From positions 1 to 48,641 of the forward strand of contig DAOWIS010000004.1 of NCBI GenBank assembly GCA_030640805.1: DNA of 48,641 bases. Direction: 5' to 3'. Below are positions 1-48,641 of the stretch, one piece after another (positions within the stretch are counted from its first letter, which is position 1; every line of letters starts with the position of its first letter). Source of the stretch: a bacterium (GTDB taxonomy: Bacteria; Patescibacteriota; Minisyncoccia; Minisyncoccales; DAOWIS01). The notes beneath the pieces were generated by a model. It worked only from the letters and a program-made list of their open reading frames with translations, made no database searches and had not been told where the DNA came from. The translations under genes were made by a program, and so were the position numbers.

Positions 1-653
1 GGCCAAAACCAGGAGAAATAAGTTTAGCTCATCGGGGAGTTCTATTTTTAGATGAAATGCCAGAATTCCACCGAGATGTTTTGGAAAGCTTGCGTCAACC
101 CTTAGAAGATGGAACAGTCAGTGTTGCCCGGGCTAAAGGGACTATTAGTTTTCCAGCTAAATTTATCTTAGTCGGAGCAAAAAATCCCTGCCCTTGTGGT
201 TATTTTGGCGATTCCCTTCACGAATGTACTTGTACTCTTTCTCAAATCTCTAATTATCATAAAAAAATCTCTGGGCCTCTTTTAGATAGAATTGATATTC
301 ATTTAGAAATTCCTAAAGTAAAATTTAGGGACTTAATTTCAGATAAAGCAGAGGGAGAAAGTGTCGAAATTAGAAAAAGAGTAGAAAGAGCTCGGGAAAT
401 TCAAGAAGAAAGATTTAAAAATGAAGGAATTTTTACAAATAGTGAAATGAATATCCCTTTGATTAAGAAATGTTGTCAGATTGATTCAGCCAGTCAAAAC
501 CTAATTCAAAGCGCTATCTCCCGTCTTGGACTTTCTGCTCGCTCCTACCATAAAATTTTAAAGTTAGGAAGAACTATTGCTGACCTGTCCTACTTAGAAA
601 ACATAAAATCTGAACATATTGCTGAAGCCATTCAATATCAATCTAAAAGATAA
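1..653 (+). CDS. comM: YifB/ComM-family Mg-chelatase-like AAA+ ATPase, C-terminal part (5' end lies outside the window; reading frame starts at base 3)
   Basis: The frame is open from base 3 and reads GEISLAHRGVLFLDE (Walker B-like). It continues with PEFHRDVLESLRQPLEDG..VSVARA and a CPCGYFGD..C.C zinc-ribbon-like segment, all typical of ComM/YifB. Confidence 0.85.
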   Translation, partial: PKPGEISLAHRGVLFLDEMPEFHRDVLESLRQPLEDGTVSVARAKGTISFPAKFILVGAKNPCPCGYFGDSLHECTCTLSQISNYHKKISGPLLDRIDIHLEIPKVKFRDLISDKAEGESVEIRKRVERAREIQEERFKNEGIFTNSEMNIPLIKKCCQIDSASQNLIQSAISRLGLSARSYHKILKLGRTIADLSYLENIKSEHIAEAIQYQSKR

Positions 654-656
654 TTT

Positions 657-1946
657 ATGGAAATTAAAGATATAAAAGCCAGAGAGATTTTAGATTCGCG
701 GGGAAACCCAACTCTGGAAGTTAAGATAAGGGGGAATTTTGGGATAACTCAAGCATCAGTGCCTTCGGGAGCCTCGGTAGGAAAAAATGAAGCGATAGAA
801 ATTAGAGATGGCGGAAAAAGATACAAAGGAAAAGGAGTATTAAAGGCAATAAAAAATGTTCAGGAAATTATTGGTCCTAAAATTAGAGGAGAAGATCCAA
901 GAAAACAAGGAAAAATAGACGAAATTTTAATCAATTTAGATGGAACCGAAAACAAATCAAGATTAGGAGCCAATGCTATTTGCGGGGTTTCTCTGGCAGT
1001 TTGCCGGGCCGGAGCAATGGCAGAAAAAATTCCCTTATGGAAACATATCAACCGAATATATAATCAGGAATCAGGAATCAGGAATCAGGAATCAGGAATA
1101 CCTGTTCCTTGTTTTAATATCATTAATGGCGGAATGCATGCCAGAAACGATTTAGATCTCCAAGAATTTATGATTGTTCCTCAAGACGCCTCTTTTAAAG
1201 AATCGCTAAGAATAGGCAAAGAAACTTATCTTAGCCTTAAATCAATCCTTCAAAGAGAATATGGCAAAACAAGCATCAAAATCGGGGATGAAGGAGGTTT
1301 TGCACCGCCCATCAAGAACTCTACTGAGGCTTTAAATCTTTTAGAAAAAAGCATAAAAAAAGCTGGTTATCAAGGAAAAATAAAAATTGGTTTGGATTGT
1401 GCTGCTTCTACTTTTTTCGGGAACGGGGTTTATAAAATAGAAGGAAGAACCCTTAATCGAAAAAGTCTTTTAGATTTTTATTCTCAAATGATAAAGAAAT
1501 ATCCAATAATATTTTTAGAAGATCCTTTTGACCAAGAAGATTGGCAGGGATTTCAAGACATTACTGAAAAATTTGCCCGCCTGCAACGCTGTAGCAACTG
1601 CGGGCAGGGCGAAAAAATCTTTATTATTGGGGACGATCTCCTAACCACTAACCCCAAAAGAATAAATCAAGCCAAAATAAAAAAGGCCTGTAATGGCCTT
1701 GTCTTAAAAATTAATCAAATTGGAACAGTAAGTGAGGGGCTGGAAGCAGCCAGATTGGCTTTTGAAGATAACTGGCAAGTTATGGTTGGCCACCGTTCTG
1801 GCGAAACCTCTGATGATTTTATTGCTGATTTGGCAGTAGGTATCAGCTCTAAGTGGATAAAATCCGGCGCTCCAGCTAAAAAAGAAAGAATGGCAAAATA
1901 TAACCGCCTTCTGAAAATTGAAGAAGAAATAACTACAGGGCTGTAA
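657..1946 (+). CDS. eno: Enolase (phosphopyruvate hydratase) with two atypical in-frame insertions
   Basis: Full-length match by eye to enolase motifs: REILDSRGNPT, NIINGG.HA, GDEGGFAP, GDDL..TNP, KINQIGT, SHRSGET-like GHRSGET and KYNRLL.IEEE. Confidence 0.95.
   Translation: MEIKDIKAREILDSRGNPTLEVKIRGNFGITQASVPSGASVGKNEAIEIRDGGKRYKGKGVLKAIKNVQEIIGPKIRGEDPRKQGKIDEILINLDGTENKSRLGANAICGVSLAVCRAGAMAEKIPLWKHINRIYNQESGIRNQESGIPVPCFNIINGGMHARNDLDLQEFMIVPQDASFKESLRIGKETYLSLKSILQREYGKTSIKIGDEGGFAPPIKNSTEALNLLEKSIKKAGYQGKIKIGLDCAASTFFGNGVYKIEGRTLNRKSLLDFYSQMIKKYPIIFLEDPFDQEDWQGFQDITEKFARLQRCSNCGQGEKIFIIGDDLLTTNPKRINQAKIKKACNGLVLKINQIGTVSEGLEAARLAFEDNWQVMVGHRSGETSDDFIADLAVGISSKWIKSGAPAKKERMAKYNRLLKIEEEITTGL
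1062..1096. repeat. Heptanucleotide tandem repeat (aatcagg x5) inside eno
   Basis: Five perfect direct copies were read in the sequence. They encode NQESGIRNQESGI in a loop upstream of the PVP..NIINGG motif. Confidence 0.9.
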
Positions 1947-1988
1947 TATTAGAGGGTTGTAATCTTAATAATTTCAAAGAGGTTCGTA

Positions 1989-2024
1989 TTCGGGGATAAC
2001 GTACGATCGTACGTTATCCCCGAA
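1989..2024. repeat. 36-nt perfect palindrome ttcggggataacgtacga|tcgtacgttatccccgaa (CGATCG core)
   Basis: The reverse complement equals the forward sequence over all 36 nt. A degenerate second copy lies at 37872-37907. Confidence 0.9.
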
Positions 2025-2063
2025 AGTTAATTTAGGACATTTTAGATGAAAGACGAACAAAAT

Positions 2064-2092
2064 TTGACAAATCTATGAATATTTGTTAAGAT
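2064..2092 (+). promoter_or_regulatory. Sigma70-type promoter (TTGACA-17 nt-TAAGAT) for the small lipoprotein gene
   Basis: It has a consensus -35, a 17-nt spacer and a near-consensus -10. An AAGGAGG RBS sits 8 nt before the ATG at 2139. The module is duplicated almost exactly at 2748-2776. Confidence 0.55.
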
Positions 2093-2138
2093 ATAAAAGT
2101 TAACTAGAAACTTAAAAATTTGAAAGGAGGATAAGAAA

Positions 2139-2354
2139 ATGAGGAAAATATGTTTATTGTTCCTTATCAGTCTTATCTTTTTGGTTGTTGGATGTAGGAC
2201 GAATTATACCAAAGAACGAGTGAGGGAAAAAGTTTTATCAGTAGTCAGTTCTCCGTACATCGACAGAAATGGCATAGAAGTTGTTATTTTAGTATGGACA
2301 AAAGCAAGAGACCCAGGCGGTTACTGGGACAACACAAGGTATAGCCAAGTCTAG
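2139..2354 (+). CDS. Small putative lipoprotein (71 aa as called; in-frame TAG followed by 44 more open codons to 2489)
   Basis: It has a strong RBS and a signal peptide with the lipobox-like LVVGC. A terminator hairpin follows only after 2489. Confidence 0.6.
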   Translation: MRKICLLFLISLIFLVVGCRTNYTKERVREKVLSVVSSPYIDRNGIEVVILVWTKARDPGGYWDNTRYSQV

Positions 2355-2514
2355 ACGGCATTTCCTGCAGAGAAAATTCCTGATTTTCTTCTTGGTAAAT
2401 CTTGTAATGAGAGGATAAAAATAACTTACAGGATAGTTAGTGATGACACTCCTCCCTTGATATGTATTACGGCTTTTGAACTTAAATAAATCCTCCACCA
2501 ACCAAATCCACTTG

Positions 2515-2546
2515 GGGGCGAAGAAAACTTCGTCCCTTTTGTATTT
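2515..2546 (+). terminator. Rho-independent terminator
   Basis: A 9-bp stem (ggggcgaag/cttcgtccc, including one G-U pair) closes a 4-nt loop and is followed by ttttgtattt. Confidence 0.6.
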
Positions 2547-2552
2547 CCAACC

Positions 2553-2584
2553 AAAAACAGCCCAGTGATCGGCTGTTTTTGTTT
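2553..2584. terminator. Bidirectional terminator-like hairpin
   Basis: The stem aacagcc/ggctgtt closes an 8-nt loop. An A-run lies upstream and a T-run downstream. Confidence 0.5.
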
Positions 2585-2703
2585 ACAGGCAAAAATAGAG
2601 GAAGTCAGAACCTATTTCCTTAAGACATCTGACTATATCTTTATACCAGATTTACCTCTGCCTGTAAATTATTCTTGAAATTAAGAAGAATTTGCTAATT
2701 GTC

Positions 2704-2733
2704 AGCCGCCTTTCTTGGCGGGCTTTTGTTTTA
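2704..2733 (+). terminator. Rho-independent terminator-like hairpin
   Basis: The stem agccgcc/ggcg(g)gct has one bulge and a 6-nt loop, followed by ttttgtttta. Confidence 0.5.
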
Positions 2734-2747
2734 TCTCTGGTTTTCGT

Positions 2748-2776
2748 TTGACAAATCTGGAGATATTTGTTAAGAT
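2748..2776 (+). promoter_or_regulatory. Sigma70-type promoter (TTGACA-17 nt-TAAGAT), duplicate of the one at 2064
   Basis: TTGACAAATCT..ATATTTGTTAAGATATA is shared with 2064-2095. A GAGGAGG RBS lies before the ATG at 2840. Confidence 0.55.
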
Positions 2777-2839
2777 ATAGATGGAAACTTGAAAACATAT
2801 TTAAAACATATTTAACCGTTAAATGAGGAGGTGGAAAGA

Positions 2840-3238
2840 ATGCCGACAGCATTAGTAGTTTTATTAGCTGTAGTGGTGGCCTATGTGGCTTTTAAGATAA
2901 TACAAGCATTGGTTTGGACAAAACAGTCCAAGAGAGCTGAAGAGGTCTTAAGAAAGATACATTATAAAGAAGAAGAGTACAAAATAAAGAAGGGCATCTA
3001 TTTCCCACCCGGTAGAAATCTTACTGTAAAAGCTGGAGATACGATTAAAGAATTGGGCATAAAAATTCCGTCTAATTTACCGCATATCTTTGAGATTGAT
3101 CCTTGTGGTGAACATTCTTTAGCAACAGCTACGCGGTACAAAGAAATAGGAGGTGAACTAGGATACATAGAAGAACAACAAGAATCTTTGAGTATTGATT
3201 CCAGTGGTAAAATAAAAAGGATATGGGGCGCGATTTAA
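2840..3238 (+). CDS. Hypothetical N-terminally membrane-anchored protein (132 aa from the ATG at 2840; the ORF track starts at GTG 2831)
   Basis: The GGAGG to ATG spacing is about 8 nt. It has a hydrophobic N-terminus (ALVVLLAVVVAYVAFKII) and a terminator downstream. Confidence 0.6.
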   Translation: MPTALVVLLAVVVAYVAFKIIQALVWTKQSKRAEEVLRKIHYKEEEYKIKKGIYFPPGRNLTVKAGDTIKELGIKIPSNLPHIFEIDPCGEHSLATATRYKEIGGELGYIEEQQESLSIDSSGKIKRIWGAI

Positions 3239-3281
3239 AGAATGGCAGAATAACCGGAAAAGAAAAGCAGTGCCTTTCTTA

Positions 3282-3318
3282 AAGCCAACTGGCGATAATT
3301 TCAAAAGTTGGCTTTTTT
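3282..3318. terminator. Hairpin terminator between convergent genes
   Basis: A 9-bp stem (aagccaact/agttggctt) is followed by tttttt. The T-run overlaps the stop codon of the minus-strand gene. Confidence 0.6.
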
Positions 3319-3790
3319 AATTTAGTTTCTTGTTCCAATATATTGCCTCAATTTTACGCTTAGGCCGTTTATTTTTTGTACCAAAAGTCCAATGGTGAAT
3401 TACTGGTTTTCTCAATTTAGAACTATTACTAATTGCCTTATTACTACCGATATAAAACCCAATGTGTTTATGAAAATCTCCTTTGCCAAAATCTATTGCT
3501 TCCCAAACTAATATGCTTCCGACTTTTGGTTTCTTGATGCGTTTCCAGTTAGATTTTTTAAAATCCCTTACTGTTTCTTTAACAGTTCCGTGTATTTTCC
3601 TAATTAATTTAAATAAAAGAAGTATTGAAGATACAAAAAATGCGCAAGAGAATATCCCATTTTTCGTAATATCTATTTTCTTTCCATCAATCTTGGCATA
3701 AAAATTACGGAAAAGATTAGTACCAATACTATTTCTAATAACAGCTATATAAGTTTCGTAAAAAATTGGCCTTATTTGTTTTAAAACCAT
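3317..3790 (-). CDS. Hypothetical protein, possibly a papain-fold (NlpC/P60- or CHAP-like) hydrolase
   Basis: A Cys in NGIFSCAFFVSS is followed about 60 aa later by GSILVWE....HKHIGFYIGSNKAISNSS. This resembles the Cys...His-x-G-x-Y-x-G layout of that superfamily. The assignment is tentative. Confidence 0.45.
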   Translation of the reverse strand: MVLKQIRPIFYETYIAVIRNSIGTNLFRNFYAKIDGKKIDITKNGIFSCAFFVSSILLLFKLIRKIHGTVKETVRDFKKSNWKRIKKPKVGSILVWEAIDFGKGDFHKHIGFYIGSNKAISNSSKLRKPVIHHWTFGTKNKRPKRKIEAIYWNKKLN

Positions 3791-3899
3791 ACATTTGTAT
3801 TATTGTAATTTAACCGATGCTTTTAACTCTATATTCTTTTAGTATATCAAAAAATTGCCTTCTTGGCGATAAAAAAAACAGCCCCGCGATGGGCTTCTC

Positions 3900-3930
3900 A
3901 AAAAAACGGAGGACAGTCCTCCGTTTTTTC
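3900..3930. terminator. Bidirectional rho-independent terminator
   Basis: An 8-bp stem (acggagga/tcctccgt) with a 3-nt loop is flanked by A6 and T6. It lies downstream of the minus-strand LysM-CHAP gene. Confidence 0.65.
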
Positions 3931-3969
3931 CTCCGTTTTTTTTACTCCTTTTTTTATATAGATCCAATT

Positions 3970-4980
3970 TTAATAGATATAACCTGTAATTAAAGAACTG
4001 TTTCGAGGAATGGTTCGGTAGCTTACTCTTGCCCAGCCAATATGGTTCATTTCTGAAAAACTAATTGAAGTTGGAGTTACTTTCCCAACATAAGCCACAT
4101 GGCCAAAGACCCGACCAGCCCAGCTATTGGGAGAATAGAGAGAAACTATGGCGCCGGGAACTGGCTGACATTTATTCCCAAAACAAACAGAAAAACCCAT
4201 TGCCTTGGCATTAGCCAGCCAATGCTTGGCATGCCCTGACCAAGGAACATATCTTTTTTGAGCCACCCACCAGGTACACTGGCCATAAGGAAAACGACGG
4301 GAGCCGAGATTACCTTTGGAAACTTTAGGTGAGGGAGCAGCATAGGTAACTACTATTTTCTTGGGCCGAGGCATTTCTCCATCAGGAATTATCAAAATAT
4401 CTCCCCCCTTTATTGACCCATCAGCCGGAAGATCATTAAAAGAAATTATTCTTTCTGTTTCTCCTTTATATTTCTTAGCGATTGAGGAAACATTTTCTCC
4501 TGATTTCACTTTATGTTTCACGCCAGAAAGCGGCAAAATTTCTATTTCCTGACCAGGTCTTATTATACTCCACTGGTTTAAATTATTAACCCAAAGAAGA
4601 GTATTAACAGTAATTCCAAAAGAGGCAGCAATCTCAGATGGAGTATCTCCTTCCTCTACCATATACTTAATAATCTCATCTCTTTGGTTTTGGCTTGAAA
4701 GAATAGTAAGAGGGTTAGAAAATCGAGTTAGGGTGTTCTCTTGAAAGATGGGAAAATCTAAGGGCTCGGCTATTTCTTCAGGAGTCTTTACTTCCTCCAG
4801 GTTTACCTCGGGGATAGAAATCTTAGGAGAAAGATTTATAAAAACATCAAATAAAGAAAGAGGAGAAGAGTATTGGGAACTGAAATAGACCTCCTCATTT
4901 TGGGACTGGCTATCTCCTAAAACTAAAGCAGGAATTAGAACTAAAAAAACCGCTCCTGCCCCAAAAATCAGCGGCTTCAA
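3970..4980 (-). CDS. Secreted peptidoglycan hydrolase with 2x LysM and a C-terminal CHAP domain (start revised to TTG at 4980)
   Basis: Two LysM-like repeats are present (YMVEEGDTPSEIAASFGITVNTLLWVNNL and HKVKSGENVSSIAKKY..ISFNDL). The CHAP-like C-terminus reads FPYGQCTWWVA...GHVAYV. A GGGAGGG RBS lies 8 nt before the TTG, giving MKPLIFGAGAVFLVLIPALVLG. The ORF-track N-terminal extension contains the gene's own promoter. Confidence 0.85.
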   Translation of the reverse strand: MKPLIFGAGAVFLVLIPALVLGDSQSQNEEVYFSSQYSSPLSLFDVFINLSPKISIPEVNLEEVKTPEEIAEPLDFPIFQENTLTRFSNPLTILSSQNQRDEIIKYMVEEGDTPSEIAASFGITVNTLLWVNNLNQWSIIRPGQEIEILPLSGVKHKVKSGENVSSIAKKYKGETERIISFNDLPADGSIKGGDILIIPDGEMPRPKKIVVTYAAPSPKVSKGNLGSRRFPYGQCTWWVAQKRYVPWSGHAKHWLANAKAMGFSVCFGNKCQPVPGAIVSLYSPNSWAGRVFGHVAYVGKVTPTSISFSEMNHIGWARVSYRTIPRNSSLITGYIY

Positions 4981-5090
4981 TATCTTTACCCTCCCAAATT
5001 TTCCGAAAGAAAACCTAGGAGGGTTAATTATAACATCCCTCAATTTCTTTAAAATGAGGGATTTTTTGGCGATCTTACTAATATAATGAT

Positions 5091-5118
5091 AGTATAGCAA
5101 AACAAAGGGGCGTGTCAA
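5091..5118 (-). promoter_or_regulatory. Sigma70-type promoter (TTGACA-16 nt-TATACT) for the LysM-CHAP gene
   Basis: Read on the minus strand as TTGACAcgcccctttgttttgcTATACT. It lies inside the over-extended ORF 3970..5130. Confidence 0.5.
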
Positions 5119-5163
5119 CCCCCACACCAAACAAGTAAATTATGCTAAAATACCACATAGAGC

Positions 5164-6150
5164 ATGTTTAAAATACGATTAGACCGACATCAAAGGATTT
5201 TACTGGGGTTTGGCTTAATTTTGGTTTTAGGAATTATCTTTGCCATCTTTCTTTCTGATGTGCCTTCTCCTGAATCCCCAGAGCCATTTTTCGTCACCAT
5301 CAATGACGGAGGAATAGAATACACTCTAAAAACAAAACAAAGAAATGTTTCCGATTTCCTTTCTGAGCAAAATATTATATTAGGGAAAGGGGACTTTATT
5401 ATACCTTACTTGGAATGGGGATTAGTTCCTCATGCTCATATTTTCATTCAAAGAGCAATACCAATAACCATTGAAATTAATAATTCTTTCCAAAAAATAT
5501 ACACGCAGGCAAAAACTATCTCGGCAATGTTAGAAGAAAACGGAATTTCTTTAGGAAATAAAGATCGAATAGAAATTTCTTCCTATCCCAATAATAACGA
5601 AAGAGAAATATATCCAGAAATGGAAATAAAAATTATTAGAGTAAAAGAAGAAATAATCAGCCAGATAATCTCTATTCCTTTCCAAACAATCTATCAATCA
5701 GACCCAAATTTATCTTATAAGAAAACTGAAATCAGCCAGGAAGGAAAAAAAGGAGAAAAAGAACAAATCTTAAAAATAACTTATGAAAATGGACAAGAAA
5801 CAAAAAGAGAATTATTAAAAGAAGAGACCTTGAAGCCACCGGTCGCCCGGATTGTCAAAAAAGGAACAAAAATAGAAATCGGGAAAACAGAGGAAGGAAT
5901 AGCCAGTTGGTACGATTACCCCTATTTCACTTATGAATTGCCAGCCGCCTCAAGAACCTTTCCCCGGGGAACTTATCTAAGAGTAACTAATTTAGAAAAT
6001 CAAAAATCAGTGATAGTTAAAATACGAGATTTCGGACCTGACCCTCGCCACCATCCAGAAAGAATAATTGATTTAGATATTTATGCTTTTAAAAAAATTG
6101 CCTCATCAAAAATAGGAATAATAAGGGTAAGGGTGGAGGAAATATTGTAA
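5164..6150 (+). CDS. Cell-wall-associated protein with an N-terminal anchor, DUF348/G5-like region and C-terminal RlpA-like double-psi beta-barrel
   Basis: The C-terminus GIASWYDY...AASRTFPRGTYLRVTNLENQKSVIVKIRDFGP...IIDLD..AFKKIA is typical of RlpA/3D-like lytic transglycosylase folds. The central part resembles a G5 domain. Confidence 0.7.
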   Translation: MFKIRLDRHQRILLGFGLILVLGIIFAIFLSDVPSPESPEPFFVTINDGGIEYTLKTKQRNVSDFLSEQNIILGKGDFIIPYLEWGLVPHAHIFIQRAIPITIEINNSFQKIYTQAKTISAMLEENGISLGNKDRIEISSYPNNNEREIYPEMEIKIIRVKEEIISQIISIPFQTIYQSDPNLSYKKTEISQEGKKGEKEQILKITYENGQETKRELLKEETLKPPVARIVKKGTKIEIGKTEEGIASWYDYPYFTYELPAASRTFPRGTYLRVTNLENQKSVIVKIRDFGPDPRHHPERIIDLDIYAFKKIASSKIGIIRVRVEEIL

Positions 6151-6152
6151 AT

Positions 6153-6968
6153 ATGGATTTAACTTCAAAGCGCACTATAAAACAACTATTCCGGAAATAT
6201 CATTTTCGTCCCAGTAAAAGGTTGGGTCAGTATTTTTTAATTTCTAAATCCGTCCTGAAAAAAATAATTGAGGCAGCAAGCCTAAATTTAAAAGATGTAG
6301 TAATAGAGATTGGACCGGGGATGGGAACTCTTACTGAAGAACTGGCAAAAAGGGCAAAAAAAGTAGTGGCTATAGAAAAAGATGCTAAAATGTGTGAAGT
6401 CTTAAAGGAAACATTAAAAGATTTTAAAAATGTTGAAGTTATTCAAGAAGATATATTAGCGGCAGGCTTTCGTCCTCTGCCCGCTAACTATAAAGTTGTT
6501 GCTAATTTGCCTTATTATATAACTTCGCCGGTCATTAGAAAATTCCTGGAAGCGAAAAATCCGCCTGTTCTGATGGTCTTGATGGTCCAAAAAGAAATTG
6601 CCAAAAGAATTTGTAGTGAACCGCCCAGAATGTCTCTTCTTTCTGTTTCGGTCCAATTCTATGCCAAACCTCAAGTCCTTTCTTATGTCTCTAAAAAATC
6701 TTTCTGGCCACAGCCGAAAGTAGATTCAGCTATAATAAAGTTAAAAGTTAAAAGTTCAAAGTTAAAAGTTGATAAAGATTTATTTTTTAATATCGTTAAA
6801 GCCGGATTTTCTCATCCCCGAAAACAAATAATTAATAATTTATCCAAGGGGTTAAGTCTCTCCAGAGAAAAAGTAAAGATTTGGTTAGAGAAAAACAAAA
6901 TTAGTCCAACCCAAAGAGCCGAAACCTTAAGTGTCAACGATTGGAAACATCTTACCAGATCAATTTAA
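6153..6968 (+). CDS. rsmA: 16S rRNA (adenine1518/1519-N6)-dimethyltransferase
   Basis: Motifs seen are LGQ.FL, EIGPG.G.LT and NLPYYITSPV. It has an in-frame heptamer-repeat insertion (KVKSSKLKV). Confidence 0.9.
   Translation: MDLTSKRTIKQLFRKYHFRPSKRLGQYFLISKSVLKKIIEAASLNLKDVVIEIGPGMGTLTEELAKRAKKVVAIEKDAKMCEVLKETLKDFKNVEVIQEDILAAGFRPLPANYKVVANLPYYITSPVIRKFLEAKNPPVLMVLMVQKEIAKRICSEPPRMSLLSVSVQFYAKPQVLSYVSKKSFWPQPKVDSAIIKLKVKSSKLKVDKDLFFNIVKAGFSHPRKQIINNLSKGLSLSREKVKIWLEKNKISPTQRAETLSVNDWKHLTRSI
6737..6771. repeat. Heptanucleotide tandem repeat (aaagtta-like x5) inside rsmA
   Basis: Five consecutive 7-nt units were read directly; two of them carry a single substitution. Confidence 0.85.
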
Positions 6969-7016
6969 TGTCTAATATTATATCGTTTAATATTATGTCC
7001 TTTCTGATATTATGTC

Positions 7017-7044
7017 CCTTGTACACGCATATGCGTGTACAAGG
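7017..7044. repeat. 28-nt perfect palindrome ccttgtacacgcat|atgcgtgtacaagg (CATATG core)
   Basis: The reverse complement equals the forward sequence. It lies about 50 nt after the rsmA stop. Confidence 0.9.
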
Positions 7045-7049
7045 AAACC

Positions 7050-7106
7050 TTATTGATCCCTATTGATCCCTATTGATTTCCGAAATCAATAGACAAATCA
7101 ATAGAC
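7050..7106. repeat. Compound inverted repeat: (tattgatccc)x2, ctattgatttc-c-gaaatcaatag, then a second atcaatag
   Basis: The 23-nt core hairpin at 7070-7092 recurs at 13581-13611. Confidence 0.75.
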
Positions 7107-7252
7107 ATTACAATAAACCGAACGAACTATAGTTGACATTATTTTTTTGTGTTAAAATAAAGTAGGAAGAAAATATCTCTCTTCTATATTATCGGTTCAC
7201 TCGGTTAAAATGTAAAAAATTTTACATTTTCCCTTCGCTGCCGATAATAAAA

Positions 7253-9181
7253 ATGATGGCTCTAATAAAAATAAAAAATAAAATAAAAAATATTTTAGTG
7301 CTTTTTAGACCTTTAAGACATTCCGAAAAAGGATTTGTTCCAGTTGCTATCATAGCTGTTATTGGTTTAATATCAACATGTGTTAGTAGCACTCTTTCTT
7401 TTTCCTTAATCGATGACGCAGTAAAAATAGGTCTTGGCGTATTTGCTTCAATTTTTTTATTAATTTTGGCTATTTTCCAAGTAATAACCGCTTTATTCCC
7501 GGTTATAACTGGGGCTGCTTTAAGCACAGTAATAACCAGCGAAGTTCCCTTAACCTCGGGAGGAATAGTAGATGCTGGAGTAGAACTAACTAGAAATTTT
7601 GCTAATCTTTTCTTTATTGTTTTTTTGGTGGCAATTGCTATTGCCACTATTTTAAGATTAGAGCGATATGGAATGAAAAAAGCCCTGCCAATGTTAATTT
7701 TAGCCGCTCTTTTAATAAATTTCAGTTCAGTAATTTGCGGAGTGGTTCTGGACGCTGCTCAAGTTGTAATGAATTTCTTTATAATTGACGCTTGGGACAA
7801 CACCAATATTGGACTATCCTTGTTAGAGATGAATGTTATGGAAGCTATACATTTTGATAACATCAATGATATATTTGAAAATTTTACAACATTAACTTTA
7901 CATCAATTTATCGGAAGGGCAGTTAGTATAGTATTCCGAGGAATAATAGCAATATGCTTTAATGTTATAGTTTTTCTAATTTTAGGAGTATATACTATTG
8001 TTTTCCTTTTACGAATAGTTATTATCTGGATTTTAGTAATTTTAGCTCCTTTGGCTTGGTTGGGATTGGCTTTCCCGGCTATCAGAAGTTGGTGGAGCAC
8101 TTGGTGGAAGCATTTTTTCCAATGGTCAATTATTGGAATTGTTTTGCTCTTCTTTTTATGGCTTTCTCTTAATCTTTTAGTCTTAAGGCCAGGGGATATC
8201 TTTGAAAGCTGTGCAGGCATAGGAGGAGAATCATGTCCTCTTGTTCCAGAGGATTTTTTCAGCGGGGAACGGACTGAAGATGACTGGGAGGAATTCGGCA
8301 GGATGCTCATTTGCAGCATTCTCCCTTTTATAACTATAATAGCTCTTTTAATAATTGGTCTTTTGACAGCAGGCAAGTCTGGCGATGTTGGAGCTGGCCA
8401 TGCCCTAAAAGCAACAAAATGGACCGGCCGAAAAATTGGAGGGGCAGCTGGAGGAGTAGCGAAAGAAAAAGCAGCTGGTTGGGCAATGAAAAAAGGAAGT
8501 TTGGCCCAAAAAATAATAAGGGGAATAGAAACCACTCCACTGGTAGGAAAATGGGTTGGAGGACCAGGGGCTATTAGCGCTCGTCTCAGGCCCCCAGAGG
8601 CAGAAGAGAAAAAAATGATGCGTCAACTGAAACCACGAACAACAGCAGATTTACGCACTAGGTTAAAACAAATTGAAAAATTCCCCAGAGGAAGGAAGAA
8701 CCTTGTAGAAATGTCTACTATCTTGAAAGAAATAGCCGGAAGAAAAGAATTTGAAGATCAAGATACCTTACATTTACCACTTCTTGGATCAAGAGGATTT
8801 AGCACTAAAGATTTTTATAAGGCAAGACCAGATTTGGCTGGAGCGGAAAAATTAACAAAAGAGAAAATTCAAAAAAGAATAGACAAAAAAGAAATTATAG
8901 GAGAATCTGACGACATTTCAGCTGTTATACAAAAAATGTCTCCGGAAGTGTTCCAAAAGAATGCTCAATCTGAAGCTTTAAAAAAATGGGAAACATTTAT
9001 TAGAATGGATATCCCGAAACTTAAACGAATGGGCGGCCAAGGAGATGCTGAACAAATCAAGGCAATAGTAGAGGCCGGTAAAGAAGCTCATAGACGTTTC
9101 TCTACTCTTACTGCAGATCAACAAAAGACAGTAAAAAGCTTGCTTGATGAAATGTCAAAACATCCAGAAACCTGGGCTTAA
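7253..9181 (+). CDS. Polytopic membrane protein, TrbL/VirB6-like, with a long charged C-terminal tail
   Basis: About 8 or more hydrophobic segments fill the first ~380 aa, followed by a K/E/R-rich soluble tail of about 260 aa. It is the first gene of a cluster that contains VirB3-, VirB4- and VirB2-like genes. Confidence 0.55.
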   Translation: MMALIKIKNKIKNILVLFRPLRHSEKGFVPVAIIAVIGLISTCVSSTLSFSLIDDAVKIGLGVFASIFLLILAIFQVITALFPVITGAALSTVITSEVPLTSGGIVDAGVELTRNFANLFFIVFLVAIAIATILRLERYGMKKALPMLILAALLINFSSVICGVVLDAAQVVMNFFIIDAWDNTNIGLSLLEMNVMEAIHFDNINDIFENFTTLTLHQFIGRAVSIVFRGIIAICFNVIVFLILGVYTIVFLLRIVIIWILVILAPLAWLGLAFPAIRSWWSTWWKHFFQWSIIGIVLLFFLWLSLNLLVLRPGDIFESCAGIGGESCPLVPEDFFSGERTEDDWEEFGRMLICSILPFITIIALLIIGLLTAGKSGDVGAGHALKATKWTGRKIGGAAGGVAKEKAAGWAMKKGSLAQKIIRGIETTPLVGKWVGGPGAISARLRPPEAEEKKMMRQLKPRTTADLRTRLKQIEKFPRGRKNLVEMSTILKEIAGRKEFEDQDTLHLPLLGSRGFSTKDFYKARPDLAGAEKLTKEKIQKRIDKKEIIGESDDISAVIQKMSPEVFQKNAQSEALKKWETFIRMDIPKLKRMGGQGDAEQIKAIVEAGKEAHRRFSTLTADQQKTVKSLLDEMSKHPETWA

Positions 9182-9193
9182 AATATTTACAAA

Positions 9194-9718
9194 GTGAAAT
9201 CTATGATGAGTCAAAATTCAAAATTTGAAACTGGGGATTTGATAGATTATCTTCTAAAGAAATATGGGTTAGAAAAAAAGCAAAAAGATTTTATAGAAAG
9301 AAATTTAAAAAAGGGCAGACCAGAGGCGATAGAAAATATCTTTAAAAATGCTCCGGGAAGAAAAATTGCCAATATTGTTATTGAAACCCATAAAAGCAAC
9401 TTAAAAGAAAAGAATATAATCCCTCTAATAGAAAGGGACTTAGATTTCGGTTCAAAAACCGCTAAGAGAATGGCTGAAGATATTATAAAAGGAGTTGAAG
9501 AAAAAAAATTAGAAAAAGATGTGGGTAAAATATATGAGAGATGGAAAGAAAAACTTCAGGAAGAAAAAATTGAAGAAAAACCCAAGGATATAAAGAAAGA
9601 ACCATCTCCTCCAGCGCCAGTAAAAGAAAGCAAAGATGTCTATCGCGAGCCAGTTGAACCTCCAGAAAAACCAGAACCACGACTAAACGGAAACATTGTC
9701 AATCTAAAGGGAAAATAA
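9194..9718 (+). CDS. Hypothetical K/E-rich protein with a Pro-rich C-terminus (GTG at 9194; first ATG at 9203)
   Basis: It is a long ORF in the cluster orientation. No recognisable motif was found. Confidence 0.5.
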   Translation: MKSMMSQNSKFETGDLIDYLLKKYGLEKKQKDFIERNLKKGRPEAIENIFKNAPGRKIANIVIETHKSNLKEKNIIPLIERDLDFGSKTAKRMAEDIIKGVEEKKLEKDVGKIYERWKEKLQEEKIEEKPKDIKKEPSPPAPVKESKDVYREPVEPPEKPEPRLNGNIVNLKGK

Positions 9719-9819
9719 ATAATCTAACCCAAAGAAGAAATTTTAATCATTTTTAAATTTTGAGTTTTAATTTTTCATTTTGAATTTTTAATTTGACCAA
9801 GACCGAAGGTCGAGGAAAC

Positions 9820-10122
9820 ATGCAATATCCAGTTCCTCAATTTATTGAAGTAGAAAGTAAAATTGTTGGGCCTCTTTCTTTAAAACAATTCCTTTACTTG
9901 GTAGGAGGACTGGCAATTTGTGTTATTCTGAATCTTTTCTTAAAATTGGGGGTGGTGATAATTTTAGGAATATTTATTATGGGGTTTGTCGGAGCTCTGG
10001 CTTTCTTGAAAATAAATGGTCAGCCCTTTTCTAAAATTCTAAAATCAATGATTCAATTTAGTTTTGGACCAAGAATCTATGTCTGGAAAAAAGAACGCAA
10101 AAGAAACACAAATTTAAAATAA
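9820..10122 (+). CDS. PrgI-family (VirB3-like) small membrane protein
   Basis: A GAGGA RBS lies 4 nt before the ATG at 9820. The N-terminus is MQYPVPQFIEVESKIVGPLSLKQFLYLVGG, followed by two hydrophobic helices, the pattern I recall for PrgI/VirB3-like proteins of Gram-positive-type T4SS. Confidence 0.6.
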   Translation: MQYPVPQFIEVESKIVGPLSLKQFLYLVGGLAICVILNLFLKLGVVIILGIFIMGFVGALAFLKINGQPFSKILKSMIQFSFGPRIYVWKKERKRNTNLK

Positions 10123-10144
10123 ATTTGTGTTAAATTTGTGATTT

Positions 10145-10780
10145 ATGGCGCAACAAGCAAGTAGTCAACAATTCATAGAGATAGAAGACATCAGGGATGG
10201 AGTAATAATTTTAAAAAATAAAGGATTTAGAGCAATCCTTAGGGTTTCTAGTATTAATTTTGCTCTAAAATCTGGGGAAGAGCAAAATGCTATTATTTTT
10301 CAGTTTCAAAACTTTTTAAATTCTTTAGATTTTTCTATTCAAATAATGGTTCAATCCCGATTTCTGGATATTGCTGACTACCTTAAAAAAATAAAAAGTT
10401 TGGAACAAGAACAGGAAAATGAACTATTAAGAATTCAGAGCGTGGAATATAGAGAATTTGTTCAGAGTTTAGTAGAAACTACAAATATTATGAGGAAGGA
10501 TTTCTATGTAGTAATTCCTTTTACAGTTTTTGAGGCAAAAAGAAAAGGATTTATGGAAACCCTCAAAGCAACTTTTAAGCCTCCGAAAGTAGCAGAAATA
10601 AAAGAAGAAGATTTTGCTAGATATAAAGGTCAACTTTGGCAGAGAGTAAACTATATAACTGAGGGACTGGCCCGGATGGGAATTTATGGTGTTCCCTTAA
10701 ATTCTAAAGAATTAATTCAACTTTTCTGGAGTATTTATAATCCCGGAGAAGCTAAAAAAAGAAAAGCTCCAACAGTATAA
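10145..10780 (+). CDS. Hypothetical soluble protein resembling the N-terminal domain of Gram-positive-type VirB4 ATPases
   Basis: FIEIEDIRDGVIILKNKGFRAILRVSSINFALKSGEEQNAIIFQFQNFLNSLDFSIQIMVQS matches the remembered N-terminal pattern (I..I.dG.i....g.y.kil.v..iNf.l.s.eE). It lacks a P-loop. Confidence 0.45.
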   Translation: MAQQASSQQFIEIEDIRDGVIILKNKGFRAILRVSSINFALKSGEEQNAIIFQFQNFLNSLDFSIQIMVQSRFLDIADYLKKIKSLEQEQENELLRIQSVEYREFVQSLVETTNIMRKDFYVVIPFTVFEAKRKGFMETLKATFKPPKVAEIKEEDFARYKGQLWQRVNYITEGLARMGIYGVPLNSKELIQLFWSIYNPGEAKKRKAPTV

Positions 10781-10886
10781 ATGCCAAATGAAAAATGACA
10801 AATGCCAAATTACAGTTCAAATTTTTTAATTTTTAATTTTACATTTTAACTTTTCATTTTGAATTTTGAATTTGAGCGAAGCAAAC

Positions 10887-12686
10887 ATGGCTTTATTTCC
10901 ATTAAAACCAAAAGTAAAAAACGACAAAAAAACCAAAAAAAAGAAAGAGTTAACAATTCCGGATATCATTGCTCCGGCTGGACTTGAGATAGAGCAAAAC
11001 TATTTAAAATTGGAGAATAAATTTATTCGAACTTATTTTATTATTTCCTACCCAGAGAGTTTAAATACTGGCTGGCTGTCGCCTATAATAAATATAGATC
11101 AAATGACAGATGTCTCTATTTTTATTCATCCAGTAAACACAGGATTGGTTTTAAGAAAATTAAGGAAAAAATTAGCTGAGGTTCAAGCCCAAATTATGGA
11201 AAAAGAGGAAAAAGGACTTGTCCGTGACCCCCTGTTGGAAGCCGCTTACAGGAACATTGAAGATTTAAGAGATAAACTTACTCAAGCCCGAGAGAAAATC
11301 TTTAATTTTGGACTATACATCACTATTTACGGAGAAAGATTAGAAGAATTAGATAAAATTGAATCAAGGATTAGGTCTATTTTAGAAACCGAAATGATTT
11401 ATATGAAGCCAGCCCTGTTTAGGCAAAAAGAAGGACTTAATTCATCTCTGCCTTTCTTGTTAGACCAGTTAGACATAAGCTCTCCTATGAATTCCTCGCC
11501 TCTTTCTACTTCTTTTCCTTTTGTTTCTTTTGATCTTACCTCAAATGAGGGAATTTTATATGGCCTCAATCGCCATAATAATTCTTTAGTTCTTTTTGAC
11601 CGATTTAGTTTAGAAAACGCTAACACAGTTATCTTTGGTAAATCAGGTTCGGGTAAAAGCTACAGCGTTAAGTTAGAAGTGCTCCGTTCCTTGATGCTTG
11701 GAATAGATGTCATCATAATAGACCCGGAAAATGAATATCAATATTTAGCTGAAACCTGCGGCGGTTCTTTCTTTAAAATTTCTTTAACTTCAAAACATCA
11801 CATCAACCCTTTTGATTTGCCGTTAGTAGGAGAGGATGAAACCCCGGAAGATATTTTAAGGTCAAATATTATTAATTTAATAGGACTGCTCCGAATAATG
11901 CTTGGGGGATTATCTCCAGAAGAAGACGCCATTATTGATAAGGCCGTTACTGAAACCTATGCTTCAAGAGATATTACTCCAGAATCGGACTTCTCAAAAA
12001 TTACTCCTCCTTTAATGAAAGACTTAGGAACTATTTTGGAGCACACCGAGGGAGGAGAATCTTTGTCTACTCGGCTTAAAAAATATACCGAAGGAACTTA
12101 CGCTGGTTTTTTGAATAATTACACTAATGTAGATATGGGAGCGAAATTAGTGGTTTTTAATATTAGAGATATGGAAAAAGAACTAAGACCGATCGCTATG
12201 TACATTATTTTGCACTATATCTGGAACACCATTAAATCAGAACTTAAAAAAAGAATTCTCATTGTTGATGAGGCTTGGTGGTTAATGCAACACGATGATG
12301 GCGCCTCTTTTCTCTATGGTTTAGCCAAAAGAGCCAGGAAATATTATTTAGGACTTACCACTATTACCCAAGATGTTAATGATTTTATGAAGTCCACTTA
12401 TGGTCAACCCATTATTAGTAATTCTTCTTTGCAGCTTCTTTTGAAACAGTCACCAGCTACTATAGATATAGTGAAGCAAACCTTTAACTTAACCGACCAA
12501 GAAAAATATCTTTTATTGGAATCTGATGTAGGAGACGGACTATTTTTTGCCGGCTTAAAACATGTGGCTATTAAAGTGGTGGCTTCTTATACTGAAGACC
12601 AAGTTATTACTTCTGACCCGGAACAATTACTGGCTATAAAAAAAGCTAAAGAAGAGTTAGCCAAAGAAGAATTAACCAAAGAGTAA
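10887..12686 (+). CDS. virB4: VirB4/TraC-family type IV secretion ATPase (ATG at 10887; the ORF track starts at TTG 10866)
   Basis: Walker A is FGKSGSGKSY and Walker B is RILIVDEAWWLM. TITQD and a C-terminal sensor region are present. The N-terminal domain reads IIAP.GLEIE...L.....R.YFI..YP. Confidence 0.85.
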   Translation: MALFPLKPKVKNDKKTKKKKELTIPDIIAPAGLEIEQNYLKLENKFIRTYFIISYPESLNTGWLSPIINIDQMTDVSIFIHPVNTGLVLRKLRKKLAEVQAQIMEKEEKGLVRDPLLEAAYRNIEDLRDKLTQAREKIFNFGLYITIYGERLEELDKIESRIRSILETEMIYMKPALFRQKEGLNSSLPFLLDQLDISSPMNSSPLSTSFPFVSFDLTSNEGILYGLNRHNNSLVLFDRFSLENANTVIFGKSGSGKSYSVKLEVLRSLMLGIDVIIIDPENEYQYLAETCGGSFFKISLTSKHHINPFDLPLVGEDETPEDILRSNIINLIGLLRIMLGGLSPEEDAIIDKAVTETYASRDITPESDFSKITPPLMKDLGTILEHTEGGESLSTRLKKYTEGTYAGFLNNYTNVDMGAKLVVFNIRDMEKELRPIAMYIILHYIWNTIKSELKKRILIVDEAWWLMQHDDGASFLYGLAKRARKYYLGLTTITQDVNDFMKSTYGQPIISNSSLQLLLKQSPATIDIVKQTFNLTDQEKYLLLESDVGDGLFFAGLKHVAIKVVASYTEDQVITSDPEQLLAIKKAKEELAKEELTKE

Positions 12687-12687
12687 T

Positions 12688-13170
12688 ATGAACGGTCAAG
12701 CCAGCGAAAATGTTTTAACCGAAAAAGAAATTGGAGTCCAGATAGAAGAAGCTGGCAGAAAAGCTGGGGTAGGTTTTCTTGATATCGATTTCCTCTTAAT
12801 TCTATTCTTTGCCATTTTTATAGATATTATTGATTTGCTCCTTGCTTTATTTGTATTTTTAGATCTCTTTACTATTTCTTGGGCTATTTCTGCTGCCATT
12901 GATGTAGTTATTTTTGCAATTATCGGCGGCTGGATATATTGGCGGACAGGAAAAATTGCTAAAAGTAAAAGAAAAAAAATAGAATCTTTGAAAAAAACTA
13001 TTGCCAAAAGGGGTGCTCAGTTGGAAAAACAATTAGCCAAAGGAATAAAAAGTCCTTTTAGAAGAATGTTAGCCCGGGCCGGACTTGGTTTCCTGGGAGA
13101 AATCGCCTGGCTTGTAGGAATTATCCCTTTTTGGACTATCACTGTTTTATTAACTTTAAAAGAAAAATGA
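12688..13170 (+). CDS. Hypothetical membrane protein (about 4 TM segments), cluster-associated
   Basis: It starts 2 nt after the virB4 stop. Its TGA stop overlaps the next gene's ATG (ATGA). Confidence 0.6.
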   Translation: MNGQASENVLTEKEIGVQIEEAGRKAGVGFLDIDFLLILFFAIFIDIIDLLLALFVFLDLFTISWAISAAIDVVIFAIIGGWIYWRTGKIAKSKRKKIESLKKTIAKRGAQLEKQLAKGIKSPFRRMLARAGLGFLGEIAWLVGIIPFWTITVLLTLKEK

Positions 13171-13568
13171 AATTAACGCTTAAAAAAATATATTTCTCTT
13201 GGATATTTTTTTGTTTAATTTTGGCTTTGGCAAATTTTATTTGTGCCTTAGGAATACAGGAGGCTTTAGCTTGGGAAGTAAATTATCCTCAATTTTTTGG
13301 TGTTTCGCCAGAAGGAGGAGGGTTAGTTAATTACATAAATTACATTTTCAATGCCGCCTTAGGCATAGGAGGAATTTTGGCTTTTATAATGATAGTTGTG
13401 GGAGGAGTCAAATTGATGGTTTCCGGTGGCAATCCGTCTAAAATCAGCGATGCTAAAGACCAAATTACCTCAGCTATAATTGGACTTTTGCTTTTACTCG
13501 GGTCTTGGCTAATTCTAAATACTATCAATCCTCAATTAACTGTTTTAACTCTACCTGAATTGCCTTAA
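13167..13568 (+). CDS. TrbC/VirB2-like T4SS pilin (133 aa from the ATG at 13167)
   Basis: A signal peptide ending ALA|WEV is followed by two hydrophobic helices separated by GGNPSKISDAKDQI. This is the hairpin layout of VirB2-type pilins. The start overlaps the previous stop. Confidence 0.6.
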   Translation: MKLTLKKIYFSWIFFCLILALANFICALGIQEALAWEVNYPQFFGVSPEGGGLVNYINYIFNAALGIGGILAFIMIVVGGVKLMVSGGNPSKISDAKDQITSAIIGLLLLLGSWLILNTINPQLTVLTLPELP

Positions 13569-13580
13569 CCGTTAAAATTA

Positions 13581-13611
13581 AAATCTATTGATTTCGGAAA
13601 TCAATAGATTT
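13581..13611 (+). promoter_or_regulatory. 31-nt near-perfect palindrome (15+1+15) between the pilin and pilin-fusion genes; possible attenuator or operator
   Basis: The sequence is aaatctattgatttc-g-gaaatcaatagattt, with the same core as 7070-7092. It lies 12 nt after the pilin stop and 5 nt before the next ATG. Confidence 0.5.
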
Positions 13612-13616
13612 ATTAA

Positions 13617-15290
13617 ATGAAAAAAGTTAAAAAAATTTCTGTTTTAATTTTTTTCCTAATCTTGGGTTTGGGAATTTTTGTTTTTATTTCAGCATTTACC
13701 CCCACACCGAATTTGGTGTGGGGGAAAGAAGTGGATTATCCAGCAATTCCTGGTGCTGAATCTATCACTGAGGGAACCACTCTCCCTCAATATATTAACT
13801 ATATTTTCAATGCTGCTCTCTGGATCGGAGGAATTTTGTGTTTAGCAATGATTATCTGGGGAGGATTTGTCATAATGACAGCTGGCGGAAGTATTGCCAA
13901 AGCAAAAGATGGTAGAGAAAGAATTATTTATGCTATAGGAGGATTATTTCTTCTTTTGGCTTCTTATTTGATTTTATATACTATCAATCCTGAACTAACT
14001 GTTTTAAAACTTCCAGAAATAGCAGAAATTTCTCTTCCTGAATATAATGACGGTGAAATTCCCCAACCTACTGAACCTCAATATGAAATAGAAAAGTTAT
14101 TTTTTGGCGGTTATCTTAGGGAAGCTATGGAATTAGAAAGAGAATCGGCTGAGAAAATGAGACAAATGGTTTGTCTTTCAGTGGGAGATAGGTTTAAGGA
14201 TGAATGTAAAAGGGGGGCCGTCCGTAAGATTTTTGGTTTTGATAAATGCAGATGTGAATATTGCATTCCTTGTATAGCCCAAATATATGTTGAAATAGGA
14301 TGTATTCCTTGTTTCCCTTGTTTTTGCACTGGGAAAGGTCCGGAAGAACTCTGTCCTAAAAATATTTATAAAACTGGTAAAAACACTTTAGATTTAGCCG
14401 AGCGAATAACAAAAAACGCTAATGATTTAGAAAATGCCTTGGAAGGAGAAGGTAAAGATTGCATTAGAGATCCCTCCTGTTTTATTTATGATTATGTTAT
14501 GTCCTGTTGCCCTGACCCACCATTAAGAGCGGCTTGCCCTTCAGGAGGATGTGATTTAGAAAAAGCATCTACTCATTTTATTATCTGCCCAAAAGGAGAA
14601 GATTGTAAATTATTAATATTAGAAAAAGAGGATCAAGATCTAATTAAAGAAGCTATAGAAGCCCAGAGAGAAACAGCAGAAATTATAAGAGAAATGATTG
14701 AAAAAATTAGAGATTGTAGCTGTAAGGGGTATGGAAGTAATGAAGGGTGTAAGTATGAACTCGGAGATGGTTTTTCACCAATCCCTGGTTGTGGCAGCTG
14801 TGGGGGATGTGAATGCAAATGGGGATATGCAGCTGTTGCAGAGCTTAATGAGCTTAGGGATACCAATTGGGAAGATCTACGTGATAGAGCAGTTGGCCAA
14901 ATAAAAGACCAGTTAGGTAATTTACTCATTCAAAGCCTCATCGGGACAATTGACCCCACTGGCTATCTTGCCAATAAACTTAAGGAAGCACTTGATGATC
15001 TATTTAATCTTGGTAGCAAGGGGTTTGATCTTGACCTTCCCTGCAATCCCAAAATTATTCCCCTAATGTATGATCTTGAAGAATTAGCTGATCTGATGGA
15101 AGAAAACGCTGATGAATTAGAACATGGTGTATCTCGGGAAAAACTTATCAAATGCGCTGAAGACGAATTAAAGGGTAAGGCCACCCTTAATTACTGCCCC
15201 TTTGAAGATGGATTAGGTTGTCCAGAGGCCTGTAAGAATGACCCTCGTGATTGTGAATTAACTGATTTCGTCTGTATCAGAAAAAAATAA
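13617..15290 (+). CDS. Pilin-like N-terminal domain fused to a ~420-aa Cys-rich extracellular domain
   Basis: Residues ~35-135 are clearly paralogous to the 13167 pilin (YINYIFNAAL.IGGIL...MI..GG, TINP.LTVL.LPE). I count 33 Cys after residue ~185, including CxC, CC, CxxC and CGSCGGCEC runs. Confidence 0.7.
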   Translation: MKKVKKISVLIFFLILGLGIFVFISAFTPTPNLVWGKEVDYPAIPGAESITEGTTLPQYINYIFNAALWIGGILCLAMIIWGGFVIMTAGGSIAKAKDGRERIIYAIGGLFLLLASYLILYTINPELTVLKLPEIAEISLPEYNDGEIPQPTEPQYEIEKLFFGGYLREAMELERESAEKMRQMVCLSVGDRFKDECKRGAVRKIFGFDKCRCEYCIPCIAQIYVEIGCIPCFPCFCTGKGPEELCPKNIYKTGKNTLDLAERITKNANDLENALEGEGKDCIRDPSCFIYDYVMSCCPDPPLRAACPSGGCDLEKASTHFIICPKGEDCKLLILEKEDQDLIKEAIEAQRETAEIIREMIEKIRDCSCKGYGSNEGCKYELGDGFSPIPGCGSCGGCECKWGYAAVAELNELRDTNWEDLRDRAVGQIKDQLGNLLIQSLIGTIDPTGYLANKLKEALDDLFNLGSKGFDLDLPCNPKIIPLMYDLEELADLMEENADELEHGVSREKLIKCAEDELKGKATLNYCPFEDGLGCPEACKNDPRDCELTDFVCIRKK

Positions 15291-15313
15291 AAAGTTTTCT
15301 TCAAAATTAATGT

Positions 15314-16480
15314 ATGGAAAAATTTTATCTTTCTCTAATATTAATAATTCTAATAATAGCCGGTGTCTCGGCTTATTTTTTTCTTGAGAAAAAAGAAGAT
15401 TTAATAGAAATTGAAATTCCAGAATCTTCTAACCAAAAAAGTCCTCTAAACAGAAATTCTTCCTCTTTTCAATCTTCTGTTTTACCTCAACTCCAAATTG
15501 AAAAAATTTCTCCGGCTAAAGTAATTTCACCGACTCTCAACGAAAATTCATCAAAAATAATTTATTATAATCCCGAGAGTTTGAGTTTGGAAGAAATTGA
15601 TTTTAAAAAAGAAAATTCTCCCTATAATCAATTTTTGTCTTTAGCAAAATTTGAAGGAATAAATAAAATTCTCTGGTCTCCAGAGAAAGACAAATTAATC
15701 GTTTTCTGGGAAAAAGAGGGTCAAATTCAGAAAACTCTCTATAATCCAGAAACTCAAGAGGGTTTTGATCTCCATCAAAATATCAAAAATATTGCTTTTT
15801 CACCTGAAGGAGAAAAAATTGTTTATCAATTTTATAATTCTGAAACCGGAGAAAACAAAATTTCTGTTGCCAGCACCGAAATTTTAGAAACCGAAATTTT
15901 AGAAGAGGAAGATATTTTAAACACTAAAATTTTAGATATAGATCTTTATTGGCCATCGGAAAATAAAATTTTTCTTTGGCAGAATCTCTCTGGGGTATTG
16001 GAAGAAAATGATCTATATCAATTTGACTTAGTAACAAAAAATCCTCCTTTAGTAGTTTTGCCAAAAAAATTTGGCTTCAAACCTAAATGGTCAGAAAGCG
16101 GAAAACTAATTCTATTTTCCGAAGTTCCTTCTTTGGGAGAAGAAGTTAGTCTAAATACTTTAAATAATGAAGGAGAAATCAAAAATCTTAAAATTTCTTC
16201 TTTAGTGGAAAAATGTGCTTTTGATAAGGAAGAAAAATCTCTTTACTGCGGCATCCCTAAAAATTTAGCTCCTGACATTATTCTTCCCGATGATTACTAT
16301 AAAAATTTATTCCAATCCCAAGATAATCTTTTCAAAATTAATTTAGAAACCGGTGAAAAAATTCAGCTTACAAAAGATGCTCAACATGATATCCTTGAGC
16401 CATTTTTGTCCGCTGATGAAAATCATTTATTCTTTACCAATAAAAAAGACGGAGCTTTGTACTCCATCCAACTGGAATAA
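15314..16480 (+). CDS. N-terminally anchored protein with TolB-like beta-propeller-type repeats
   Basis: It has an N-terminal TM segment. Repeated motifs include ILWSPEKDKLIVFW, IAFSPEGEKIVYQF, WSESGKLILFSE and LSADENHLFFTN..DGALYSI. Confidence 0.55.
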   Translation: MEKFYLSLILIILIIAGVSAYFFLEKKEDLIEIEIPESSNQKSPLNRNSSSFQSSVLPQLQIEKISPAKVISPTLNENSSKIIYYNPESLSLEEIDFKKENSPYNQFLSLAKFEGINKILWSPEKDKLIVFWEKEGQIQKTLYNPETQEGFDLHQNIKNIAFSPEGEKIVYQFYNSETGENKISVASTEILETEILEEEDILNTKILDIDLYWPSENKIFLWQNLSGVLEENDLYQFDLVTKNPPLVVLPKKFGFKPKWSESGKLILFSEVPSLGEEVSLNTLNNEGEIKNLKISSLVEKCAFDKEEKSLYCGIPKNLAPDIILPDDYYKNLFQSQDNLFKINLETGEKIQLTKDAQHDILEPFLSADENHLFFTNKKDGALYSIQLE

Positions 16481-16549
16481 AACCCAACAACCAAATCCGA
16501 ATCCCGAAAAAAATCCTAAATCCCAATAACCAAAATTAAAATTGGGCAT

Positions 16550-17830
16550 TTAGGCATTGGTCATTTTTTCGGATTTCTGGTTTCGGATTTTTGGGGTTTT
16601 TACAATTGCCATCAATCCTATTATCAGCCAGAATATTACTGCCAGGTCGTTTTTCCAATAGGGAGTATCTATTAAACCATGAATGAGAATGTAGAGCATA
16701 ATTAACATTAGAATTCCTGAAACTTGAAACTTGAAACCTGAAACCTTTATTAGTTGAAAACCTTTTTTGAAAAATAAAATCAAAAGCCAAAGGAAACCAA
16801 TAAGTCCCAAGATACCGGTTTGCAGCCAAAAGGCAAAAAAAATATTGTGGGGTTGGGGAACAGCCCATTCTAAATAAAGAGGAAAATATTTTTGATATTC
16901 CAAATAATATTTTTGAAACATTCCCGGACCAACCCCTAAAAGAGGATGGTCTTTTGCTATCTCCCAAGATACTTTCCAAACTATTAATCTGGAAACTAAG
17001 GGTGAACGACTATCAAAAAGGCCTTGGAATTTTTCGCTCTGATATTGAGAAAAAAATAAAACAAAAAATAACAATAAGGTAATAGAACAACAGAGTAATA
17101 CTTTTTTAATTGATAATTTTAAATATTTAATAATTAAAAATACTAAAAAGAGAAAGGACCCTAATATACCTATCCAGGCGCCATAGGAGTAGGTGAGATA
17201 TAAAACTACAACTAATAAGATTATTCCTATTGTCCAAAGAAGTTTCTTTAATCTATTCTTAGTAGTTAGTAATAAATAAAAAATAGCAATTAGGCAAGGC
17301 GCTAAATACATTGCTAAATGGTTGGGAGAAAGATAAAAAGCTTTTAATCGACCATCAAAAGTTAGGTTGTTGCTCAAATAATATCCTAAACTAATGATGC
17401 CAACCAAAATTCCTGATAATCCCAGAGCAGATAATAAATATTTTATCTGTTTTTTGGTCTTTAACACATTAATTATTACTAAAAACAAAAGAAGAGGATT
17501 AAGAAAATAGGCTTTCCAAGTCCCAGCTGAAACTAAAAACTCCGAAGAAAAAATAGTAGAGAGGGTTGCCCCTAAAAAGATTAATAATATTGGATATTGA
17601 ATTTTAGATATTAGATTTGGGGATTTGGGATTTGGGATTTGGAAATTTTTTCGGATTTCGGATTTAGAAATTAGAATTTTACTTTTTTTGATAAACCAAA
17701 TCAAAAAAAGCATATAAATCATTAATTCCAAAACCGTTGTAGGAATTCCAAAAATCTTTAATCTTAAAAGATAAAGCGGCAAACAGAGAATAACTAAATA
17801 AATACCCCAATTTAATTTAAATTCTCTCAT
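16550..17830 (-). CDS. O-antigen ligase/Wzy-like polytopic membrane protein (start revised to ATG at 17830)
   Basis: It has about 10 or more TM segments and the motif YSYGAWIGILGSFLF. The ORF-track extension 17831-17908 runs through a 36-nt palindrome. Three heptamer-repeat-derived insertions are present. Confidence 0.65.
   Translation of the reverse strand: MREFKLNWGIYLVILCLPLYLLRLKIFGIPTTVLELMIYMLFLIWFIKKSKILISKSEIRKNFQIPNPKSPNLISKIQYPILLIFLGATLSTIFSSEFLVSAGTWKAYFLNPLLLFLVIINVLKTKKQIKYLLSALGLSGILVGIISLGYYLSNNLTFDGRLKAFYLSPNHLAMYLAPCLIAIFYLLLTTKNRLKKLLWTIGIILLVVVLYLTYSYGAWIGILGSFLFLVFLIIKYLKLSIKKVLLCCSITLLLFFVLFFSQYQSEKFQGLFDSRSPLVSRLIVWKVSWEIAKDHPLLGVGPGMFQKYYLEYQKYFPLYLEWAVPQPHNIFFAFWLQTGILGLIGFLWLLILFFKKGFQLIKVSGFKFQVSGILMLIMLYILIHGLIDTPYWKNDLAVIFWLIIGLMAIVKTPKIRNQKSEKMTNA
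16718..16745. repeat. Heptanucleotide tandem repeat (tgaaact/tgaaacc x4) inside the Wzy-like gene
   Basis: Read directly in the sequence. It encodes VSGFKFQVSG on the minus strand. Confidence 0.85.
17614..17664. repeat. Adjacent heptamer arrays (gatttgg x4, then tcggatt x2) inside the Wzy-like gene
   Basis: Read directly in the sequence. They encode SEIRKNFQIPNPKSPN on the minus strand. Confidence 0.85.
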
Positions 17831-17871
17831 TATTAAATTATAACAGAAAATAAATAACAAGAAATAAAAAC

Positions 17872-17907
17872 TGTTACAAATCGCTGCGATCGCAGCGATT
17901 TGTAACA
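17872..17907. repeat. 36-nt perfect palindrome tgttacaaatcgctgcga|tcgcagcgatttgtaaca (CGATCG core)
   Basis: The reverse complement equals the forward sequence. It has the same length and the same central hexamer as 1989-2024. Confidence 0.9.
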
Positions 17908-17993
17908 ACCTATCTCCAGCCCTATATTTTCAACTATTGAGGTTCACCTCTATAATCTTAATAAATCTTAATACCGGCTTAAATTAACTTAAA

Positions 17994-18021
17994 TTAAAAC
18001 CCCGGAAAAAACCGGGGCTTT
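17994..18021 (-). terminator. Rho-independent terminator of the small ORF
   Basis: On the minus strand it reads aaagCCCCGGttttttCCGGGGttttaattt. Confidence 0.65.
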
Positions 18022-18031
18022 GACTCTTCTA

Positions 18032-18211
18032 CTAACCGACTTTGATCATGAAGTAAATGATTCCGGAGAGAGCAATAACGAAGCAAATAAGTAGACGCCA
18101 TTCCCATGTTCTCGATCCGGGAGTGTCTGACTCTTCATTCCAGGCTTTTAGCCCTCTGTTAATCGCTTCCACTCTCATAGTCATTCCTTCCAGGGTTTTT
18201 AGAATATTCAT
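18032..18211 (-). CDS. Unannotated small protein (59 aa) with a C-terminal TM segment
   Basis: AAAGGAGAAGAA precedes the ATG. The product is MNILKTLEGMTMRVEAINRGLKAWNEESDTPGSRTWEWRLLICFVIALSGIIYFMIKVG. It has its own consensus promoter and terminator and falls just under the 60-aa ORF-track cutoff. Confidence 0.55.
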   Translation of the reverse strand: MNILKTLEGMTMRVEAINRGLKAWNEESDTPGSRTWEWRLLICFVIALSGIIYFMIKVG

Positions 18212-18257
18212 TTCTTCTCCTTTTTAAAGGTTCTATTTTTATATCTATGGTTATTTA

Positions 18258-18286
18258 AACTTATCACATCGAAAAATTTCTGTCAA
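18258..18286 (-). promoter_or_regulatory. Sigma70-type promoter (TTGACA-17 nt-TAAGTT) for the 59-aa ORF
   Basis: Read on the minus strand. The -35 overlaps the TGA stop of the upstream gene. Confidence 0.5.
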
Positions 18287-19662
18287 AAACCAGATGTTGG
18301 TTTTGGGACCTTTCTGGCAATAATAGCGCTCAAAGCCAAAATTACCATTAGTATTGATAATATTCTGGGGTCGTATATTGGGGTATCTACCAAGCAATGA
18401 ATAGAAAACCAAACCAAAGAGCCAATTAATCCAATGGAAATTGCCTTATCGAATCCATCTAAATCTGTGTTCTTAGCCATACTAATCCGTAATTTGCGAA
18501 ACAAAGAAAAAATAGCTCCGAAAATCAAAAATAACCAAACAAGTAAAGCTAAAATTCCCATCTCTGAACCAATGTCTAAATAGGTATTGTGGCTATAAAT
18601 AGGAGTGCGATAATCAGCTGTTAGAGTTATAAAACGAGAGTAATTTCCAAGTCCGGTGCCCAGCCAAAATTTGCTTAAAAATATTTCAGCGCTTTTCTGC
18701 CAGGTTTCAATTCTCCCAGCTAGCGAGGGTTCACTGAGGTCAAAAATAGAGTAAAAACGATCGGAAATCGGAGAACCAGGAATTAATAAAATCAACAAAG
18801 CCATTCCAATAATAGCGCTTAATTTCCATTTAGTCCTGATATTAAATTTACTTTTCCAAAAAAGTATAAGAATTACTCCTAATCCGCCAATCATTCCTAA
18901 ATAGCCACCTCGAGAAAAAGTGAGATATAAAGCAACAAGCAACAAGAGACAAGCGACAAGAAGAAATAAATTGTTTACCCTGTAATACTTTCTAAGTATT
19001 ACAGGGTTTATTTTTCCTTTCCTTCCCTCAGATTGCCAAAACCACAAAGATAAGATTATTGGTAAAGCTAAGCCAATATAAAAAGCCAACATATGGGGAT
19101 CGGGAAATAAAGAAATGGCTCGGAAAATTGTTAAACCAGAAATATTAACTGCCCAACTGGGAGTTTGAATAATCTGAGAGGTTGCGGTCTTGCCATAAAA
19201 TATTGGAGCAACATTTTCCGCCCAAAATTGAAAAAGAGAGTCCACCCCTGTTATAAATTGTAAAGAAAACTGAATAATTCCAATTAAGGCGATAAAAAAA
19301 GCACTATAAACTAAGATTTTTAAAATATTTTTAAACAACTTGGGGTCTCTATAAACCATCCCAGCCACTATAAAATAAAGAGGGAAAATAGATAAAAAAA
19401 CCAAAAGTTTTCTAACTCCCCATCCTAAAATCGGCGCTTGGAATAAAGAGAGAAAAGCAAAAAAAAGAAAGAACATTAAAAATCCTGTCTGAATTTTATT
19501 GGGAATGAATAGTTTCTTTTTAACTAAAGAGCTAATTAACCAGAGAGAAAACAAAATTAAAATTAAAACCCTTATTGAAGCGATATCAAATCCCTCAGCT
19601 AAATTCAGGGCAACTTGAAAGGGAATATAAAAGATGAGAAAGTAGAGAAAGTGCTTTAGCAT
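18283..19662 (-). CDS. O-antigen ligase family polytopic membrane protein (start revised to ATG at 19662)
   Basis: It is multi-TM and has the Wzy_C-like motif LTFSRGGYLGMIGGLGVILILF, with a large loop before the last helices. Confidence 0.7.
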   Translation of the reverse strand: MLKHFLYFLIFYIPFQVALNLAEGFDIASIRVLILILFSLWLISSLVKKKLFIPNKIQTGFLMFFLFFAFLSLFQAPILGWGVRKLLVFLSIFPLYFIVAGMVYRDPKLFKNILKILVYSAFFIALIGIIQFSLQFITGVDSLFQFWAENVAPIFYGKTATSQIIQTPSWAVNISGLTIFRAISLFPDPHMLAFYIGLALPIILSLWFWQSEGRKGKINPVILRKYYRVNNLFLLVACLLLLVALYLTFSRGGYLGMIGGLGVILILFWKSKFNIRTKWKLSAIIGMALLILLIPGSPISDRFYSIFDLSEPSLAGRIETWQKSAEIFLSKFWLGTGLGNYSRFITLTADYRTPIYSHNTYLDIGSEMGILALLVWLFLIFGAIFSLFRKLRISMAKNTDLDGFDKAISIGLIGSLVWFSIHCLVDTPIYDPRILSILMVILALSAIIARKVPKPTSGF

Positions 19663-19815
19663 AATGCAGAATGTTAAATGACAAAATCCAAATGTCAAAT
19701 GAATGTTTAAATATCAAATGTCAAAATAATAATTTAATCATTTAGTCATTGGTCATTGATTAGACATTTATCATTGGGCATTTGTCATTTTATTTGGTAT
19801 AAGATTAAACACTCA
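19663..19815. repeat. Imperfect-palindromic intergenic repeat element (copy 1 of the 'aaatgtcaaatg...catttgtcattt' family)
   Basis: It shares a nearly identical stretch of about 55 nt (aatgtcaaatgaatgtttaaat..caaatgtcaaaa.aataatttaatcattta) with 35056-35193. Confidence 0.7.
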
Positions 19816-21267
19816 TTATTTCCTCTCGGTTTTTAATCTTATTAACTCTCTTATTTCCTCCCTGGATATCCCTCCTATTAGATAAAATATTCCTCCGTAA
19901 ATAATTACTGCCAAAAATAGAAATAAAAATAGCATTCCTATTCCCAAGGGAGCATTAGAGGGACTGACTAATATCCAGAGGGGAATAATCATAATAAAAG
20001 CAGAGATTAAAATCTTTGGCAAAATCTTAAAAGAAGGAGTATAGTTGATATTTTTGATTATTATCCAAAACAAAAAGAAGGTAACTAAAAATTCAGTTAT
20101 CACTGTAGTAACCGCTGCCCCGTTGTAAGAAAATTTAGGAATAAAAATAATATTCAAAACAACATTTAAAATGGCGCCCAAAAGATACACCCAGAGGGCT
20201 TTTTTTTGTTGGTTTAGAGCAATCACTCCATTTCCACCTAAGGTTCCTAAAAATATTATAGCTGTAGCCACTAAAAGAATTTGTAAGGGTAGGGTTGCTA
20301 AAATAAAATCTCTTCCTCCTAATAAAACTACAATAGAAGAAGAAAGAAAGAAACCACCAATTGCTAAAGGAATAGCAGCGGATAAAAGAAGATTAAAGGT
20401 TTTTTGAAACATTTTTTTAAATCGTTCTCGATTGACAACAGCACTATGAGATAAAATAGGCATCATTATTCCCACAAGCATTGCTGGAAAAAATATTAAG
20501 TTTTCTAAAACCTTATATGATAAATTATAAATTCCGACATCTCCTTGGGGTTTCAAAATAGAGAGCAAAATAATATCGATTTTAAAATAAATCAAAGTTA
20601 AAAATAAAGAAACGGCAATTGGCAGAGTTGTTTTTAAAATTTCTTTCCAATAAAGAAAATCAAATTTTAAAGTAAAAGAAATAAATTTTTTAGCAAAAAA
20701 GAAATTTAAAATAAAATTTATAAAACAAGAAATAATAAGAGCTCCTAAAAAATAAAAAAGTCCTAAGTTTAGTTTAAAAAACAAAAAAACCAAAGCCAGT
20801 TGAACTAACCGGCAACTAAATTCGGAGAAGGCGGCTAAGTCAGTCCTAAGATATTTCTGAAAAATTCCCATCAAAACTTGGGAACTGGATAAAAATAAAA
20901 AAGAAATGGCGCCAATGCCAATTCCTAATTTTATTTGAGGAGAATAAGGAAAAAGAAGGACAATTAGGGGAGCAATTCCCAAAAAAATAATCAGGGCTGT
21001 CAATCTTAAAGTAAAGATGTTAGAGACAATTTTTTTCTCATCTGCTCCGGGTTTAGAAATTTCTCTAACTTGCAAGGAATAAAGTCCCAAATCAGCCAAA
21101 GCATTAAAAAGATAAAGAAAAGCTAAAATGGTAGCATATTGACCATACCCCTCTTTACCAAGGGCCCGAGTTAGTATCCCAATAGTTAATAAAGCAAGGG
21201 CCATCCCTATGACCCTTGCCGCTATTGAAATCACTGTATTATAAGCAATTTTTTGAGACAACCTCAT
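19816..21267 (-). CDS. Wzx/MurJ-like (MOP superfamily) polysaccharide or lipid-linked oligosaccharide flippase
   Basis: It has about 12-14 TM segments. The N-terminus (AYNTVISIAARVIGMALALLTIGILTRALGKEGYGQY) is typical of this family. Confidence 0.7.
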   Translation of the reverse strand: MRLSQKIAYNTVISIAARVIGMALALLTIGILTRALGKEGYGQYATILAFLYLFNALADLGLYSLQVREISKPGADEKKIVSNIFTLRLTALIIFLGIAPLIVLLFPYSPQIKLGIGIGAISFLFLSSSQVLMGIFQKYLRTDLAAFSEFSCRLVQLALVFLFFKLNLGLFYFLGALIISCFINFILNFFFAKKFISFTLKFDFLYWKEILKTTLPIAVSLFLTLIYFKIDIILLSILKPQGDVGIYNLSYKVLENLIFFPAMLVGIMMPILSHSAVVNRERFKKMFQKTFNLLLSAAIPLAIGGFFLSSSIVVLLGGRDFILATLPLQILLVATAIIFLGTLGGNGVIALNQQKKALWVYLLGAILNVVLNIIFIPKFSYNGAAVTTVITEFLVTFFLFWIIIKNINYTPSFKILPKILISAFIMIIPLWILVSPSNAPLGIGMLFLFLFLAVIIYGGIFYLIGGISREEIRELIRLKTERK

Positions 21268-21268
21268 A

Positions 21269-21296
21269 TTTCATGTTTTATGTTTCATGTTTCATG
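21269..21296. repeat. Heptamer array (catgaaa-type x4 on the minus strand) immediately 5' of the flippase gene
   Basis: Read directly in the sequence. The same unit is arrayed at 45114-45144. Confidence 0.85.
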
Positions 21297-21300
21297 TCCG

Positions 21301-21759
21301 TTAGGGGTACGGGCTTATTACCATTCTTCTTTCTGGCTCCTCTCCTAAACTCTCAGTGGTTACGTCTTCCCTAGAAGCCAACTCTAAATGAATTATTCTT
21401 CTTTCATATGAGGACATTGGATCAAGCGTTACTGATTTTTTAGAAAGAGAAACCTGATCAGCTATTGAACAAGCCAACTCTTTAAGAAACTCTCCCCGTT
21501 TTTTCTTATAATCAGAAATATCTAAGTTTATAAAGGTAGCTTCTTTAAGTTTTCGTCTTAAAATCAGTCTTAAGATATGCTCCAGGTCCTTTAAGTTTTC
21601 TCCTCTCTGGCCAATTAAAATCTGAGGAGATTGAATGTCGATGCTTATTAATATCCCTTTTTCTCCAGATTCTGTTAACCTAATCTCCCCCTCAAATCCC
21701 ATCAGCCCAAGAAGAGTTTTACTAGTTTCTTTAATGGTTTTTAAGATTGACTGCTTCAT
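21301..21759 (-). CDS. jag: Jag/KhpB-like RNA-binding protein (KH + R3H domains)
   Basis: IGQRGENL is KH-like. The R3H-like C-terminus reads YERRIIHLEL....V.TES.GEEP.R..VI. It lies downstream of yidC, which is the conserved arrangement. Confidence 0.8.
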   Translation of the reverse strand: MKQSILKTIKETSKTLLGLMGFEGEIRLTESGEKGILISIDIQSPQILIGQRGENLKDLEHILRLILRRKLKEATFINLDISDYKKKRGEFLKELACSIADQVSLSKKSVTLDPMSSYERRIIHLELASREDVTTESLGEEPERRMVISPYP

Positions 21760-22510
21760 ATTTAATAATTGGCTGTTTTTTAAGGGTTTTATTAATAAAA
21801 TATTGCTGGACTATCGAAAAAAGAATAGTAATTATAATATAAAGAGGAAGGGCAGATGGAAGACGCCAGAAAATAAATACTAAAAGAATTGGCATAAAAT
21901 AGGTCATTTGTTTTTGCATCATCCTTGTCATGTCCTGAATTTGACCTTCTTTTTTCTTAGATTTTTGGGATTTTGGCATTATCATTTTCGTTTGAAGAAA
22001 TTGCAAAAAACCAGCTAATACTGCTAAAACCGGTGAGGATTTAGAAACGTCCAATATCCCTAAAAACATTGGTTCTAAAACTCCGGGGTTCCTAATAAAA
22101 GAATAAAGATTAGACAACTGGGCAGGGTCTAACCCCTTCCAAAAAACTTGATAAAGAGCAATAAGAATAGGGAATTGGATTAAAAGAATTAAACAACCAG
22201 AAAAAGGATTAAATTTATTTTTCCGATAAAGTTCCATTAAGGCCTGAGATTGTTTTACTTTGTCCTCTTTATGCTTTCGCTTAACCTCTTGAATTTTGGG
22301 TTGAAGACTAGCCATTGTCTGTTGGGAAATAATTTGGGATTTAGTTGCTTTATATGAGAAAGGAAGTAAAATCAACCTTGTCAGAAGAGTAAGAAGAATA
22401 ATAGAAACCCCCAAATCATAAGGAGGAACAATATTATAAAACCAGACCAAAATATTAAACAATGGCTGGTAAAGAATAATATTAAAAATACTTATAATTT
22501 CTGAAAACAT
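21731..22510 (-). CDS. yidC: Membrane protein insertase YidC (short form)
   Basis: Motifs seen are ILLTLLTRLILLPF, a Q..M..LQP...E...K.K.D coiled segment, and NP..GCL..LIQ.PI..ALY. Confidence 0.9.
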   Translation of the reverse strand: MFSEIISIFNIILYQPLFNILVWFYNIVPPYDLGVSIILLTLLTRLILLPFSYKATKSQIISQQTMASLQPKIQEVKRKHKEDKVKQSQALMELYRKNKFNPFSGCLILLIQFPILIALYQVFWKGLDPAQLSNLYSFIRNPGVLEPMFLGILDVSKSSPVLAVLAGFLQFLQTKMIMPKSQKSKKKEGQIQDMTRMMQKQMTYFMPILLVFIFWRLPSALPLYIIITILFSIVQQYFINKTLKKQPIIKYEAVNLKNH

Positions 22511-22511
22511 T

Positions 22512-22739
22512 TTATTTTAGGGGATTGTAACCCCCTCTACTGAAAGGATGACACTTTAAAATCCTTTTAACTCCTAACCAAATTCCTTTTACTATTCCAT
22601 ATTTTTCTATGGCTTGAAAGCTGTATTCCGAACAAGATGGATAAAAACGACATCCTAAAGAAGGATCCAGTATTTTATAAAAATAAGGAATAGTGTATTG
22701 ATAAATTTTAATAAGGATTAAAAGGGGTTTTTTGAACAT
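22512..22739 (-). CDS. yidD: Membrane protein insertion efficiency factor YidD
   Basis: [10 protein letters not shown]...AI...G...G..L...RIL.CHPF..GGYDP-like motif. Confidence 0.9.
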
Positions 22740-22887
22740 AAAATAGCAATTTCTAATTTCTAATTTTCAATTTTAAATGAATTTTAAATGATTTAATTTT
22801 TAATGAGTAAAGTTTAAGGTTTGAAAATTGGAAAATTGGGACATTCATTGGAAATTGGGAATTGAAAATTGAAAATTAATAAAAACA
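22740..22887. repeat. Imperfect-palindromic intergenic repeat element ('aattttcaatttt ... aaaattgaaaatt' type)
   Basis: The left arm aattttcaatttt and the right arm aaaattgaaaatt are exact reverse complements. A central aaatgaattttaaatgatttaa core is shared with 34396-34530. Confidence 0.65.
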
Positions 22888-23232
22888 TCATCTTTTAAAT
22901 AGTTTTGCTTTCTTTAATAATTTATCTACTACTTCTTCTATTTCTCTATAACCCCTATCAGTAATTCCTATTTGGGCAATCAAAATTACATCTTTCCTGT
23001 TTTTAATTTTATTAATTCTTAACCTAATAATCTCTCTAATTCTTCTTTTGATTTTATGACGAACTGTAGATTTTTTTGATATTTTATTAGAAACTATAAA
23101 AGCAAAACGACTAAAATCAAAATCATTATCTGTTAATTTTAAACTCAAAAATTGCTCTTTATAACCTTTGCCTTTTTTAAAAACGCTTTCAAATTCTTTA
23201 TTTTTAGTTAGGCGATATTTTTGGGGTAACAT
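22888..23232 (-). CDS. rnpA: RNase P protein component (114 aa; start revised to ATG at 23232)
   Basis: MLPQKYRLTKNKEF..VFKKG and the FAFIVSNKISKKSTVRHKIKRRIRE RNR-like motif are present. The ORF-track extension overlaps rpmH in another frame. Confidence 0.85.
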   Translation of the reverse strand: MLPQKYRLTKNKEFESVFKKGKGYKEQFLSLKLTDNDFDFSRFAFIVSNKISKKSTVRHKIKRRIREIIRLRINKIKNRKDVILIAQIGITDRGYREIEEVVDKLLKKAKLFKR

Positions 23233-23239
23233 TATAATT

Positions 23240-23374
23240 TTATACCGTAATCCGTTTTCTCTTTTTCTTTCTTCTCCTGGCCAAAATTTTTCTGCCTGCT
23301 TTAGTTCTTTTTCTTTTTCTAAATCCGTGAGTTCTTTTTCTTTTTTTCTTTTTAGGTTGAAAAGTAATAGACAT
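23240..23374 (-). CDS. rpmH: 50S ribosomal protein L34 (44 aa), absent from the ORF track
   Basis: The manual translation is [44 protein letters not shown]. It matches the L34 signature TFQP..R.R.HGFR.R..T..GR..LARRR.KGR..LTV and sits in the canonical position upstream of rnpA. Confidence 0.9.
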
Positions 23375-23430
23375 AATGAATTAGATGATAGATGCATAGA
23401 TGATAGATAAAAATCTAATATCTAACATCC

Positions 23431-23455
23431 AATATCTAATATCTAATATCTAATA
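23431..23455. repeat. Heptamer array (aatatct x3 plus a partial copy) in the rpmH-dnaA spacer
   Basis: Read directly in the sequence. Confidence 0.8.
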
Positions 23456-23501
23456 TTAACAAAATATACATTAGGGGTCAAATTTTTGTAGTTTTTTAAT
23501 T

Positions 23502-23521
23502 TAATCCACAGGTTATTCACA
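23502..23521 (+). promoter_or_regulatory. Two adjacent DnaA-box-like 9-mers (TAATCCACA and TTATTCACA)
   Basis: Each differs from TTATCCACA at one position. They lie about 110 nt upstream of dnaA. Confidence 0.5.
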
Positions 23522-23628
23522 TCCTTTCCTCTTTTTGGATGTTTTAAGGGTCTTTCCTAATTCTTAAACAAATAGTATAATTATTAATAGATGTAATTAC
23601 TAAGCTTTAGCCATCATTAAATAAATAT

Positions 23629-24966
23629 ATGAACAAGAGTCAACTTTGGCAATCTGTTCTTGCTGAAATTGAATTAAATACCTCGCCGGCTAATTTTGCC
23701 ACTTGGTTTAAGCAAACCTCTGTCTTTTCCAAAAAAGATAGTGTAATTACTATCCAGGTTCCCAATGCTTTCACTAAAGAATGGTTGGAAAATAAATACA
23801 ATAAATTTATTTTTAAAACTATTCGTTCTTTTCTGCCAGAAATAAAAGAAATTAATTATACCATCCACCAACCAAAACCCAAGATCCTTTCTTTTAAAAA
23901 AACTCCCTCTTTAGAAAGACAGTTAGATATATCTCAAATCAAAATCAATAAAGAAACGAATCTTAATCCTCGATATACCTTTGAATCATTTGTGGTTGGT
24001 TCTTTTAATGAATTAGCTAATGCTGCCAGTCAAGCAGTGGTAAAATCGCCAGGCCGAACCTATAATCCTTTATTTATTTATGGAGGGGTTGGGTTAGGGA
24101 AAACTCATCTTCTCCAGTCCATAGGGAACGAAATAACAAAAAATAAACCGTCTTTTAGAGTAATCTACCTTCCTTCAGAAAGATTCACTTCAGAATTGGT
24201 CTCGTCTATTCGGTCTAAAACCGTAAATAATCTTAAACAGAAATATCAAAAAATGGATGTCTTAATTTTGGATGATGTCCAGTTTCTGGGTGGAAAAGAA
24301 AAAACTCAGGAAGAATTTTTTCATATTTTTAATTGTTTGTACGAAAAAAATAAGCAAATTATTTTAAGCTCGGACTGTCCCCCAAAATCTATTTCCACCT
24401 TAGAAGAAAGGCTTCGTTCCCGATTTGAGGGCGGAATGATAGCTGACATTGGATATCCTGATTTTGAAACAAGGGTGGCTATACTTAAAACAAAAATCCA
24501 AGAAAAAAATGTCCAAATTAATGATGGAATTATAAACTTTATTGCTGAGAATATTACAAATAATATTCGGGAGATAGAAGGAGCGCTAAATCGAGTGATT
24601 GCCTCTAATTCTCTTTCTACCCTTTCTTTAGAAGAAGCAAAAAGAAACCTCAAAAAAATTATCACTCCACTAAAAACTATTACCAATTTTAAAAATATCA
24701 TCAAAACAGTTTGTGAGTTCTACGACATATTAGAAAAAAATCTTATTGCTAAGTCTCGAAAAAAAGAAGTAGTTTATCCAAGACAAGTAGCAATGTATTT
24801 AGTTAGAGAAGAATTAAAAAATTCTTATCCCTCAATAGGAGATAGGTTTGGGAAAAGAGACCATACTACTGTTATTTATGCTTGTGAAAAAATTGAAAAA
24901 GAATTACAAAAAGAAGAGAAACTTTTTCAGGAAATAAGTATTATCCGTCAACGACTCTATAAATAG
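23629..24966 (+). CDS. dnaA: Chromosomal replication initiator protein DnaA
   Basis: Motifs seen are NPLFIYGGVGLGKTHLL, LILDDVQFL.GKE.TQEEFFH.FN, NIRE.EGAL and the C-terminal HTTV DNA-binding motif. Confidence 0.95.
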   Translation: MNKSQLWQSVLAEIELNTSPANFATWFKQTSVFSKKDSVITIQVPNAFTKEWLENKYNKFIFKTIRSFLPEIKEINYTIHQPKPKILSFKKTPSLERQLDISQIKINKETNLNPRYTFESFVVGSFNELANAASQAVVKSPGRTYNPLFIYGGVGLGKTHLLQSIGNEITKNKPSFRVIYLPSERFTSELVSSIRSKTVNNLKQKYQKMDVLILDDVQFLGGKEKTQEEFFHIFNCLYEKNKQIILSSDCPPKSISTLEERLRSRFEGGMIADIGYPDFETRVAILKTKIQEKNVQINDGIINFIAENITNNIREIEGALNRVIASNSLSTLSLEEAKRNLKKIITPLKTITNFKNIIKTVCEFYDILEKNLIAKSRKKEVVYPRQVAMYLVREELKNSYPSIGDRFGKRDHTTVIYACEKIEKELQKEEKLFQEISIIRQRLYK

Positions 24967-25233
24967 ATAATAATTTAGGTATTAGATATTGGATGTTTAA
25001 AAAGTGTTAAAAAATTGTGGTTTAATTAAGGATTAACTGGGGAAAGAAAAATAAAAAATAAAAAATAAAATAAAATTTAATTTTTTTCCACTTTATTTTC
25101 ACAAATTTTTAACAAATTTATCTACATATTATTTTCATTAACACATTACTAAACCTTTAAAAATTATTAATTTTACACACTATAATAATAGTAATAATAA
25201 TTTATATAAACTATTATTACTATTAAAAATTTT
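24967..25233. other. Candidate oriC segment (degenerate DnaA boxes plus a very AT-rich tract)
   Basis: TTATCTACA at 25118-25126 has one mismatch, and several boxes with two mismatches are present. A run of almost only A/T lies at about 25170-25230. This is the classic dnaA-dnaN spacer location. Confidence 0.45.
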
Positions 25234-26364
25234 ATGAAAATTATCTGTCTCCAAAAAAAATTAAATCAAGCTATAATTATTACTGAAAAAATTATAGGAA
25301 AAAGTTTTTCTTTACCTGTTTTAGATAATTTATTATTAACTACAGAGAAAAATTTTCTAAAAATATCTTCTACTGATTTAGAATTAGGTATTTCTATTTG
25401 GATTCCAATTAAACTTATAAAAGAGGGAAGTATTAGTATTCCCGCAAAATTAATTAAAGAATATATTTCTAATCTTCCTAATGAAAAAATTGAATTAGAA
25501 TCAAAAAATAATAATCTTCTTATTAAATGTAAAAATTATAAGGCAATTATAAAAGGAGTTGATCCAAAAGATTATCCCCTTATTCCTCAAATAAAAGAAG
25601 GAATAGAATATTTAGAAATAGGAATTAAGGATTTTATTAATGGTCTTTCTATGATAATAGAAACAACCTCTAATTCCGAAACCCAAATAGAAATTTCAGG
25701 GATATTTATAAACTTCTTTAAAAATAACATTAAATTTGTGGCTACAGATAGTTTTAGATTAGCGGAAAAATCTATTTCTTTTTCTCAAGCAATAAAAAAA
25801 CAATTTTCAATTATTCTTCCTAAAAAAACCGCCCAATAAAAAATTAGAATTTTTCAAGGAAGCGGAGAAACATTTAAAATTTTTACTAATCCAAATCAAA
25901 TTTGGTTTAGTTTTTCTCCTAAAGAAATTTCTCTTCCTAAAATCCAGTTAGTTTCTAGATTGATTGAGGGAAAATACCCTGATTACGAACAAATTATTCC
26001 TAAAAATTTCGAAACCCAAATAATTTTAGATAAAGAAGAGTTTTTAAAACATATAAAAATGGCTAGTTTTTTCACCCCTAAACTTAACGAAGTAAGGTTA
26101 AAAATAGAACCCTCCAAAAAAACAATAGAAATTTTATCTCAAGATGTAGACTTAGGAGAAAACAAATCTCAGATGAAAGCAAAGAATATAAAGGGTAAAA
26201 AAATGGAAATAAATTTTAACTGGAGGTATCTTTTAGATGGTCTTAACAATATTTTGAGTTCCGAGATAATTTTCAATCTGAACCAAGAAGAAAGCCCTGT
26301 CACCTTTCAACCAGTAGGAGACCTTAGTTATATTTACGTAGTAATGCCCATCAAAGCAAGTTAG
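25234..26364 (+). pseudogene. dnaN: DNA polymerase III beta sliding clamp interrupted by a single in-frame TAA (25837-25839)
   Basis: ORFs 25234..25839 and 25960..26364 are in the same frame. The stretch between them is open and reads KIRIFQGSGETFKIF...LVSRLIEGKYPDYEQIIP, which is clamp-like. Total length is 377 codons. Confidence 0.85.
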
Positions 26365-26403
26365 ATATTGAATGTTGGTTATCCATTATCTATCATCTAA
26401 TAT

Positions 26404-26685
26404 ATGTTTGTTCCTCTAAAAAAAATAATCCCTTCTTCTTCAAAGAAATTATGGATAGAAAAACGAATTAAGGCAAATCAGATTTGTGATTTATACGATA
26501 AGATTAATAAGAGTAATAATGGGCAAACAAAAACATTATTTTTTAAAAACAAAACTCTCTTTGTAAAAGTAGTTAACTCTATTTTGTCTCAAGAACTTCA
26601 ATTAAAACAAGAGGAGATTAAAAAATATATCAACAAAAAAATAGGCGAAGAGGTGATAAAAAAGATAAAATTTCTCATTCAGTAA
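26404..26685 (+). CDS. DUF721 (DciA-like) small protein
   Basis: It lies right after dnaN. The pattern ...KNKTLFVKVVNSILSQELQLKQEEI...IN...G...IKKIKF resembles DUF721. Confidence 0.55.
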   Translation: MFVPLKKIIPSSSKKLWIEKRIKANQICDLYDKINKSNNGQTKTLFFKNKTLFVKVVNSILSQELQLKQEEIKKYINKKIGEEVIKKIKFLIQ

Positions 26686-26688
26686 ATT

Positions 26689-29265
26689 TTATTCTATAAT
26701 TATTTCAATTTTATCTTCTTCTTTATTGCTTTCTATATCATAAACCCTTACCAGCAAAGGGTTTTCTTTTTTTAATTTAAATTCTTTAAGATTAAATTTA
26801 AATAAGTGTTCATACTTTATTTTTTTTGTTAAAACTGTATAAATTTTACCCCCGAATATTAAATCAATTTTTTTTATTCCCAAAGGAGCGGTAGCCGATA
26901 CTTTTATTTCTATTATGTCGGAGTTATTAAATCTTTCTCCATCTTCCGGTGAAAGAATAGAGACAAAGGGGAGATTATTTTCTTGGAGATCATAACCGTC
27001 ATCATCATATTCTGTAGGAGGTTTTTGATATAGAGTTTTATCAAAATTTTCATCGGGTATTTCTATCCAATTTTTAATTGCTTCTTCCCAATTTAGAAAT
27101 TGAGGATCAGTATTTGGTTCTTGGGGATAAATCCCTTGAGGATTGTCTTTTTCTACATAATAAAGGATGGAATGAGGTTCAATATATTTTTTCTTTTTAA
27201 TTAAGCAGGGAGGAGTAGAACTAGTTGCCAATTTTCCATTAGTTTTATTTATTTCTACTATTTTGACATTTTCAAATCGCCCATTTAAGATTAGCTTATT
27301 AGTAACCATTGGTTCCGGTTTTTTAAATTCTTCAATTTCTTCCGGCAAGACAAATTCATTTTGTGATTTGTGATTTGGGTTTTGTGATTTTATCAAGTAG
27401 GCCTTTTTCATAAATTCATTCCAGATTGGGGCAGCTGCTCTTATCCCTGAGCCTTTATACATTAATGAACCATCGTTATTTCCTACCCAGACTCCAGACA
27501 CTAAAGATGGAGTATAACCTACTGTCCAGGCATCTTTAAATTCTTGGGTGGTACCGGTTTTAGCTGCTATTGGTCTATCTCCTAAAATAAGATTATTTTT
27601 AATTCCGAACATCGGACTTCTAGCTTGGTTATCAGACAAAATATCATTAATCAGTCTGGCAATTTGAGGGTCTAAAACTCTTATTGGATTAGATTTAAAT
27701 TCTTCTATGATTTCTCCTTTTAAATTTTCGATATAAAGAATACTAGAAGGCGGATGCTTTAATCCTTCAGTGGCAAAAACCCCGTAGGATGCTACTTCGT
27801 CTAAAAGTTTTACCTCTCCACCTCCCAAGACCAGAGATAAACCATAATTCTCTCTATCATTTAGGGTTGTAATCCCTAAATCCTTAGCGGTATTTATAGT
27901 TTCATTGACTCCAGCTAGATATAAAACTTTTATTGAAGGGATATTTAAAGATTGAGCCAAGGCCTGACGCATTGTTAATGGTCCTCGAAATTTATTGTCA
28001 TAATTAGAAGGGAAACTGTCCCAGCCAGGGAAATTGGTTTCAACATCCCAAATAATAGTGTCGGGAGTATAACCTTTTTTGAAAGCAGCAGCATAAGCAA
28101 ATGGTTTAAAAGAAGAACCGGGTTGACGGTGAGGAGAAATAGCCACATTATATTTTCCTTCTATATTTTCGTCAAACCAATCACGAGAGCCAACCATAGA
28201 TAGAATCTCTCCACTTTTTGGGTCTATAGCCACCAAGGCAGCATTTTCTGCTAAATACCATTTTTCATTTTTTTCAACTCTCTCCTTTATAATTTTTTCA
28301 GCTAATTCCTCTAATTCCCAATCGAGGGTAGTATAAACTTTGAAGCCTGATTTTTGGATAAAATTCTCGGCTTCTTTTTGAGCAAAGTTATACTTTCTTT
28401 GGAAATAATTTATTAACTCCTGCTGGACATAAAATACAAAATGAGGGGCTAAAATTGTGGAAGAAGGGAAGGCATAAGATACTTTTTCTTCTTTAGCAGA
28501 TTTAAGTTCTTCAGAAGAGATATAACCCAAGACAGCCATTCGATCCAAGATATATTCCTGACGAGATTTCAACTGTTCAGGATGAGAGAAATAATAACTA
28601 GGGGCCTTAGGAAGAGCAGCCAAAAGCGCTGATTCTGCTAAAGTAAGATCTTTTGCTTTCTTTTGGAAATAGAAGTGGGCAGTCTCCTCTATCCCGTAGA
28701 CATTAAAACCATAAGAAATTTGATTCAAATAAAAATTTAGTATTTCTTCTTTGGAATACTTCCTCTCTATTTCTATTGAGAGAATAATTTCTTTAAATTT
28801 CCGAGAAAGAGTTCTCTTCGGTATTTCTCCCTCCGGAGTTAAGAGGGCATTTTTTACTAATTGTTGAGTAATAGTTGAACCGCCTTGAACACTATTCCTA
28901 TGGAAAAAGTTATGTAAAAGAGCCCGAATTATAGATTTAAAATCTATTCCAAAATGTTTGTAAAAATCAGTGTCTTCGGTAACAATGGTAGCCTTAATTA
29001 AAAAAGGAGAGATTTCTTCATTTTTTACTATTGTTCTTTTTATTTCTCCAAATTGATAAAGTAGGACCTCTCCAGTCCGGTCGTAAATTTTAGTAGATTG
29101 AACAATTTCTCTTTCTCCAAACTCTTCGGGCCTGGGGAGGTCTTTAGCAAAATAGATAAATATTCCAATTACCACTATTACTAAGAAAAGAAAAATAGCC
29201 AAGAAGATTTTTAGAATGGCTTTGAACATATATAACCATTTTAGAGGATTTTTGGGATTTTTCAA
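26689..29265 (-). CDS. Class A penicillin-binding protein (glycosyltransferase + transpeptidase) with a C-terminal extension
   Basis: GT51 motifs are EDTDFYKH.G and GGSTITQQLVKN. Transpeptidase motifs are SSFKPF and KTGTT. It has an N-terminal TM segment and an in-frame heptamer-derived insert (KSQNPNHKSQN). Confidence 0.9.
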   Translation of the reverse strand: MKNPKNPLKWLYMFKAILKIFLAIFLFLVIVVIGIFIYFAKDLPRPEEFGEREIVQSTKIYDRTGEVLLYQFGEIKRTIVKNEEISPFLIKATIVTEDTDFYKHFGIDFKSIIRALLHNFFHRNSVQGGSTITQQLVKNALLTPEGEIPKRTLSRKFKEIILSIEIERKYSKEEILNFYLNQISYGFNVYGIEETAHFYFQKKAKDLTLAESALLAALPKAPSYYFSHPEQLKSRQEYILDRMAVLGYISSEELKSAKEEKVSYAFPSSTILAPHFVFYVQQELINYFQRKYNFAQKEAENFIQKSGFKVYTTLDWELEELAEKIIKERVEKNEKWYLAENAALVAIDPKSGEILSMVGSRDWFDENIEGKYNVAISPHRQPGSSFKPFAYAAAFKKGYTPDTIIWDVETNFPGWDSFPSNYDNKFRGPLTMRQALAQSLNIPSIKVLYLAGVNETINTAKDLGITTLNDRENYGLSLVLGGGEVKLLDEVASYGVFATEGLKHPPSSILYIENLKGEIIEEFKSNPIRVLDPQIARLINDILSDNQARSPMFGIKNNLILGDRPIAAKTGTTQEFKDAWTVGYTPSLVSGVWVGNNDGSLMYKGSGIRAAAPIWNEFMKKAYLIKSQNPNHKSQNEFVLPEEIEEFKKPEPMVTNKLILNGRFENVKIVEINKTNGKLATSSTPPCLIKKKKYIEPHSILYYVEKDNPQGIYPQEPNTDPQFLNWEEAIKNWIEIPDENFDKTLYQKPPTEYDDDGYDLQENNLPFVSILSPEDGERFNNSDIIEIKVSATAPLGIKKIDLIFGGKIYTVLTKKIKYEHLFKFNLKEFKLKKENPLLVRVYDIESNKEEDKIEIIIE
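27362..27389. repeat. Heptamer array (tgtgatt-type x4, one copy degenerate) inside the PBP gene
   Basis: Read directly in the sequence. Confidence 0.8.
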
Positions 29266-29356
29266 GTCATTTCAAACTTTACAGAGAACGGTTCTCTGTA
29301 AATTGATTCTTTTAAGAATTTCCTTTTTTAAGGGAAAATGATACAATCTAAAAAAG

Positions 29357-30562
29357 ATGAAGATAGATACTAATTCCAAGAAAATAAAAGAATTACTAAC
29401 AAGGGGAGTAAAGGAAGTTATTGTAAAAAAGCATTTAGAAAAGCGCTTGAAATCCGGCAAGAAACTTCGGGTGAAATTTGGTATTGATCCTACTGCTCCT
29501 GATATTCATTTAGGGCATAGTGTTCCTCTTTTAAAATTGAAACAATTCCAAGATTTAGGACATCAGATAATAATAATTATCGGCGACTGGACTGCTTCTA
29601 TTGGTGATCCCTCAGGAAGAAATAGAACTCGGTCGCCTCTTTCTCAAAAAGAAATAGCAAAAAATTGTAAAACTTACATTGATCAAATCTCTAAAATTTT
29701 AGACAGAAAAAAAACCGAGTTTCGAGAACAAAATGAGTGGTGTAAGAAATTTGATTTAAAAAAAGTGATAAATTTAGAAAGTAAATTTTCAGTGCCTTTT
29801 TTACTAAGTCATAAGACATTCAGAGAAAGATTAAAAAAGGGATTACCCTTTATGGTTCATGAAGTTTTATACCCGCTGCTTCAGGCCTATGATTCTTTAG
29901 TAGTAAAAGCGGACATAGAGATAGGAGCCGTTGAGCAGAAATTTAATCTTCTAACTGGAAGAGAACTTCAAAAAAAGGAAAGAAAGCCAGAACAAGATAT
30001 TTTAATGACTGAATATTTAATGGGGTTGGATGGTAAAAGAAAAATGAGCAAGAGTTTTAAAAATTATATTGCCTTTAATGATCCACCATCAGAAATGTAT
30101 GGGAAGATAATGTCTATTCCCGACAATCTTATTGGCCAATATTTTGAATTAGCGACAAAAGTTTCTTTGAAAGAGATAAGTAAGATTAAACAAGCCCTAA
30201 AACAGAGAAAAACGAATCCTAAAGACCTCAAAGCAAGATTGGCTCGAGAAATTGTGACGATATATCATAGCAAAAAAACAGCCCAGGAAGCGGAAAAAGA
30301 ATTCAAGAGGATTTTTAAAAAGAAAGAAACTCCTTCTATAATTCCCGAAATAAAGATTAAGAGGAAATCTTTAAATATTTTGGACTTATTAATAAAAACA
30401 AAAATGGCTTCTTCGAAATCAGAAGCCAAAAGATTGGTAGAACAGGGAGGAGTAAGAATTAATAAAAGGTTAATAGAGAATTGGAGAAATGAAATTCAAA
30501 TAGAAAAAGAAATGATAGTTCAGGCAGGAAAAAGAAAATTTATTAAAATTAGGACCAATTAA
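29357..30562 (+). CDS. tyrS: Tyrosine--tRNA ligase
   Basis: The HIGH-type motif is DIHLGH and the KMSKS motif is present. The C-terminus is S4-like (SKSEAKRL..QGGV.IN). Confidence 0.9.
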   Translation: MKIDTNSKKIKELLTRGVKEVIVKKHLEKRLKSGKKLRVKFGIDPTAPDIHLGHSVPLLKLKQFQDLGHQIIIIIGDWTASIGDPSGRNRTRSPLSQKEIAKNCKTYIDQISKILDRKKTEFREQNEWCKKFDLKKVINLESKFSVPFLLSHKTFRERLKKGLPFMVHEVLYPLLQAYDSLVVKADIEIGAVEQKFNLLTGRELQKKERKPEQDILMTEYLMGLDGKRKMSKSFKNYIAFNDPPSEMYGKIMSIPDNLIGQYFELATKVSLKEISKIKQALKQRKTNPKDLKARLAREIVTIYHSKKTAQEAEKEFKRIFKKKETPSIIPEIKIKRKSLNILDLLIKTKMASSKSEAKRLVEQGGVRINKRLIENWRNEIQIEKEMIVQAGKRKFIKIRTN

Positions 30563-31425
30563 AGAGTTTTCTTTTTTTCAATGTACTTAATTATTTCTTC
30601 TGCCACATTAATTCCTGTAACCTTCATAAATCTTTTAAATTGGGGTGAGCGGTTGACTTCCAAAACAGAAAGTTTGTCTTTTTGATTTGGCATAATATCT
30701 ACTCCGGCAAATTCTATTCCTGTTGCTTTGGCTGCCCTTAAAGCTAAATTTTTCAAAAGAGAAGTTAATTCTGTTTTTTTAGATCTTTTTTCCAAAAGAA
30801 TTTTTGGTCTTTTTTTACATTTCAAAGACAATCTTTCTATTGCTCCAAATGCCTTATTCCCTAAGACCAGAACTCGGTAGTATTTTTTGGATGGGTACCA
30901 TTCTTGGATTAAATAATGGTATTTTTTATTTTTAATAAAAAAGTTTAAAGCTTCTTTTTTTGTATCAAATCTGAAGACGCTCCTTCCTTTCATTTCCTTT
31001 ATATGTTTAATAATGATTGGTGTTTTTAAATCTTTTAAAGCATATTTTACCTTTTTAAGATTTAATGGATAGAAAGTTTTTGGTTGAGGAATTTTAGCTT
31101 CCCATAGTTTAGAATGCATTAAAAATTTATGATAGTCATAATTTCCTCTTGCCAGTATTTCATCAATTATTATTCTCTTATTATTTCTCATATATTTAGC
31201 TATTATTTTTGCCTCAATAATATGTTTATTAATAGCTCGAAAAAGAATAGCATCAAAAGAGGACAATTCTTGTTTATTTGGTAATAAAATAGAGAGTTTT
31301 TTATCCCCTTTAAAAATTAAACGGGTCAAGGGAACTATTTTAAGGTGGTGGTTTCTTTTTTCTGCCTCCCCTTTTAATAATTTAGATTCTATTACTTTTC
31401 GTGAGCCAATAATAATAATTTTCAT
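30559..31425 (-). CDS. RimK-like ATP-grasp amidoligase
   Basis: ATP-grasp signatures are YLIQEW...YYRVLVLG and GVDIM....L.VLEVNRSPQF. It overlaps the upstream gene by 4 nt. Confidence 0.7.
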   Translation of the reverse strand: MKIIIIGSRKVIESKLLKGEAEKRNHHLKIVPLTRLIFKGDKKLSILLPNKQELSSFDAILFRAINKHIIEAKIIAKYMRNNKRIIIDEILARGNYDYHKFLMHSKLWEAKIPQPKTFYPLNLKKVKYALKDLKTPIIIKHIKEMKGRSVFRFDTKKEALNFFIKNKKYHYLIQEWYPSKKYYRVLVLGNKAFGAIERLSLKCKKRPKILLEKRSKKTELTSLLKNLALRAAKATGIEFAGVDIMPNQKDKLSVLEVNRSPQFKRFMKVTGINVAEEIIKYIEKKKTL

Positions 31426-32369
31426 AACTTAAAGATATATTTTAAAATCTCTTTAGTAACATTAACTGGTTTACCCTGATGGGGCAGGTGATGAATGTAG
31501 AGATCAGGTCGAGAGTTGATTTCAATGAATTTTATTTTCTGTTTTTTTGGCGAGCAGGAAAGATTATCAGTTATAATATCTAATCCACCCAATTCTAAGC
31601 CAGTTACCCTGGTTGCTCTTAGGCACATTTTTTTAATCTCTGGATGGATTAAACCCGAGGGAAAGCTTTTTATTCTACCTCCTTCACTAAGTTTTGAGTA
31701 TTCTCTCAAGAATATTTTTTGTTTGAATGGCAAAATAGAGACGAGAGAAAGACCTTGGGATTTGATTAAGTTTTTCATTTCTTGATCAATATTGATTTTG
31801 GAATTAGTTTCTTTTTCTAATTTCTTGATAAGTTTTTTTATTGTTGATTTGCCATCTCCAGCCACAGAAGGAGGAATAAGTTGGGCAATACCTAAAATTT
31901 TATTTTTAAGAATTAAAATTCGAAATTCCTTACCTCGGACAAATTCTTGAATAATTACTGTTCCAATCCGGGGCAAAGAGAATAGATTTTTCAAAACAAG
32001 AATTGCCTTTTTATAATTAGAAACATTAACCCAGACATTTCTTGATTGACTATCGTGAGCATCTTTAATAACCATCGGCAAAGGTATTTTTCTTAATCTC
32101 TTTTTTGCTTCCCGGAAAGAAAAAGCAGTTACTGTCTTAGGGATAGGAATGTTATTTTGCTGCCAAAAGAAATAAGTAGCATCCTTGAAAAGGGGAATAT
32201 TCCTTGTTCCAAATCGATCCAGATTAATTCGGAAATCTCGTTGGACTAAAAACCTTTTTTTCCCCTTAATCAGGGCAATAATCTTTTCTTGCGGATAAAT
32301 AACCTCTACCTTAATTCCTAATTTTTTAGCCTCTTTTATAATAATCTCTGTATTTTTGTCTTTAATCAT
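31422..32369 (-). CDS. ATP-grasp amidoligase resembling the cyanophycin-synthetase N-terminal ligase domain
   Basis: VIIQEFV.GKEFRILIL....G.........GDGKSTIKKLI and GGLDII......FIEINSRP.L..H were recognised from memory of CphA-type sequences. Confidence 0.6.
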   Translation of the reverse strand: MIKDKNTEIIIKEAKKLGIKVEVIYPQEKIIALIKGKKRFLVQRDFRINLDRFGTRNIPLFKDATYFFWQQNNIPIPKTVTAFSFREAKKRLRKIPLPMVIKDAHDSQSRNVWVNVSNYKKAILVLKNLFSLPRIGTVIIQEFVRGKEFRILILKNKILGIAQLIPPSVAGDGKSTIKKLIKKLEKETNSKINIDQEMKNLIKSQGLSLVSILPFKQKIFLREYSKLSEGGRIKSFPSGLIHPEIKKMCLRATRVTGLELGGLDIITDNLSCSPKKQKIKFIEINSRPDLYIHHLPHQGKPVNVTKEILKYIFKL

Positions 32370-32371
32370 TT

Positions 32372-33727
32372 TTATTTTATCATTCTCTTTTCTTTGATTT
32401 TTTCTAAGACTTTTTCTGACATAAAAACATTTTTTGCTGGGTCAACCAAGAATTGCTTTAAATCTTTTCTGCCAACGATGATATCAAATTTCATCTCAAT
32501 GCGATTAGCCACAAATGCTTCAGTGGAAACCAATCTGTTATCTAAGATGAATGAGAGATCGACAATTGGTCTTTCCTCATTTCCTAAAGTCCCTCTTACC
32601 CTTTTGGTTCTTATTGTTTTAGTTAAGCCAAATTTATCAGCCAAGGATTGGCAAATAGTTGTCCGATAAGCACCGGTATCAATTTTTACTAAAATACTAT
32701 GTTTTCTGCCTTCAATATCAATAACTTCTATTGGTTCACAAATTCCAATTACCCTTCTACCAGAGATTTCTTCTAATTCTTCTTCTACCTCTCCGCCAAA
32801 TAAATCTTGAGCTAATTTTACTCTTTTTTGAAGGTTTTTAATTTTTAATCCTTTAATTCTTTCCAATCTTTCTCTTAAAGGAGCAAGATTGGCAATCTGA
32901 ATTGAAAGCCCTGGTCTGGCATTGAGCTCCAAAACCACTGGCCCTTTTTCTCTGTCTATGGCAATATCTACCCCTAAAAAGTTGACATTGGCAGCAATTT
33001 GGGATTGGACGGCCATAGTAAGAATTTCTGACCAATAAGGGATTTTTATTCCTCTAAGGATTAATCTCTTCTTAGGTAAGAAACTAATTAATTTTTGGTA
33101 CAAAATAGCATTAGTAGTAATTCCCGAGCCCATATCAATTCCTACTCCAATTGCTCCAGCATGGAGATTAGCCCGACCGTCAGATTCTTTTGTTGGCAGA
33201 CGAAATTCAGCCATTACTGGCATTCCGCCGTAGACTATAATTCTAATATCAGGAATTCCTTTCCAGGCATAAGGTTTGAATAACTTTAAAATTTTTATTC
33301 TTTCTTCAAAAAAAACAACATCGGGAATGCTATTTAGAGAAAAATTTCCATCTAAAATATTTAAAATATGATTTTTTAAGTCAGGAATAGTAATTTCTTT
33401 CCCGTCTACTTTTATCCAAACAGGAGACGGAGATTCTTTTTTTCTTCCATAAACTATTAAGATTCCTGCTCCTCCTAATCCTCGATTAGGTTTTAAGGCG
33501 AAACTATTAGGAAGAGTGTTCCAGTTAAAGCGATTAAGTTCTGACCTTTTTTTAATAATTCCATAAACTTTTGAAGTGGGTATGCCGGCTTTATTGAGAA
33601 TTCTTTTAGTAAGTAATTTATTATCAATAACACAACGAGCCCTCTTAAAGTGAGAGGGCTTAATAAATTCTTGGTTTCTGGCATTTATTCCTAAAATTTT
33701 TTGGCTTTTGGTAAAAATTTCAAGCAT
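32372..33727 (-). CDS. Alpha-L-glutamate-ligase-like ATP-grasp fused to a C-terminal retropepsin-like (DTG) domain
   Basis: The N-terminus is ILGINARNQEFI.P.....R...DNKLLTK. The ATP-grasp motif is GVDIAID.EKGPVVLELNARPGL. The C-terminal ~130 aa contain KIDTGAYRTTI, matching the family formerly named 'ATP-dependent Zn protease'/DUF785. Confidence 0.7.
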   Translation of the reverse strand: MLEIFTKSQKILGINARNQEFIKPSHFKRARCVIDNKLLTKRILNKAGIPTSKVYGIIKKRSELNRFNWNTLPNSFALKPNRGLGGAGILIVYGRKKESPSPVWIKVDGKEITIPDLKNHILNILDGNFSLNSIPDVVFFEERIKILKLFKPYAWKGIPDIRIIVYGGMPVMAEFRLPTKESDGRANLHAGAIGVGIDMGSGITTNAILYQKLISFLPKKRLILRGIKIPYWSEILTMAVQSQIAANVNFLGVDIAIDREKGPVVLELNARPGLSIQIANLAPLRERLERIKGLKIKNLQKRVKLAQDLFGGEVEEELEEISGRRVIGICEPIEVIDIEGRKHSILVKIDTGAYRTTICQSLADKFGLTKTIRTKRVRGTLGNEERPIVDLSFILDNRLVSTEAFVANRIEMKFDIIVGRKDLKQFLVDPAKNVFMSEKVLEKIKEKRMIK

Positions 33728-33732
33728 TATAA

Positions 33733-34395
33733 TTACTTTTTCTCCGATAAATCAATGTGCTGTAAAACCTCTTTAAATCTAAAATATTCTGAAACCCGAA
33801 GACCAGTCCATTTTCCAAGAATAAAATTTATAATAATGATTCCCAGGAAGATATAAAGGGGATAGTCCAGAACTAAAGTTTGAAGTAAAGACCATTTAAT
33901 AATAAAATAAGAAATTGTTGCCAAAATAAGGGTTTGGAAAGTTAAAGCTACAGCCACGCTATTTCCCCTTTCAATTTGGGCAGCCACAAATTTCTCAATT
34001 AAGATGACAATTATAAGGATAGGGAAAATAGAAATTTCTAAAAGATCAGCCAGGCCAATATATCTTCCTCCCAAAAACATAAAAAAGACAAGAAGAGTTA
34101 CCCCGCTAAGAACTAAGGCAATCCTGGGAAGATAGAGAAGGCGGAACCTTTTTAGTATAAACCTAAGAGCGGTTCCTGCTAAAAGAACCGAAATAAAGAT
34201 AATCATTCCGTAGTTTAAGCCAGTCGCCACAAAAGCGAAGGCGATAATCAAAGAGGTATAAATCCCAAATCCTTTAATCCCAATTATTTCTCGAGAGAAA
34301 GCGACAAAAGTAGCAATAATAGGCACCATTAAAAGAAGGATTAAGGTTTCTTGGGGTACCCCAGATTGGATCATGTATTGACTTAGAGAAAACAT
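33733..34395 (-). CDS. Polytopic (~7 TM) membrane protein, probably the 7TM partner of the ATP-grasp system
   Basis: It has about 7 hydrophobic segments and sits 5 nt upstream of the ligase gene. It resembles the 7TM module usually fused to an inactive transglutaminase in such operons; the assignment is by context. Confidence 0.5.
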   Translation of the reverse strand: MFSLSQYMIQSGVPQETLILLLMVPIIATFVAFSREIIGIKGFGIYTSLIIAFAFVATGLNYGMIIFISVLLAGTALRFILKRFRLLYLPRIALVLSGVTLLVFFMFLGGRYIGLADLLEISIFPILIIVILIEKFVAAQIERGNSVAVALTFQTLILATISYFIIKWSLLQTLVLDYPLYIFLGIIIINFILGKWTGLRVSEYFRFKEVLQHIDLSEKK

Positions 34396-34530
34396 AACAA
34401 TAATTCAAAAGTCAAAATATAAATTTTCAATTCTCAATTTTAAATTTTAAATGAATTTTCAATTCTTTAATTTTCAATTAATTTAATCATTTAATCATTT
34501 AAAATTGATTTAAAATTAGACATTTAATAT
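34396..34530. repeat. Imperfect-palindromic intergenic repeat element
   Basis: It contains aaatgaattttcaatt and aatttaatcatttaatcattt cores shared with the 22740 and 35056 elements. Confidence 0.6.
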
Positions 34531-35055
34531 TTAATATTTTTTCTGCATTCTGAGATTTGAGTTTAGCGGAACGCTATGGGCGCAGCAAATAGCCACGGCC
34601 AGAGCATCAGCAGCATCATCGGGTTTTGGAATTTCTTTAAGACTAAGAATGTTTTTTACCATTTTTTGAACCTGGATTTTTTCTGCTCTACCGTAATTAG
34701 TTATAGCTAATTTTACTTGGGGAGGAGTAAATTCGTAGACCGGAACTTTTTTCTTAGCCGCGGTTAGTAAAATTACTCCCTTGGCCTGGCTTACGGGCAT
34801 AGCGGTTTTTTGGTTTTTAAAAAAATAAACATTTTCCACGGCCATAACATTGGGCTGGTGTTTTTTGATTAGCCTATTAAGTTCATTATTTATTTTCTTT
34901 AAACGTTCGGCCGCAGGTAAACCAGGATTAGTTTGAATTAATCCATAATCTAAACACTTAAGTCTATCTCGAGTTTTAGATTTTAGATTTTGGATTTTTC
35001 TAACCACGCCAAATCCCACTTTGGCTACTCCCGGATCTATGCCTAATATAATCAT
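34531..35055 (-). CDS. ruvC: Crossover junction endodeoxyribonuclease RuvC
   Basis: Motifs seen are ILGIDPG....G.G, VENVFF..N and the C-terminal DAADALAVAICH-like motif. An in-frame heptamer-derived insert lies near residues 20-32. Confidence 0.9.
   Translation of the reverse strand: MIILGIDPGVAKVGFGVVRKIQNLKSKTRDRLKCLDYGLIQTNPGLPAAERLKKINNELNRLIKKHQPNVMAVENVYFFKNQKTAMPVSQAKGVILLTAAKKKVPVYEFTPPQVKLAITNYGRAEKIQVQKMVKNILSLKEIPKPDDAADALAVAICCAHSVPLNSNLRMQKKY
34974..34994. repeat. Heptamer array (ttttaga x2, ttttgga x1) inside ruvC
   Basis: Read directly in the sequence. Three units of 7 nt give 21 nt, which keeps the frame. Confidence 0.8.
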
Positions 35056-35193
35056 AGATTAAAATGTCAAATGACAAATTTTTAATGTCAAATGAATGTT
35101 TAAATGCCAAATGTCAAAACAATAATTTAATCATTTAGGAATTGGTCATTTATTTAACATTGGTCATTAAGCATTTGTCATTTCTAATTTGGT
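35056..35193. repeat. Imperfect-palindromic intergenic repeat element (copy 2 of the 19663-19815 family)
   Basis: Its core of about 55 nt is near-identical to copy 1. The inverted ends are aaatgtcaaatgacaaat ... gcatttgtcattt. Confidence 0.7.
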
Positions 35194-35928
35194 TTAAGCC
35201 AAATTAGAATATATATCCTGGACATCATCTTGTTCATCCAGGATCTCAAATAATTTATTTAAATTTTCTTTTATTTTTAGGTCCTCAATTTCTATTGTTT
35301 CTTTAGGGGCCCAATCCAAACTCGCTGATTTAATAATTATTCCTTGAGATTCTAAATTTTTCTTAACCTTTTCTAACTCTTCTATTTTAGTATAAATATC
35401 TAATTTATCATTGTGCCAAAAAATGTCTTCTGCCCCTGCTTCTATCGCTATCAATTCTAAATCCTCTTTTTCTTTTTGATTTTTGATTTTTGATTTTTGA
35501 TTTACTATTATTACTCCTTTTCTGGCAAATAACCAACGAACACTGCCCTCGCTGGCTAATTTTCCGTCCTGAGAATCAAGGATATGTTTAATTTCAGATA
35601 AAGTTCGATTCTTGTTGTCAGTGATTCCTTCGATAATAATTGCGGTTTTTCCCGACCCATAGGCTTCTAAGGTAAATTCTTCTAATTTTGTTCCTTTTTC
35701 CTGACCAGTTCCTCTTTTGATAGCTCTTTCAATGTTTTCTTTGGGGACATTGAATTCTTTGGCTTTTTCAATAGCCAATTTTAATTTAGGGTTGATTTCC
35801 GGATCGGCTCCTTTTTCTCTGGCTACCATTGTTATTATTCGAGAAATTTTGGAAAAAATTTTTCCTCTTTTTTTGTCCTCTACTGCTTTAGTATGTTTTA
35901 TTGAATGCCAATGACTATGCCCACTCAT
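35194..35928 (-). CDS. yebC: YebC/PmpR-family DNA-binding regulator
   Basis: MSGHSHWHSIKH.KA..D.KRGK.F.K and the remaining domain layout fit the family. An in-frame insert (KSKIKNQKEKE) comes from a heptamer array. Confidence 0.9.
   Translation of the reverse strand: MSGHSHWHSIKHTKAVEDKKRGKIFSKISRIITMVAREKGADPEINPKLKLAIEKAKEFNVPKENIERAIKRGTGQEKGTKLEEFTLEAYGSGKTAIIIEGITDNKNRTLSEIKHILDSQDGKLASEGSVRWLFARKGVIIVNQKSKIKNQKEKEDLELIAIEAGAEDIFWHNDKLDIYTKIEELEKVKKNLESQGIIIKSASLDWAPKETIEIEDLKIKENLNKLFEILDEQDDVQDIYSNLA
35473..35500. repeat. Heptamer array (tttttga x4) inside yebC
   Basis: Read directly in the sequence. Confidence 0.85.
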
Positions 35929-35961
35929 ATAGTTAAATTTTATTCCAATTTCCCCAATAAA

Positions 35962-37473
35962 TCAAATTTTTTCTGTTTTCTTTTTAAGAAAAAAAATACC
36001 AAAGCCTGATAGAATAGCAATCAGGGTAGCAATAATAATAACAACAAGAGGATTAGAAGATTTTTTAAGAGTGGCAGTTAATTGGTCTTGGCTTAACTCT
36101 TTTCCTTGTTCTTTGACATTATTGATGGAAGCGGTTTTAGTAGTAGACTCAGAAGGCAGAGAGGAGTTAAGAGAAAAAGAGGGTATTTCTTGAACCTCAG
36201 AGAAAGAGGGATTGGAAGATAAAGGGATTGCTTGAGAGTTTATAATATTTTGGAGGCCGGGACTGGGAAATTGGGTCCAGAAGAAATTCTGGTCGGATTT
36301 AGCCACGCTCCAGCCCTCTTTTACTTCTTGATAAATTATTTCTTGAGATAATTGGCCAGTGGGATAAAAAAGCCGACAAATATCTTTATTATTATTTAGA
36401 GCAATACCAGAAATTGACCTTGGAACAACCAAATATTGATGAGGAAAAATAAAAGTATTTTCCGGAAAAGAAAAAGGATTACTTCCTTTTTCTTCATCAT
36501 CTAATTGCCAAGAGGAGATATCACAAATTCCCTCGGAATTATTATAAACCTCAATCCATTCTTGGGAATCCGGTCCCTTAGGATTTGGCAGAAATTCGCT
36601 AATTTCCAAGCAATTAAGAAAGATATCAACTTTCAGAATATTTGAAGAAGAGTTTCTTCCATCAGAGACAATAAGATTGACAATATAAGTACCGGGATAT
36701 TGGAAAGTATAAGAAGGATTTTGTTCAGCAGATGTATTACCATCGCCAAAATTCCAAAGGAAATTTAAAGTGTCATCTTCTGGGTCAGATGATTTAGTGC
36801 CATCAAAGTTTATAATCTGTCCTACTAAAGCCACAATATCATCTCCGGCTTCAACGGTTGGTGCTAAATTAGTTGTTGAAGTAGAATCCTTCAGATCCTC
36901 TGATTCCTTTTCTGGCTCTACTAAATTTTGATCTTTGGACCCACTGCTATTTTCTTCTTTTGGAGTTCCTTTAGAATTTTGACTATTTTGCCAATTTTGG
37001 GAATTATTTCCTTCAATCAAGGGATTTACTCTTTCCATAGTTTGCTTGGCCTGATTATCTCCGGCAAACCAGCCATCACTACAATTTACTTGGTCAATTA
37101 AATTATTTTGATTATCAAAAAGTTTTAAATTTTCTCCATTGTTTCCTATGGCGCTAGTATAAATTAGATCAGCCGAAATTTCTGGCAGGGTATCATCATC
37201 AGTTCTTTCCAATAAATAAAAAGAATTAGACAGAACTGTCCCTGTTAATTCAATTTTTGGAGATCCGTCATTTGCTTCCAGTCGCCAGCCATCAAGGTTT
37301 ATTGATGAGTCAGAATTATTATAGAGTTCAATCCATTCGTCATTAGCAGAATTTTCCGTTCCCATCCAAGCAATTTCATTAATTACCACATTTCCGGAAT
37401 CTGCCAAGCAAAAATTATTCCCAAATAAAAAAAGAAAACCCAAGAAACTAATTTTTAAAATAATAGTTTTCAT
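35962..37473 (-). CDS. Secreted, C-terminally anchored protein with lamin-tail domain, PKD domain and a second lamin-tail domain
   Basis: It has a signal peptide. LTD motifs are VVINEIAWMGT...DEWIELYN and ISEFLPNP.G.D..EWIEVYN. The PKD motif is F.WNFGDG......NP.Y.F...G.Y.V.L.V.D. A C-terminal TM segment is followed by KKK. Confidence 0.75.
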   Translation of the reverse strand: MKTIILKISFLGFLFLFGNNFCLADSGNVVINEIAWMGTENSANDEWIELYNNSDSSINLDGWRLEANDGSPKIELTGTVLSNSFYLLERTDDDTLPEISADLIYTSAIGNNGENLKLFDNQNNLIDQVNCSDGWFAGDNQAKQTMERVNPLIEGNNSQNWQNSQNSKGTPKEENSSGSKDQNLVEPEKESEDLKDSTSTTNLAPTVEAGDDIVALVGQIINFDGTKSSDPEDDTLNFLWNFGDGNTSAEQNPSYTFQYPGTYIVNLIVSDGRNSSSNILKVDIFLNCLEISEFLPNPKGPDSQEWIEVYNNSEGICDISSWQLDDEEKGSNPFSFPENTFIFPHQYLVVPRSISGIALNNNKDICRLFYPTGQLSQEIIYQEVKEGWSVAKSDQNFFWTQFPSPGLQNIINSQAIPLSSNPSFSEVQEIPSFSLNSSLPSESTTKTASINNVKEQGKELSQDQLTATLKKSSNPLVVIIIATLIAILSGFGIFFLKKKTEKI

Positions 37474-37521
37474 AGATTTTAAACCTTAGCAAATTAAACA
37501 ATAATTGTCTATAGTTTAAAG

Positions 37522-37556
37522 AAAAAGCCGGTGACCAAATTTTAATGACCACCGGC
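37522..37556 (-). terminator. Rho-independent terminator of the 53-aa ORF
   Basis: On the minus strand it reads GCCGGTGgtcattaaaatttggtCACCGGCtttttcttt. Confidence 0.6.
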
Positions 37557-37573
37557 ATAGCTCTTTTCTAAGG

Positions 37574-37735
37574 TCAAGGCTTGGAAGTGGCGGGTGTAGG
37601 CAGGAATTTATGGGCTAGACAGGGCACAATCATAAGAAGCACAAGAAGCACTGCCAATTTCAGACTGATAGCCGCCAGAAAACCTATACCAAATCCCAGG
37701 AAGACGCAAGCGATATAGTCCATAAGTTTAACCAT
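37574..37735 (-). CDS. Unannotated small hydrophobic protein (53 aa, two TM segments)
   Basis: GAAGGAGAT precedes the ATG. The product is MVKLMDYIACVFLGFGIGFLAAISLKLAVLLVLLMIVPCLAHKFLPTPATSKP. It has its own promoter and terminator and visibly higher G+C than its flanks. Confidence 0.5.
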   Translation of the reverse strand: MVKLMDYIACVFLGFGIGFLAAISLKLAVLLVLLMIVPCLAHKFLPTPATSKP

Positions 37736-37793
37736 ATCTCCTTCAATTAAAGATTAAATTGTAAAATATCTACCTTCCTAATTTTCTACCTAT

Positions 37794-37822
37794 GTTATAC
37801 ACCCAAGCCAAAATTTTGTCAA
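37794..37822 (-). promoter_or_regulatory. Sigma70-type promoter (TTGACA-17 nt-TATAAC) for the 53-aa ORF
   Basis: Read on the minus strand. Confidence 0.5.
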
Positions 37823-37871
37823 GTTTTATTATATTTTATTATAATTTTAGTTGAAGTGTCAAAAAATAACT

Positions 37872-37907
37872 TTCGGGGATAACGTACGATCGAGCGTTAT
37901 TACCGAA
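37872..37907. repeat. Degenerate copy of the 1989-2024 palindrome (left arm identical, right arm with 4 substitutions)
   Basis: ttcggggataacgtacgatcgAGcgttatTAccgaa compared with ttcggggataacgtacgatcgTAcgttatCCccgaa. The flanks are also similar (gttaa.ttagg). Confidence 0.85.
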
Positions 37908-37911
37908 TGGG

Positions 37912-38931
37912 TTAAATTAGGGAATTTTGGATTCCTTTGAGTTTTAGGCCTAAATGTTTATGAGCTAATTTAGTAACCATTCGGCCGCGGGGAGTTCTTT
38001 CAATAAAACCAATTTGCATTAGATAGGGTTCATAAATATCTAAAATAGTATCTTCTTCTTCAGAAGAAGCAGCAGCCAGAGATTGGAGTCCTACTGGTCC
38101 TCCATTAAATTTTTTGATGATGGTTTCTAAAATTTTTCTATCTCCGGGTTCCAAACCTAATTGGTCAATTTCTAAAAGTTTTAGGGCTTTTTGGGCGGTT
38201 TCCTTAGTGATTATTCCTTTTCCTTCTACTTGAGCATAGTCCCTTACTCTTTTTAGAAGCCGATTAGCTACTCGTGGAGTAGAACGGGAGCACCTGGCAA
38301 TAATTTTGATTGCCGCTGGTTCTGCTATTACTTTTAAAATTTTTGCCGATCTTTGGATAATTTTTTCTATATCATTAAGTTCATAAAATCCTATCTGGAA
38401 GGTAGCGCCAAACCTGCTTCTTAAGGGAGAGGTTAGAAGTCCAATTCGGGTAGTTGCTCCAATTAAGGTGAAAGAGGGAATCTTAATTTCCATAGTTCGG
38501 GCCGAGGGACCTGTGCCAATTACTAAATTTAATTTATAATCCTCCATAGCTGGATATAGATACTCTTCTATTAAGTGATTGAGCCGATGAATTTCGTCCA
38601 AAAAAAGGATTTCTCCATCAGAGAGATTAGTTAAAATAGAAGCCAAATCGCCTGGTTTCTCAATGGCCGGGCCAGAACTAACCCGAATGTTTGCCCCCAT
38701 TTCATTGGCGATAATATAAGCCAAGGTAGTTTTTCCTAAACCGGCATTTCCATAAAGAAGGAGGTGTTCGGGCGTTTCTTTTCTCTTTTTAGCTGCCTCA
38801 ATGATAATTCGGAGATTTTTTTTAATTTTTTCTTGACCAATATAATTATTCCACTCTTTGGGACGAAGAGTATTGTCTAAAATTTGATCCTCAGGAGTTT
38901 CTTCAAGTAATTTTGAGATAGGGGTTGACAT
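37912..38931 (-). CDS. ruvB: Holliday junction branch migration helicase RuvB
   Basis: Motifs seen are [32 protein letters not shown] and TRSTPR-like RVANRLL.RVRD. Confidence 0.95.
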
Positions 38932-38965
38932 AGATTAAATTATTTGTTATACTAATATGTGTTTG

Positions 38966-39105
38966 AAAATAAACCTCCAGCTGCAGGTAAAAGGGAATCT
39001 CTCTTAGTTTCGGGTAATCTGGTGGGAACTGGGTTATTCCTCGGAGAATTCCCAACCCTTGGTGTAAGACCAGCGTAAAAATGCCTGCAGCTGGAGGTTT
39101 ATTTT
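38966..39105. repeat. 140-nt element bounded by perfect 22-bp inverted repeats (aaaataaacctccagctgcagg / cctgcagctggaggtttatttt); structured RNA or MITE-like insertion
   Basis: The arms at 38966-38987 and 39084-39105 are exact reverse complements. The 96-nt interior is G+C-richer and has further pairings (GGGAAUCUC/GAGAAUUCCC). The right arm overlaps the pilB stop codon. Confidence 0.5.
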
Positions 39106-40738
39106 ATTGAATAAAACCAGTAACTCTTTCTACCTCTTCCAAAGTAGTAGTTCCTTCAAGAACTTTTAATATTCCATCTTGCTGCATTGTAATCATTCCT
39201 CTTTTTATAGCCGTTTCTTTTAATTCCGGGATGGAAGGAGCTTTTAAGATAAATTTTTCCATTTCTTTATCCACCAAAAAGAATTCAAATATTCCAATTC
39301 TACCCTTGTAACCAGTAAGATTACACTTCTTACATCTCTGGGCTTTCAAAATTTTTAAGTTTTTTAAAGAGGGTCTTTTTAGAGAAGGTGGAAGCAAGGA
39401 AAGCCCCTTTTTTATTTTTTTTGTTTCTTCCGAACTGGGTGAATAAGATTTAGCGCAATGAGAACAAACTTTTCTTACTAATCGTTGAGCAATAGCTAAA
39501 TTTAGAGCCGGAGCAATAATTTCTGGGTTAACTCCCATATCTACCAATCGAGCAACTGTACCAGCGGCATCATTAGTATGAAGAGAAGAAAATACTAAAT
39601 GACCAGTTAAAGCAGCATGAAAAGCAATCTCAGCTGTCTCTCGGTCTCGAATCTCTCCTACTAAAATTACATCGGGGTCTTGCCTTAAGATAGAGCGGAG
39701 TCCATTGGAGAAATCATAGCCTTTTTGGGGATTTACTTGAGTTTGGGAAATACCTTCTAAGTGGTACTCGATAGGATCTTCAATGGTAATTATTTTTATT
39801 TCCGGTTTTTTTATTTGAAAAAGACAGGCATAAAGAGTGGTAGTTTTTCCAGAACCAGTAGGGCCGGTGTTGAGAATTATTCCATTAGGTCGAGAAATCT
39901 CTCTAATGATTGTTTTTTCTAAATCTTCTTTGAGACCAAGTTCTTTTACACTTTTCAGCATTTTTGGGTTAAGAATTCTTAAAACTATTGTTTCGCCATA
40001 TTCACTGGGCAAGACTGAGGTTCTAATTTCTATTTCAATTTTTTCTAAAACAATGCTAAATCTTCCATCTTGGGCCCTTTGATGAATATTTAATTTTAAA
40101 CCAGAGAGAAGTTTTATTCGGGAAAGCAAGAGATGATAAACTCTTGGAGGGATAAAACTGACCTCTTGAAGCATGCCATCAATTCTTAATCTGATTTTTA
40201 TTTTTTCTTCCTCCGGCTCAATATGAACATCCGAAGCGTCTAATTTTAAAGAAGAGGCCAAAAGAATTTCTAAGATCTCGGTAGTTTTTTTGGCAATAAA
40301 TTCTTTAAATTTCTCTTTTAACTCAATGAAATTAGAAATTTCTTTTTGGAATTGAGATAATTTTTCCGGAGAAATTTCCATTTCACCGGTAATTTTTTTT
40401 GAAGGGAGAACAAGTTGGCTATATTTTTTCCAGGCTAAATTTAAACTAGTTGGAGAAACAAAAAAAAGTTTAATTTTAAACCTTTTCTTTTCTAAGTTAT
40501 TTAGGATTTTTTTAAGATTTGGATTTTGAGGATTCTTTGTTGCCACCCCGATATTTTTTCCTAATTTCTGGAAAACTGCCATTTCAGCGGCTTTTGCTTC
40601 TTTTTCTTGGACTAAAGCTAATGCTTCCACTTGAATTGGAACGCTTAGAAGGTTGACATAAGGAAGCTGAAGTTTTTCAGCCAATTCCTGAGTCCTTTTT
40701 TCTTCTTCTTTTCGTCGAATTGCTTCTAAATTTATCAT
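39104..40738 (-). CDS. pilB: GspE/PilB-family type II/IV secretion (type IV pilus assembly) ATPase
   Basis: Walker A is GPTGSGKTTTLY. The Asp and His boxes are present (RQDPDVILVGEIRD, LTGHLV.SSLHTND). The tetracysteine motif is CSHC...CKKC..TGYKGR. Confidence 0.9.
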   Translation of the reverse strand: MINLEAIRRKEEEKRTQELAEKLQLPYVNLLSVPIQVEALALVQEKEAKAAEMAVFQKLGKNIGVATKNPQNPNLKKILNNLEKKRFKIKLFFVSPTSLNLAWKKYSQLVLPSKKITGEMEISPEKLSQFQKEISNFIELKEKFKEFIAKKTTEILEILLASSLKLDASDVHIEPEEEKIKIRLRIDGMLQEVSFIPPRVYHLLLSRIKLLSGLKLNIHQRAQDGRFSIVLEKIEIEIRTSVLPSEYGETIVLRILNPKMLKSVKELGLKEDLEKTIIREISRPNGIILNTGPTGSGKTTTLYACLFQIKKPEIKIITIEDPIEYHLEGISQTQVNPQKGYDFSNGLRSILRQDPDVILVGEIRDRETAEIAFHAALTGHLVFSSLHTNDAAGTVARLVDMGVNPEIIAPALNLAIAQRLVRKVCSHCAKSYSPSSEETKKIKKGLSLLPPSLKRPSLKNLKILKAQRCKKCNLTGYKGRIGIFEFFLVDKEMEKFILKAPSIPELKETAIKRGMITMQQDGILKVLEGTTTLEEVERVTGFIQ

Positions 40739-41754
40739 ATTAATTTTCCCAGGGTGATTAAGGTTTCCAAGAGGGCTTCCTTGAGGTCTGAATATTGAGA
40801 ATCAAAAATTAATTTATTTTCCTTAATTTCTCCTTTAATATCTTGAGACAATCTTTCTAATAATTGTTTTTCTTTGCTTAAAATTGAACCTTTAATTGTT
40901 TTTTGAGAAGAAGGATTTGATTTAGATTCTTCCCAGAGAGTTAAAAGAAGAGGATATCCTGAAATTTCTTTAAGATTTTCTAAAATAGAAGGGATAAAAT
41001 CAGTTTGGATTTCGGTTTTTCGGAAATCTTCTTGAGGGAAACTAACCCAGGCGATTTGTTTCTCCTCCCAATATTTTAAACGAGCCAGAGCCCTGCCTAA
41101 AAGTTTTAAATAATTTAAGGATTTATTTTCTTTAAGATATAAAGAAGCAGCTACTTTTTGGTCAATTAAATTTTCTCCTAAGGATTTAATAATGGAAAGA
41201 ATAATTTCGGAAACAGTGGGAGATCTGGCTTCAATTAAATTTACTTTTCCAAAATCTTCTTCCAGAACTTTATTATTAATGTTTATAATAGGAACTTGGG
41301 AGAGAAGATTGGGATTTTCCTCAAAGATTTCTTCTAAAGATTTTAAATTTTGAAAACCTGCACTAATTAAAAGCTGAAAAGGAGGATTGATTTGAGAACT
41401 TATTTCAATTTCCTCTTTTTTAATAGTTCCTTTTTTGGGGGTAAGATAGATTAAAATCTTTCCACCTTTTTTTTCGTAACTTAGTTCATCTATTCCTCTT
41501 TCATTTTCCGGAACAGAGATTAATAAATCAGAAAGAGAAGATAGGGAAGTCAAAAAAGAGGGACGGGGCAGAAAGTTAAATTTTTCAGGGAAACCTCCGG
41601 GAAGTAGAATATCTGCTTTTTTTTGATAATTTTCTAAAGCAAAAAAAAGCCCCAAAAGACCACCTAAGATATCTCCATTTGGGTCTTTTGGAGCCACAAG
41701 AAGAACAGGGTTATTTTTTTTGATAAGCTCTATTGCTTCTTCAAGAGGTAACAT
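40735..41754 (-). CDS. DHH-family (NrnA-like) protein with a degenerate catalytic motif
   Basis: The N-terminus PKDPNGDILGG resembles the DHH motif II region (PDGDA.GS). Where I expect DHH, the sequence reads ININNK. Its stop overlaps the pilB start by 4 nt. Confidence 0.45.
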   Translation of the reverse strand: MLPLEEAIELIKKNNPVLLVAPKDPNGDILGGLLGLFFALENYQKKADILLPGGFPEKFNFLPRPSFLTSLSSLSDLLISVPENERGIDELSYEKKGGKILIYLTPKKGTIKKEEIEISSQINPPFQLLISAGFQNLKSLEEIFEENPNLLSQVPIININNKVLEEDFGKVNLIEARSPTVSEIILSIIKSLGENLIDQKVAASLYLKENKSLNYLKLLGRALARLKYWEEKQIAWVSFPQEDFRKTEIQTDFIPSILENLKEISGYPLLLTLWEESKSNPSSQKTIKGSILSKEKQLLERLSQDIKGEIKENKLIFDSQYSDLKEALLETLITLGKLI

Positions 41755-41840
41755 TATTTTACCTTAATCTATTTTACTCTTTTTGTAAAGATTAGGGTAA
41801 TAAGAGAATAGCCAAATTAAATAAGCATGTTAGAATTAAA

Positions 41841-42338
41841 ATGATGGAAAGAGAGATTTTGACAAAGAGCGCTAAAGAGACAAAAAAATTAGGAGAGAAA
41901 TTAGCTAAAAGGATTCTACTTAGTTTTCCAAGCAAAAGAAAAAAAACAATGGTTATTGGTCTATTTGGTGACTTAGGAGGAGGAAAAACCACTTTTCTGC
42001 AAGGCTTTGCTAAAGGCTTAGGCATAAAAGAAAAAATTTTAAGCCCAACCTTTATTTTGATGAAAAAATTCCAAATCACAAAATTTAAATATTTTTACCA
42101 TTTCGACTGCTATAGGATAAAAGAGCCAAAAGAGATTTTAGATTTGGGCTGGGAGGAGATAATTTCCAATCCTCAGAATATTGTGGCAGTGGAGTGGGCA
42201 GACCGAATTGAGAAAATACTGCCAAAGGATACAATTTCAATTAATTTTGAGTTTATCGATGAGAATAGAAGGAAAATTACTATCAAAAATCCCAATTTCC
42301 CAAATCCGAATTCCGAACAAATTCCCAAATCCCAATGA
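41841..42338 (+). CDS. tsaE: tRNA t6A37 biosynthesis ATPase TsaE
   Basis: GDLGGGKTTF..G.AKGLGI....SPTF......Y......HFD.YR and VEWA are present. The low-complexity C-terminal tail (NPNFPNPNSEQIPKSQ) is built from repeat-like sequence. Confidence 0.85.
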   Translation: MMEREILTKSAKETKKLGEKLAKRILLSFPSKRKKTMVIGLFGDLGGGKTTFLQGFAKGLGIKEKILSPTFILMKKFQITKFKYFYHFDCYRIKEPKEILDLGWEEIISNPQNIVAVEWADRIEKILPKDTISINFEFIDENRRKITIKNPNFPNPNSEQIPKSQ

Positions 42339-42442
42339 TTAAACTTCAAGAATTACGCATTGGGACATTGCTTATTTATTCGGATTTCGAGCTTTGGGCT
42401 TCTGATTTTAAATAAATTTCCATTTTATGTTAAAATAAAGGT

Positions 42443-43339
42443 ATGGCAGAAGAGAAGAAGCGATTAATAATTATTGATGGTAATGCTTTGGTCCATCGGG
42501 CTTATCATGCTTTGCCTCGCTTGACTACTAAAAAAGGAGAATTAGTGAATGCAGTTTATGGGTTTTTGTTAGTTTTTTTAAAAGCCCTTAAAGAACTCCA
42601 GCCAAGTTATATAGTTGCTACTTTTGATTTGCCATCTCCCACTTTTCGTCACAAAAAGTATAAAGAATATAAAGCCAAAAGAATAAAAGCTCCAGAGGAA
42701 CTTTATCAACAGATTCCCAAAATAAAAAAAATTTTAAGGGCTTTTGGTGTTCCCATTTTTGAAAAAGAAGGATATGAAGCTGATGATCTTATCGGAACTA
42801 TATCTAGACAGGTTAGAAGAAAACAAGTTTTACCGGAAATTGAGACTATAATTTCGAGCGGAGATTTAGACACTCTTCAGTTGGTTAACTCTCACACAAA
42901 GGTTTATACTTTAAGAAAAGGAGTAAAAGATACGATTTTATATGGCCAGAAAGAAGTCAAAGAGAGATATCAGGGACTGACCCCAGAACAACTCCCTGAT
43001 TTTAAAGGATTAAAAGGGGACCCTTCTGATAATATTCCTGGCGTTACCGGAATAGGCGAGAAAACAGCCATTAAACTTATTAGAGAGTTTAACAGTTTAG
43101 AAAATCTTTATAGAGAACTTGAAGATCCTTTATCCAAAATCCCAGATTCAATAAAAACTAAACTTTTAAAATATAAAGATCAAGCTTTCTTTAGTAGAAT
43201 GTTAGTCCAGATAAAAATGGATGTGCCAATAGAATTTGTCTTAGAAGATAGTCGATTTGGGAAATACGATAAACAAAAAGTCATTCAAATTTTAGAAGAT
43301 TTAAACTTTTATAGTTTAATTAATCGTTTGCCGCAATAA
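42443..43339 (+). CDS. Stand-alone 5'-3' exonuclease (Pol I N-terminal/FEN-like domain)
   Basis: Motifs seen are IIDGNALVHRAYHALP, F.FD....TFRH..Y..YKA.R, EADD.IGT and G..GDPSDNIPGV.GIGEKTA..L. Confidence 0.85.
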   Translation: MAEEKKRLIIIDGNALVHRAYHALPRLTTKKGELVNAVYGFLLVFLKALKELQPSYIVATFDLPSPTFRHKKYKEYKAKRIKAPEELYQQIPKIKKILRAFGVPIFEKEGYEADDLIGTISRQVRRKQVLPEIETIISSGDLDTLQLVNSHTKVYTLRKGVKDTILYGQKEVKERYQGLTPEQLPDFKGLKGDPSDNIPGVTGIGEKTAIKLIREFNSLENLYRELEDPLSKIPDSIKTKLLKYKDQAFFSRMLVQIKMDVPIEFVLEDSRFGKYDKQKVIQILEDLNFYSLINRLPQ

Positions 43340-43351
43340 AATATTTAAAAA

Positions 43352-45112
43352 ATGAATGGGAAAAATCAAAAATTAAATTCCGACTCTCCATTGTTTTTAG
43401 AAGAGGAAGTCTCCGGCCTTAAACTACTTCTTGCAACCTATGAGATAGTTATTATCTCAGCTATTCTGTTTTATTTTTTTAATCCTTTTTACAATTATAA
43501 AATAATATCAATTGACTTAAATCAACTTAAAATATTATTCTTCTCTTCTGTAGGTCTAATAGTTTTAGTGTCATTATTAGCAAAATTTAGATCAGTTGTT
43601 CCTTTATTGAAATATTTAGCGGTAGCCGGAATTAGTTCTACTATCAGTTTGACTGCCTACTGGACAGGTTCTATCTGGATTTTCCTTGGTTATTTTTTAC
43701 TTTTGGTAGTTAGTAGTGTTTTTTTTGAATACAAAATTTGTTTACTGGCCGGATTTATTTCTTTATTTAGTCTAGGATTAGGTTTTTATTTTATTGATTT
43801 ATTCTGTCCTTCTAAAATTTTAATATTTTCAATTTTTTTATTCCTCTTCACGATTTTTATGGCTTTCTTCTCTGCGAGAGAGAAAAAAGCCATTAAGAAT
43901 TTAATGACAAAAGAGGGAAAGAGATTAAAAGAAACTACAGACATCTTATTAAAAAAAGAGGAAGAGCTGACCAAGACCTTTGAGAAAATGAAAATAGAAA
44001 AAGAGAGGGCAGAAAAAGCAAGAATAATTACTTTAAGTATTTTAGAAGAAGTGAAAATGACAAGAAATTTAGCCGAAGCAGAACGAAATCGAACCCAATC
44101 TATTATAGAAAATCTTATTGATGGGCTTTTGGTTTTTGATAAGAAATATAGAGTTTCTTCAATTAACCCTCAGGCCGAGAATTTTTTAGGAAAAAAATCT
44201 AAAGAGGTAGTGGGTAAATCTATTTGGGACATTAAAGCCTCTCCATATCTTAAGCCATTAATTGAACTTTTAGGTGGAGAAGAAATTAAAAAAATTTTTA
44301 GAAAAGAACTTCCCATTAGACCAGGCTTAATATTAGAAATAACTACAGCTCCTTTGTTAGAAAGAGAAAAAAAAGTAGGAACCCTGGTAATTCTTCATGA
44401 TATTACTCGTGAGAAACTGGTGGAAAGAATGAAAACAGACTTTGTTTCTCTTGCCGCTCATCAACTTCGGACCCCTTTATCGGCTATAAAATGGAGTTTA
44501 GATATGATTTTGGGAGGGGACTTAGGAAAGATCACCAAGGAGCAGAGGGAATTTTTAGAAAAAAGTTATCAATCTAACGAAAGAATGATAACATTAATTA
44601 ATGACCTTTTAAATATAACAAGAATTGAAGAAGGAAAATATCTTTATAAATTAAACGAAGAGTCAATAGAAGACTTAGCGGAAGAGACCTTAAAGAGTTT
44701 TCAACCATTAATTAAAGAGAAAAAAATAAAAGTTAATTTTAGAAAACCAGAAGTTAATCTACCGAAACTAAAAGTAGATAAAGAAAAAATTCAATTGGTT
44801 TTTCAGAATCTTCTTGATAATGCTATTCGTTATAGTCCTCCAAAAAGCAGAGTGACAATTTCTTTGGAATATGATAAAAATAATATAAAGGTAGTGGTAA
44901 GAGATACGGGCGTAGGAATTCCAAAAAATCAACAGGATAAAATATTCACAAGGTTTTTTAGAGGAAAGAATATAATGAAAATAGATACAGAAGGAACAGG
45001 ACTCGGGCTTTATATAACCAAAAATATAATTGAAGCTCATGGAGGTAAGATTTGGTTTGAATCAGAGGAAGGAAGAGGAACTACATTTTATTTCACATTA
45101 CCTGTTAAATAA
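43352..45112 (+). CDS. Membrane sensor histidine kinase (multi-TM, coiled coil, PAS-like, HisKA, HATPase_c)
   Basis: The H-box is FVSLAAHQLRTPLSAI, the N-box is QNLLDNAIRYSP, and the G-boxes are RDTGVGI and GTGLGLYI. Confidence 0.85.
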   Translation: MNGKNQKLNSDSPLFLEEEVSGLKLLLATYEIVIISAILFYFFNPFYNYKIISIDLNQLKILFFSSVGLIVLVSLLAKFRSVVPLLKYLAVAGISSTISLTAYWTGSIWIFLGYFLLLVVSSVFFEYKICLLAGFISLFSLGLGFYFIDLFCPSKILIFSIFLFLFTIFMAFFSAREKKAIKNLMTKEGKRLKETTDILLKKEEELTKTFEKMKIEKERAEKARIITLSILEEVKMTRNLAEAERNRTQSIIENLIDGLLVFDKKYRVSSINPQAENFLGKKSKEVVGKSIWDIKASPYLKPLIELLGGEEIKKIFRKELPIRPGLILEITTAPLLEREKKVGTLVILHDITREKLVERMKTDFVSLAAHQLRTPLSAIKWSLDMILGGDLGKITKEQREFLEKSYQSNERMITLINDLLNITRIEEGKYLYKLNEESIEDLAEETLKSFQPLIKEKKIKVNFRKPEVNLPKLKVDKEKIQLVFQNLLDNAIRYSPPKSRVTISLEYDKNNIKVVVRDTGVGIPKNQQDKIFTRFFRGKNIMKIDTEGTGLGLYITKNIIEAHGGKIWFESEEGRGTTFYFTLPVK

Positions 45113-45113
45113 C

Positions 45114-45144
45114 CATGAAACATGAAACATGAAACATGAAACAT
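45114..45144. repeat. Heptamer array (catgaaa x4 plus a partial copy) immediately 5' of the response-regulator gene
   Basis: Read directly in the sequence. The same unit is arrayed in the same sense upstream of the flippase gene at 21269-21296. Confidence 0.85.
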
Positions 45145-45172
45145 AGATTTCAAGTTTTGAGTTCCAAGTTTT

Positions 45173-45970
45173 ATGAAAAATATGAAAAAAATATTAATTA
45201 TTGAAGACGAAAAAATTTTATTAGAGGTTCTTCAAAAAAAGTTAAGTCGAGAAGGTTATGAAATTATAACTGCTAAAGATGGATTAGAAGGTTTAGAGAA
45301 AATAAGAGCAGAATCGCCGAATTTAGTTATTTTAGATATTGTTATACCTAAAATGGGAGGTTTTGAAGTAATAGAAAAAATGCGAGAAGAGCCCGATCTA
45401 AAATCTATACCTATTATTATTATCTCTAATTCTGGTCAGACGGTAGAAATTGAAAAAGCATTAAGATTAGGGGCAAAGGATTATTTAATAAAGACAGAAT
45501 TTGATCCCAAGGAGGTCATCGAGAAAGTAAAGAAACAAATTGGAGAAGAGAAAAAAGTGAGTGCAACTACTAATAAAAATGAGGGGGGAAAATTAAACAA
45601 AGATGGTCCCAAGATTCTAATTATAGAAGACGATCAATTTTTAAGAGGATTAATTACTCGAAAATTAGAAAAAGAAAAATATGTTATTTCAGAGGCCGTT
45701 GACGGAGAAGAGGGATTAAGAAAAATTAGAGAAGAGAAACCTGACTTGATTTTACTTGATCTTATTTTACCTTCTCTTGATGGATTCGAAGTTTTAAGAG
45801 AAGCAAAATCTGATCCGGAAGTTAAAGACATTCCGGTAATAGTTCTTTCTAATTTAGGTCAAAAAGAAGACGTTGATAGAGCATTTAGTTTAGGAGCGGT
45901 AGATTATTTAATTAAGGCTCATTTTACTCCTGAAGAGATTATTGAGAAAGTTAAGAAGGTTATTGGCTAA
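45173..45970 (+). CDS. Response regulator with two tandem receiver domains and no output domain
   Basis: Two REC units are present (ILIIEDE...VILDIVIPKMGG...IIISN...DYLIK and ILIIEDD...ILLDLILPSLDG...IVLSN...DYLIK). Both keep the acceptor Asp, the Ser and the Lys. Confidence 0.85.
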   Translation: MKNMKKILIIEDEKILLEVLQKKLSREGYEIITAKDGLEGLEKIRAESPNLVILDIVIPKMGGFEVIEKMREEPDLKSIPIIIISNSGQTVEIEKALRLGAKDYLIKTEFDPKEVIEKVKKQIGEEKKVSATTNKNEGGKLNKDGPKILIIEDDQFLRGLITRKLEKEKYVISEAVDGEEGLRKIREEKPDLILLDLILPSLDGFEVLREAKSDPEVKDIPVIVLSNLGQKEDVDRAFSLGAVDYLIKAHFTPEEIIEKVKKVIG

Positions 45971-45973
45971 ATT

Positions 45974-46846
45974 ATGCCTGAACTTCCGGAAGTAGAAACT
46001 ACAATTCAAGATTTGAAAAAAATTATCCTTGGTCGAAAGATCAAGGATATTTGGTCTGATTTTTCTAAAATAGTCAAAAAACCAAAAAGTTTTCAGCCTT
46101 TTAAAAAAAATATTATTGGTAAAAAAATAAAAAATATTAGGCGGCGAGGTAAAAATATAATTTTTGAACTCTCGGGAGATAAAAATTTATTAATCCACCA
46201 AAAATTAACTGGCCATCTATTGGTTGGAAACTGGAAATTAGTTAATGGTTGTTGGCAGTCCCAAAACAGGGGGCCGCTTCAAGAAAAAATAAATACTTAT
46301 ATTCATTTAATGTTTTACTTGGATAAAGGATTGATGCTTGCCCTTTCCGATTTAAGAAAATTTGCCAAAGTTGAAGCTTGGGAGGCTCAAGATTTTTGGC
46401 AATCAGAAGAAATTAAATCTCTGGGACCAGAACCCTTAGAAAAAAAATTTACTTTTCTAAAATTTAAAGAGATTCTTAAAAAAGCCCGAGGTAAAATAAA
46501 ACAGGTTTTGATGGACCAAAATGTAATTGCTGGTATTGGTAATATTTATTCTGATGAAATATTATTTGAAGCCGGAGTAAACCCATTTAAAGAGATTAAG
46601 CGATTAAGCGCTCAAGAAATTGAGAAAATTTATAAAGCAATTAAAAAGATTTTAAAAAAGGCAATTAAGCTAAGAGGAGAGAGTATTTCTGATTTCCGAG
46701 GCCCTAAAGGGGAAAGAGGATTTTATGACAAATATCGAAAGGTTTATCGCCAAACCAACAAGAATTGCTCTCGCTGCGGAGGAATTATAAAAAGAGCAAA
46801 AATCAGCGGTCGCTCCGTTCACTTCTGTCCTAAGTGCCAGAAATAG
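45974..46846 (+). CDS. mutM: Formamidopyrimidine-DNA glycosylase
   Basis: The N-terminus is MPELPEVET. H2TH is present (GIGNIYSDEILF.AG..P). The C-terminal zinc finger is CSRCGG.I......GR..HFCP.CQ. Confidence 0.9.
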   Translation: MPELPEVETTIQDLKKIILGRKIKDIWSDFSKIVKKPKSFQPFKKNIIGKKIKNIRRRGKNIIFELSGDKNLLIHQKLTGHLLVGNWKLVNGCWQSQNRGPLQEKINTYIHLMFYLDKGLMLALSDLRKFAKVEAWEAQDFWQSEEIKSLGPEPLEKKFTFLKFKEILKKARGKIKQVLMDQNVIAGIGNIYSDEILFEAGVNPFKEIKRLSAQEIEKIYKAIKKILKKAIKLRGESISDFRGPKGERGFYDKYRKVYRQTNKNCSRCGGIIKRAKISGRSVHFCPKCQK

Positions 46847-46928
46847 ATTAATTCTCTACGAATTACGAAAAGGTACAAATATACGAAAGATTGACTTTTT
46901 AATTTCTATTTGATAACCTAATTATAAC

Positions 46929-47330
46929 ATGTGGTGGAAATTTTACTTTTGGTTTTATATTGTACTGACTATCGTCTCTCTACTGTGGTTTTATGGATTA
47001 ACCGAAACAGTAACATTGGGCGATCTGCTTTCTATAATGATTAGTGTCTTGGCTGCAATAGGTTTATATGGTTATGTATTTAATAAGAAAACTTTTCCCT
47101 CTAAACTTTGGAAAATAATATTTTGGGTTCTTATTTTAGGTTTAGTATATGGAATTTTGTCATTTACCGCACTGAAAGACACTATTTCACTTCCAGAAAT
47201 TTTATATACTACCTTGCCTGAAATAAGTTTCGGAGGTTACTTGTTCGGAACTCTAATTACACTTCCAGCTTATTTCGCGATTTATAAGTTAGGCCAAGGA
47301 AAGACCTTAAGGAAAAAAGAAGAATCTTAA
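46929..47330 (+). CDS. Hypothetical membrane protein (4 TM segments)
   Basis: The call rests only on the ORF length and hydrophobicity pattern. Confidence 0.45.
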   Translation: MWWKFYFWFYIVLTIVSLLWFYGLTETVTLGDLLSIMISVLAAIGLYGYVFNKKTFPSKLWKIIFWVLILGLVYGILSFTALKDTISLPEILYTTLPEISFGGYLFGTLITLPAYFAIYKLGQGKTLRKKEES

Positions 47331-47410
47331 TCCTAAATTTCCATGGAAAATTTTGTTATCAAATTATCTTAAGAGATTTTGATGATAAGATTCTCCAAGG
47401 ATTTACAAAT

Positions 47411-48641
47411 ATGTCCAAAAAACAAACCAGAAAACTATTTGCTATTATCACTGGATTATTTTTAATAAGCCAAATGGCTTTTCTGGGCAGTTTTAATATC
47501 CCACAAGCCCAGGCAGCGGATACTACTCCGCCAGCAGCACCGACAAATGTTAAATTCACGGCTTTAGTAATAATTATTGATGTTGCTAGTATTCAGATTT
47601 CTTGGACTAACCCCACTGATTCAGATTTTTCTCACATTAATATTTATCGCTCTACGGTAAGTGGTCAATTAGGTTCCCTTATTTATACTAATATAACTAA
47701 TCCACCTAAAACTGATACTGAACTTAATGCCTATACTACTTATTACTATACGCTCCGTTCGGTAGATACTTCTGGCAATGAGTCTCAAAACACTGATCAA
47801 TCTAGTATTACTCCTTCAGAAGGATTAGAGGAAGAAGAGGAAGAAGAAGAGGAAGGCGTTGTTTCTCCTACTAAATCCACGCTTACTGCTTCTCCTATTG
47901 CAGTGGTGGCTGAAGGTTTTTCTCCTCATTCTATTCATAGTGATATGCATGCTAATCTAATAGTGGCTGTTAGAGATGAAAATAATAATCTTCTTAGTGG
48001 CAAGAGGGTAACTATTTCTTCTAGCCGGGGGTCTCAAGATAATATTATGACTATATCTTCTGCTTATTTCAGCGGAGAAGCAAAATTTTGGGTTCGTTCT
48101 TTAGTAGGTGGTGTTTCTACCTACACAGCCACAGTCGATGGGGTAACTATTACTCAAACTGCTCAAGTTACTTTCATTATTCCCGGTATTTGTCCGCCTG
48201 ATGGTACTCTAATTAGTCCTCCTAGTCCAGAAGTTTATGTAATCACTAATTGTAAAAAGAAATGGATTAAGACCATAGAAGAATTCCAGAAAGGAGGATA
48301 TAATTGGTCAGATGTTTTAGAAGTTGGCTCACCAGTGATTGAAGCTTTGGCTGATTATTTGGAAACAGCTGAACTTCTTAGAGCTATTGGCCATTACAAG
48401 GTTTATCGGATTATTGATGGAAAACAATTGTGGATTCCAACTATTTCAGCTTTTAATGCCCAAGGACTAAAATGGGAGGATATTCAGGAGGTTAGCCAAG
48501 CAGAAGTCAATCAATATCCCCGAGCTAAACTACTTCAAGCCACTGGCGATCCCAAGGTCTATTACATCACTGAATCAGGACTAAAAAGACATCTAATCAA
48601 TCCTCAAGTATTTACATCTTACAACAATAAATGGGAAGATA
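47411..48641 (+). CDS. Secreted multidomain surface protein (signal peptide, FN3-like, poly-Glu linker, Big/invasin-like Ig domain, three ~45-aa repeats); 3' end lies outside the window
   Basis: This ORF is not in the ORF track. I translated it by hand from the ATG at 47411 and found no stop to the window end. The signal peptide is ..FLGSFNIPQAQA|AD. FN3-like sequence is APTNVKF...ISWTNPTDSDFSHINIYRS. Ig-like sequence is STLTASP...ANLIVAVRDENNNLLSGKRVTISSS. Confidence 0.7.
   Translation, partial: MSKKQTRKLFAIITGLFLISQMAFLGSFNIPQAQAADTTPPAAPTNVKFTALVIIIDVASIQISWTNPTDSDFSHINIYRSTVSGQLGSLIYTNITNPPKTDTELNAYTTYYYTLRSVDTSGNESQNTDQSSITPSEGLEEEEEEEEEGVVSPTKSTLTASPIAVVAEGFSPHSIHSDMHANLIVAVRDENNNLLSGKRVTISSSRGSQDNIMTISSAYFSGEAKFWVRSLVGGVSTYTATVDGVTITQTAQVTFIIPGICPPDGTLISPPSPEVYVITNCKKKWIKTIEEFQKGGYNWSDVLEVGSPVIEALADYLETAELLRAIGHYKVYRIIDGKQLWIPTISAFNAQGLKWEDIQEVSQAEVNQYPRAKLLQATGDPKVYYITESGLKRHLINPQVFTSYNNKWED

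Follow-up and report, generated by a model that had tools for sequence, protein, structure and literature searches.

The window, by which we mean the whole stretch of 48,641 nt that was analysed, carries between positions 7253 and 16480 nine intact, tightly packed open reading frames. All of them lie on the plus strand, which bears out the original prediction of nine co-directional genes with small gaps or overlaps. We refer to their products as p1 to p9:

7253–9181, plus strand: p1, extended VirB6/TrbL-like polytopic membrane protein
9194–9718, plus strand: p2, cytoplasmic, from a Patescibacteria family without a name
9793–10122, plus strand: p3, PrgI/VirB3-like protein with two TM helices (PF12666)
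10145–10780, plus strand: p4, TrsD-like, separately encoded VirB4 N-terminal domain
10866–12686, plus strand: p5, VirB4 ATPase of the MPF-FATA-like CD1110 family
12688–13170, plus strand: p6, small polytopic membrane protein with 3–4 TM helices, directly 3′ of virB4
13131–13568, plus strand: p7, short VirB2-like T4SS pilin with a signal peptide and two TM helices
13617–15290, plus strand: p8, VirB2-like pilin domain (residues 1–135) fused to a 417-aa Cys-rich extracytoplasmic domain
15314–16480, plus strand: p9, TolB/PD40-like beta-propeller with a TM helix at the N-terminus as its anchor

With the earliest possible start codons, the successive spacings from p1 to p9 are 12, 74, 22, 85, 1, −40, 48 and 23 nt. 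Gene calls of the source contig begin slightly later for p1 (7256), p2 (9203), p3 (9820) and p5 (10887), and for p3 the position 9820 (MQYPVPQF...) is the likely start. Translation of p7 most likely begins at 13167, which would leave a 4-nt ATGA overlap with p6 instead of 40 nt.

Both motifs reported for the ATPase, Walker A GKSGSGKS and Walker B ILIVDEAW, are present in p5. This protein exceeds the cut-off of NF045971 (3.7e-114, 382.6 bits, cut-off 325), is also matched by PF19044 and PF12846, and finds in the PDB the VirB4 structure 4ag5 (1.9e-40) and TrwK (1e-5). The preceding p4 aligns with positions 102–233 of NF045975 VirB4_plasma (5e-11), positions 2–119 of NF045971 (3.5e-9) and TrsD (NF041427, 8e-4), and the corresponding contig gene carries a precomputed PF26593 TraC-like match. 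The PrgI model PF12666 recognises p3 at 4.4e-11 (43.6 bits, cut-off 27). For comparison across genomes we used the best 80 of 268 relatives, all of them Patescibacteria MAGs or SAGs. Within this set, p5 is 61–72% identical to its 80 patescibacterial orthologues, p4 is found in 77 loci and p3 in 75.

Compared directly with Pfam, p1 gave no match. It has about 8 TM helices (residues 27–370) followed by a helical cytoplasmic tail of ~270 aa, and its orthologues occur in 55 of the 80 loci. The PF04610 TrbL model is matched by 12 of 52 syntenic orthologues, the homologue P0048 exceeds its cut-off, and the family profile reaches R388 TrwI (E = 0.0028). When the AlphaFold model (pLDDT 74) was searched against the PDB with Foldseek, the top five hits were all TrwI/VirB6 (probability 0.93–1.0). 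Individual scores are weak (E about 1e-3 to 1e-8), and we hold p1 to be a predicted VirB6 on the indirect evidence of orthologue matches to TrbL, family profile and modelled fold.

Both pilin assignments come from PF18895 T4SS_pilin (cut-off 26.6), matched by p7 at 9.3e-14 (51.7 bits) and by the pilin domain of p8 at 2.1e-10 (41 bits); the two sequences are 50% identical. In addition, p7 passes NF045849, the Mbov_0395 pilin-like ICE protein model (40.7 bits, cut-off 40). Since the pilin topology of a signal peptide and two TM helices places the C-terminus outside, the head of p8 should be extracellular, and 33 of the 34 cysteines of the protein lie in it, beyond residue 140. This 417-aa domain found no relative in the 80 related loci, the PDB or 1.84 billion representative proteins, and at the level of sequence it is the only true orphan among the nine components. 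Variable heads are common elsewhere: 63 of 81 pilin-domain reading frames of the related loci have variable C-terminal extensions of more than 50 aa, mostly containing Cys. We consider p7 to be probably the major pilin subunit. Many relatives, however, have a single pilin with a head of ~100–200 aa, which argues against a simple division into major and minor pilins.

Three proteins remain. In p2, an N-terminal domain of ~110 aa (7 helices) leads through a Pro-rich linker to a C-terminal motif, DxYREP, which reads DVYREP here and DPYREP in its conserved form in the alignment of orthologues. Searches of p2 against Pfam, PDB sequences and folds returned no match (structure model pLDDT 71). In 64 of 80 loci, an iterative HMM search identified a single orthologue in the same place, flanked by VirB6 and PrgI. 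Of 81 further relatives in databases, none has a name beyond 'hypothetical', and wherever the source gives an organism it is patescibacterial. In the locus L036, a single MAG, one stop-free frame of 993 codons has matches to p1 as well as to p2. This makes a link between the two proteins possible, but the frame could be an assembly artefact.

For p6, BLAST and the iterative HMM search identified an orthologue only in the locus L001. In 49 loci, a protein of roughly 90–250 aa for which two or more TM helices are predicted starts no more than 200 nt past the virB4 stop, and these proteins join p6 in one phmmer cluster. An HMM made without p6 or the L001 protein gives p6 26.9 bits, with high compositional bias, and we tentatively count p6 as a member of this family of small membrane proteins. 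The propeller p9 is matched by TIGR02800 TolB (1.5e-6), and its family profile reaches TolB 7mx5 (1.9e-14). PD40 is matched by 14 of 56 orthologues, the family invariants are K300, C301 and C312 with C301/C312 as a conserved Cys pair, and the gene directly follows the pilin gene(s) in 58 of 80 loci.

HMM, profile and fold tests upheld all of the predicted assignments: VirB6, VirB3/PrgI, split VirB4, VirB2-like pilins, pilin–Cys-rich fusion and anchored propeller. The further claim that four of the nine components belong to no nameable family held in part: the families of p2 and p6 are conserved but unnamed and the Cys-rich domain is an orphan, whereas VirB6 and the propeller can now be placed.

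Two intergenic elements accompany the genes:

7051–7110, no strand: TATTGAT half-sites, 3 direct and 2 inverted, arrayed between ksgA and the VirB6 gene
13585–13607, no strand: second palindrome copy, CTATTGATTTCGGAAATCAATAG, between the two pilin genes, its last base 9 nt upstream of the p8 ATG

Inside the array lies a perfect 23-nt palindrome, CTATTGATTTCCGAAATCAATAG, at 7070–7092. The palindrome occurs exactly 2 times in the window against 0.01 expected. Predicted folding energies are −15.8 kcal/mol (z = −5.9) for the first copy and −12.7 kcal/mol (z = −3.8) for the RNA hairpin of the second. Ahead of the cluster, the array may act as an operator or form an RNA hairpin; the second hairpin might attenuate p8 expression compared with that of p7, or offer a site for a regulator.

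As predicted, the cluster is close to dnaA (23629–24966), from which its end is separated by 7.1 kb. The related loci share a recurring order, ksgA-p1-p2-p3-p4-p5-p6-pilin(s)-p9-(Wzy/flippase)-Jag-YidC-rnpA-dnaA, so that the whole block keeps the same chromosomal position, from ksgA to Jag/YidC/rnpA/dnaA, in dozens of species-level Patescibacteria genomes. In 56 related loci a gene for a secreted protein of ~330 aa stands between those for virB4 and the pilin; this locus has no such gene.

No relaxase, T4CP, VirB11 or integrase was found by Pfam scans among the other window reading frames of at least 100 aa, nor in the gene table of the single contig up to 56.9 of its 60.4 kb, in agreement with the original prediction. 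A coupling protein or relaxase may still be encoded outside the sequence covered. The sole T2SSE-family ATPase (39104–40738) was considered as VirB11 and rejected, its PilB/GspE-type score being far stronger (3e-139 vs 7e-14). We recognised no VirB8-like and no clear VirB1-like component in the window.

The locus might also be a part or decayed remnant of an integrative conjugative element, as the closest characterised relatives of its VirB4, PrgI, TrsD and pilin belong to ICEs or plasmids of Firmicutes and Mollicutes. We regard this as hardly tenable: the 57 kb of contig examined hold no relaxase, T4CP or integrase, the search found no tRNA gene usable for integration, and a window repeat search revealed none of the att-like or direct repeats that would flank an ordinary ICE. 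Moreover, GC content equals that of the flanks, all nine reading frames are intact, and the position is shared among dozens of species-level genomes at 61–72% VirB4 identity. The proposal that the machine was domesticated on the chromosome and is not a conjugative element is supported: synteny is conserved, the sequence examined shows no mobility genes or flanking direct repeats, and composition matches the flanks. The nine genes are a chromosomal, relaxase-less T4SS/pilus cluster of the ultra-small Patescibacteria, here of a Parcubacteria/Paceibacteria member, beside dnaA.

With a probability of roughly 80%, we propose that the cluster derives from monoderm, MPF-FATA-like conjugation machinery, was kept as a core set beside dnaA, and serves contact with the host surface and macromolecule exchange across it, transferring no element of its own. 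The VirB4 ATPase would consist of two separate chains, the TrsD-like p4 with the ATPase p5, and p3 would dock it at the membrane onto the extended VirB6 platform of p1. The helical tail of VirB6 and the DPYREP protein p2 may form the cytoplasmic docking surface given elsewhere by a coupling protein. VirB4 would then pull the short pilin p7 from the membrane and polymerise it across the cell wall into a VirB2-type pilus or conduit. Its paralogue p8 would add a lineage-specific, disulfide-rich head and would most plausibly recognise the host as a minor subunit or low-copy tip, with p9 and p6 as envelope accessories.

An organelle of adhesion only, a VirB2-type pilus with variable heads and no substrate translocation, would suit the hypervariable Cys-rich pilin heads of related loci, the orphan head found here and the lack of a T4CP nearby, and T4SS pili can serve chiefly for attachment (PMC12857230). 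We consider it improbable, since the same window encodes a PilB-type ATPase for type IV pili, which are already adhesive in Saccharibacteria (PMC12857230), and a full VirB3/4/6 translocon with extended VirB6 would be costly in a reduced genome.

Less easily set aside, but in our judgement still unlikely, is a machine dedicated to importing DNA or RNA from the host or the environment, comparable to H. pylori ComB or crenarchaeal Ced in reverse. T4SSs that import DNA without a T4CP exist, ComB being one. Patescibacteria lack nucleotide biosynthesis, and import of DNA or other macromolecules has been proposed (PMC12102498); a cultivated relative is reported to feed on host RNA and to have tubular structures at the host interface (bioRxiv 10.64898/2026.06.21.733656). 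The weak similarity of p5 to CedB (NF041017, 1e-11) and CedD also points this way. However, 44 bits against a CedB cut-off of 700 indicates a shared VirB4 fold only, the best matches are conjugative monoderm VirB4s, and HMM scans recognised no DNA-binding or nuclease component in the cluster. In S. epibionticum comEC is dispensable whereas the T4SS is essential, which excludes an essential role in classical uptake (PMC12857230). Import also overlaps with the contact-and-exchange machine that we favour, which names no substrate.

It is worth stressing that the find is real but not new, as clusters of this type were described in 2023 and 2025. Quinonero-Coronel et al. (2025) reported a phylum-wide, MPF-FATA-related system of VirB4, TrsD, PrgI, VirB6 and VirB2-like pilins, without relaxase and near dnaA/dnaN/rnpA/ksgA, with VirD4-like genes in many genomes but mostly far from virB4 (PMC12102498). 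Wang et al. (2023) found the Saccharibacteria T4SS essential for epibiotic growth (PMC10633639), and comEC proved dispensable in S. epibionticum (PMC10633639; PMC12857230). When Paceibacterales grow with methanogens, genes for T4SS pilins belong to their highly expressed set (PMC10936435), and tubular structures at the parasite–host interface were proposed to be T4SS pili (bioRxiv 10.64898/2026.06.21.733656). In the portions of the published accounts available to us, four details do not appear: the DPYREP protein, the post-virB4 polytopic protein, the TolB-like propeller and the hypervariable Cys-rich pilin heads.

The known Patescibacteria T4SS (PMC12102498; S. epibionticum SEML1_0006-0019, PMC10633639) shares with this cluster VirB4, a separate TrsD-like N-domain, PrgI/VirB3, a VirB6 with a long helical cytoplasmic extension (ARM-like in S. 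epibionticum), tandem divergent VirB2-like pilins, the absence of a nearby relaxase or T4CP and the position by ksgA, rnpA, dnaA and dnaN. Here, in contrast, there are only two pilins, one fused to the 417-aa orphan domain, no counterpart of SEML1_0012 (NTF2/VirB8-like) and no hydrolase genes directly downstream of virB4. The anchored propeller is absent from the S. epibionticum table and from the text and supplements of PMC12102498, as far as these were available.

Among the MPF-FATA systems of monoderms (C. difficile CTn2 CD1110; pCF10 PrgH/I/J; pGO1 TrsC/D/E), the likeness extends to a VirB4 that passes the CD1110-family model, a PrgI-type VirB3, a VirB4 N-domain split off as in TrsD/TrsE of pGO1 (PMC12102498), and the absence of the outer-membrane core proteins VirB7/9/10 and of VirB11. 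Unlike them, our cluster stands in a context without T4CP, relaxase or oriT, its operon encodes no PrgK/TraG-type hydrolase, and a PrgB-type adhesin is likewise missing. It possesses VirB2-like pilins, which Gram-positive systems generally lack (PMC12102498; PMC12857230), and is chromosomal and vertically inherited rather than mobile.

In the Mycoplasma ICE, the 894-residue Mbov_0397 (NF045975) is covered in order by p3 (34–106, weak, E = 0.13), p4 (102–233) and p5 (280–892), three separate genes here, with a VirB4_plasma score of 311 bits, below the equivalog cut-off of 590. Mycoplasma ICEs are mobile and encode the functions for their own integration and transfer. The Mbov_0395 model (NF045849) is passed by p7, so that pilin-like genes beside a FATA-type VirB4 occur outside Patescibacteria as well.

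Finally, T4SSs of the R388/pKM101 type have the two-helix VirB2-type pilin form in common with this cluster, whose VirB6 fold matches TrwI in the stalk complex and whose VirB4 ATPase domain matches TrwK. VirB5, VirB7-10 and VirB11 are absent here and the envelope is monoderm. In the R388/pKM101 type the tip adhesin is VirB5, a role for which we propose here the pilin fusion p8.

[quoted passage not shown] We refer to them as p1 to p9, in the order of the following line.

7253-16480, + strand, T4SS cluster: p1, VirB6-like protein; p2, DPYREP-family protein; p3, PrgI/VirB3; p4, TrsD-like protein; p5, VirB4 ATPase; p6, small membrane protein; p7, short pilin; p8, pilin fused to a Cys-rich head; p9, TolB-like propeller

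With each ORF taken from its earliest potential start codon, successive genes from p1 to p9 are separated by 12, 74, 22, 85, 1, -40, 48 and 23 nt. In the gene calls of the source contig p1, p2, p3 and p5 start slightly later, and the p7 start most likely lies at 13167, which gives a 4-nt overlap with the p6 stop. At a genomic GC content of about 33% stop codons arise often, and uninterrupted frames of 100-640 codons are therefore not a product of chance. Additionally, all nine have relatives elsewhere. The GC content of the cluster (0.32-0.37) equals that of its flanks.

The assignment of p5 as a VirB4 ATPase is supported by profile, PDB match and both Walker motifs. The protein scores 382.6 bits against NF045971 (the Clostridioides CTn2 CD1110 family; curated cut-off 325), matches VirB4 of Thermoanaerobacter (4ag5, E=1.9e-40) as well as R388 TrwK in the PDB, and carries intact Walker A (GKSGSGKS) and Walker B (ILIVDEAW) motifs. 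It spans positions 171-733 of NF045971 and 280-892 of NF045975; its match to the VirD4-like model NF045973 (E=0.077) is P-loop noise only. Profile matches also bear out the proposal of a VirB4 N-terminal domain for p4, which is separately encoded and TrsD-like: it covers positions 2-119 of NF045971 (3.5e-9) and 102-233 of NF045975 (5e-11). Its match to TrsD itself (8e-4) falls under the curated cut-off, and a precomputed TraC-like match (PF26593) is on record. Adjoining the virB4 block, p3 was recognized as PrgI/VirB3, as had been claimed, by PF12666 (43.6 bits, cut-off 27).

A VirB4 scan with one genome per species returned 268 relatives, and our comparisons use the best 80 loci. All 80 belong to metagenome-assembled or single-cell genomes of Patescibacteria, with VirB4 identities of 61-72%. 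They include Parcubacteria/Paceibacteria (among them Giovannoni-, Azam-, Portnoy-, Specht- and Nomurabacteria), and many are titled "uncultured Candidatus Saccharibacteria". Gene order proved to be strikingly conserved: ksgA is followed by VirB6, a soluble protein, PrgI, TrsD, VirB4, a small membrane protein, one or more pilins and the propeller, then sometimes by two Wzy genes and a flippase, and finally by Jag, YidC, rnpA and dnaA. This order argues for a vertically inherited core chromosomal locus rather than a mobile element.

The immediate surroundings are those of core genes, as originally predicted, with ksgA directly upstream and rnpA and dnaA 6.4 kb and 7.1 kb downstream. Among the other window ORFs, Pfam recognized enolase, wall enzymes, KsgA, two Wzy-like proteins, a flippase, Jag, YidC, RnpA, DnaA, DnaN, PBP1, TyrRS, ATP-grasp enzymes, RuvC, RuvB, YebC, a PilB ATPase, a two-component system and Fpg. 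The same scans, covering ORFs of at least 100 aa, found no relaxase, coupling protein (T4CP), integrase or VirB11, in agreement with the original prediction, and the genes tabulated over 57 kb of the source contig include neither a relaxase nor a T4CP. Within its metagenome scaffold of 60,428 bp the window occupies bases 14-48654, and 8 kb of scaffold beyond it is housekeeping too. Around the cluster we found no att-like direct repeats, only short AT-rich or internal ones; the window contains no tRNA genes and no Rfam matches.

These observations speak against an ordinary conjugative element (ICE or plasmid). Near the mating-pair-formation genes we found neither of the defining components, relaxase and T4CP, and the integrase, att repeats, tRNA target, atypical GC and patchy spread of such elements were likewise not observed. 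Within the 57 kb examined, nothing was found of the combination of relaxase or T4CP, integrase and att-like repeats that would have marked an ICE.

Several candidates for further T4SS components were considered. The sole T2SSE-family ATPase in the window (39104-40738) was rejected as VirB11, being of the PilB/GspE type. As possible VirB1 analogues we considered the LysM-CHAP and RpfB-like genes upstream, which resemble wall enzymes of a housekeeping kind. The LysM-CHAP protein, PcsB/DipM-like in appearance, is encoded 2 kb upstream on the opposite strand and is adjacent in only 3 of the 80 loci by BLAST; the pairing of rpfB with ksgA is common among housekeeping genes. For VirB8, which like VirB1 belongs to the minimal monoderm T4SS channel set (VirB1, B3, B4, B6, B8 and a D4-like protein), no NTF2/VirB8 match was obtained with any of the nine products, and p2, p6 and p9 are possible VirB8/VirB1 analogues.

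Other features of the neighbourhood are as follows.

23502-23521 and 25118, near-consensus DnaA boxes
25234-26364, dnaN, with one in-frame TAA at 25837-25839 that divides it into ORFs 25234-25839 and 25960-26364 in the same frame
35962-37473, - strand, large predicted surface protein
39104-41754, - strand, PilB/GspE-type ATPase (type IV pilus) beside a 339-aa ORF of no family
L081:11438-12883, on the source contig beyond the window, second large predicted surface protein

Transcription runs towards dnaA (23629) in the RpfB-like gene, ksgA and the T4SS block, and in the opposite direction in Jag, YidC and rnpA. Should oriC be located next to dnaA, the cluster would face replication head-on in every related locus; a search for oriC showed no enrichment of DnaA boxes (16 found, 13 expected). 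The two dnaN ORFs jointly cover all three beta-clamp domains, and the TAA may stem from faulty sequencing or assembly, mark a pseudogene or be read through. Of the two large surface proteins near the T4SS and type IV pilus genes, one carries lamin-tail and PKD domains and the other Big_1/invasin-like domains, which makes them candidate adhesins. With a PilB-type ATPase as well as a T4SS, these 48 kb encode parts of both surface machines thought important for the epibiotic lifestyle.

Direct Pfam and NCBIfam scans yielded nothing usable for p1, p2 and p6. For p1, the proposed VirB6/TrbL identity holds on four lines of evidence, each weak by itself but all in agreement. PF04610 (TrbL/VirB6) matches 12 of 52 syntenic p1 orthologues, and one database homologue of p1 scores above the TrbL cut-off. 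The family profile matches R388 TrwI/VirB6 in the membrane region (E=0.0028), and the five best Foldseek PDB matches of the AlphaFold model (pLDDT 74) are all TrwI, with probabilities of 0.93-1.0. As far as sequence and predicted fold can tell, p1 is a polytopic membrane protein of this family. Its helical tail (~270 aa) parallels the ARM-like extension annotated on VirB6 of S. epibionticum (Saccharibacteria). Residues 509-620 of the tail matched the TALE-like BurrH in a PDB sequence search (E=5e-6, with no stretch passing on its own); we regard this as helical-repeat or compositional likeness, not homology.

Both predicted pilins were confirmed: p7 and residues 1-135 of p8 match PF18895 (T4SS_pilin) above the cut-off, and the two domains, encoded by adjacent genes, are 50% identical. 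The Cys-rich domain reported to be fused to p8 is also present, as a head of residues 141-557 with 33 Cys. It has no relative in the 80 loci, the PDB or 1.84 billion representative proteins, where only p8 itself was recovered; a PDB sequence search with p8 likewise gave no meaningful match. Extensions as such are common in the related loci, where 63 of 81 pilin-domain ORFs carry more than 50 additional C-terminal residues (median 96, up to 392 aa). These are mutually unrelated and mostly contain several Cys.

Four of the nine components had been described as belonging to no nameable family. Here p1 is placed with VirB6 and p9 with TolB-like propellers, and a named family is lacking for p2, p6 and the p8 head. 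BLAST found a single relative of p2. An iterative HMM search recovered exactly one match per locus in 64 of the 80 loci, always between VirB6 and PrgI. In this family a helical N-terminal domain (about 110 aa) is followed by a Pro-rich linker and, at the C-terminus, by the conserved motif DPYREP, which reads DVYREP in the window. Database searches gave 81 more relatives, each without a name or annotated as "hypothetical" and each patescibacterial where an organism is given. No significant match was obtained with the p2 profile against the PDB, with family members against Pfam or with the AlphaFold model against the PDB by Foldseek. In one related locus a single stop-free frame of 993 codons (L036:5867-8845) shows matches to the VirB6-like protein as well as to the p2 family, the latter at residues 889-993. 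This common frame hints at a functional link between the two, although it comes from one metagenome-assembled genome only and could be an assembly artefact.

For p6, BLAST and iterative HMM searches gave one orthologue only, in locus L001. Small polytopic proteins directly follow virB4 in 49 loci, and we tentatively place p6 in a loose family of this kind, the linking sequence scores being low and biased. The claim of an anchored beta-propeller was upheld for p9, in which an N-terminal membrane anchor precedes a TolB/PD40-type propeller. Its family profile matches TolB (E=1.9e-14), PD40 was found in 14 of 56 orthologues, and a Cys pair is invariant. The words "propeller", "TolB" and "PD40" do not occur in the text or the accessible supplements of Quinonero-Coronel et al. 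(PMC12102498), and the S. epibionticum T4SS table lists no propeller. Additionally, an Ig-like protein family, secreted or anchored (about 330 aa, one transmembrane helix; for example L077:11797-12819), is encoded after virB4 and before the pilin in 56 related loci (within L002-L080). It has no homologue in the window and no firm Pfam assignment.

The cluster also contains repeated and palindromic elements.

7020-7045, strong 26-nt palindrome CTTGTACACGCATATGCGTGTACAAG just after ksgA (-21.6 kcal/mol, z = -7.4)
7070-7092, first copy of the 23-nt perfect palindrome CTATTGATTTC[C/G]GAAATCAATAG, in the cluster leader inside an array of TATTGAT half-sites
9751-9796 and 10830-10875, 46-nt AT-rich repeat, 87% identical
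13585-13607, second copy of the 23-nt palindrome, with its end 9 nt upstream of the start of p8 (pilin fusion)

The 23-nt palindrome occurs exactly twice in the window (0.01 expected) and is absent from all 80 related loci. It could, as a speculation, be a candidate common operator or attenuator hairpin that sets the p7:p8 ratio or answers to a common regulator. The 26-nt palindrome may be a terminator, with no T-run behind it. The 46-nt repeats span the spacers that immediately precede the genes for PrgI and VirB4, enter the ORFs by 4-10 nt and may represent a common translation or transcription signal.

By analogy with known T4SSs, VirB3 would tether the VirB4 hexamer to the VirB6 platform, and VirB4 would pull VirB2-type pilins from the membrane, polymerising them into a pilus or conduit. 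A two-helix VirB2 pilin would have its C-terminus outside the cell, in which case the Cys-rich head of p8 would sit on the cell surface; p8 is plausibly a low-copy or tip subunit beside the short pilin p7. Candidate roles of the cluster are nucleic acid import, effector export and pure adhesion.

Taken together, the T4SS of Paceibacteria may be a module of nine to ten genes with at least four conserved components that have not been described as T4SS parts, a reading to which we give roughly one chance in three. As part of it, p2 may be a helical cytoplasmic protein whose DPYREP docking motif stands in for a coupling-protein receptor, p6 would be a small polytopic component directly after virB4, and p9 would contribute the membrane-anchored TolB-like propeller. 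The hypervariable disulfide-rich pilin heads would be rapidly evolving determinants of host specificity, with the 417-aa head of p8 as one extreme allele, and the palindrome common to the cluster leader and the p8 leader would set head dosage. As far as we found, the TolB-like propeller, the DPYREP family, the post-virB4 membrane protein and the Cys-rich pilin heads go beyond published accounts.

Patescibacteria account for much of bacterial diversity and rely on host cells. No T4SS before theirs had been shown to be essential to its own bacterium. From the 80-locus comparison, three conserved accessory proteins are worth testing (p2 with its DPYREP motif, p6 and the TolB-like p9), and so are the variable Cys-rich pilin heads, as natural candidates for recognising the host. 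Also worth testing are the cytoplasmic side of a machine that functions with no coupling protein nearby and, with regard to pilin ancestry, the pilin-like protein of Mycoplasma ICEs.

The original view of a domesticated chromosomal machine rather than a conjugative element is right for the 57 kb of contig examined, but it was already published between 2023 and 2025. Related to the MPF-FATA systems of monoderms, the patescibacterial T4SS has arrays of VirB2-like pilins, lacks a relaxase and lies near dnaA/dnaN/rnpA/ksgA (Quinonero-Coronel et al., PMC12102498). Every sequence-testable feature of that system is present in the window locus, namely a FATA-affine VirB4, a separate TrsD-like protein, PrgI/VirB3, VirB6, VirB2-like pilins, the dnaA/dnaN/rnpA/ksgA site and relaxase-less surroundings (57 kb examined). 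The window adds nothing to the basic discovery and offers a clean, compact example from Paceibacteria. Tn-seq has shown the T4SS to be essential for epibiotic growth, so far only in S. epibionticum (Wang et al., PMC10633639), where comEC is not essential for such growth (PMC10633639, PMC12857230). The window locus itself is not known from any cultivated strain. T4SS pilins are among the highly expressed genes of Paceibacterales growing with methanogens (PMC10936435), and T4SS pili at the host interface together with feeding on host RNA have been proposed (bioRxiv 10.64898/2026.06.21.733656).

Likeness to two T4SS-like machines for DNA import is limited, and their defining features are absent. 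Against the window proteins, the crenarchaeal Ced models gave 44 bits for CedB (NF041017, cut-off 700) and 29 for CedD (cut-off 600), scores that reflect VirB4 superfamily membership only. The defining components of ComB of H. pylori were not recognized at equivalog level in the cluster.

Mycoplasma ICEs offer a further comparison. On NF045975, the 894-residue model of their VirB4, p3 (positions 34-106, weak), p4 and p5 map in order, which suggests that the T4SSs of Mollicutes ICEs are linked to the patescibacterial system. Additionally, p7 passes NF045849, which models a pilin-like Mycoplasma ICE protein, so that one monoderm conjugative lineage or more does possess pilin-like genes. PMC12102498 asks if diderm systems were the source of the pilin; the Mycoplasma protein suggests that the pilin may instead be ancestral to this branch of monoderm T4SSs.

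Follow-up and report, generated by a model that had tools for sequence, protein, structure and literature searches.

In the 48,641-nt stretch of DNA analyzed here (hereafter the window), a single gene (13617..15290, + strand, ATG start, 557 aa) encodes a T4SS pilin module fused to a large Cys-rich tail, and we estimate at about 0.5 the probability that its product is exported and forms a helical stalk or adhesin, stapled by disulfides, that the pilin module displays. The fusion protein contains 34 cysteines, i.e., one (Cys75) within the first membrane helix and another 33 between residues 136 and 557, the latter being the number originally counted for the domain that follows the pilin part, and the motifs quoted in that prediction (DKCRCEYCIPC, CIPCFPCFC, SCCPD, and GCGSCGGCECK) were all found in the protein. 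Cysteine makes up 7.8% of the tail vs 0.71% of 19 other proteins in the window, an enrichment far beyond chance. Only one contig is known to encode the 557-aa protein, so the fusion junction has no independent assembly, and the long ORF could in principle be an assembly chimera, or the product of a frameshift that merged a short pilin with an unrelated Cys-rich gene. We regard this as extremely unlikely, because 71 of 82 relatives, assembled independently, share the pilin-plus-tail design, the tail offers no start codon that would be followed by its own signal peptide, and a 1.67-kb open frame is not a chance occurrence in 35%-GC DNA. Moreover, the junction near codon 135, named from the outset as the place where an artefact might lie, displayed no alternative-frame ORF and no homopolymer, and neither of these checks pointed to a frameshift or a chimera in 13617–15290.

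The pilin module (residues 1–135; 13617..14021, + strand), delimited from the Pfam match, AF2, hydropathy, and invariant columns, comprises a signal-peptide-like helix (residues 2–27), a conserved (E)xxYPxIPG motif, a first TM helix (56–87), a short basic loop, and a second TM helix (93–123), and ends with an invariant SYLILxTINPxL. Residues 54–122 matched positions 3–70 of the 71 positions of Pfam model PF18895 (T4SS_pilin; E 2e-10), with a score of 41 bits that is above the gathering cutoff of 26.6. Hydropathy peaks were located at residues 9–27, 68–86, and 103–121, and AF2 run on an 8-sequence alignment returned helices at 2–27, 56–87, and 93–123, with a pLDDT > 90 for the hairpin. The loop between the two TM helices, AKAKDGRER, is basic (K/R), and G83, G109, and SYLILxTINPxL are invariant in the related proteins, indicating a strong constraint on the module. 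Both termini of VirB2-type pilins are expected on the outer face, such that a C-terminal addition would be surface-exposed, and the predicted topology of the pilin module supports a location of the tail outside the cell.

Other searches placed the module in no further family. PF04956 (TrbC/VirB2) was not matched in the 557-aa protein at E ≤ 0.1 in Pfam, and was matched in 2 of 66 relatives, weakly (3e-4). In a PDB profile search for solved pilins, PsbZ was the sole match (E > 2), none of 72,556 plasmids had a tblastn match to the pilin, and a protein search limited to the pilin module yielded just four short matches. When a model of pLDDT 73 was submitted to Foldseek, nothing matched at E ≤ 0.001, and the highest-ranking structures were unspecific helical hairpins, ATP synthase subunit c among them; with only two helices, the hairpin offers too little for this approach to tell a pilin fold apart. 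Finally, the VirB5/TraC/CagL and PrgB families had no Pfam match in the 557-aa protein, and VirB5 had none in NCBIfam either (E ≤ 0.1).

The long pilin gene is encoded within a conserved Patescibacteria-type T4SS operon, ~8 kb from dnaA. The first gene of the conserved block (7253..9181, + strand) encodes a 642-aa polytopic membrane protein with seven TM helices predicted by hydropathy and a hydrophilic C-terminal half, without any Pfam or NCBIfam match; a homologue is encoded ahead of virB4 in 56 of the 80 related loci, and its position and topology suggest a VirB6/PrgH-like protein. It is followed on the same strand by a PrgI/VirB3-like small membrane protein (9793..10122; PF12666 PrgI, E 4e-11; kept in 75 of 80 loci) and by a 211-aa TrsD-like protein similar to the N-terminal region of VirB4 (10145..10780; kept in 76 of 80 loci), the NCBIfam matches of which (VirB4_plasma, E 5e-11; CD1110, 3.5e-9; TrsD, 8e-4) cover the N-terminal region of the models only and are under the full-length cutoffs. 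Next is a 606-aa VirB4-type T4SS ATPase (10866..12686, + strand; PF19044 TraG P-loop, E 5e-26; AAA_10, E 4e-15), the stop of which lies 930 nt upstream of the long pilin. A 160-aa membrane protein identified by hydropathy (12688..13170, + strand), with a stop overlapping the start of a short pilin gene, is not conserved, its sequence being kept in 1 of 80 loci. Downstream of the long pilin, a 388-aa protein (15314..16480, + strand) combines one N-terminal TM helix by hydropathy with a weak TolB-like beta-propeller signal (TIGR02800, E 1.5e-6, far under cutoff), and its homologues are directly 3′ of the pilin in 57 of 80 loci. Overall, the order polytopic protein, PrgI, TrsD, VirB4, pilin, and propeller is kept in 56–76 of 80 Patescibacteria loci, and the T4SS slot of the pilin gene is fixed in 70+ related loci.

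The short upstream gene (13167..13568, + strand) encodes a tail-less T4SS pilin (PF18895, E 9e-14). Although listed as 145 aa from TTG 13131, it more likely encodes 133 aa, the length initially assumed, since ATG 13167 and the stop of the gene before it overlap (ATGA, 13167–13170). By BLASTP, the short and long pilins are 50% identical over 132 aa (long residues 4–135, E 2e-26), in an alignment that stops at TINPxLTVLxLPE; together with the PF18895 match, this upholds the initial view that a pilin paralogue continues in frame into a large Cys-rich domain. The short pilin and the long pilin module are also each other's best match when 84 pilin domains are compared, and the duplication can be followed in the DNA at 70–72% identity and a 459-nt offset up to 14018, i.e., exactly where the short gene stops.

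Beyond this point, the tail (residues 136–557, 422 aa; 14022..15287, + strand), delimited by composition and homologue searches, starts with an acidic/Pro linker and continues with long E/K-rich helices alternating with Cys clusters, for a total of 82 D+E vs 52 K+R and only 2 His. Homologue searches returned the protein itself and nothing else, whether by a word-indexed search of 5.8 billion clusters or by phmmer run exhaustively on 1.84 billion representative proteins, and no match was obtained in Pfam, NCBIfam, the PDB (phmmer), or metagenome contigs, while phmmer against all ORFs of 82 loci (E ≤ 10) gave self or noise only. The initial impression of a Cys-rich domain outside known families thus held across these collections. 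Since the tail is without homologue, neither conservation nor covariation backs any fold for it, and single-sequence AF2 of the full 557-aa protein gave a pLDDT of 41 (30–45 in the tail).

Two modules can be discerned in the tail. In module A (residues ~160–275; 14094..14441, + strand), the sequence reads as a helix, CxCxxCxxC...CxxCxxCxC...CP, and a helix; module B (residues ~335–445; 14619..14951, + strand), a helix, CxC...C...CxxCxxCxC, and a helix, is a weak internal repeat of A. When the two halves of the tail were compared by Smith–Waterman, LREAMELERESAEKMRQMV paired with IKEAIEAQRETAEIIREMI and the following Cys (z 3.5, equaled by 5 of 500 shuffles). Module A was weakly similar to the tail of P0003 (z 3.7, 3 of 200 shuffles) and to that of a 608-aa pilin from locus L082 (z 2.6); with z values of 2–3.7, these apparent likenesses are marginal. 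A "helix, Cys cluster, helix" profile built from the 557-aa protein, P0002, and P0003 matched nothing in the 80 loci, which indicates that this module is not general. A diversity-generating retroelement (DGR) target was also considered, as a source of the variability of the tails, and rejected, with no template/variable repeat pair and no RT among the ORFs scanned. Direct or inverted repeats of ≥30 nt touching 14022–15290 were likewise not found, except for one 39-nt, 74% chance-like match.

To place this protein in its lineage, we compared 82 pilin-domain proteins from 80 related Parcubacteria loci. C-terminal tails of at least 30 aa were present in 71 of the 82 proteins, tails of at least 100 aa in 42, and at least 4 tail cysteines in 61, hence a T4SS pilin with a large head, considered unusual in the original prediction, is not so in this lineage. 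By the same token, while 557 aa is beyond the ~100–200 aa expected of a fibre subunit, a range that includes the 133-aa upstream paralogue, the 42 long-tailed relatives make small size an unreliable PF18895 trait in this clade. Cysteine accounts for a median of 6.5% of the relatives' tails vs a 0.54% background. The tails are hypervariable, with 72 tails falling into 61 BLAST clusters, while VirB4 of the window is 61–72% identical to the VirB4 of 80 Patescibacteria MAGs; the 557-aa protein is the largest and most Cys-rich tailed pilin among those compared. This suggests that variable, disulfide-bonded tails are probably the rule on pilins of this lineage, and the combination of a pilin module with a hypervariable Cys-rich tail is widespread in Parcubacteria and, as far as we could find, seemingly undescribed in the literature.

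Tailed pilins do not regularly come after a short one, a point on which the original prediction had asked for a check: 64 loci contain a single pilin, and the long pilin comes first in loci L015 and L023. Loci L036, L063, and L068 show only long-tailed pilins (at the scale of the locus, others being possible elsewhere in those genomes), which argues against a tail-less shaft partner being generally required. Where tail-less pilins do occur (the short pilin of the window, L027, L059, and L065), they stop within ~10 residues of TINPxL, i.e., where tails start, and locus L081 encodes, between two pilins, a free-standing 330-aa, 21-Cys protein with an N-terminal hydrophobic segment, showing that Cys-rich domains can exist unfused. 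Both observations would fit a pilin module acting as an export carrier, with the tail cut at TINPxL...LPE and either freed or given to the T4SS as a Cys-rich effector or toxin, while the trimmed pilin would mature like the short one. VirB2/TrbC propilins are trimmed at their C-terminus in RP4 and the Ti plasmid, which offers a precedent for such processing. However, the operon has no evident protease gene, the segments known to be trimmed are tens of residues long as opposed to 422, and the junction motif finds a simple explanation in the second TM helix ending there, so that we consider a cleaved cargo unlikely, if worth keeping in mind.

Several relatives display, on the same pilin scaffold, domains of enzymes whose site of action is outside the membrane. 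Pfam identified an SLT tail on the pilin of L023 (E 3e-30), a VanY tail on that of L057 (2e-8), and, in L068, an M23 domain (6e-11) at residues 313–421 of 459, behind a 22-Cys stretch of tail, while a 9-member tail cluster had a weak but consistent match to a Hedgehog/LAS zinc-peptidase region. Other motifs picked by eye (HExxH in L044; NlpC/P60-like in L068 8649–9938; SLT-like in L068 5841–6944) were negative in Pfam at E ≤ 0.001 and are leads only. With the L068 arrangement resembling a head on a stalk, one could envision that the 422-aa tail also ends in a divergent cell-wall hydrolase providing the missing VirB1-like lytic function. We find this very unlikely for the protein studied here: at permissive thresholds, the tail has no Pfam, NCBIfam, or PDB match (Pfam at E ≤ 0.1 gives only PF18895), it includes no HExxH, no HxH, and no LAS H...D...HxH signature among its two His, and the window already carries separate LysM-CHAP and G5-DPBB (RlpA-like) wall enzymes just upstream.

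Next, we consider how the Cys-rich tails are stabilized. Among the relatives, 66 of 71 Cys-bearing tails have an even Cys count (p = 1.2e-14), and these even counts show no preference for multiples of four (30 vs 36 for the rest), which argues for disulfides rather than metal sites. The original prediction had left both options open ("disulfide- or metal-stabilised"); the first is favored by these counts and the second is not. With 33 cysteines, the tail of the window protein has an odd count, unlike most relatives, which weighs against the scenario favored below, and the total is 34 with the membrane Cys75; disulfides in this protein itself are presumed. The CxC and CxxCxxCxC clusters (e.g., CRCEYCIPC, CIPCFPCFC, and CGSCGGCEC) do look like metal-binding clusters, and could instead hold Zn, Fe–S, or other metals, in a metallothionein-like or electron transfer role without disulfides. 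Yet the tail is predicted to be extracytoplasmic, its overall Cys content is well below the ~30% of metallothioneins, and its scarcity of His, the lack of any Pfam metal-domain match at E ≤ 0.1, and the Cys counts of the relatives all make metal binding highly improbable. No gene for a disulfide-forming enzyme was found in the 48.6-kb window; an MdbA-like disulfide oxidoreductase and VKOR are enriched in CPR genomes (bioRxiv 10.1101/335083).

In the scenario that we favor, Sec would insert the signal sequence and the two-helix hairpin with the basic loop inside and both ends outside, which would place the 422-aa tail on the exported side; the tail, devoid of its own signal peptide, would thus leave the cell via the pilin module. 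Outside the membrane, the 33 tail cysteines would be oxidized to disulfides that staple the long helices into a rigid, protease-resistant stalk. The pilin module would dock or polymerize at the VirB4-driven T4SS, and the stalk, borne by the pilus or channel, would reach out to the host envelope as an adhesin or contact device. Fibre display, an adhesive role, and a minor-subunit stoichiometry would all be in keeping with this scenario, and the originally proposed role as a tip adhesin or minor pilin is plausible.

Given the geometry of the F-pilus, it looks difficult for steric reasons to fit a 45-kDa head on each subunit of a VirB2-type fibre, and we know of no Patescibacterial T4SS with a demonstrated pilus. 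One may thus picture the hairpin as a pilin-derived, two-helix membrane anchor that does not polymerize, holding a Cys-rich envelope protein on the cell surface rather than on a fibre. The difficulty of packing large heads on every subunit would be avoided, and the fact that the sole pilin of most related loci is tailed would be readily explained. However, the strongly constrained pilin module (invariant G83, G109, and SYLILxTINPxL) and the fixed T4SS-operon slot suggest a T4SS-specific role over mere anchoring, and we doubt that a plain anchor is the answer.

Compared to known systems, the closest resemblance is to other Patescibacterial PF18895 pilins, which share the Pfam family, the PrgI/TrsD/VirB4 operon, the origin-proximal location near dnaA, and tandem divergent paralogues. 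In the publications consulted, however, these pilins are small and sequence-divergent, with no mention of C-terminal Cys-rich or enzymatic tails, whereas the module is here extended by a 422-aa orphan domain. VirB2-like pilins of Patescibacteria often occur in arrays next to virB4 (PMC12102498, Quinonero-Coronel et al. 2025; PMC10633639, Wang et al. 2023), and the T4SS with its pilin array is essential for epibiotic growth, lacks a relaxase and a coupling protein, and has no PrgB-type adhesin found (PMC10633639, PMC12102498); reviews mention just a "potential to elaborate conjugative pili". The VirB2/TrbC/TraA pilins (PF04956; Agrobacterium T-pilin, RP4, F) are alike in signal peptide, two-helix hairpin, short basic loop, and VirB4 neighbor, but their mature forms of ~70–120 aa are trimmed or cyclized rather than extended, and no sequence match to them was obtained here, nor a Foldseek match at E ≤ 0.001, although the latter says little for so simple a hairpin. 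In Streptococcus sanguinis, PilB and PilC similarly carry an adhesive module C-terminal to a pilin module and are minor components beside a plain major pilin (PMC8179133, PMC9934059); these type 4 pili, which have one N-terminal alpha-1 helix and use a prepilin peptidase and a PilB/PilC machine, nevertheless belong to an unrelated superfamily, and the grafted modules are known folds (vWA, lectin) instead of a Cys-rich orphan. VirB5 of Gram-negative T4SS and PrgB of Gram-positive ones are alike only in their proposed role, in which the far end of the T4SS touches the target cell, without homology, VirB5 being a separate soluble helical protein and not a VirB2 fusion. Finally, the Cys-rich extracellular proteins of CPR Peregrinibacteria (Anantharaman et al. 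2016, PMC4736985) are also exported, ~7% Cys, strain-variable, and proposed to mediate attachment, but average ~1,655 aa, lack a pilin fusion, lie outside T4SS operons, and have no detected sequence relation to the tail.

Taken together, these results suggest that the pilins of these bacteria are not bare shaft subunits but bear exported, probably disulfide-bonded, fast-diversifying heads, some of which are peptidoglycan hydrolases. If so, the Patescibacterial T4SS would look like an attachment or breaching device for the host envelope, which would account for the missing separate adhesin and, often, the missing VirB1, and the tailed pilins would hint at how ultrasmall CPR/Parcubacteria bacteria touch or breach their hosts. 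More tentatively, and with odds that we place clearly below even, the VirB2-like pilin of Parcubacteria may be a general carrier of interchangeable heads, in which each subunit of a relaxase-less T4SS fibre or stub shows a hypervariable, disulfide-stapled adhesin or a wall hydrolase to the host, merging the roles of VirB2, VirB5, VirB1, and PrgB; the 422-aa tail would then represent a new fold class (helix, Cys-knot, helix; a rigid stalk) evolving under host-specificity pressure too rapidly for any homologue to be recognized among 1.84 billion representative proteins. With the longest tail, the most cysteines, and no homologue, the 557-aa protein is a good candidate for structure determination, possibly revealing a new disulfide-rich fold.

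The DNA between the two pilin genes is also predicted to fold, as RNA, into a hairpin with a perfect 14-bp stem and a 3-nt loop (13581..13611, + strand). Its predicted stability (−12.7 kcal/mol, z = −3.9) was not reached by any of 200 shuffles, it stops 5 nt upstream of the long pilin's ATG, and the absence of a U-tract indicates that it is not a classical terminator. The hairpin may lower expression of the long pilin: the tail-less upstream paralogue would probably provide most subunits, and the long form may thereby be held in the minority.

The gene at 13617-15290 (+) consists of 557 codons in one uninterrupted frame and encodes an extreme new form of the Patescibacterial T4SS pilin, in which a pilin module (residues 1-135) is followed by a long cysteine-rich tail (residues 136-557). 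Residues 54-122 of this long pilin match PF18895 (T4SS_pilin; 41 bits vs a curated Pfam cutoff of 26.6), a family also matched by the ORF directly upstream (the short pilin), for which ATG 13167 is the most likely start, giving 133 aa, because it shares bases with the stop codon of the gene before it. The two pilins are 50% identical over 132 aligned residues (E 2e-26), and their alignment spans YINYIFNAAL-IGGIL and GG...M..GG before ending at TINPxLTVLxLPE, bearing out the original prediction that the N-terminus is a paralogue of its neighbor. The duplication is also seen in the DNA (offset 459 nt, identity 70-72%, end at 14018), and is lineage-specific, since the two modules are reciprocal best matches. 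Membership of PF18895 is thus established for the long pilin; membership of the classical VirB2/TrbC family is not, as PF04956 had no match in the long pilin and weakly matched only 2 of 66 relatives, which leaves it tied to canonical VirB2 only indirectly. A recount returned the 33 tail cysteines first reported, which together with C75 in the first membrane helix make 34; cysteine accounts for 7.8% of the tail vs 0.71% of 19 other proteins in the window. The fusion as observed is confirmed; the interpretation first put on it holds in part.

Such a fusion could be an artefact, and a single contig is the only record of the protein. However, four sequence-level points oppose a chimera or frameshift near codon 135. 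On the coding strand, no ORF of at least 20 aa in another frame spans the junction, which also lacks any homopolymer. The tail opens with an acidic, proline-containing linker and contains no start codon followed by a signal peptide, so that only the fusion could carry it out of the cell. Relatives assembled independently show this arrangement of pilin and tail in 71 of 82 pilin-domain proteins, and an open frame of 1.67 kb in 35%-GC DNA is not a chance occurrence.

These 82 proteins, from 71 loci, were obtained by calling ORFs in 80 related loci and searching them with the pilin module (three further pilin proteins emerged from a profile re-search, which gave exactly two for the window), tails being defined as residues past the projected end of the module. 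Tails reached at least 30 residues in 71 proteins, at least 100 in 42, at least 200 in eight, and at least 300 in three, and 61 of the 82 had at least four tail cysteines. Contrary to the original prediction, a large head on a T4SS pilin is therefore not unusual in this lineage; variable, even-cysteine, and sometimes lytic heads are the norm for these pilins, and this class-level pattern is of greater interest than the window protein itself. Median tail cysteine content was 6.5%, vs 0.54% for other long ORFs (n = 643) in these loci. The original prediction had left open disulfide or metal stabilization, and metal binding is a rival reading of the tail. Cysteine counts were even in 66 of 71 cysteine-containing tails (binomial p = 1.2e-14), with 30 multiples of four and 36 other even counts, and this parity in the relatives argues for pairwise disulfides and against tetrahedral metal sites. 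Tails were also hypervariable, BLAST at E ≤ 1e-3 sorting 72 of them into 61 clusters (57 singletons), alongside VirB4 proteins >60% identical and a still recognizable pilin module. One related locus (L081, 9276-10268) encodes a free-standing 330-aa protein with 21 cysteines and an N-terminal hydrophobic segment, located between two long-tailed pilin genes; its CxCxC...PCGP-helix pattern is of the same kind as the tails, which suggests that pilin modules and cysteine-rich domains have undergone both fusion and fission.

A Pfam scan of 66 tailed pilins revealed cell wall hydrolases in the tail position: an SLT domain in L023 (4558-5490, E 3e-30; a tail-less pilin comes after this gene), a second SLT match, VanY in L057 (12755-13738, E 2e-8), and Peptidase_M23 in L068 (3746-5122; residues 313-421 of 459, E 6e-11), where it is placed after the cysteine-rich stretch of a 22-cysteine tail. 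A further cluster, comprising eight BLAST-grouped tails (L015, L029, L033, L034, L041, L048, L071, L079) and L009, along with the C-terminus of the long-tailed pilin P0003, has a common H...D...HxH-type pattern. Its profile matched the zinc-site region of Hedgehog N-domains, which have the LAS peptidase fold, weakly but consistently (E 0.016-0.06, Hedgehog chains forming essentially the whole match list), and these tails are probably divergent LAS-type wall peptidases. Wall enzymes of this kind act outside the cytoplasm, and thus provide independent confirmation that the tail lies outside the membrane; judged from sequence, they show the tail position to be a putative slot for functional heads. 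In the published surveys consulted, VirB1 is mostly absent near virB4, and pilin-hydrolase fusions are not mentioned. Two Spechtbacterales MAGs (L068, 3746-9938; L044, 10187-14351) carry arrays of three to four long-tailed pilins whose tails all differ. By eye, these include an SLT-like ES...GLYQ (L068, 5841-6944), an NlpC/P60-like GDILLS...GHVSIW (L068, 8649-9938), and an HExxH (L044, 11314-12933), none supported by Pfam at E ≤ 0.001.

The window tail (422 aa, 33 cysteines) is the longest and most cysteine-rich of all, followed by that of L044 (393 aa, 24 cysteines). It matched only itself among 5.8 billion word-indexed clusters and in an exhaustive HMMER search of 1.84 billion representatives, and had no homologue in metagenome contigs, the PDB, or the ORFs of the 82 fetched loci, and no family in Pfam or NCBIfam at E ≤ 0.1. 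As first suspected, the domain lies outside known families, and by these searches the tail is a true orphan. It is acidic (82 D+E vs 52 K+R, and only two His), with cysteine clusters alternating with long E/K-rich helices, and a helix, CxC...CxxCxxCxC, helix pattern occurs at residues ~160-275 and ~335-445. The two segments are weakly similar (z 3.5; 5 of 500 shuffles as good), and the first shows marginal similarity to the tails of P0003 (571 aa; z 3.7, 3 of 200 shuffles) and of a 608-aa pilin (z 2.6), both members of a three-long-pilin array on contig L082. A profile of this module had no matches in the 80 loci. P0002, a long-tailed pilin of 423 aa on L081, likewise adjoins further pilins. 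The tail might alternatively be a cryptic enzyme, as the relatives' hydrolase tails would allow, but no hydrolase signature was found in it. Single-sequence AF2 gave pLDDT 30-45 for the tail, and this model is uninformative.

For the pilin module, AF2 with an eight-sequence alignment placed a signal-like helix at residues 2-27 and modelled helices 56-87 and 93-123 as a hairpin (pLDDT above 90), in agreement with hydropathy and the basic loop AKAKDGRER. With this loop inside the cell, both hairpin ends, and hence the tail, would face outward. Invariant columns include G83, G109, and S116-L-I-L-x-T-I-N-P-x-L. Sequence relatives included no solved structure and no plasmid-borne protein, and Foldseek with the module's model returned generic hairpins only. 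In the best-supported reading, the pilin module would export the tail and tether it at the T4SS, where the tail, once oxidized, may form a largely helical stalk, stapled by disulfides, in contact with the host envelope, while the tail-less paralogue would provide bulk subunits. MdbA-like oxidoreductases and VKOR are enriched in CPR genomes (10.1101/335083); no such gene was found in the window. Three points count, or may count, against this mechanism: the window tail has an odd cysteine count, some relatives (L036, L063, and L068) show only long-tailed pilins within the fetched locus, and to our knowledge a pilus has yet to be seen for any Patescibacterial T4SS. The tail could also be cargo cleaved from the module, or the whole an anchor-only surface protein. 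The class pattern of tails yields a concrete, testable idea of the role of the essential Patescibacterial T4SS.

The long pilin gene lies in a single-strand block (7253-16480) encoding a 7-TM polytopic protein (7253-9181), a 174-aa unknown protein (9194-9718), a PrgI/VirB3-like protein (9793-10122), a 211-aa TrsD-like protein resembling the VirB4 N-terminus (10145-10780), a 606-aa VirB4 ATPase (10866-12686), a 160-aa membrane protein (12688-13170), the short (13167-13568) and long pilins, and a membrane-anchored protein with a weak TolB-like beta-propeller signal (15314-16480). A VirB4 genome scan retrieved 80 loci, all from Patescibacteria/Parcubacteria MAGs (61-72% identity), and the order PrgI-TrsD-VirB4-...-pilin-propeller is kept in 56-76 of them. 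VirB4 function is split between the 211-aa ORF, which matches the N-terminal region of VirB4/TrsD models, and the ATPase; since 76 of 80 loci share this split, it is not a frameshift. At a distance of ~8 kb from the long pilin gene lies dnaA (23629-24966), in keeping with the T4SS location near the origin described for Patescibacteria (PMC12102498). Between the pilin genes lies a perfect 14-bp inverted repeat (13581-13611, AAATCTATTGATTT-CGG-AAATCAATAGATTT), more stable than all 200 shuffles (z -3.9) and stopping 5 nt before the long pilin ATG; this hairpin, which has no U-tract, could lower long pilin expression. The closest VirB4 relative (L001, 72% identity) has a pilin of 131 aa that belongs to another subtype (NGLVPCGG...C..C; 6626-7021), followed at ~7150-7271 by a second pilin ORF (…LEQQYPTIRGE…) cut by the contig end.

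VirB2-like pilins are known near virB4 in 1,135 Patescibacterial assemblies, and 441 arrays are described, each of 2-11 genes, at a mean identity of 25% (PMC12102498); pilin arrays are essential in Southlakia epibionticum (PMC10633639) and are reviewed in PMC12857230. None of these three papers mentions cysteine-rich or enzymatic C-terminal tails, and a full-text search for cysteine-rich or disulfide Patescibacteria pilins found nothing. According to a structure-clustering preprint, freshwater-specific clusters are dominated by PF18895, consistent with great diversity in the family. Conceptually, the nearest parallel is found in type 4 pili, with their modular type IV pilins, e.g., S. sanguinis PilB (PMC8179133), although that filament family is unrelated to the long pilin. 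Large cysteine-rich exported proteins proposed for attachment in CPR Peregrinibacteria (PMC4736985) are, unlike the long pilin, not pilin fusions.

Elsewhere in the window, dnaN (DNA polymerase III beta clamp, 25234-26364 (+)) contains a single in-frame TAA (25837-25839) separating an N-terminal/central ORF (25234-25839) from a C-terminal ORF in the same frame (25960-26364). Translation across it reads sensibly (...KKTAQ*KIRIF...), and since this is an essential gene adjoining dnaA, a sequencing or assembly error, population variant, or readthrough is suggested. Short intergenic repeat families (16491-16590, 17623-17672, 19663-19796, 35063-35190, 42300-42401; e.g., CATTTAGGCATTGGTCATT, AATGCCAAATGAAAAATGACAAATG, CCAAATCCGAAT) recur between convergent or divergent genes, including a 121-nt pair of 86% identity (19670-19790 and 35063-35183). 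Two adjacent genes are Wzy_C O-antigen-ligase-like (16550-17908 and 18283-19698), the first overlapped at its 5' end by a palindrome with a 20-bp stem (AGGTTGTTACAAATCGCTGCGATCGCAGCGATTTGTAACAGTTT, 17868-17911 (-)). An operon at 30559-34395 (-), encoding three ATP-grasp proteins (RimK-like, ATP-grasp_6, and ATPgrasp_ST with a Zn_protease-like end) and a 7TM_transglut membrane protein, looks like a peptide-ligation or modification system. Finally, 35962-37473 and 39104-41754 (-) encode a surface protein with Lamin-tail and PKD domains and a T2SSE (PilB-like) ATPase, the latter preceding a 339-aa ORF that matched nothing in Pfam; a type IV pilus-type ATPase thus shares the window with the T4SS, and the L081 neighborhood is similar (TsaE, T2SSE, LTD).
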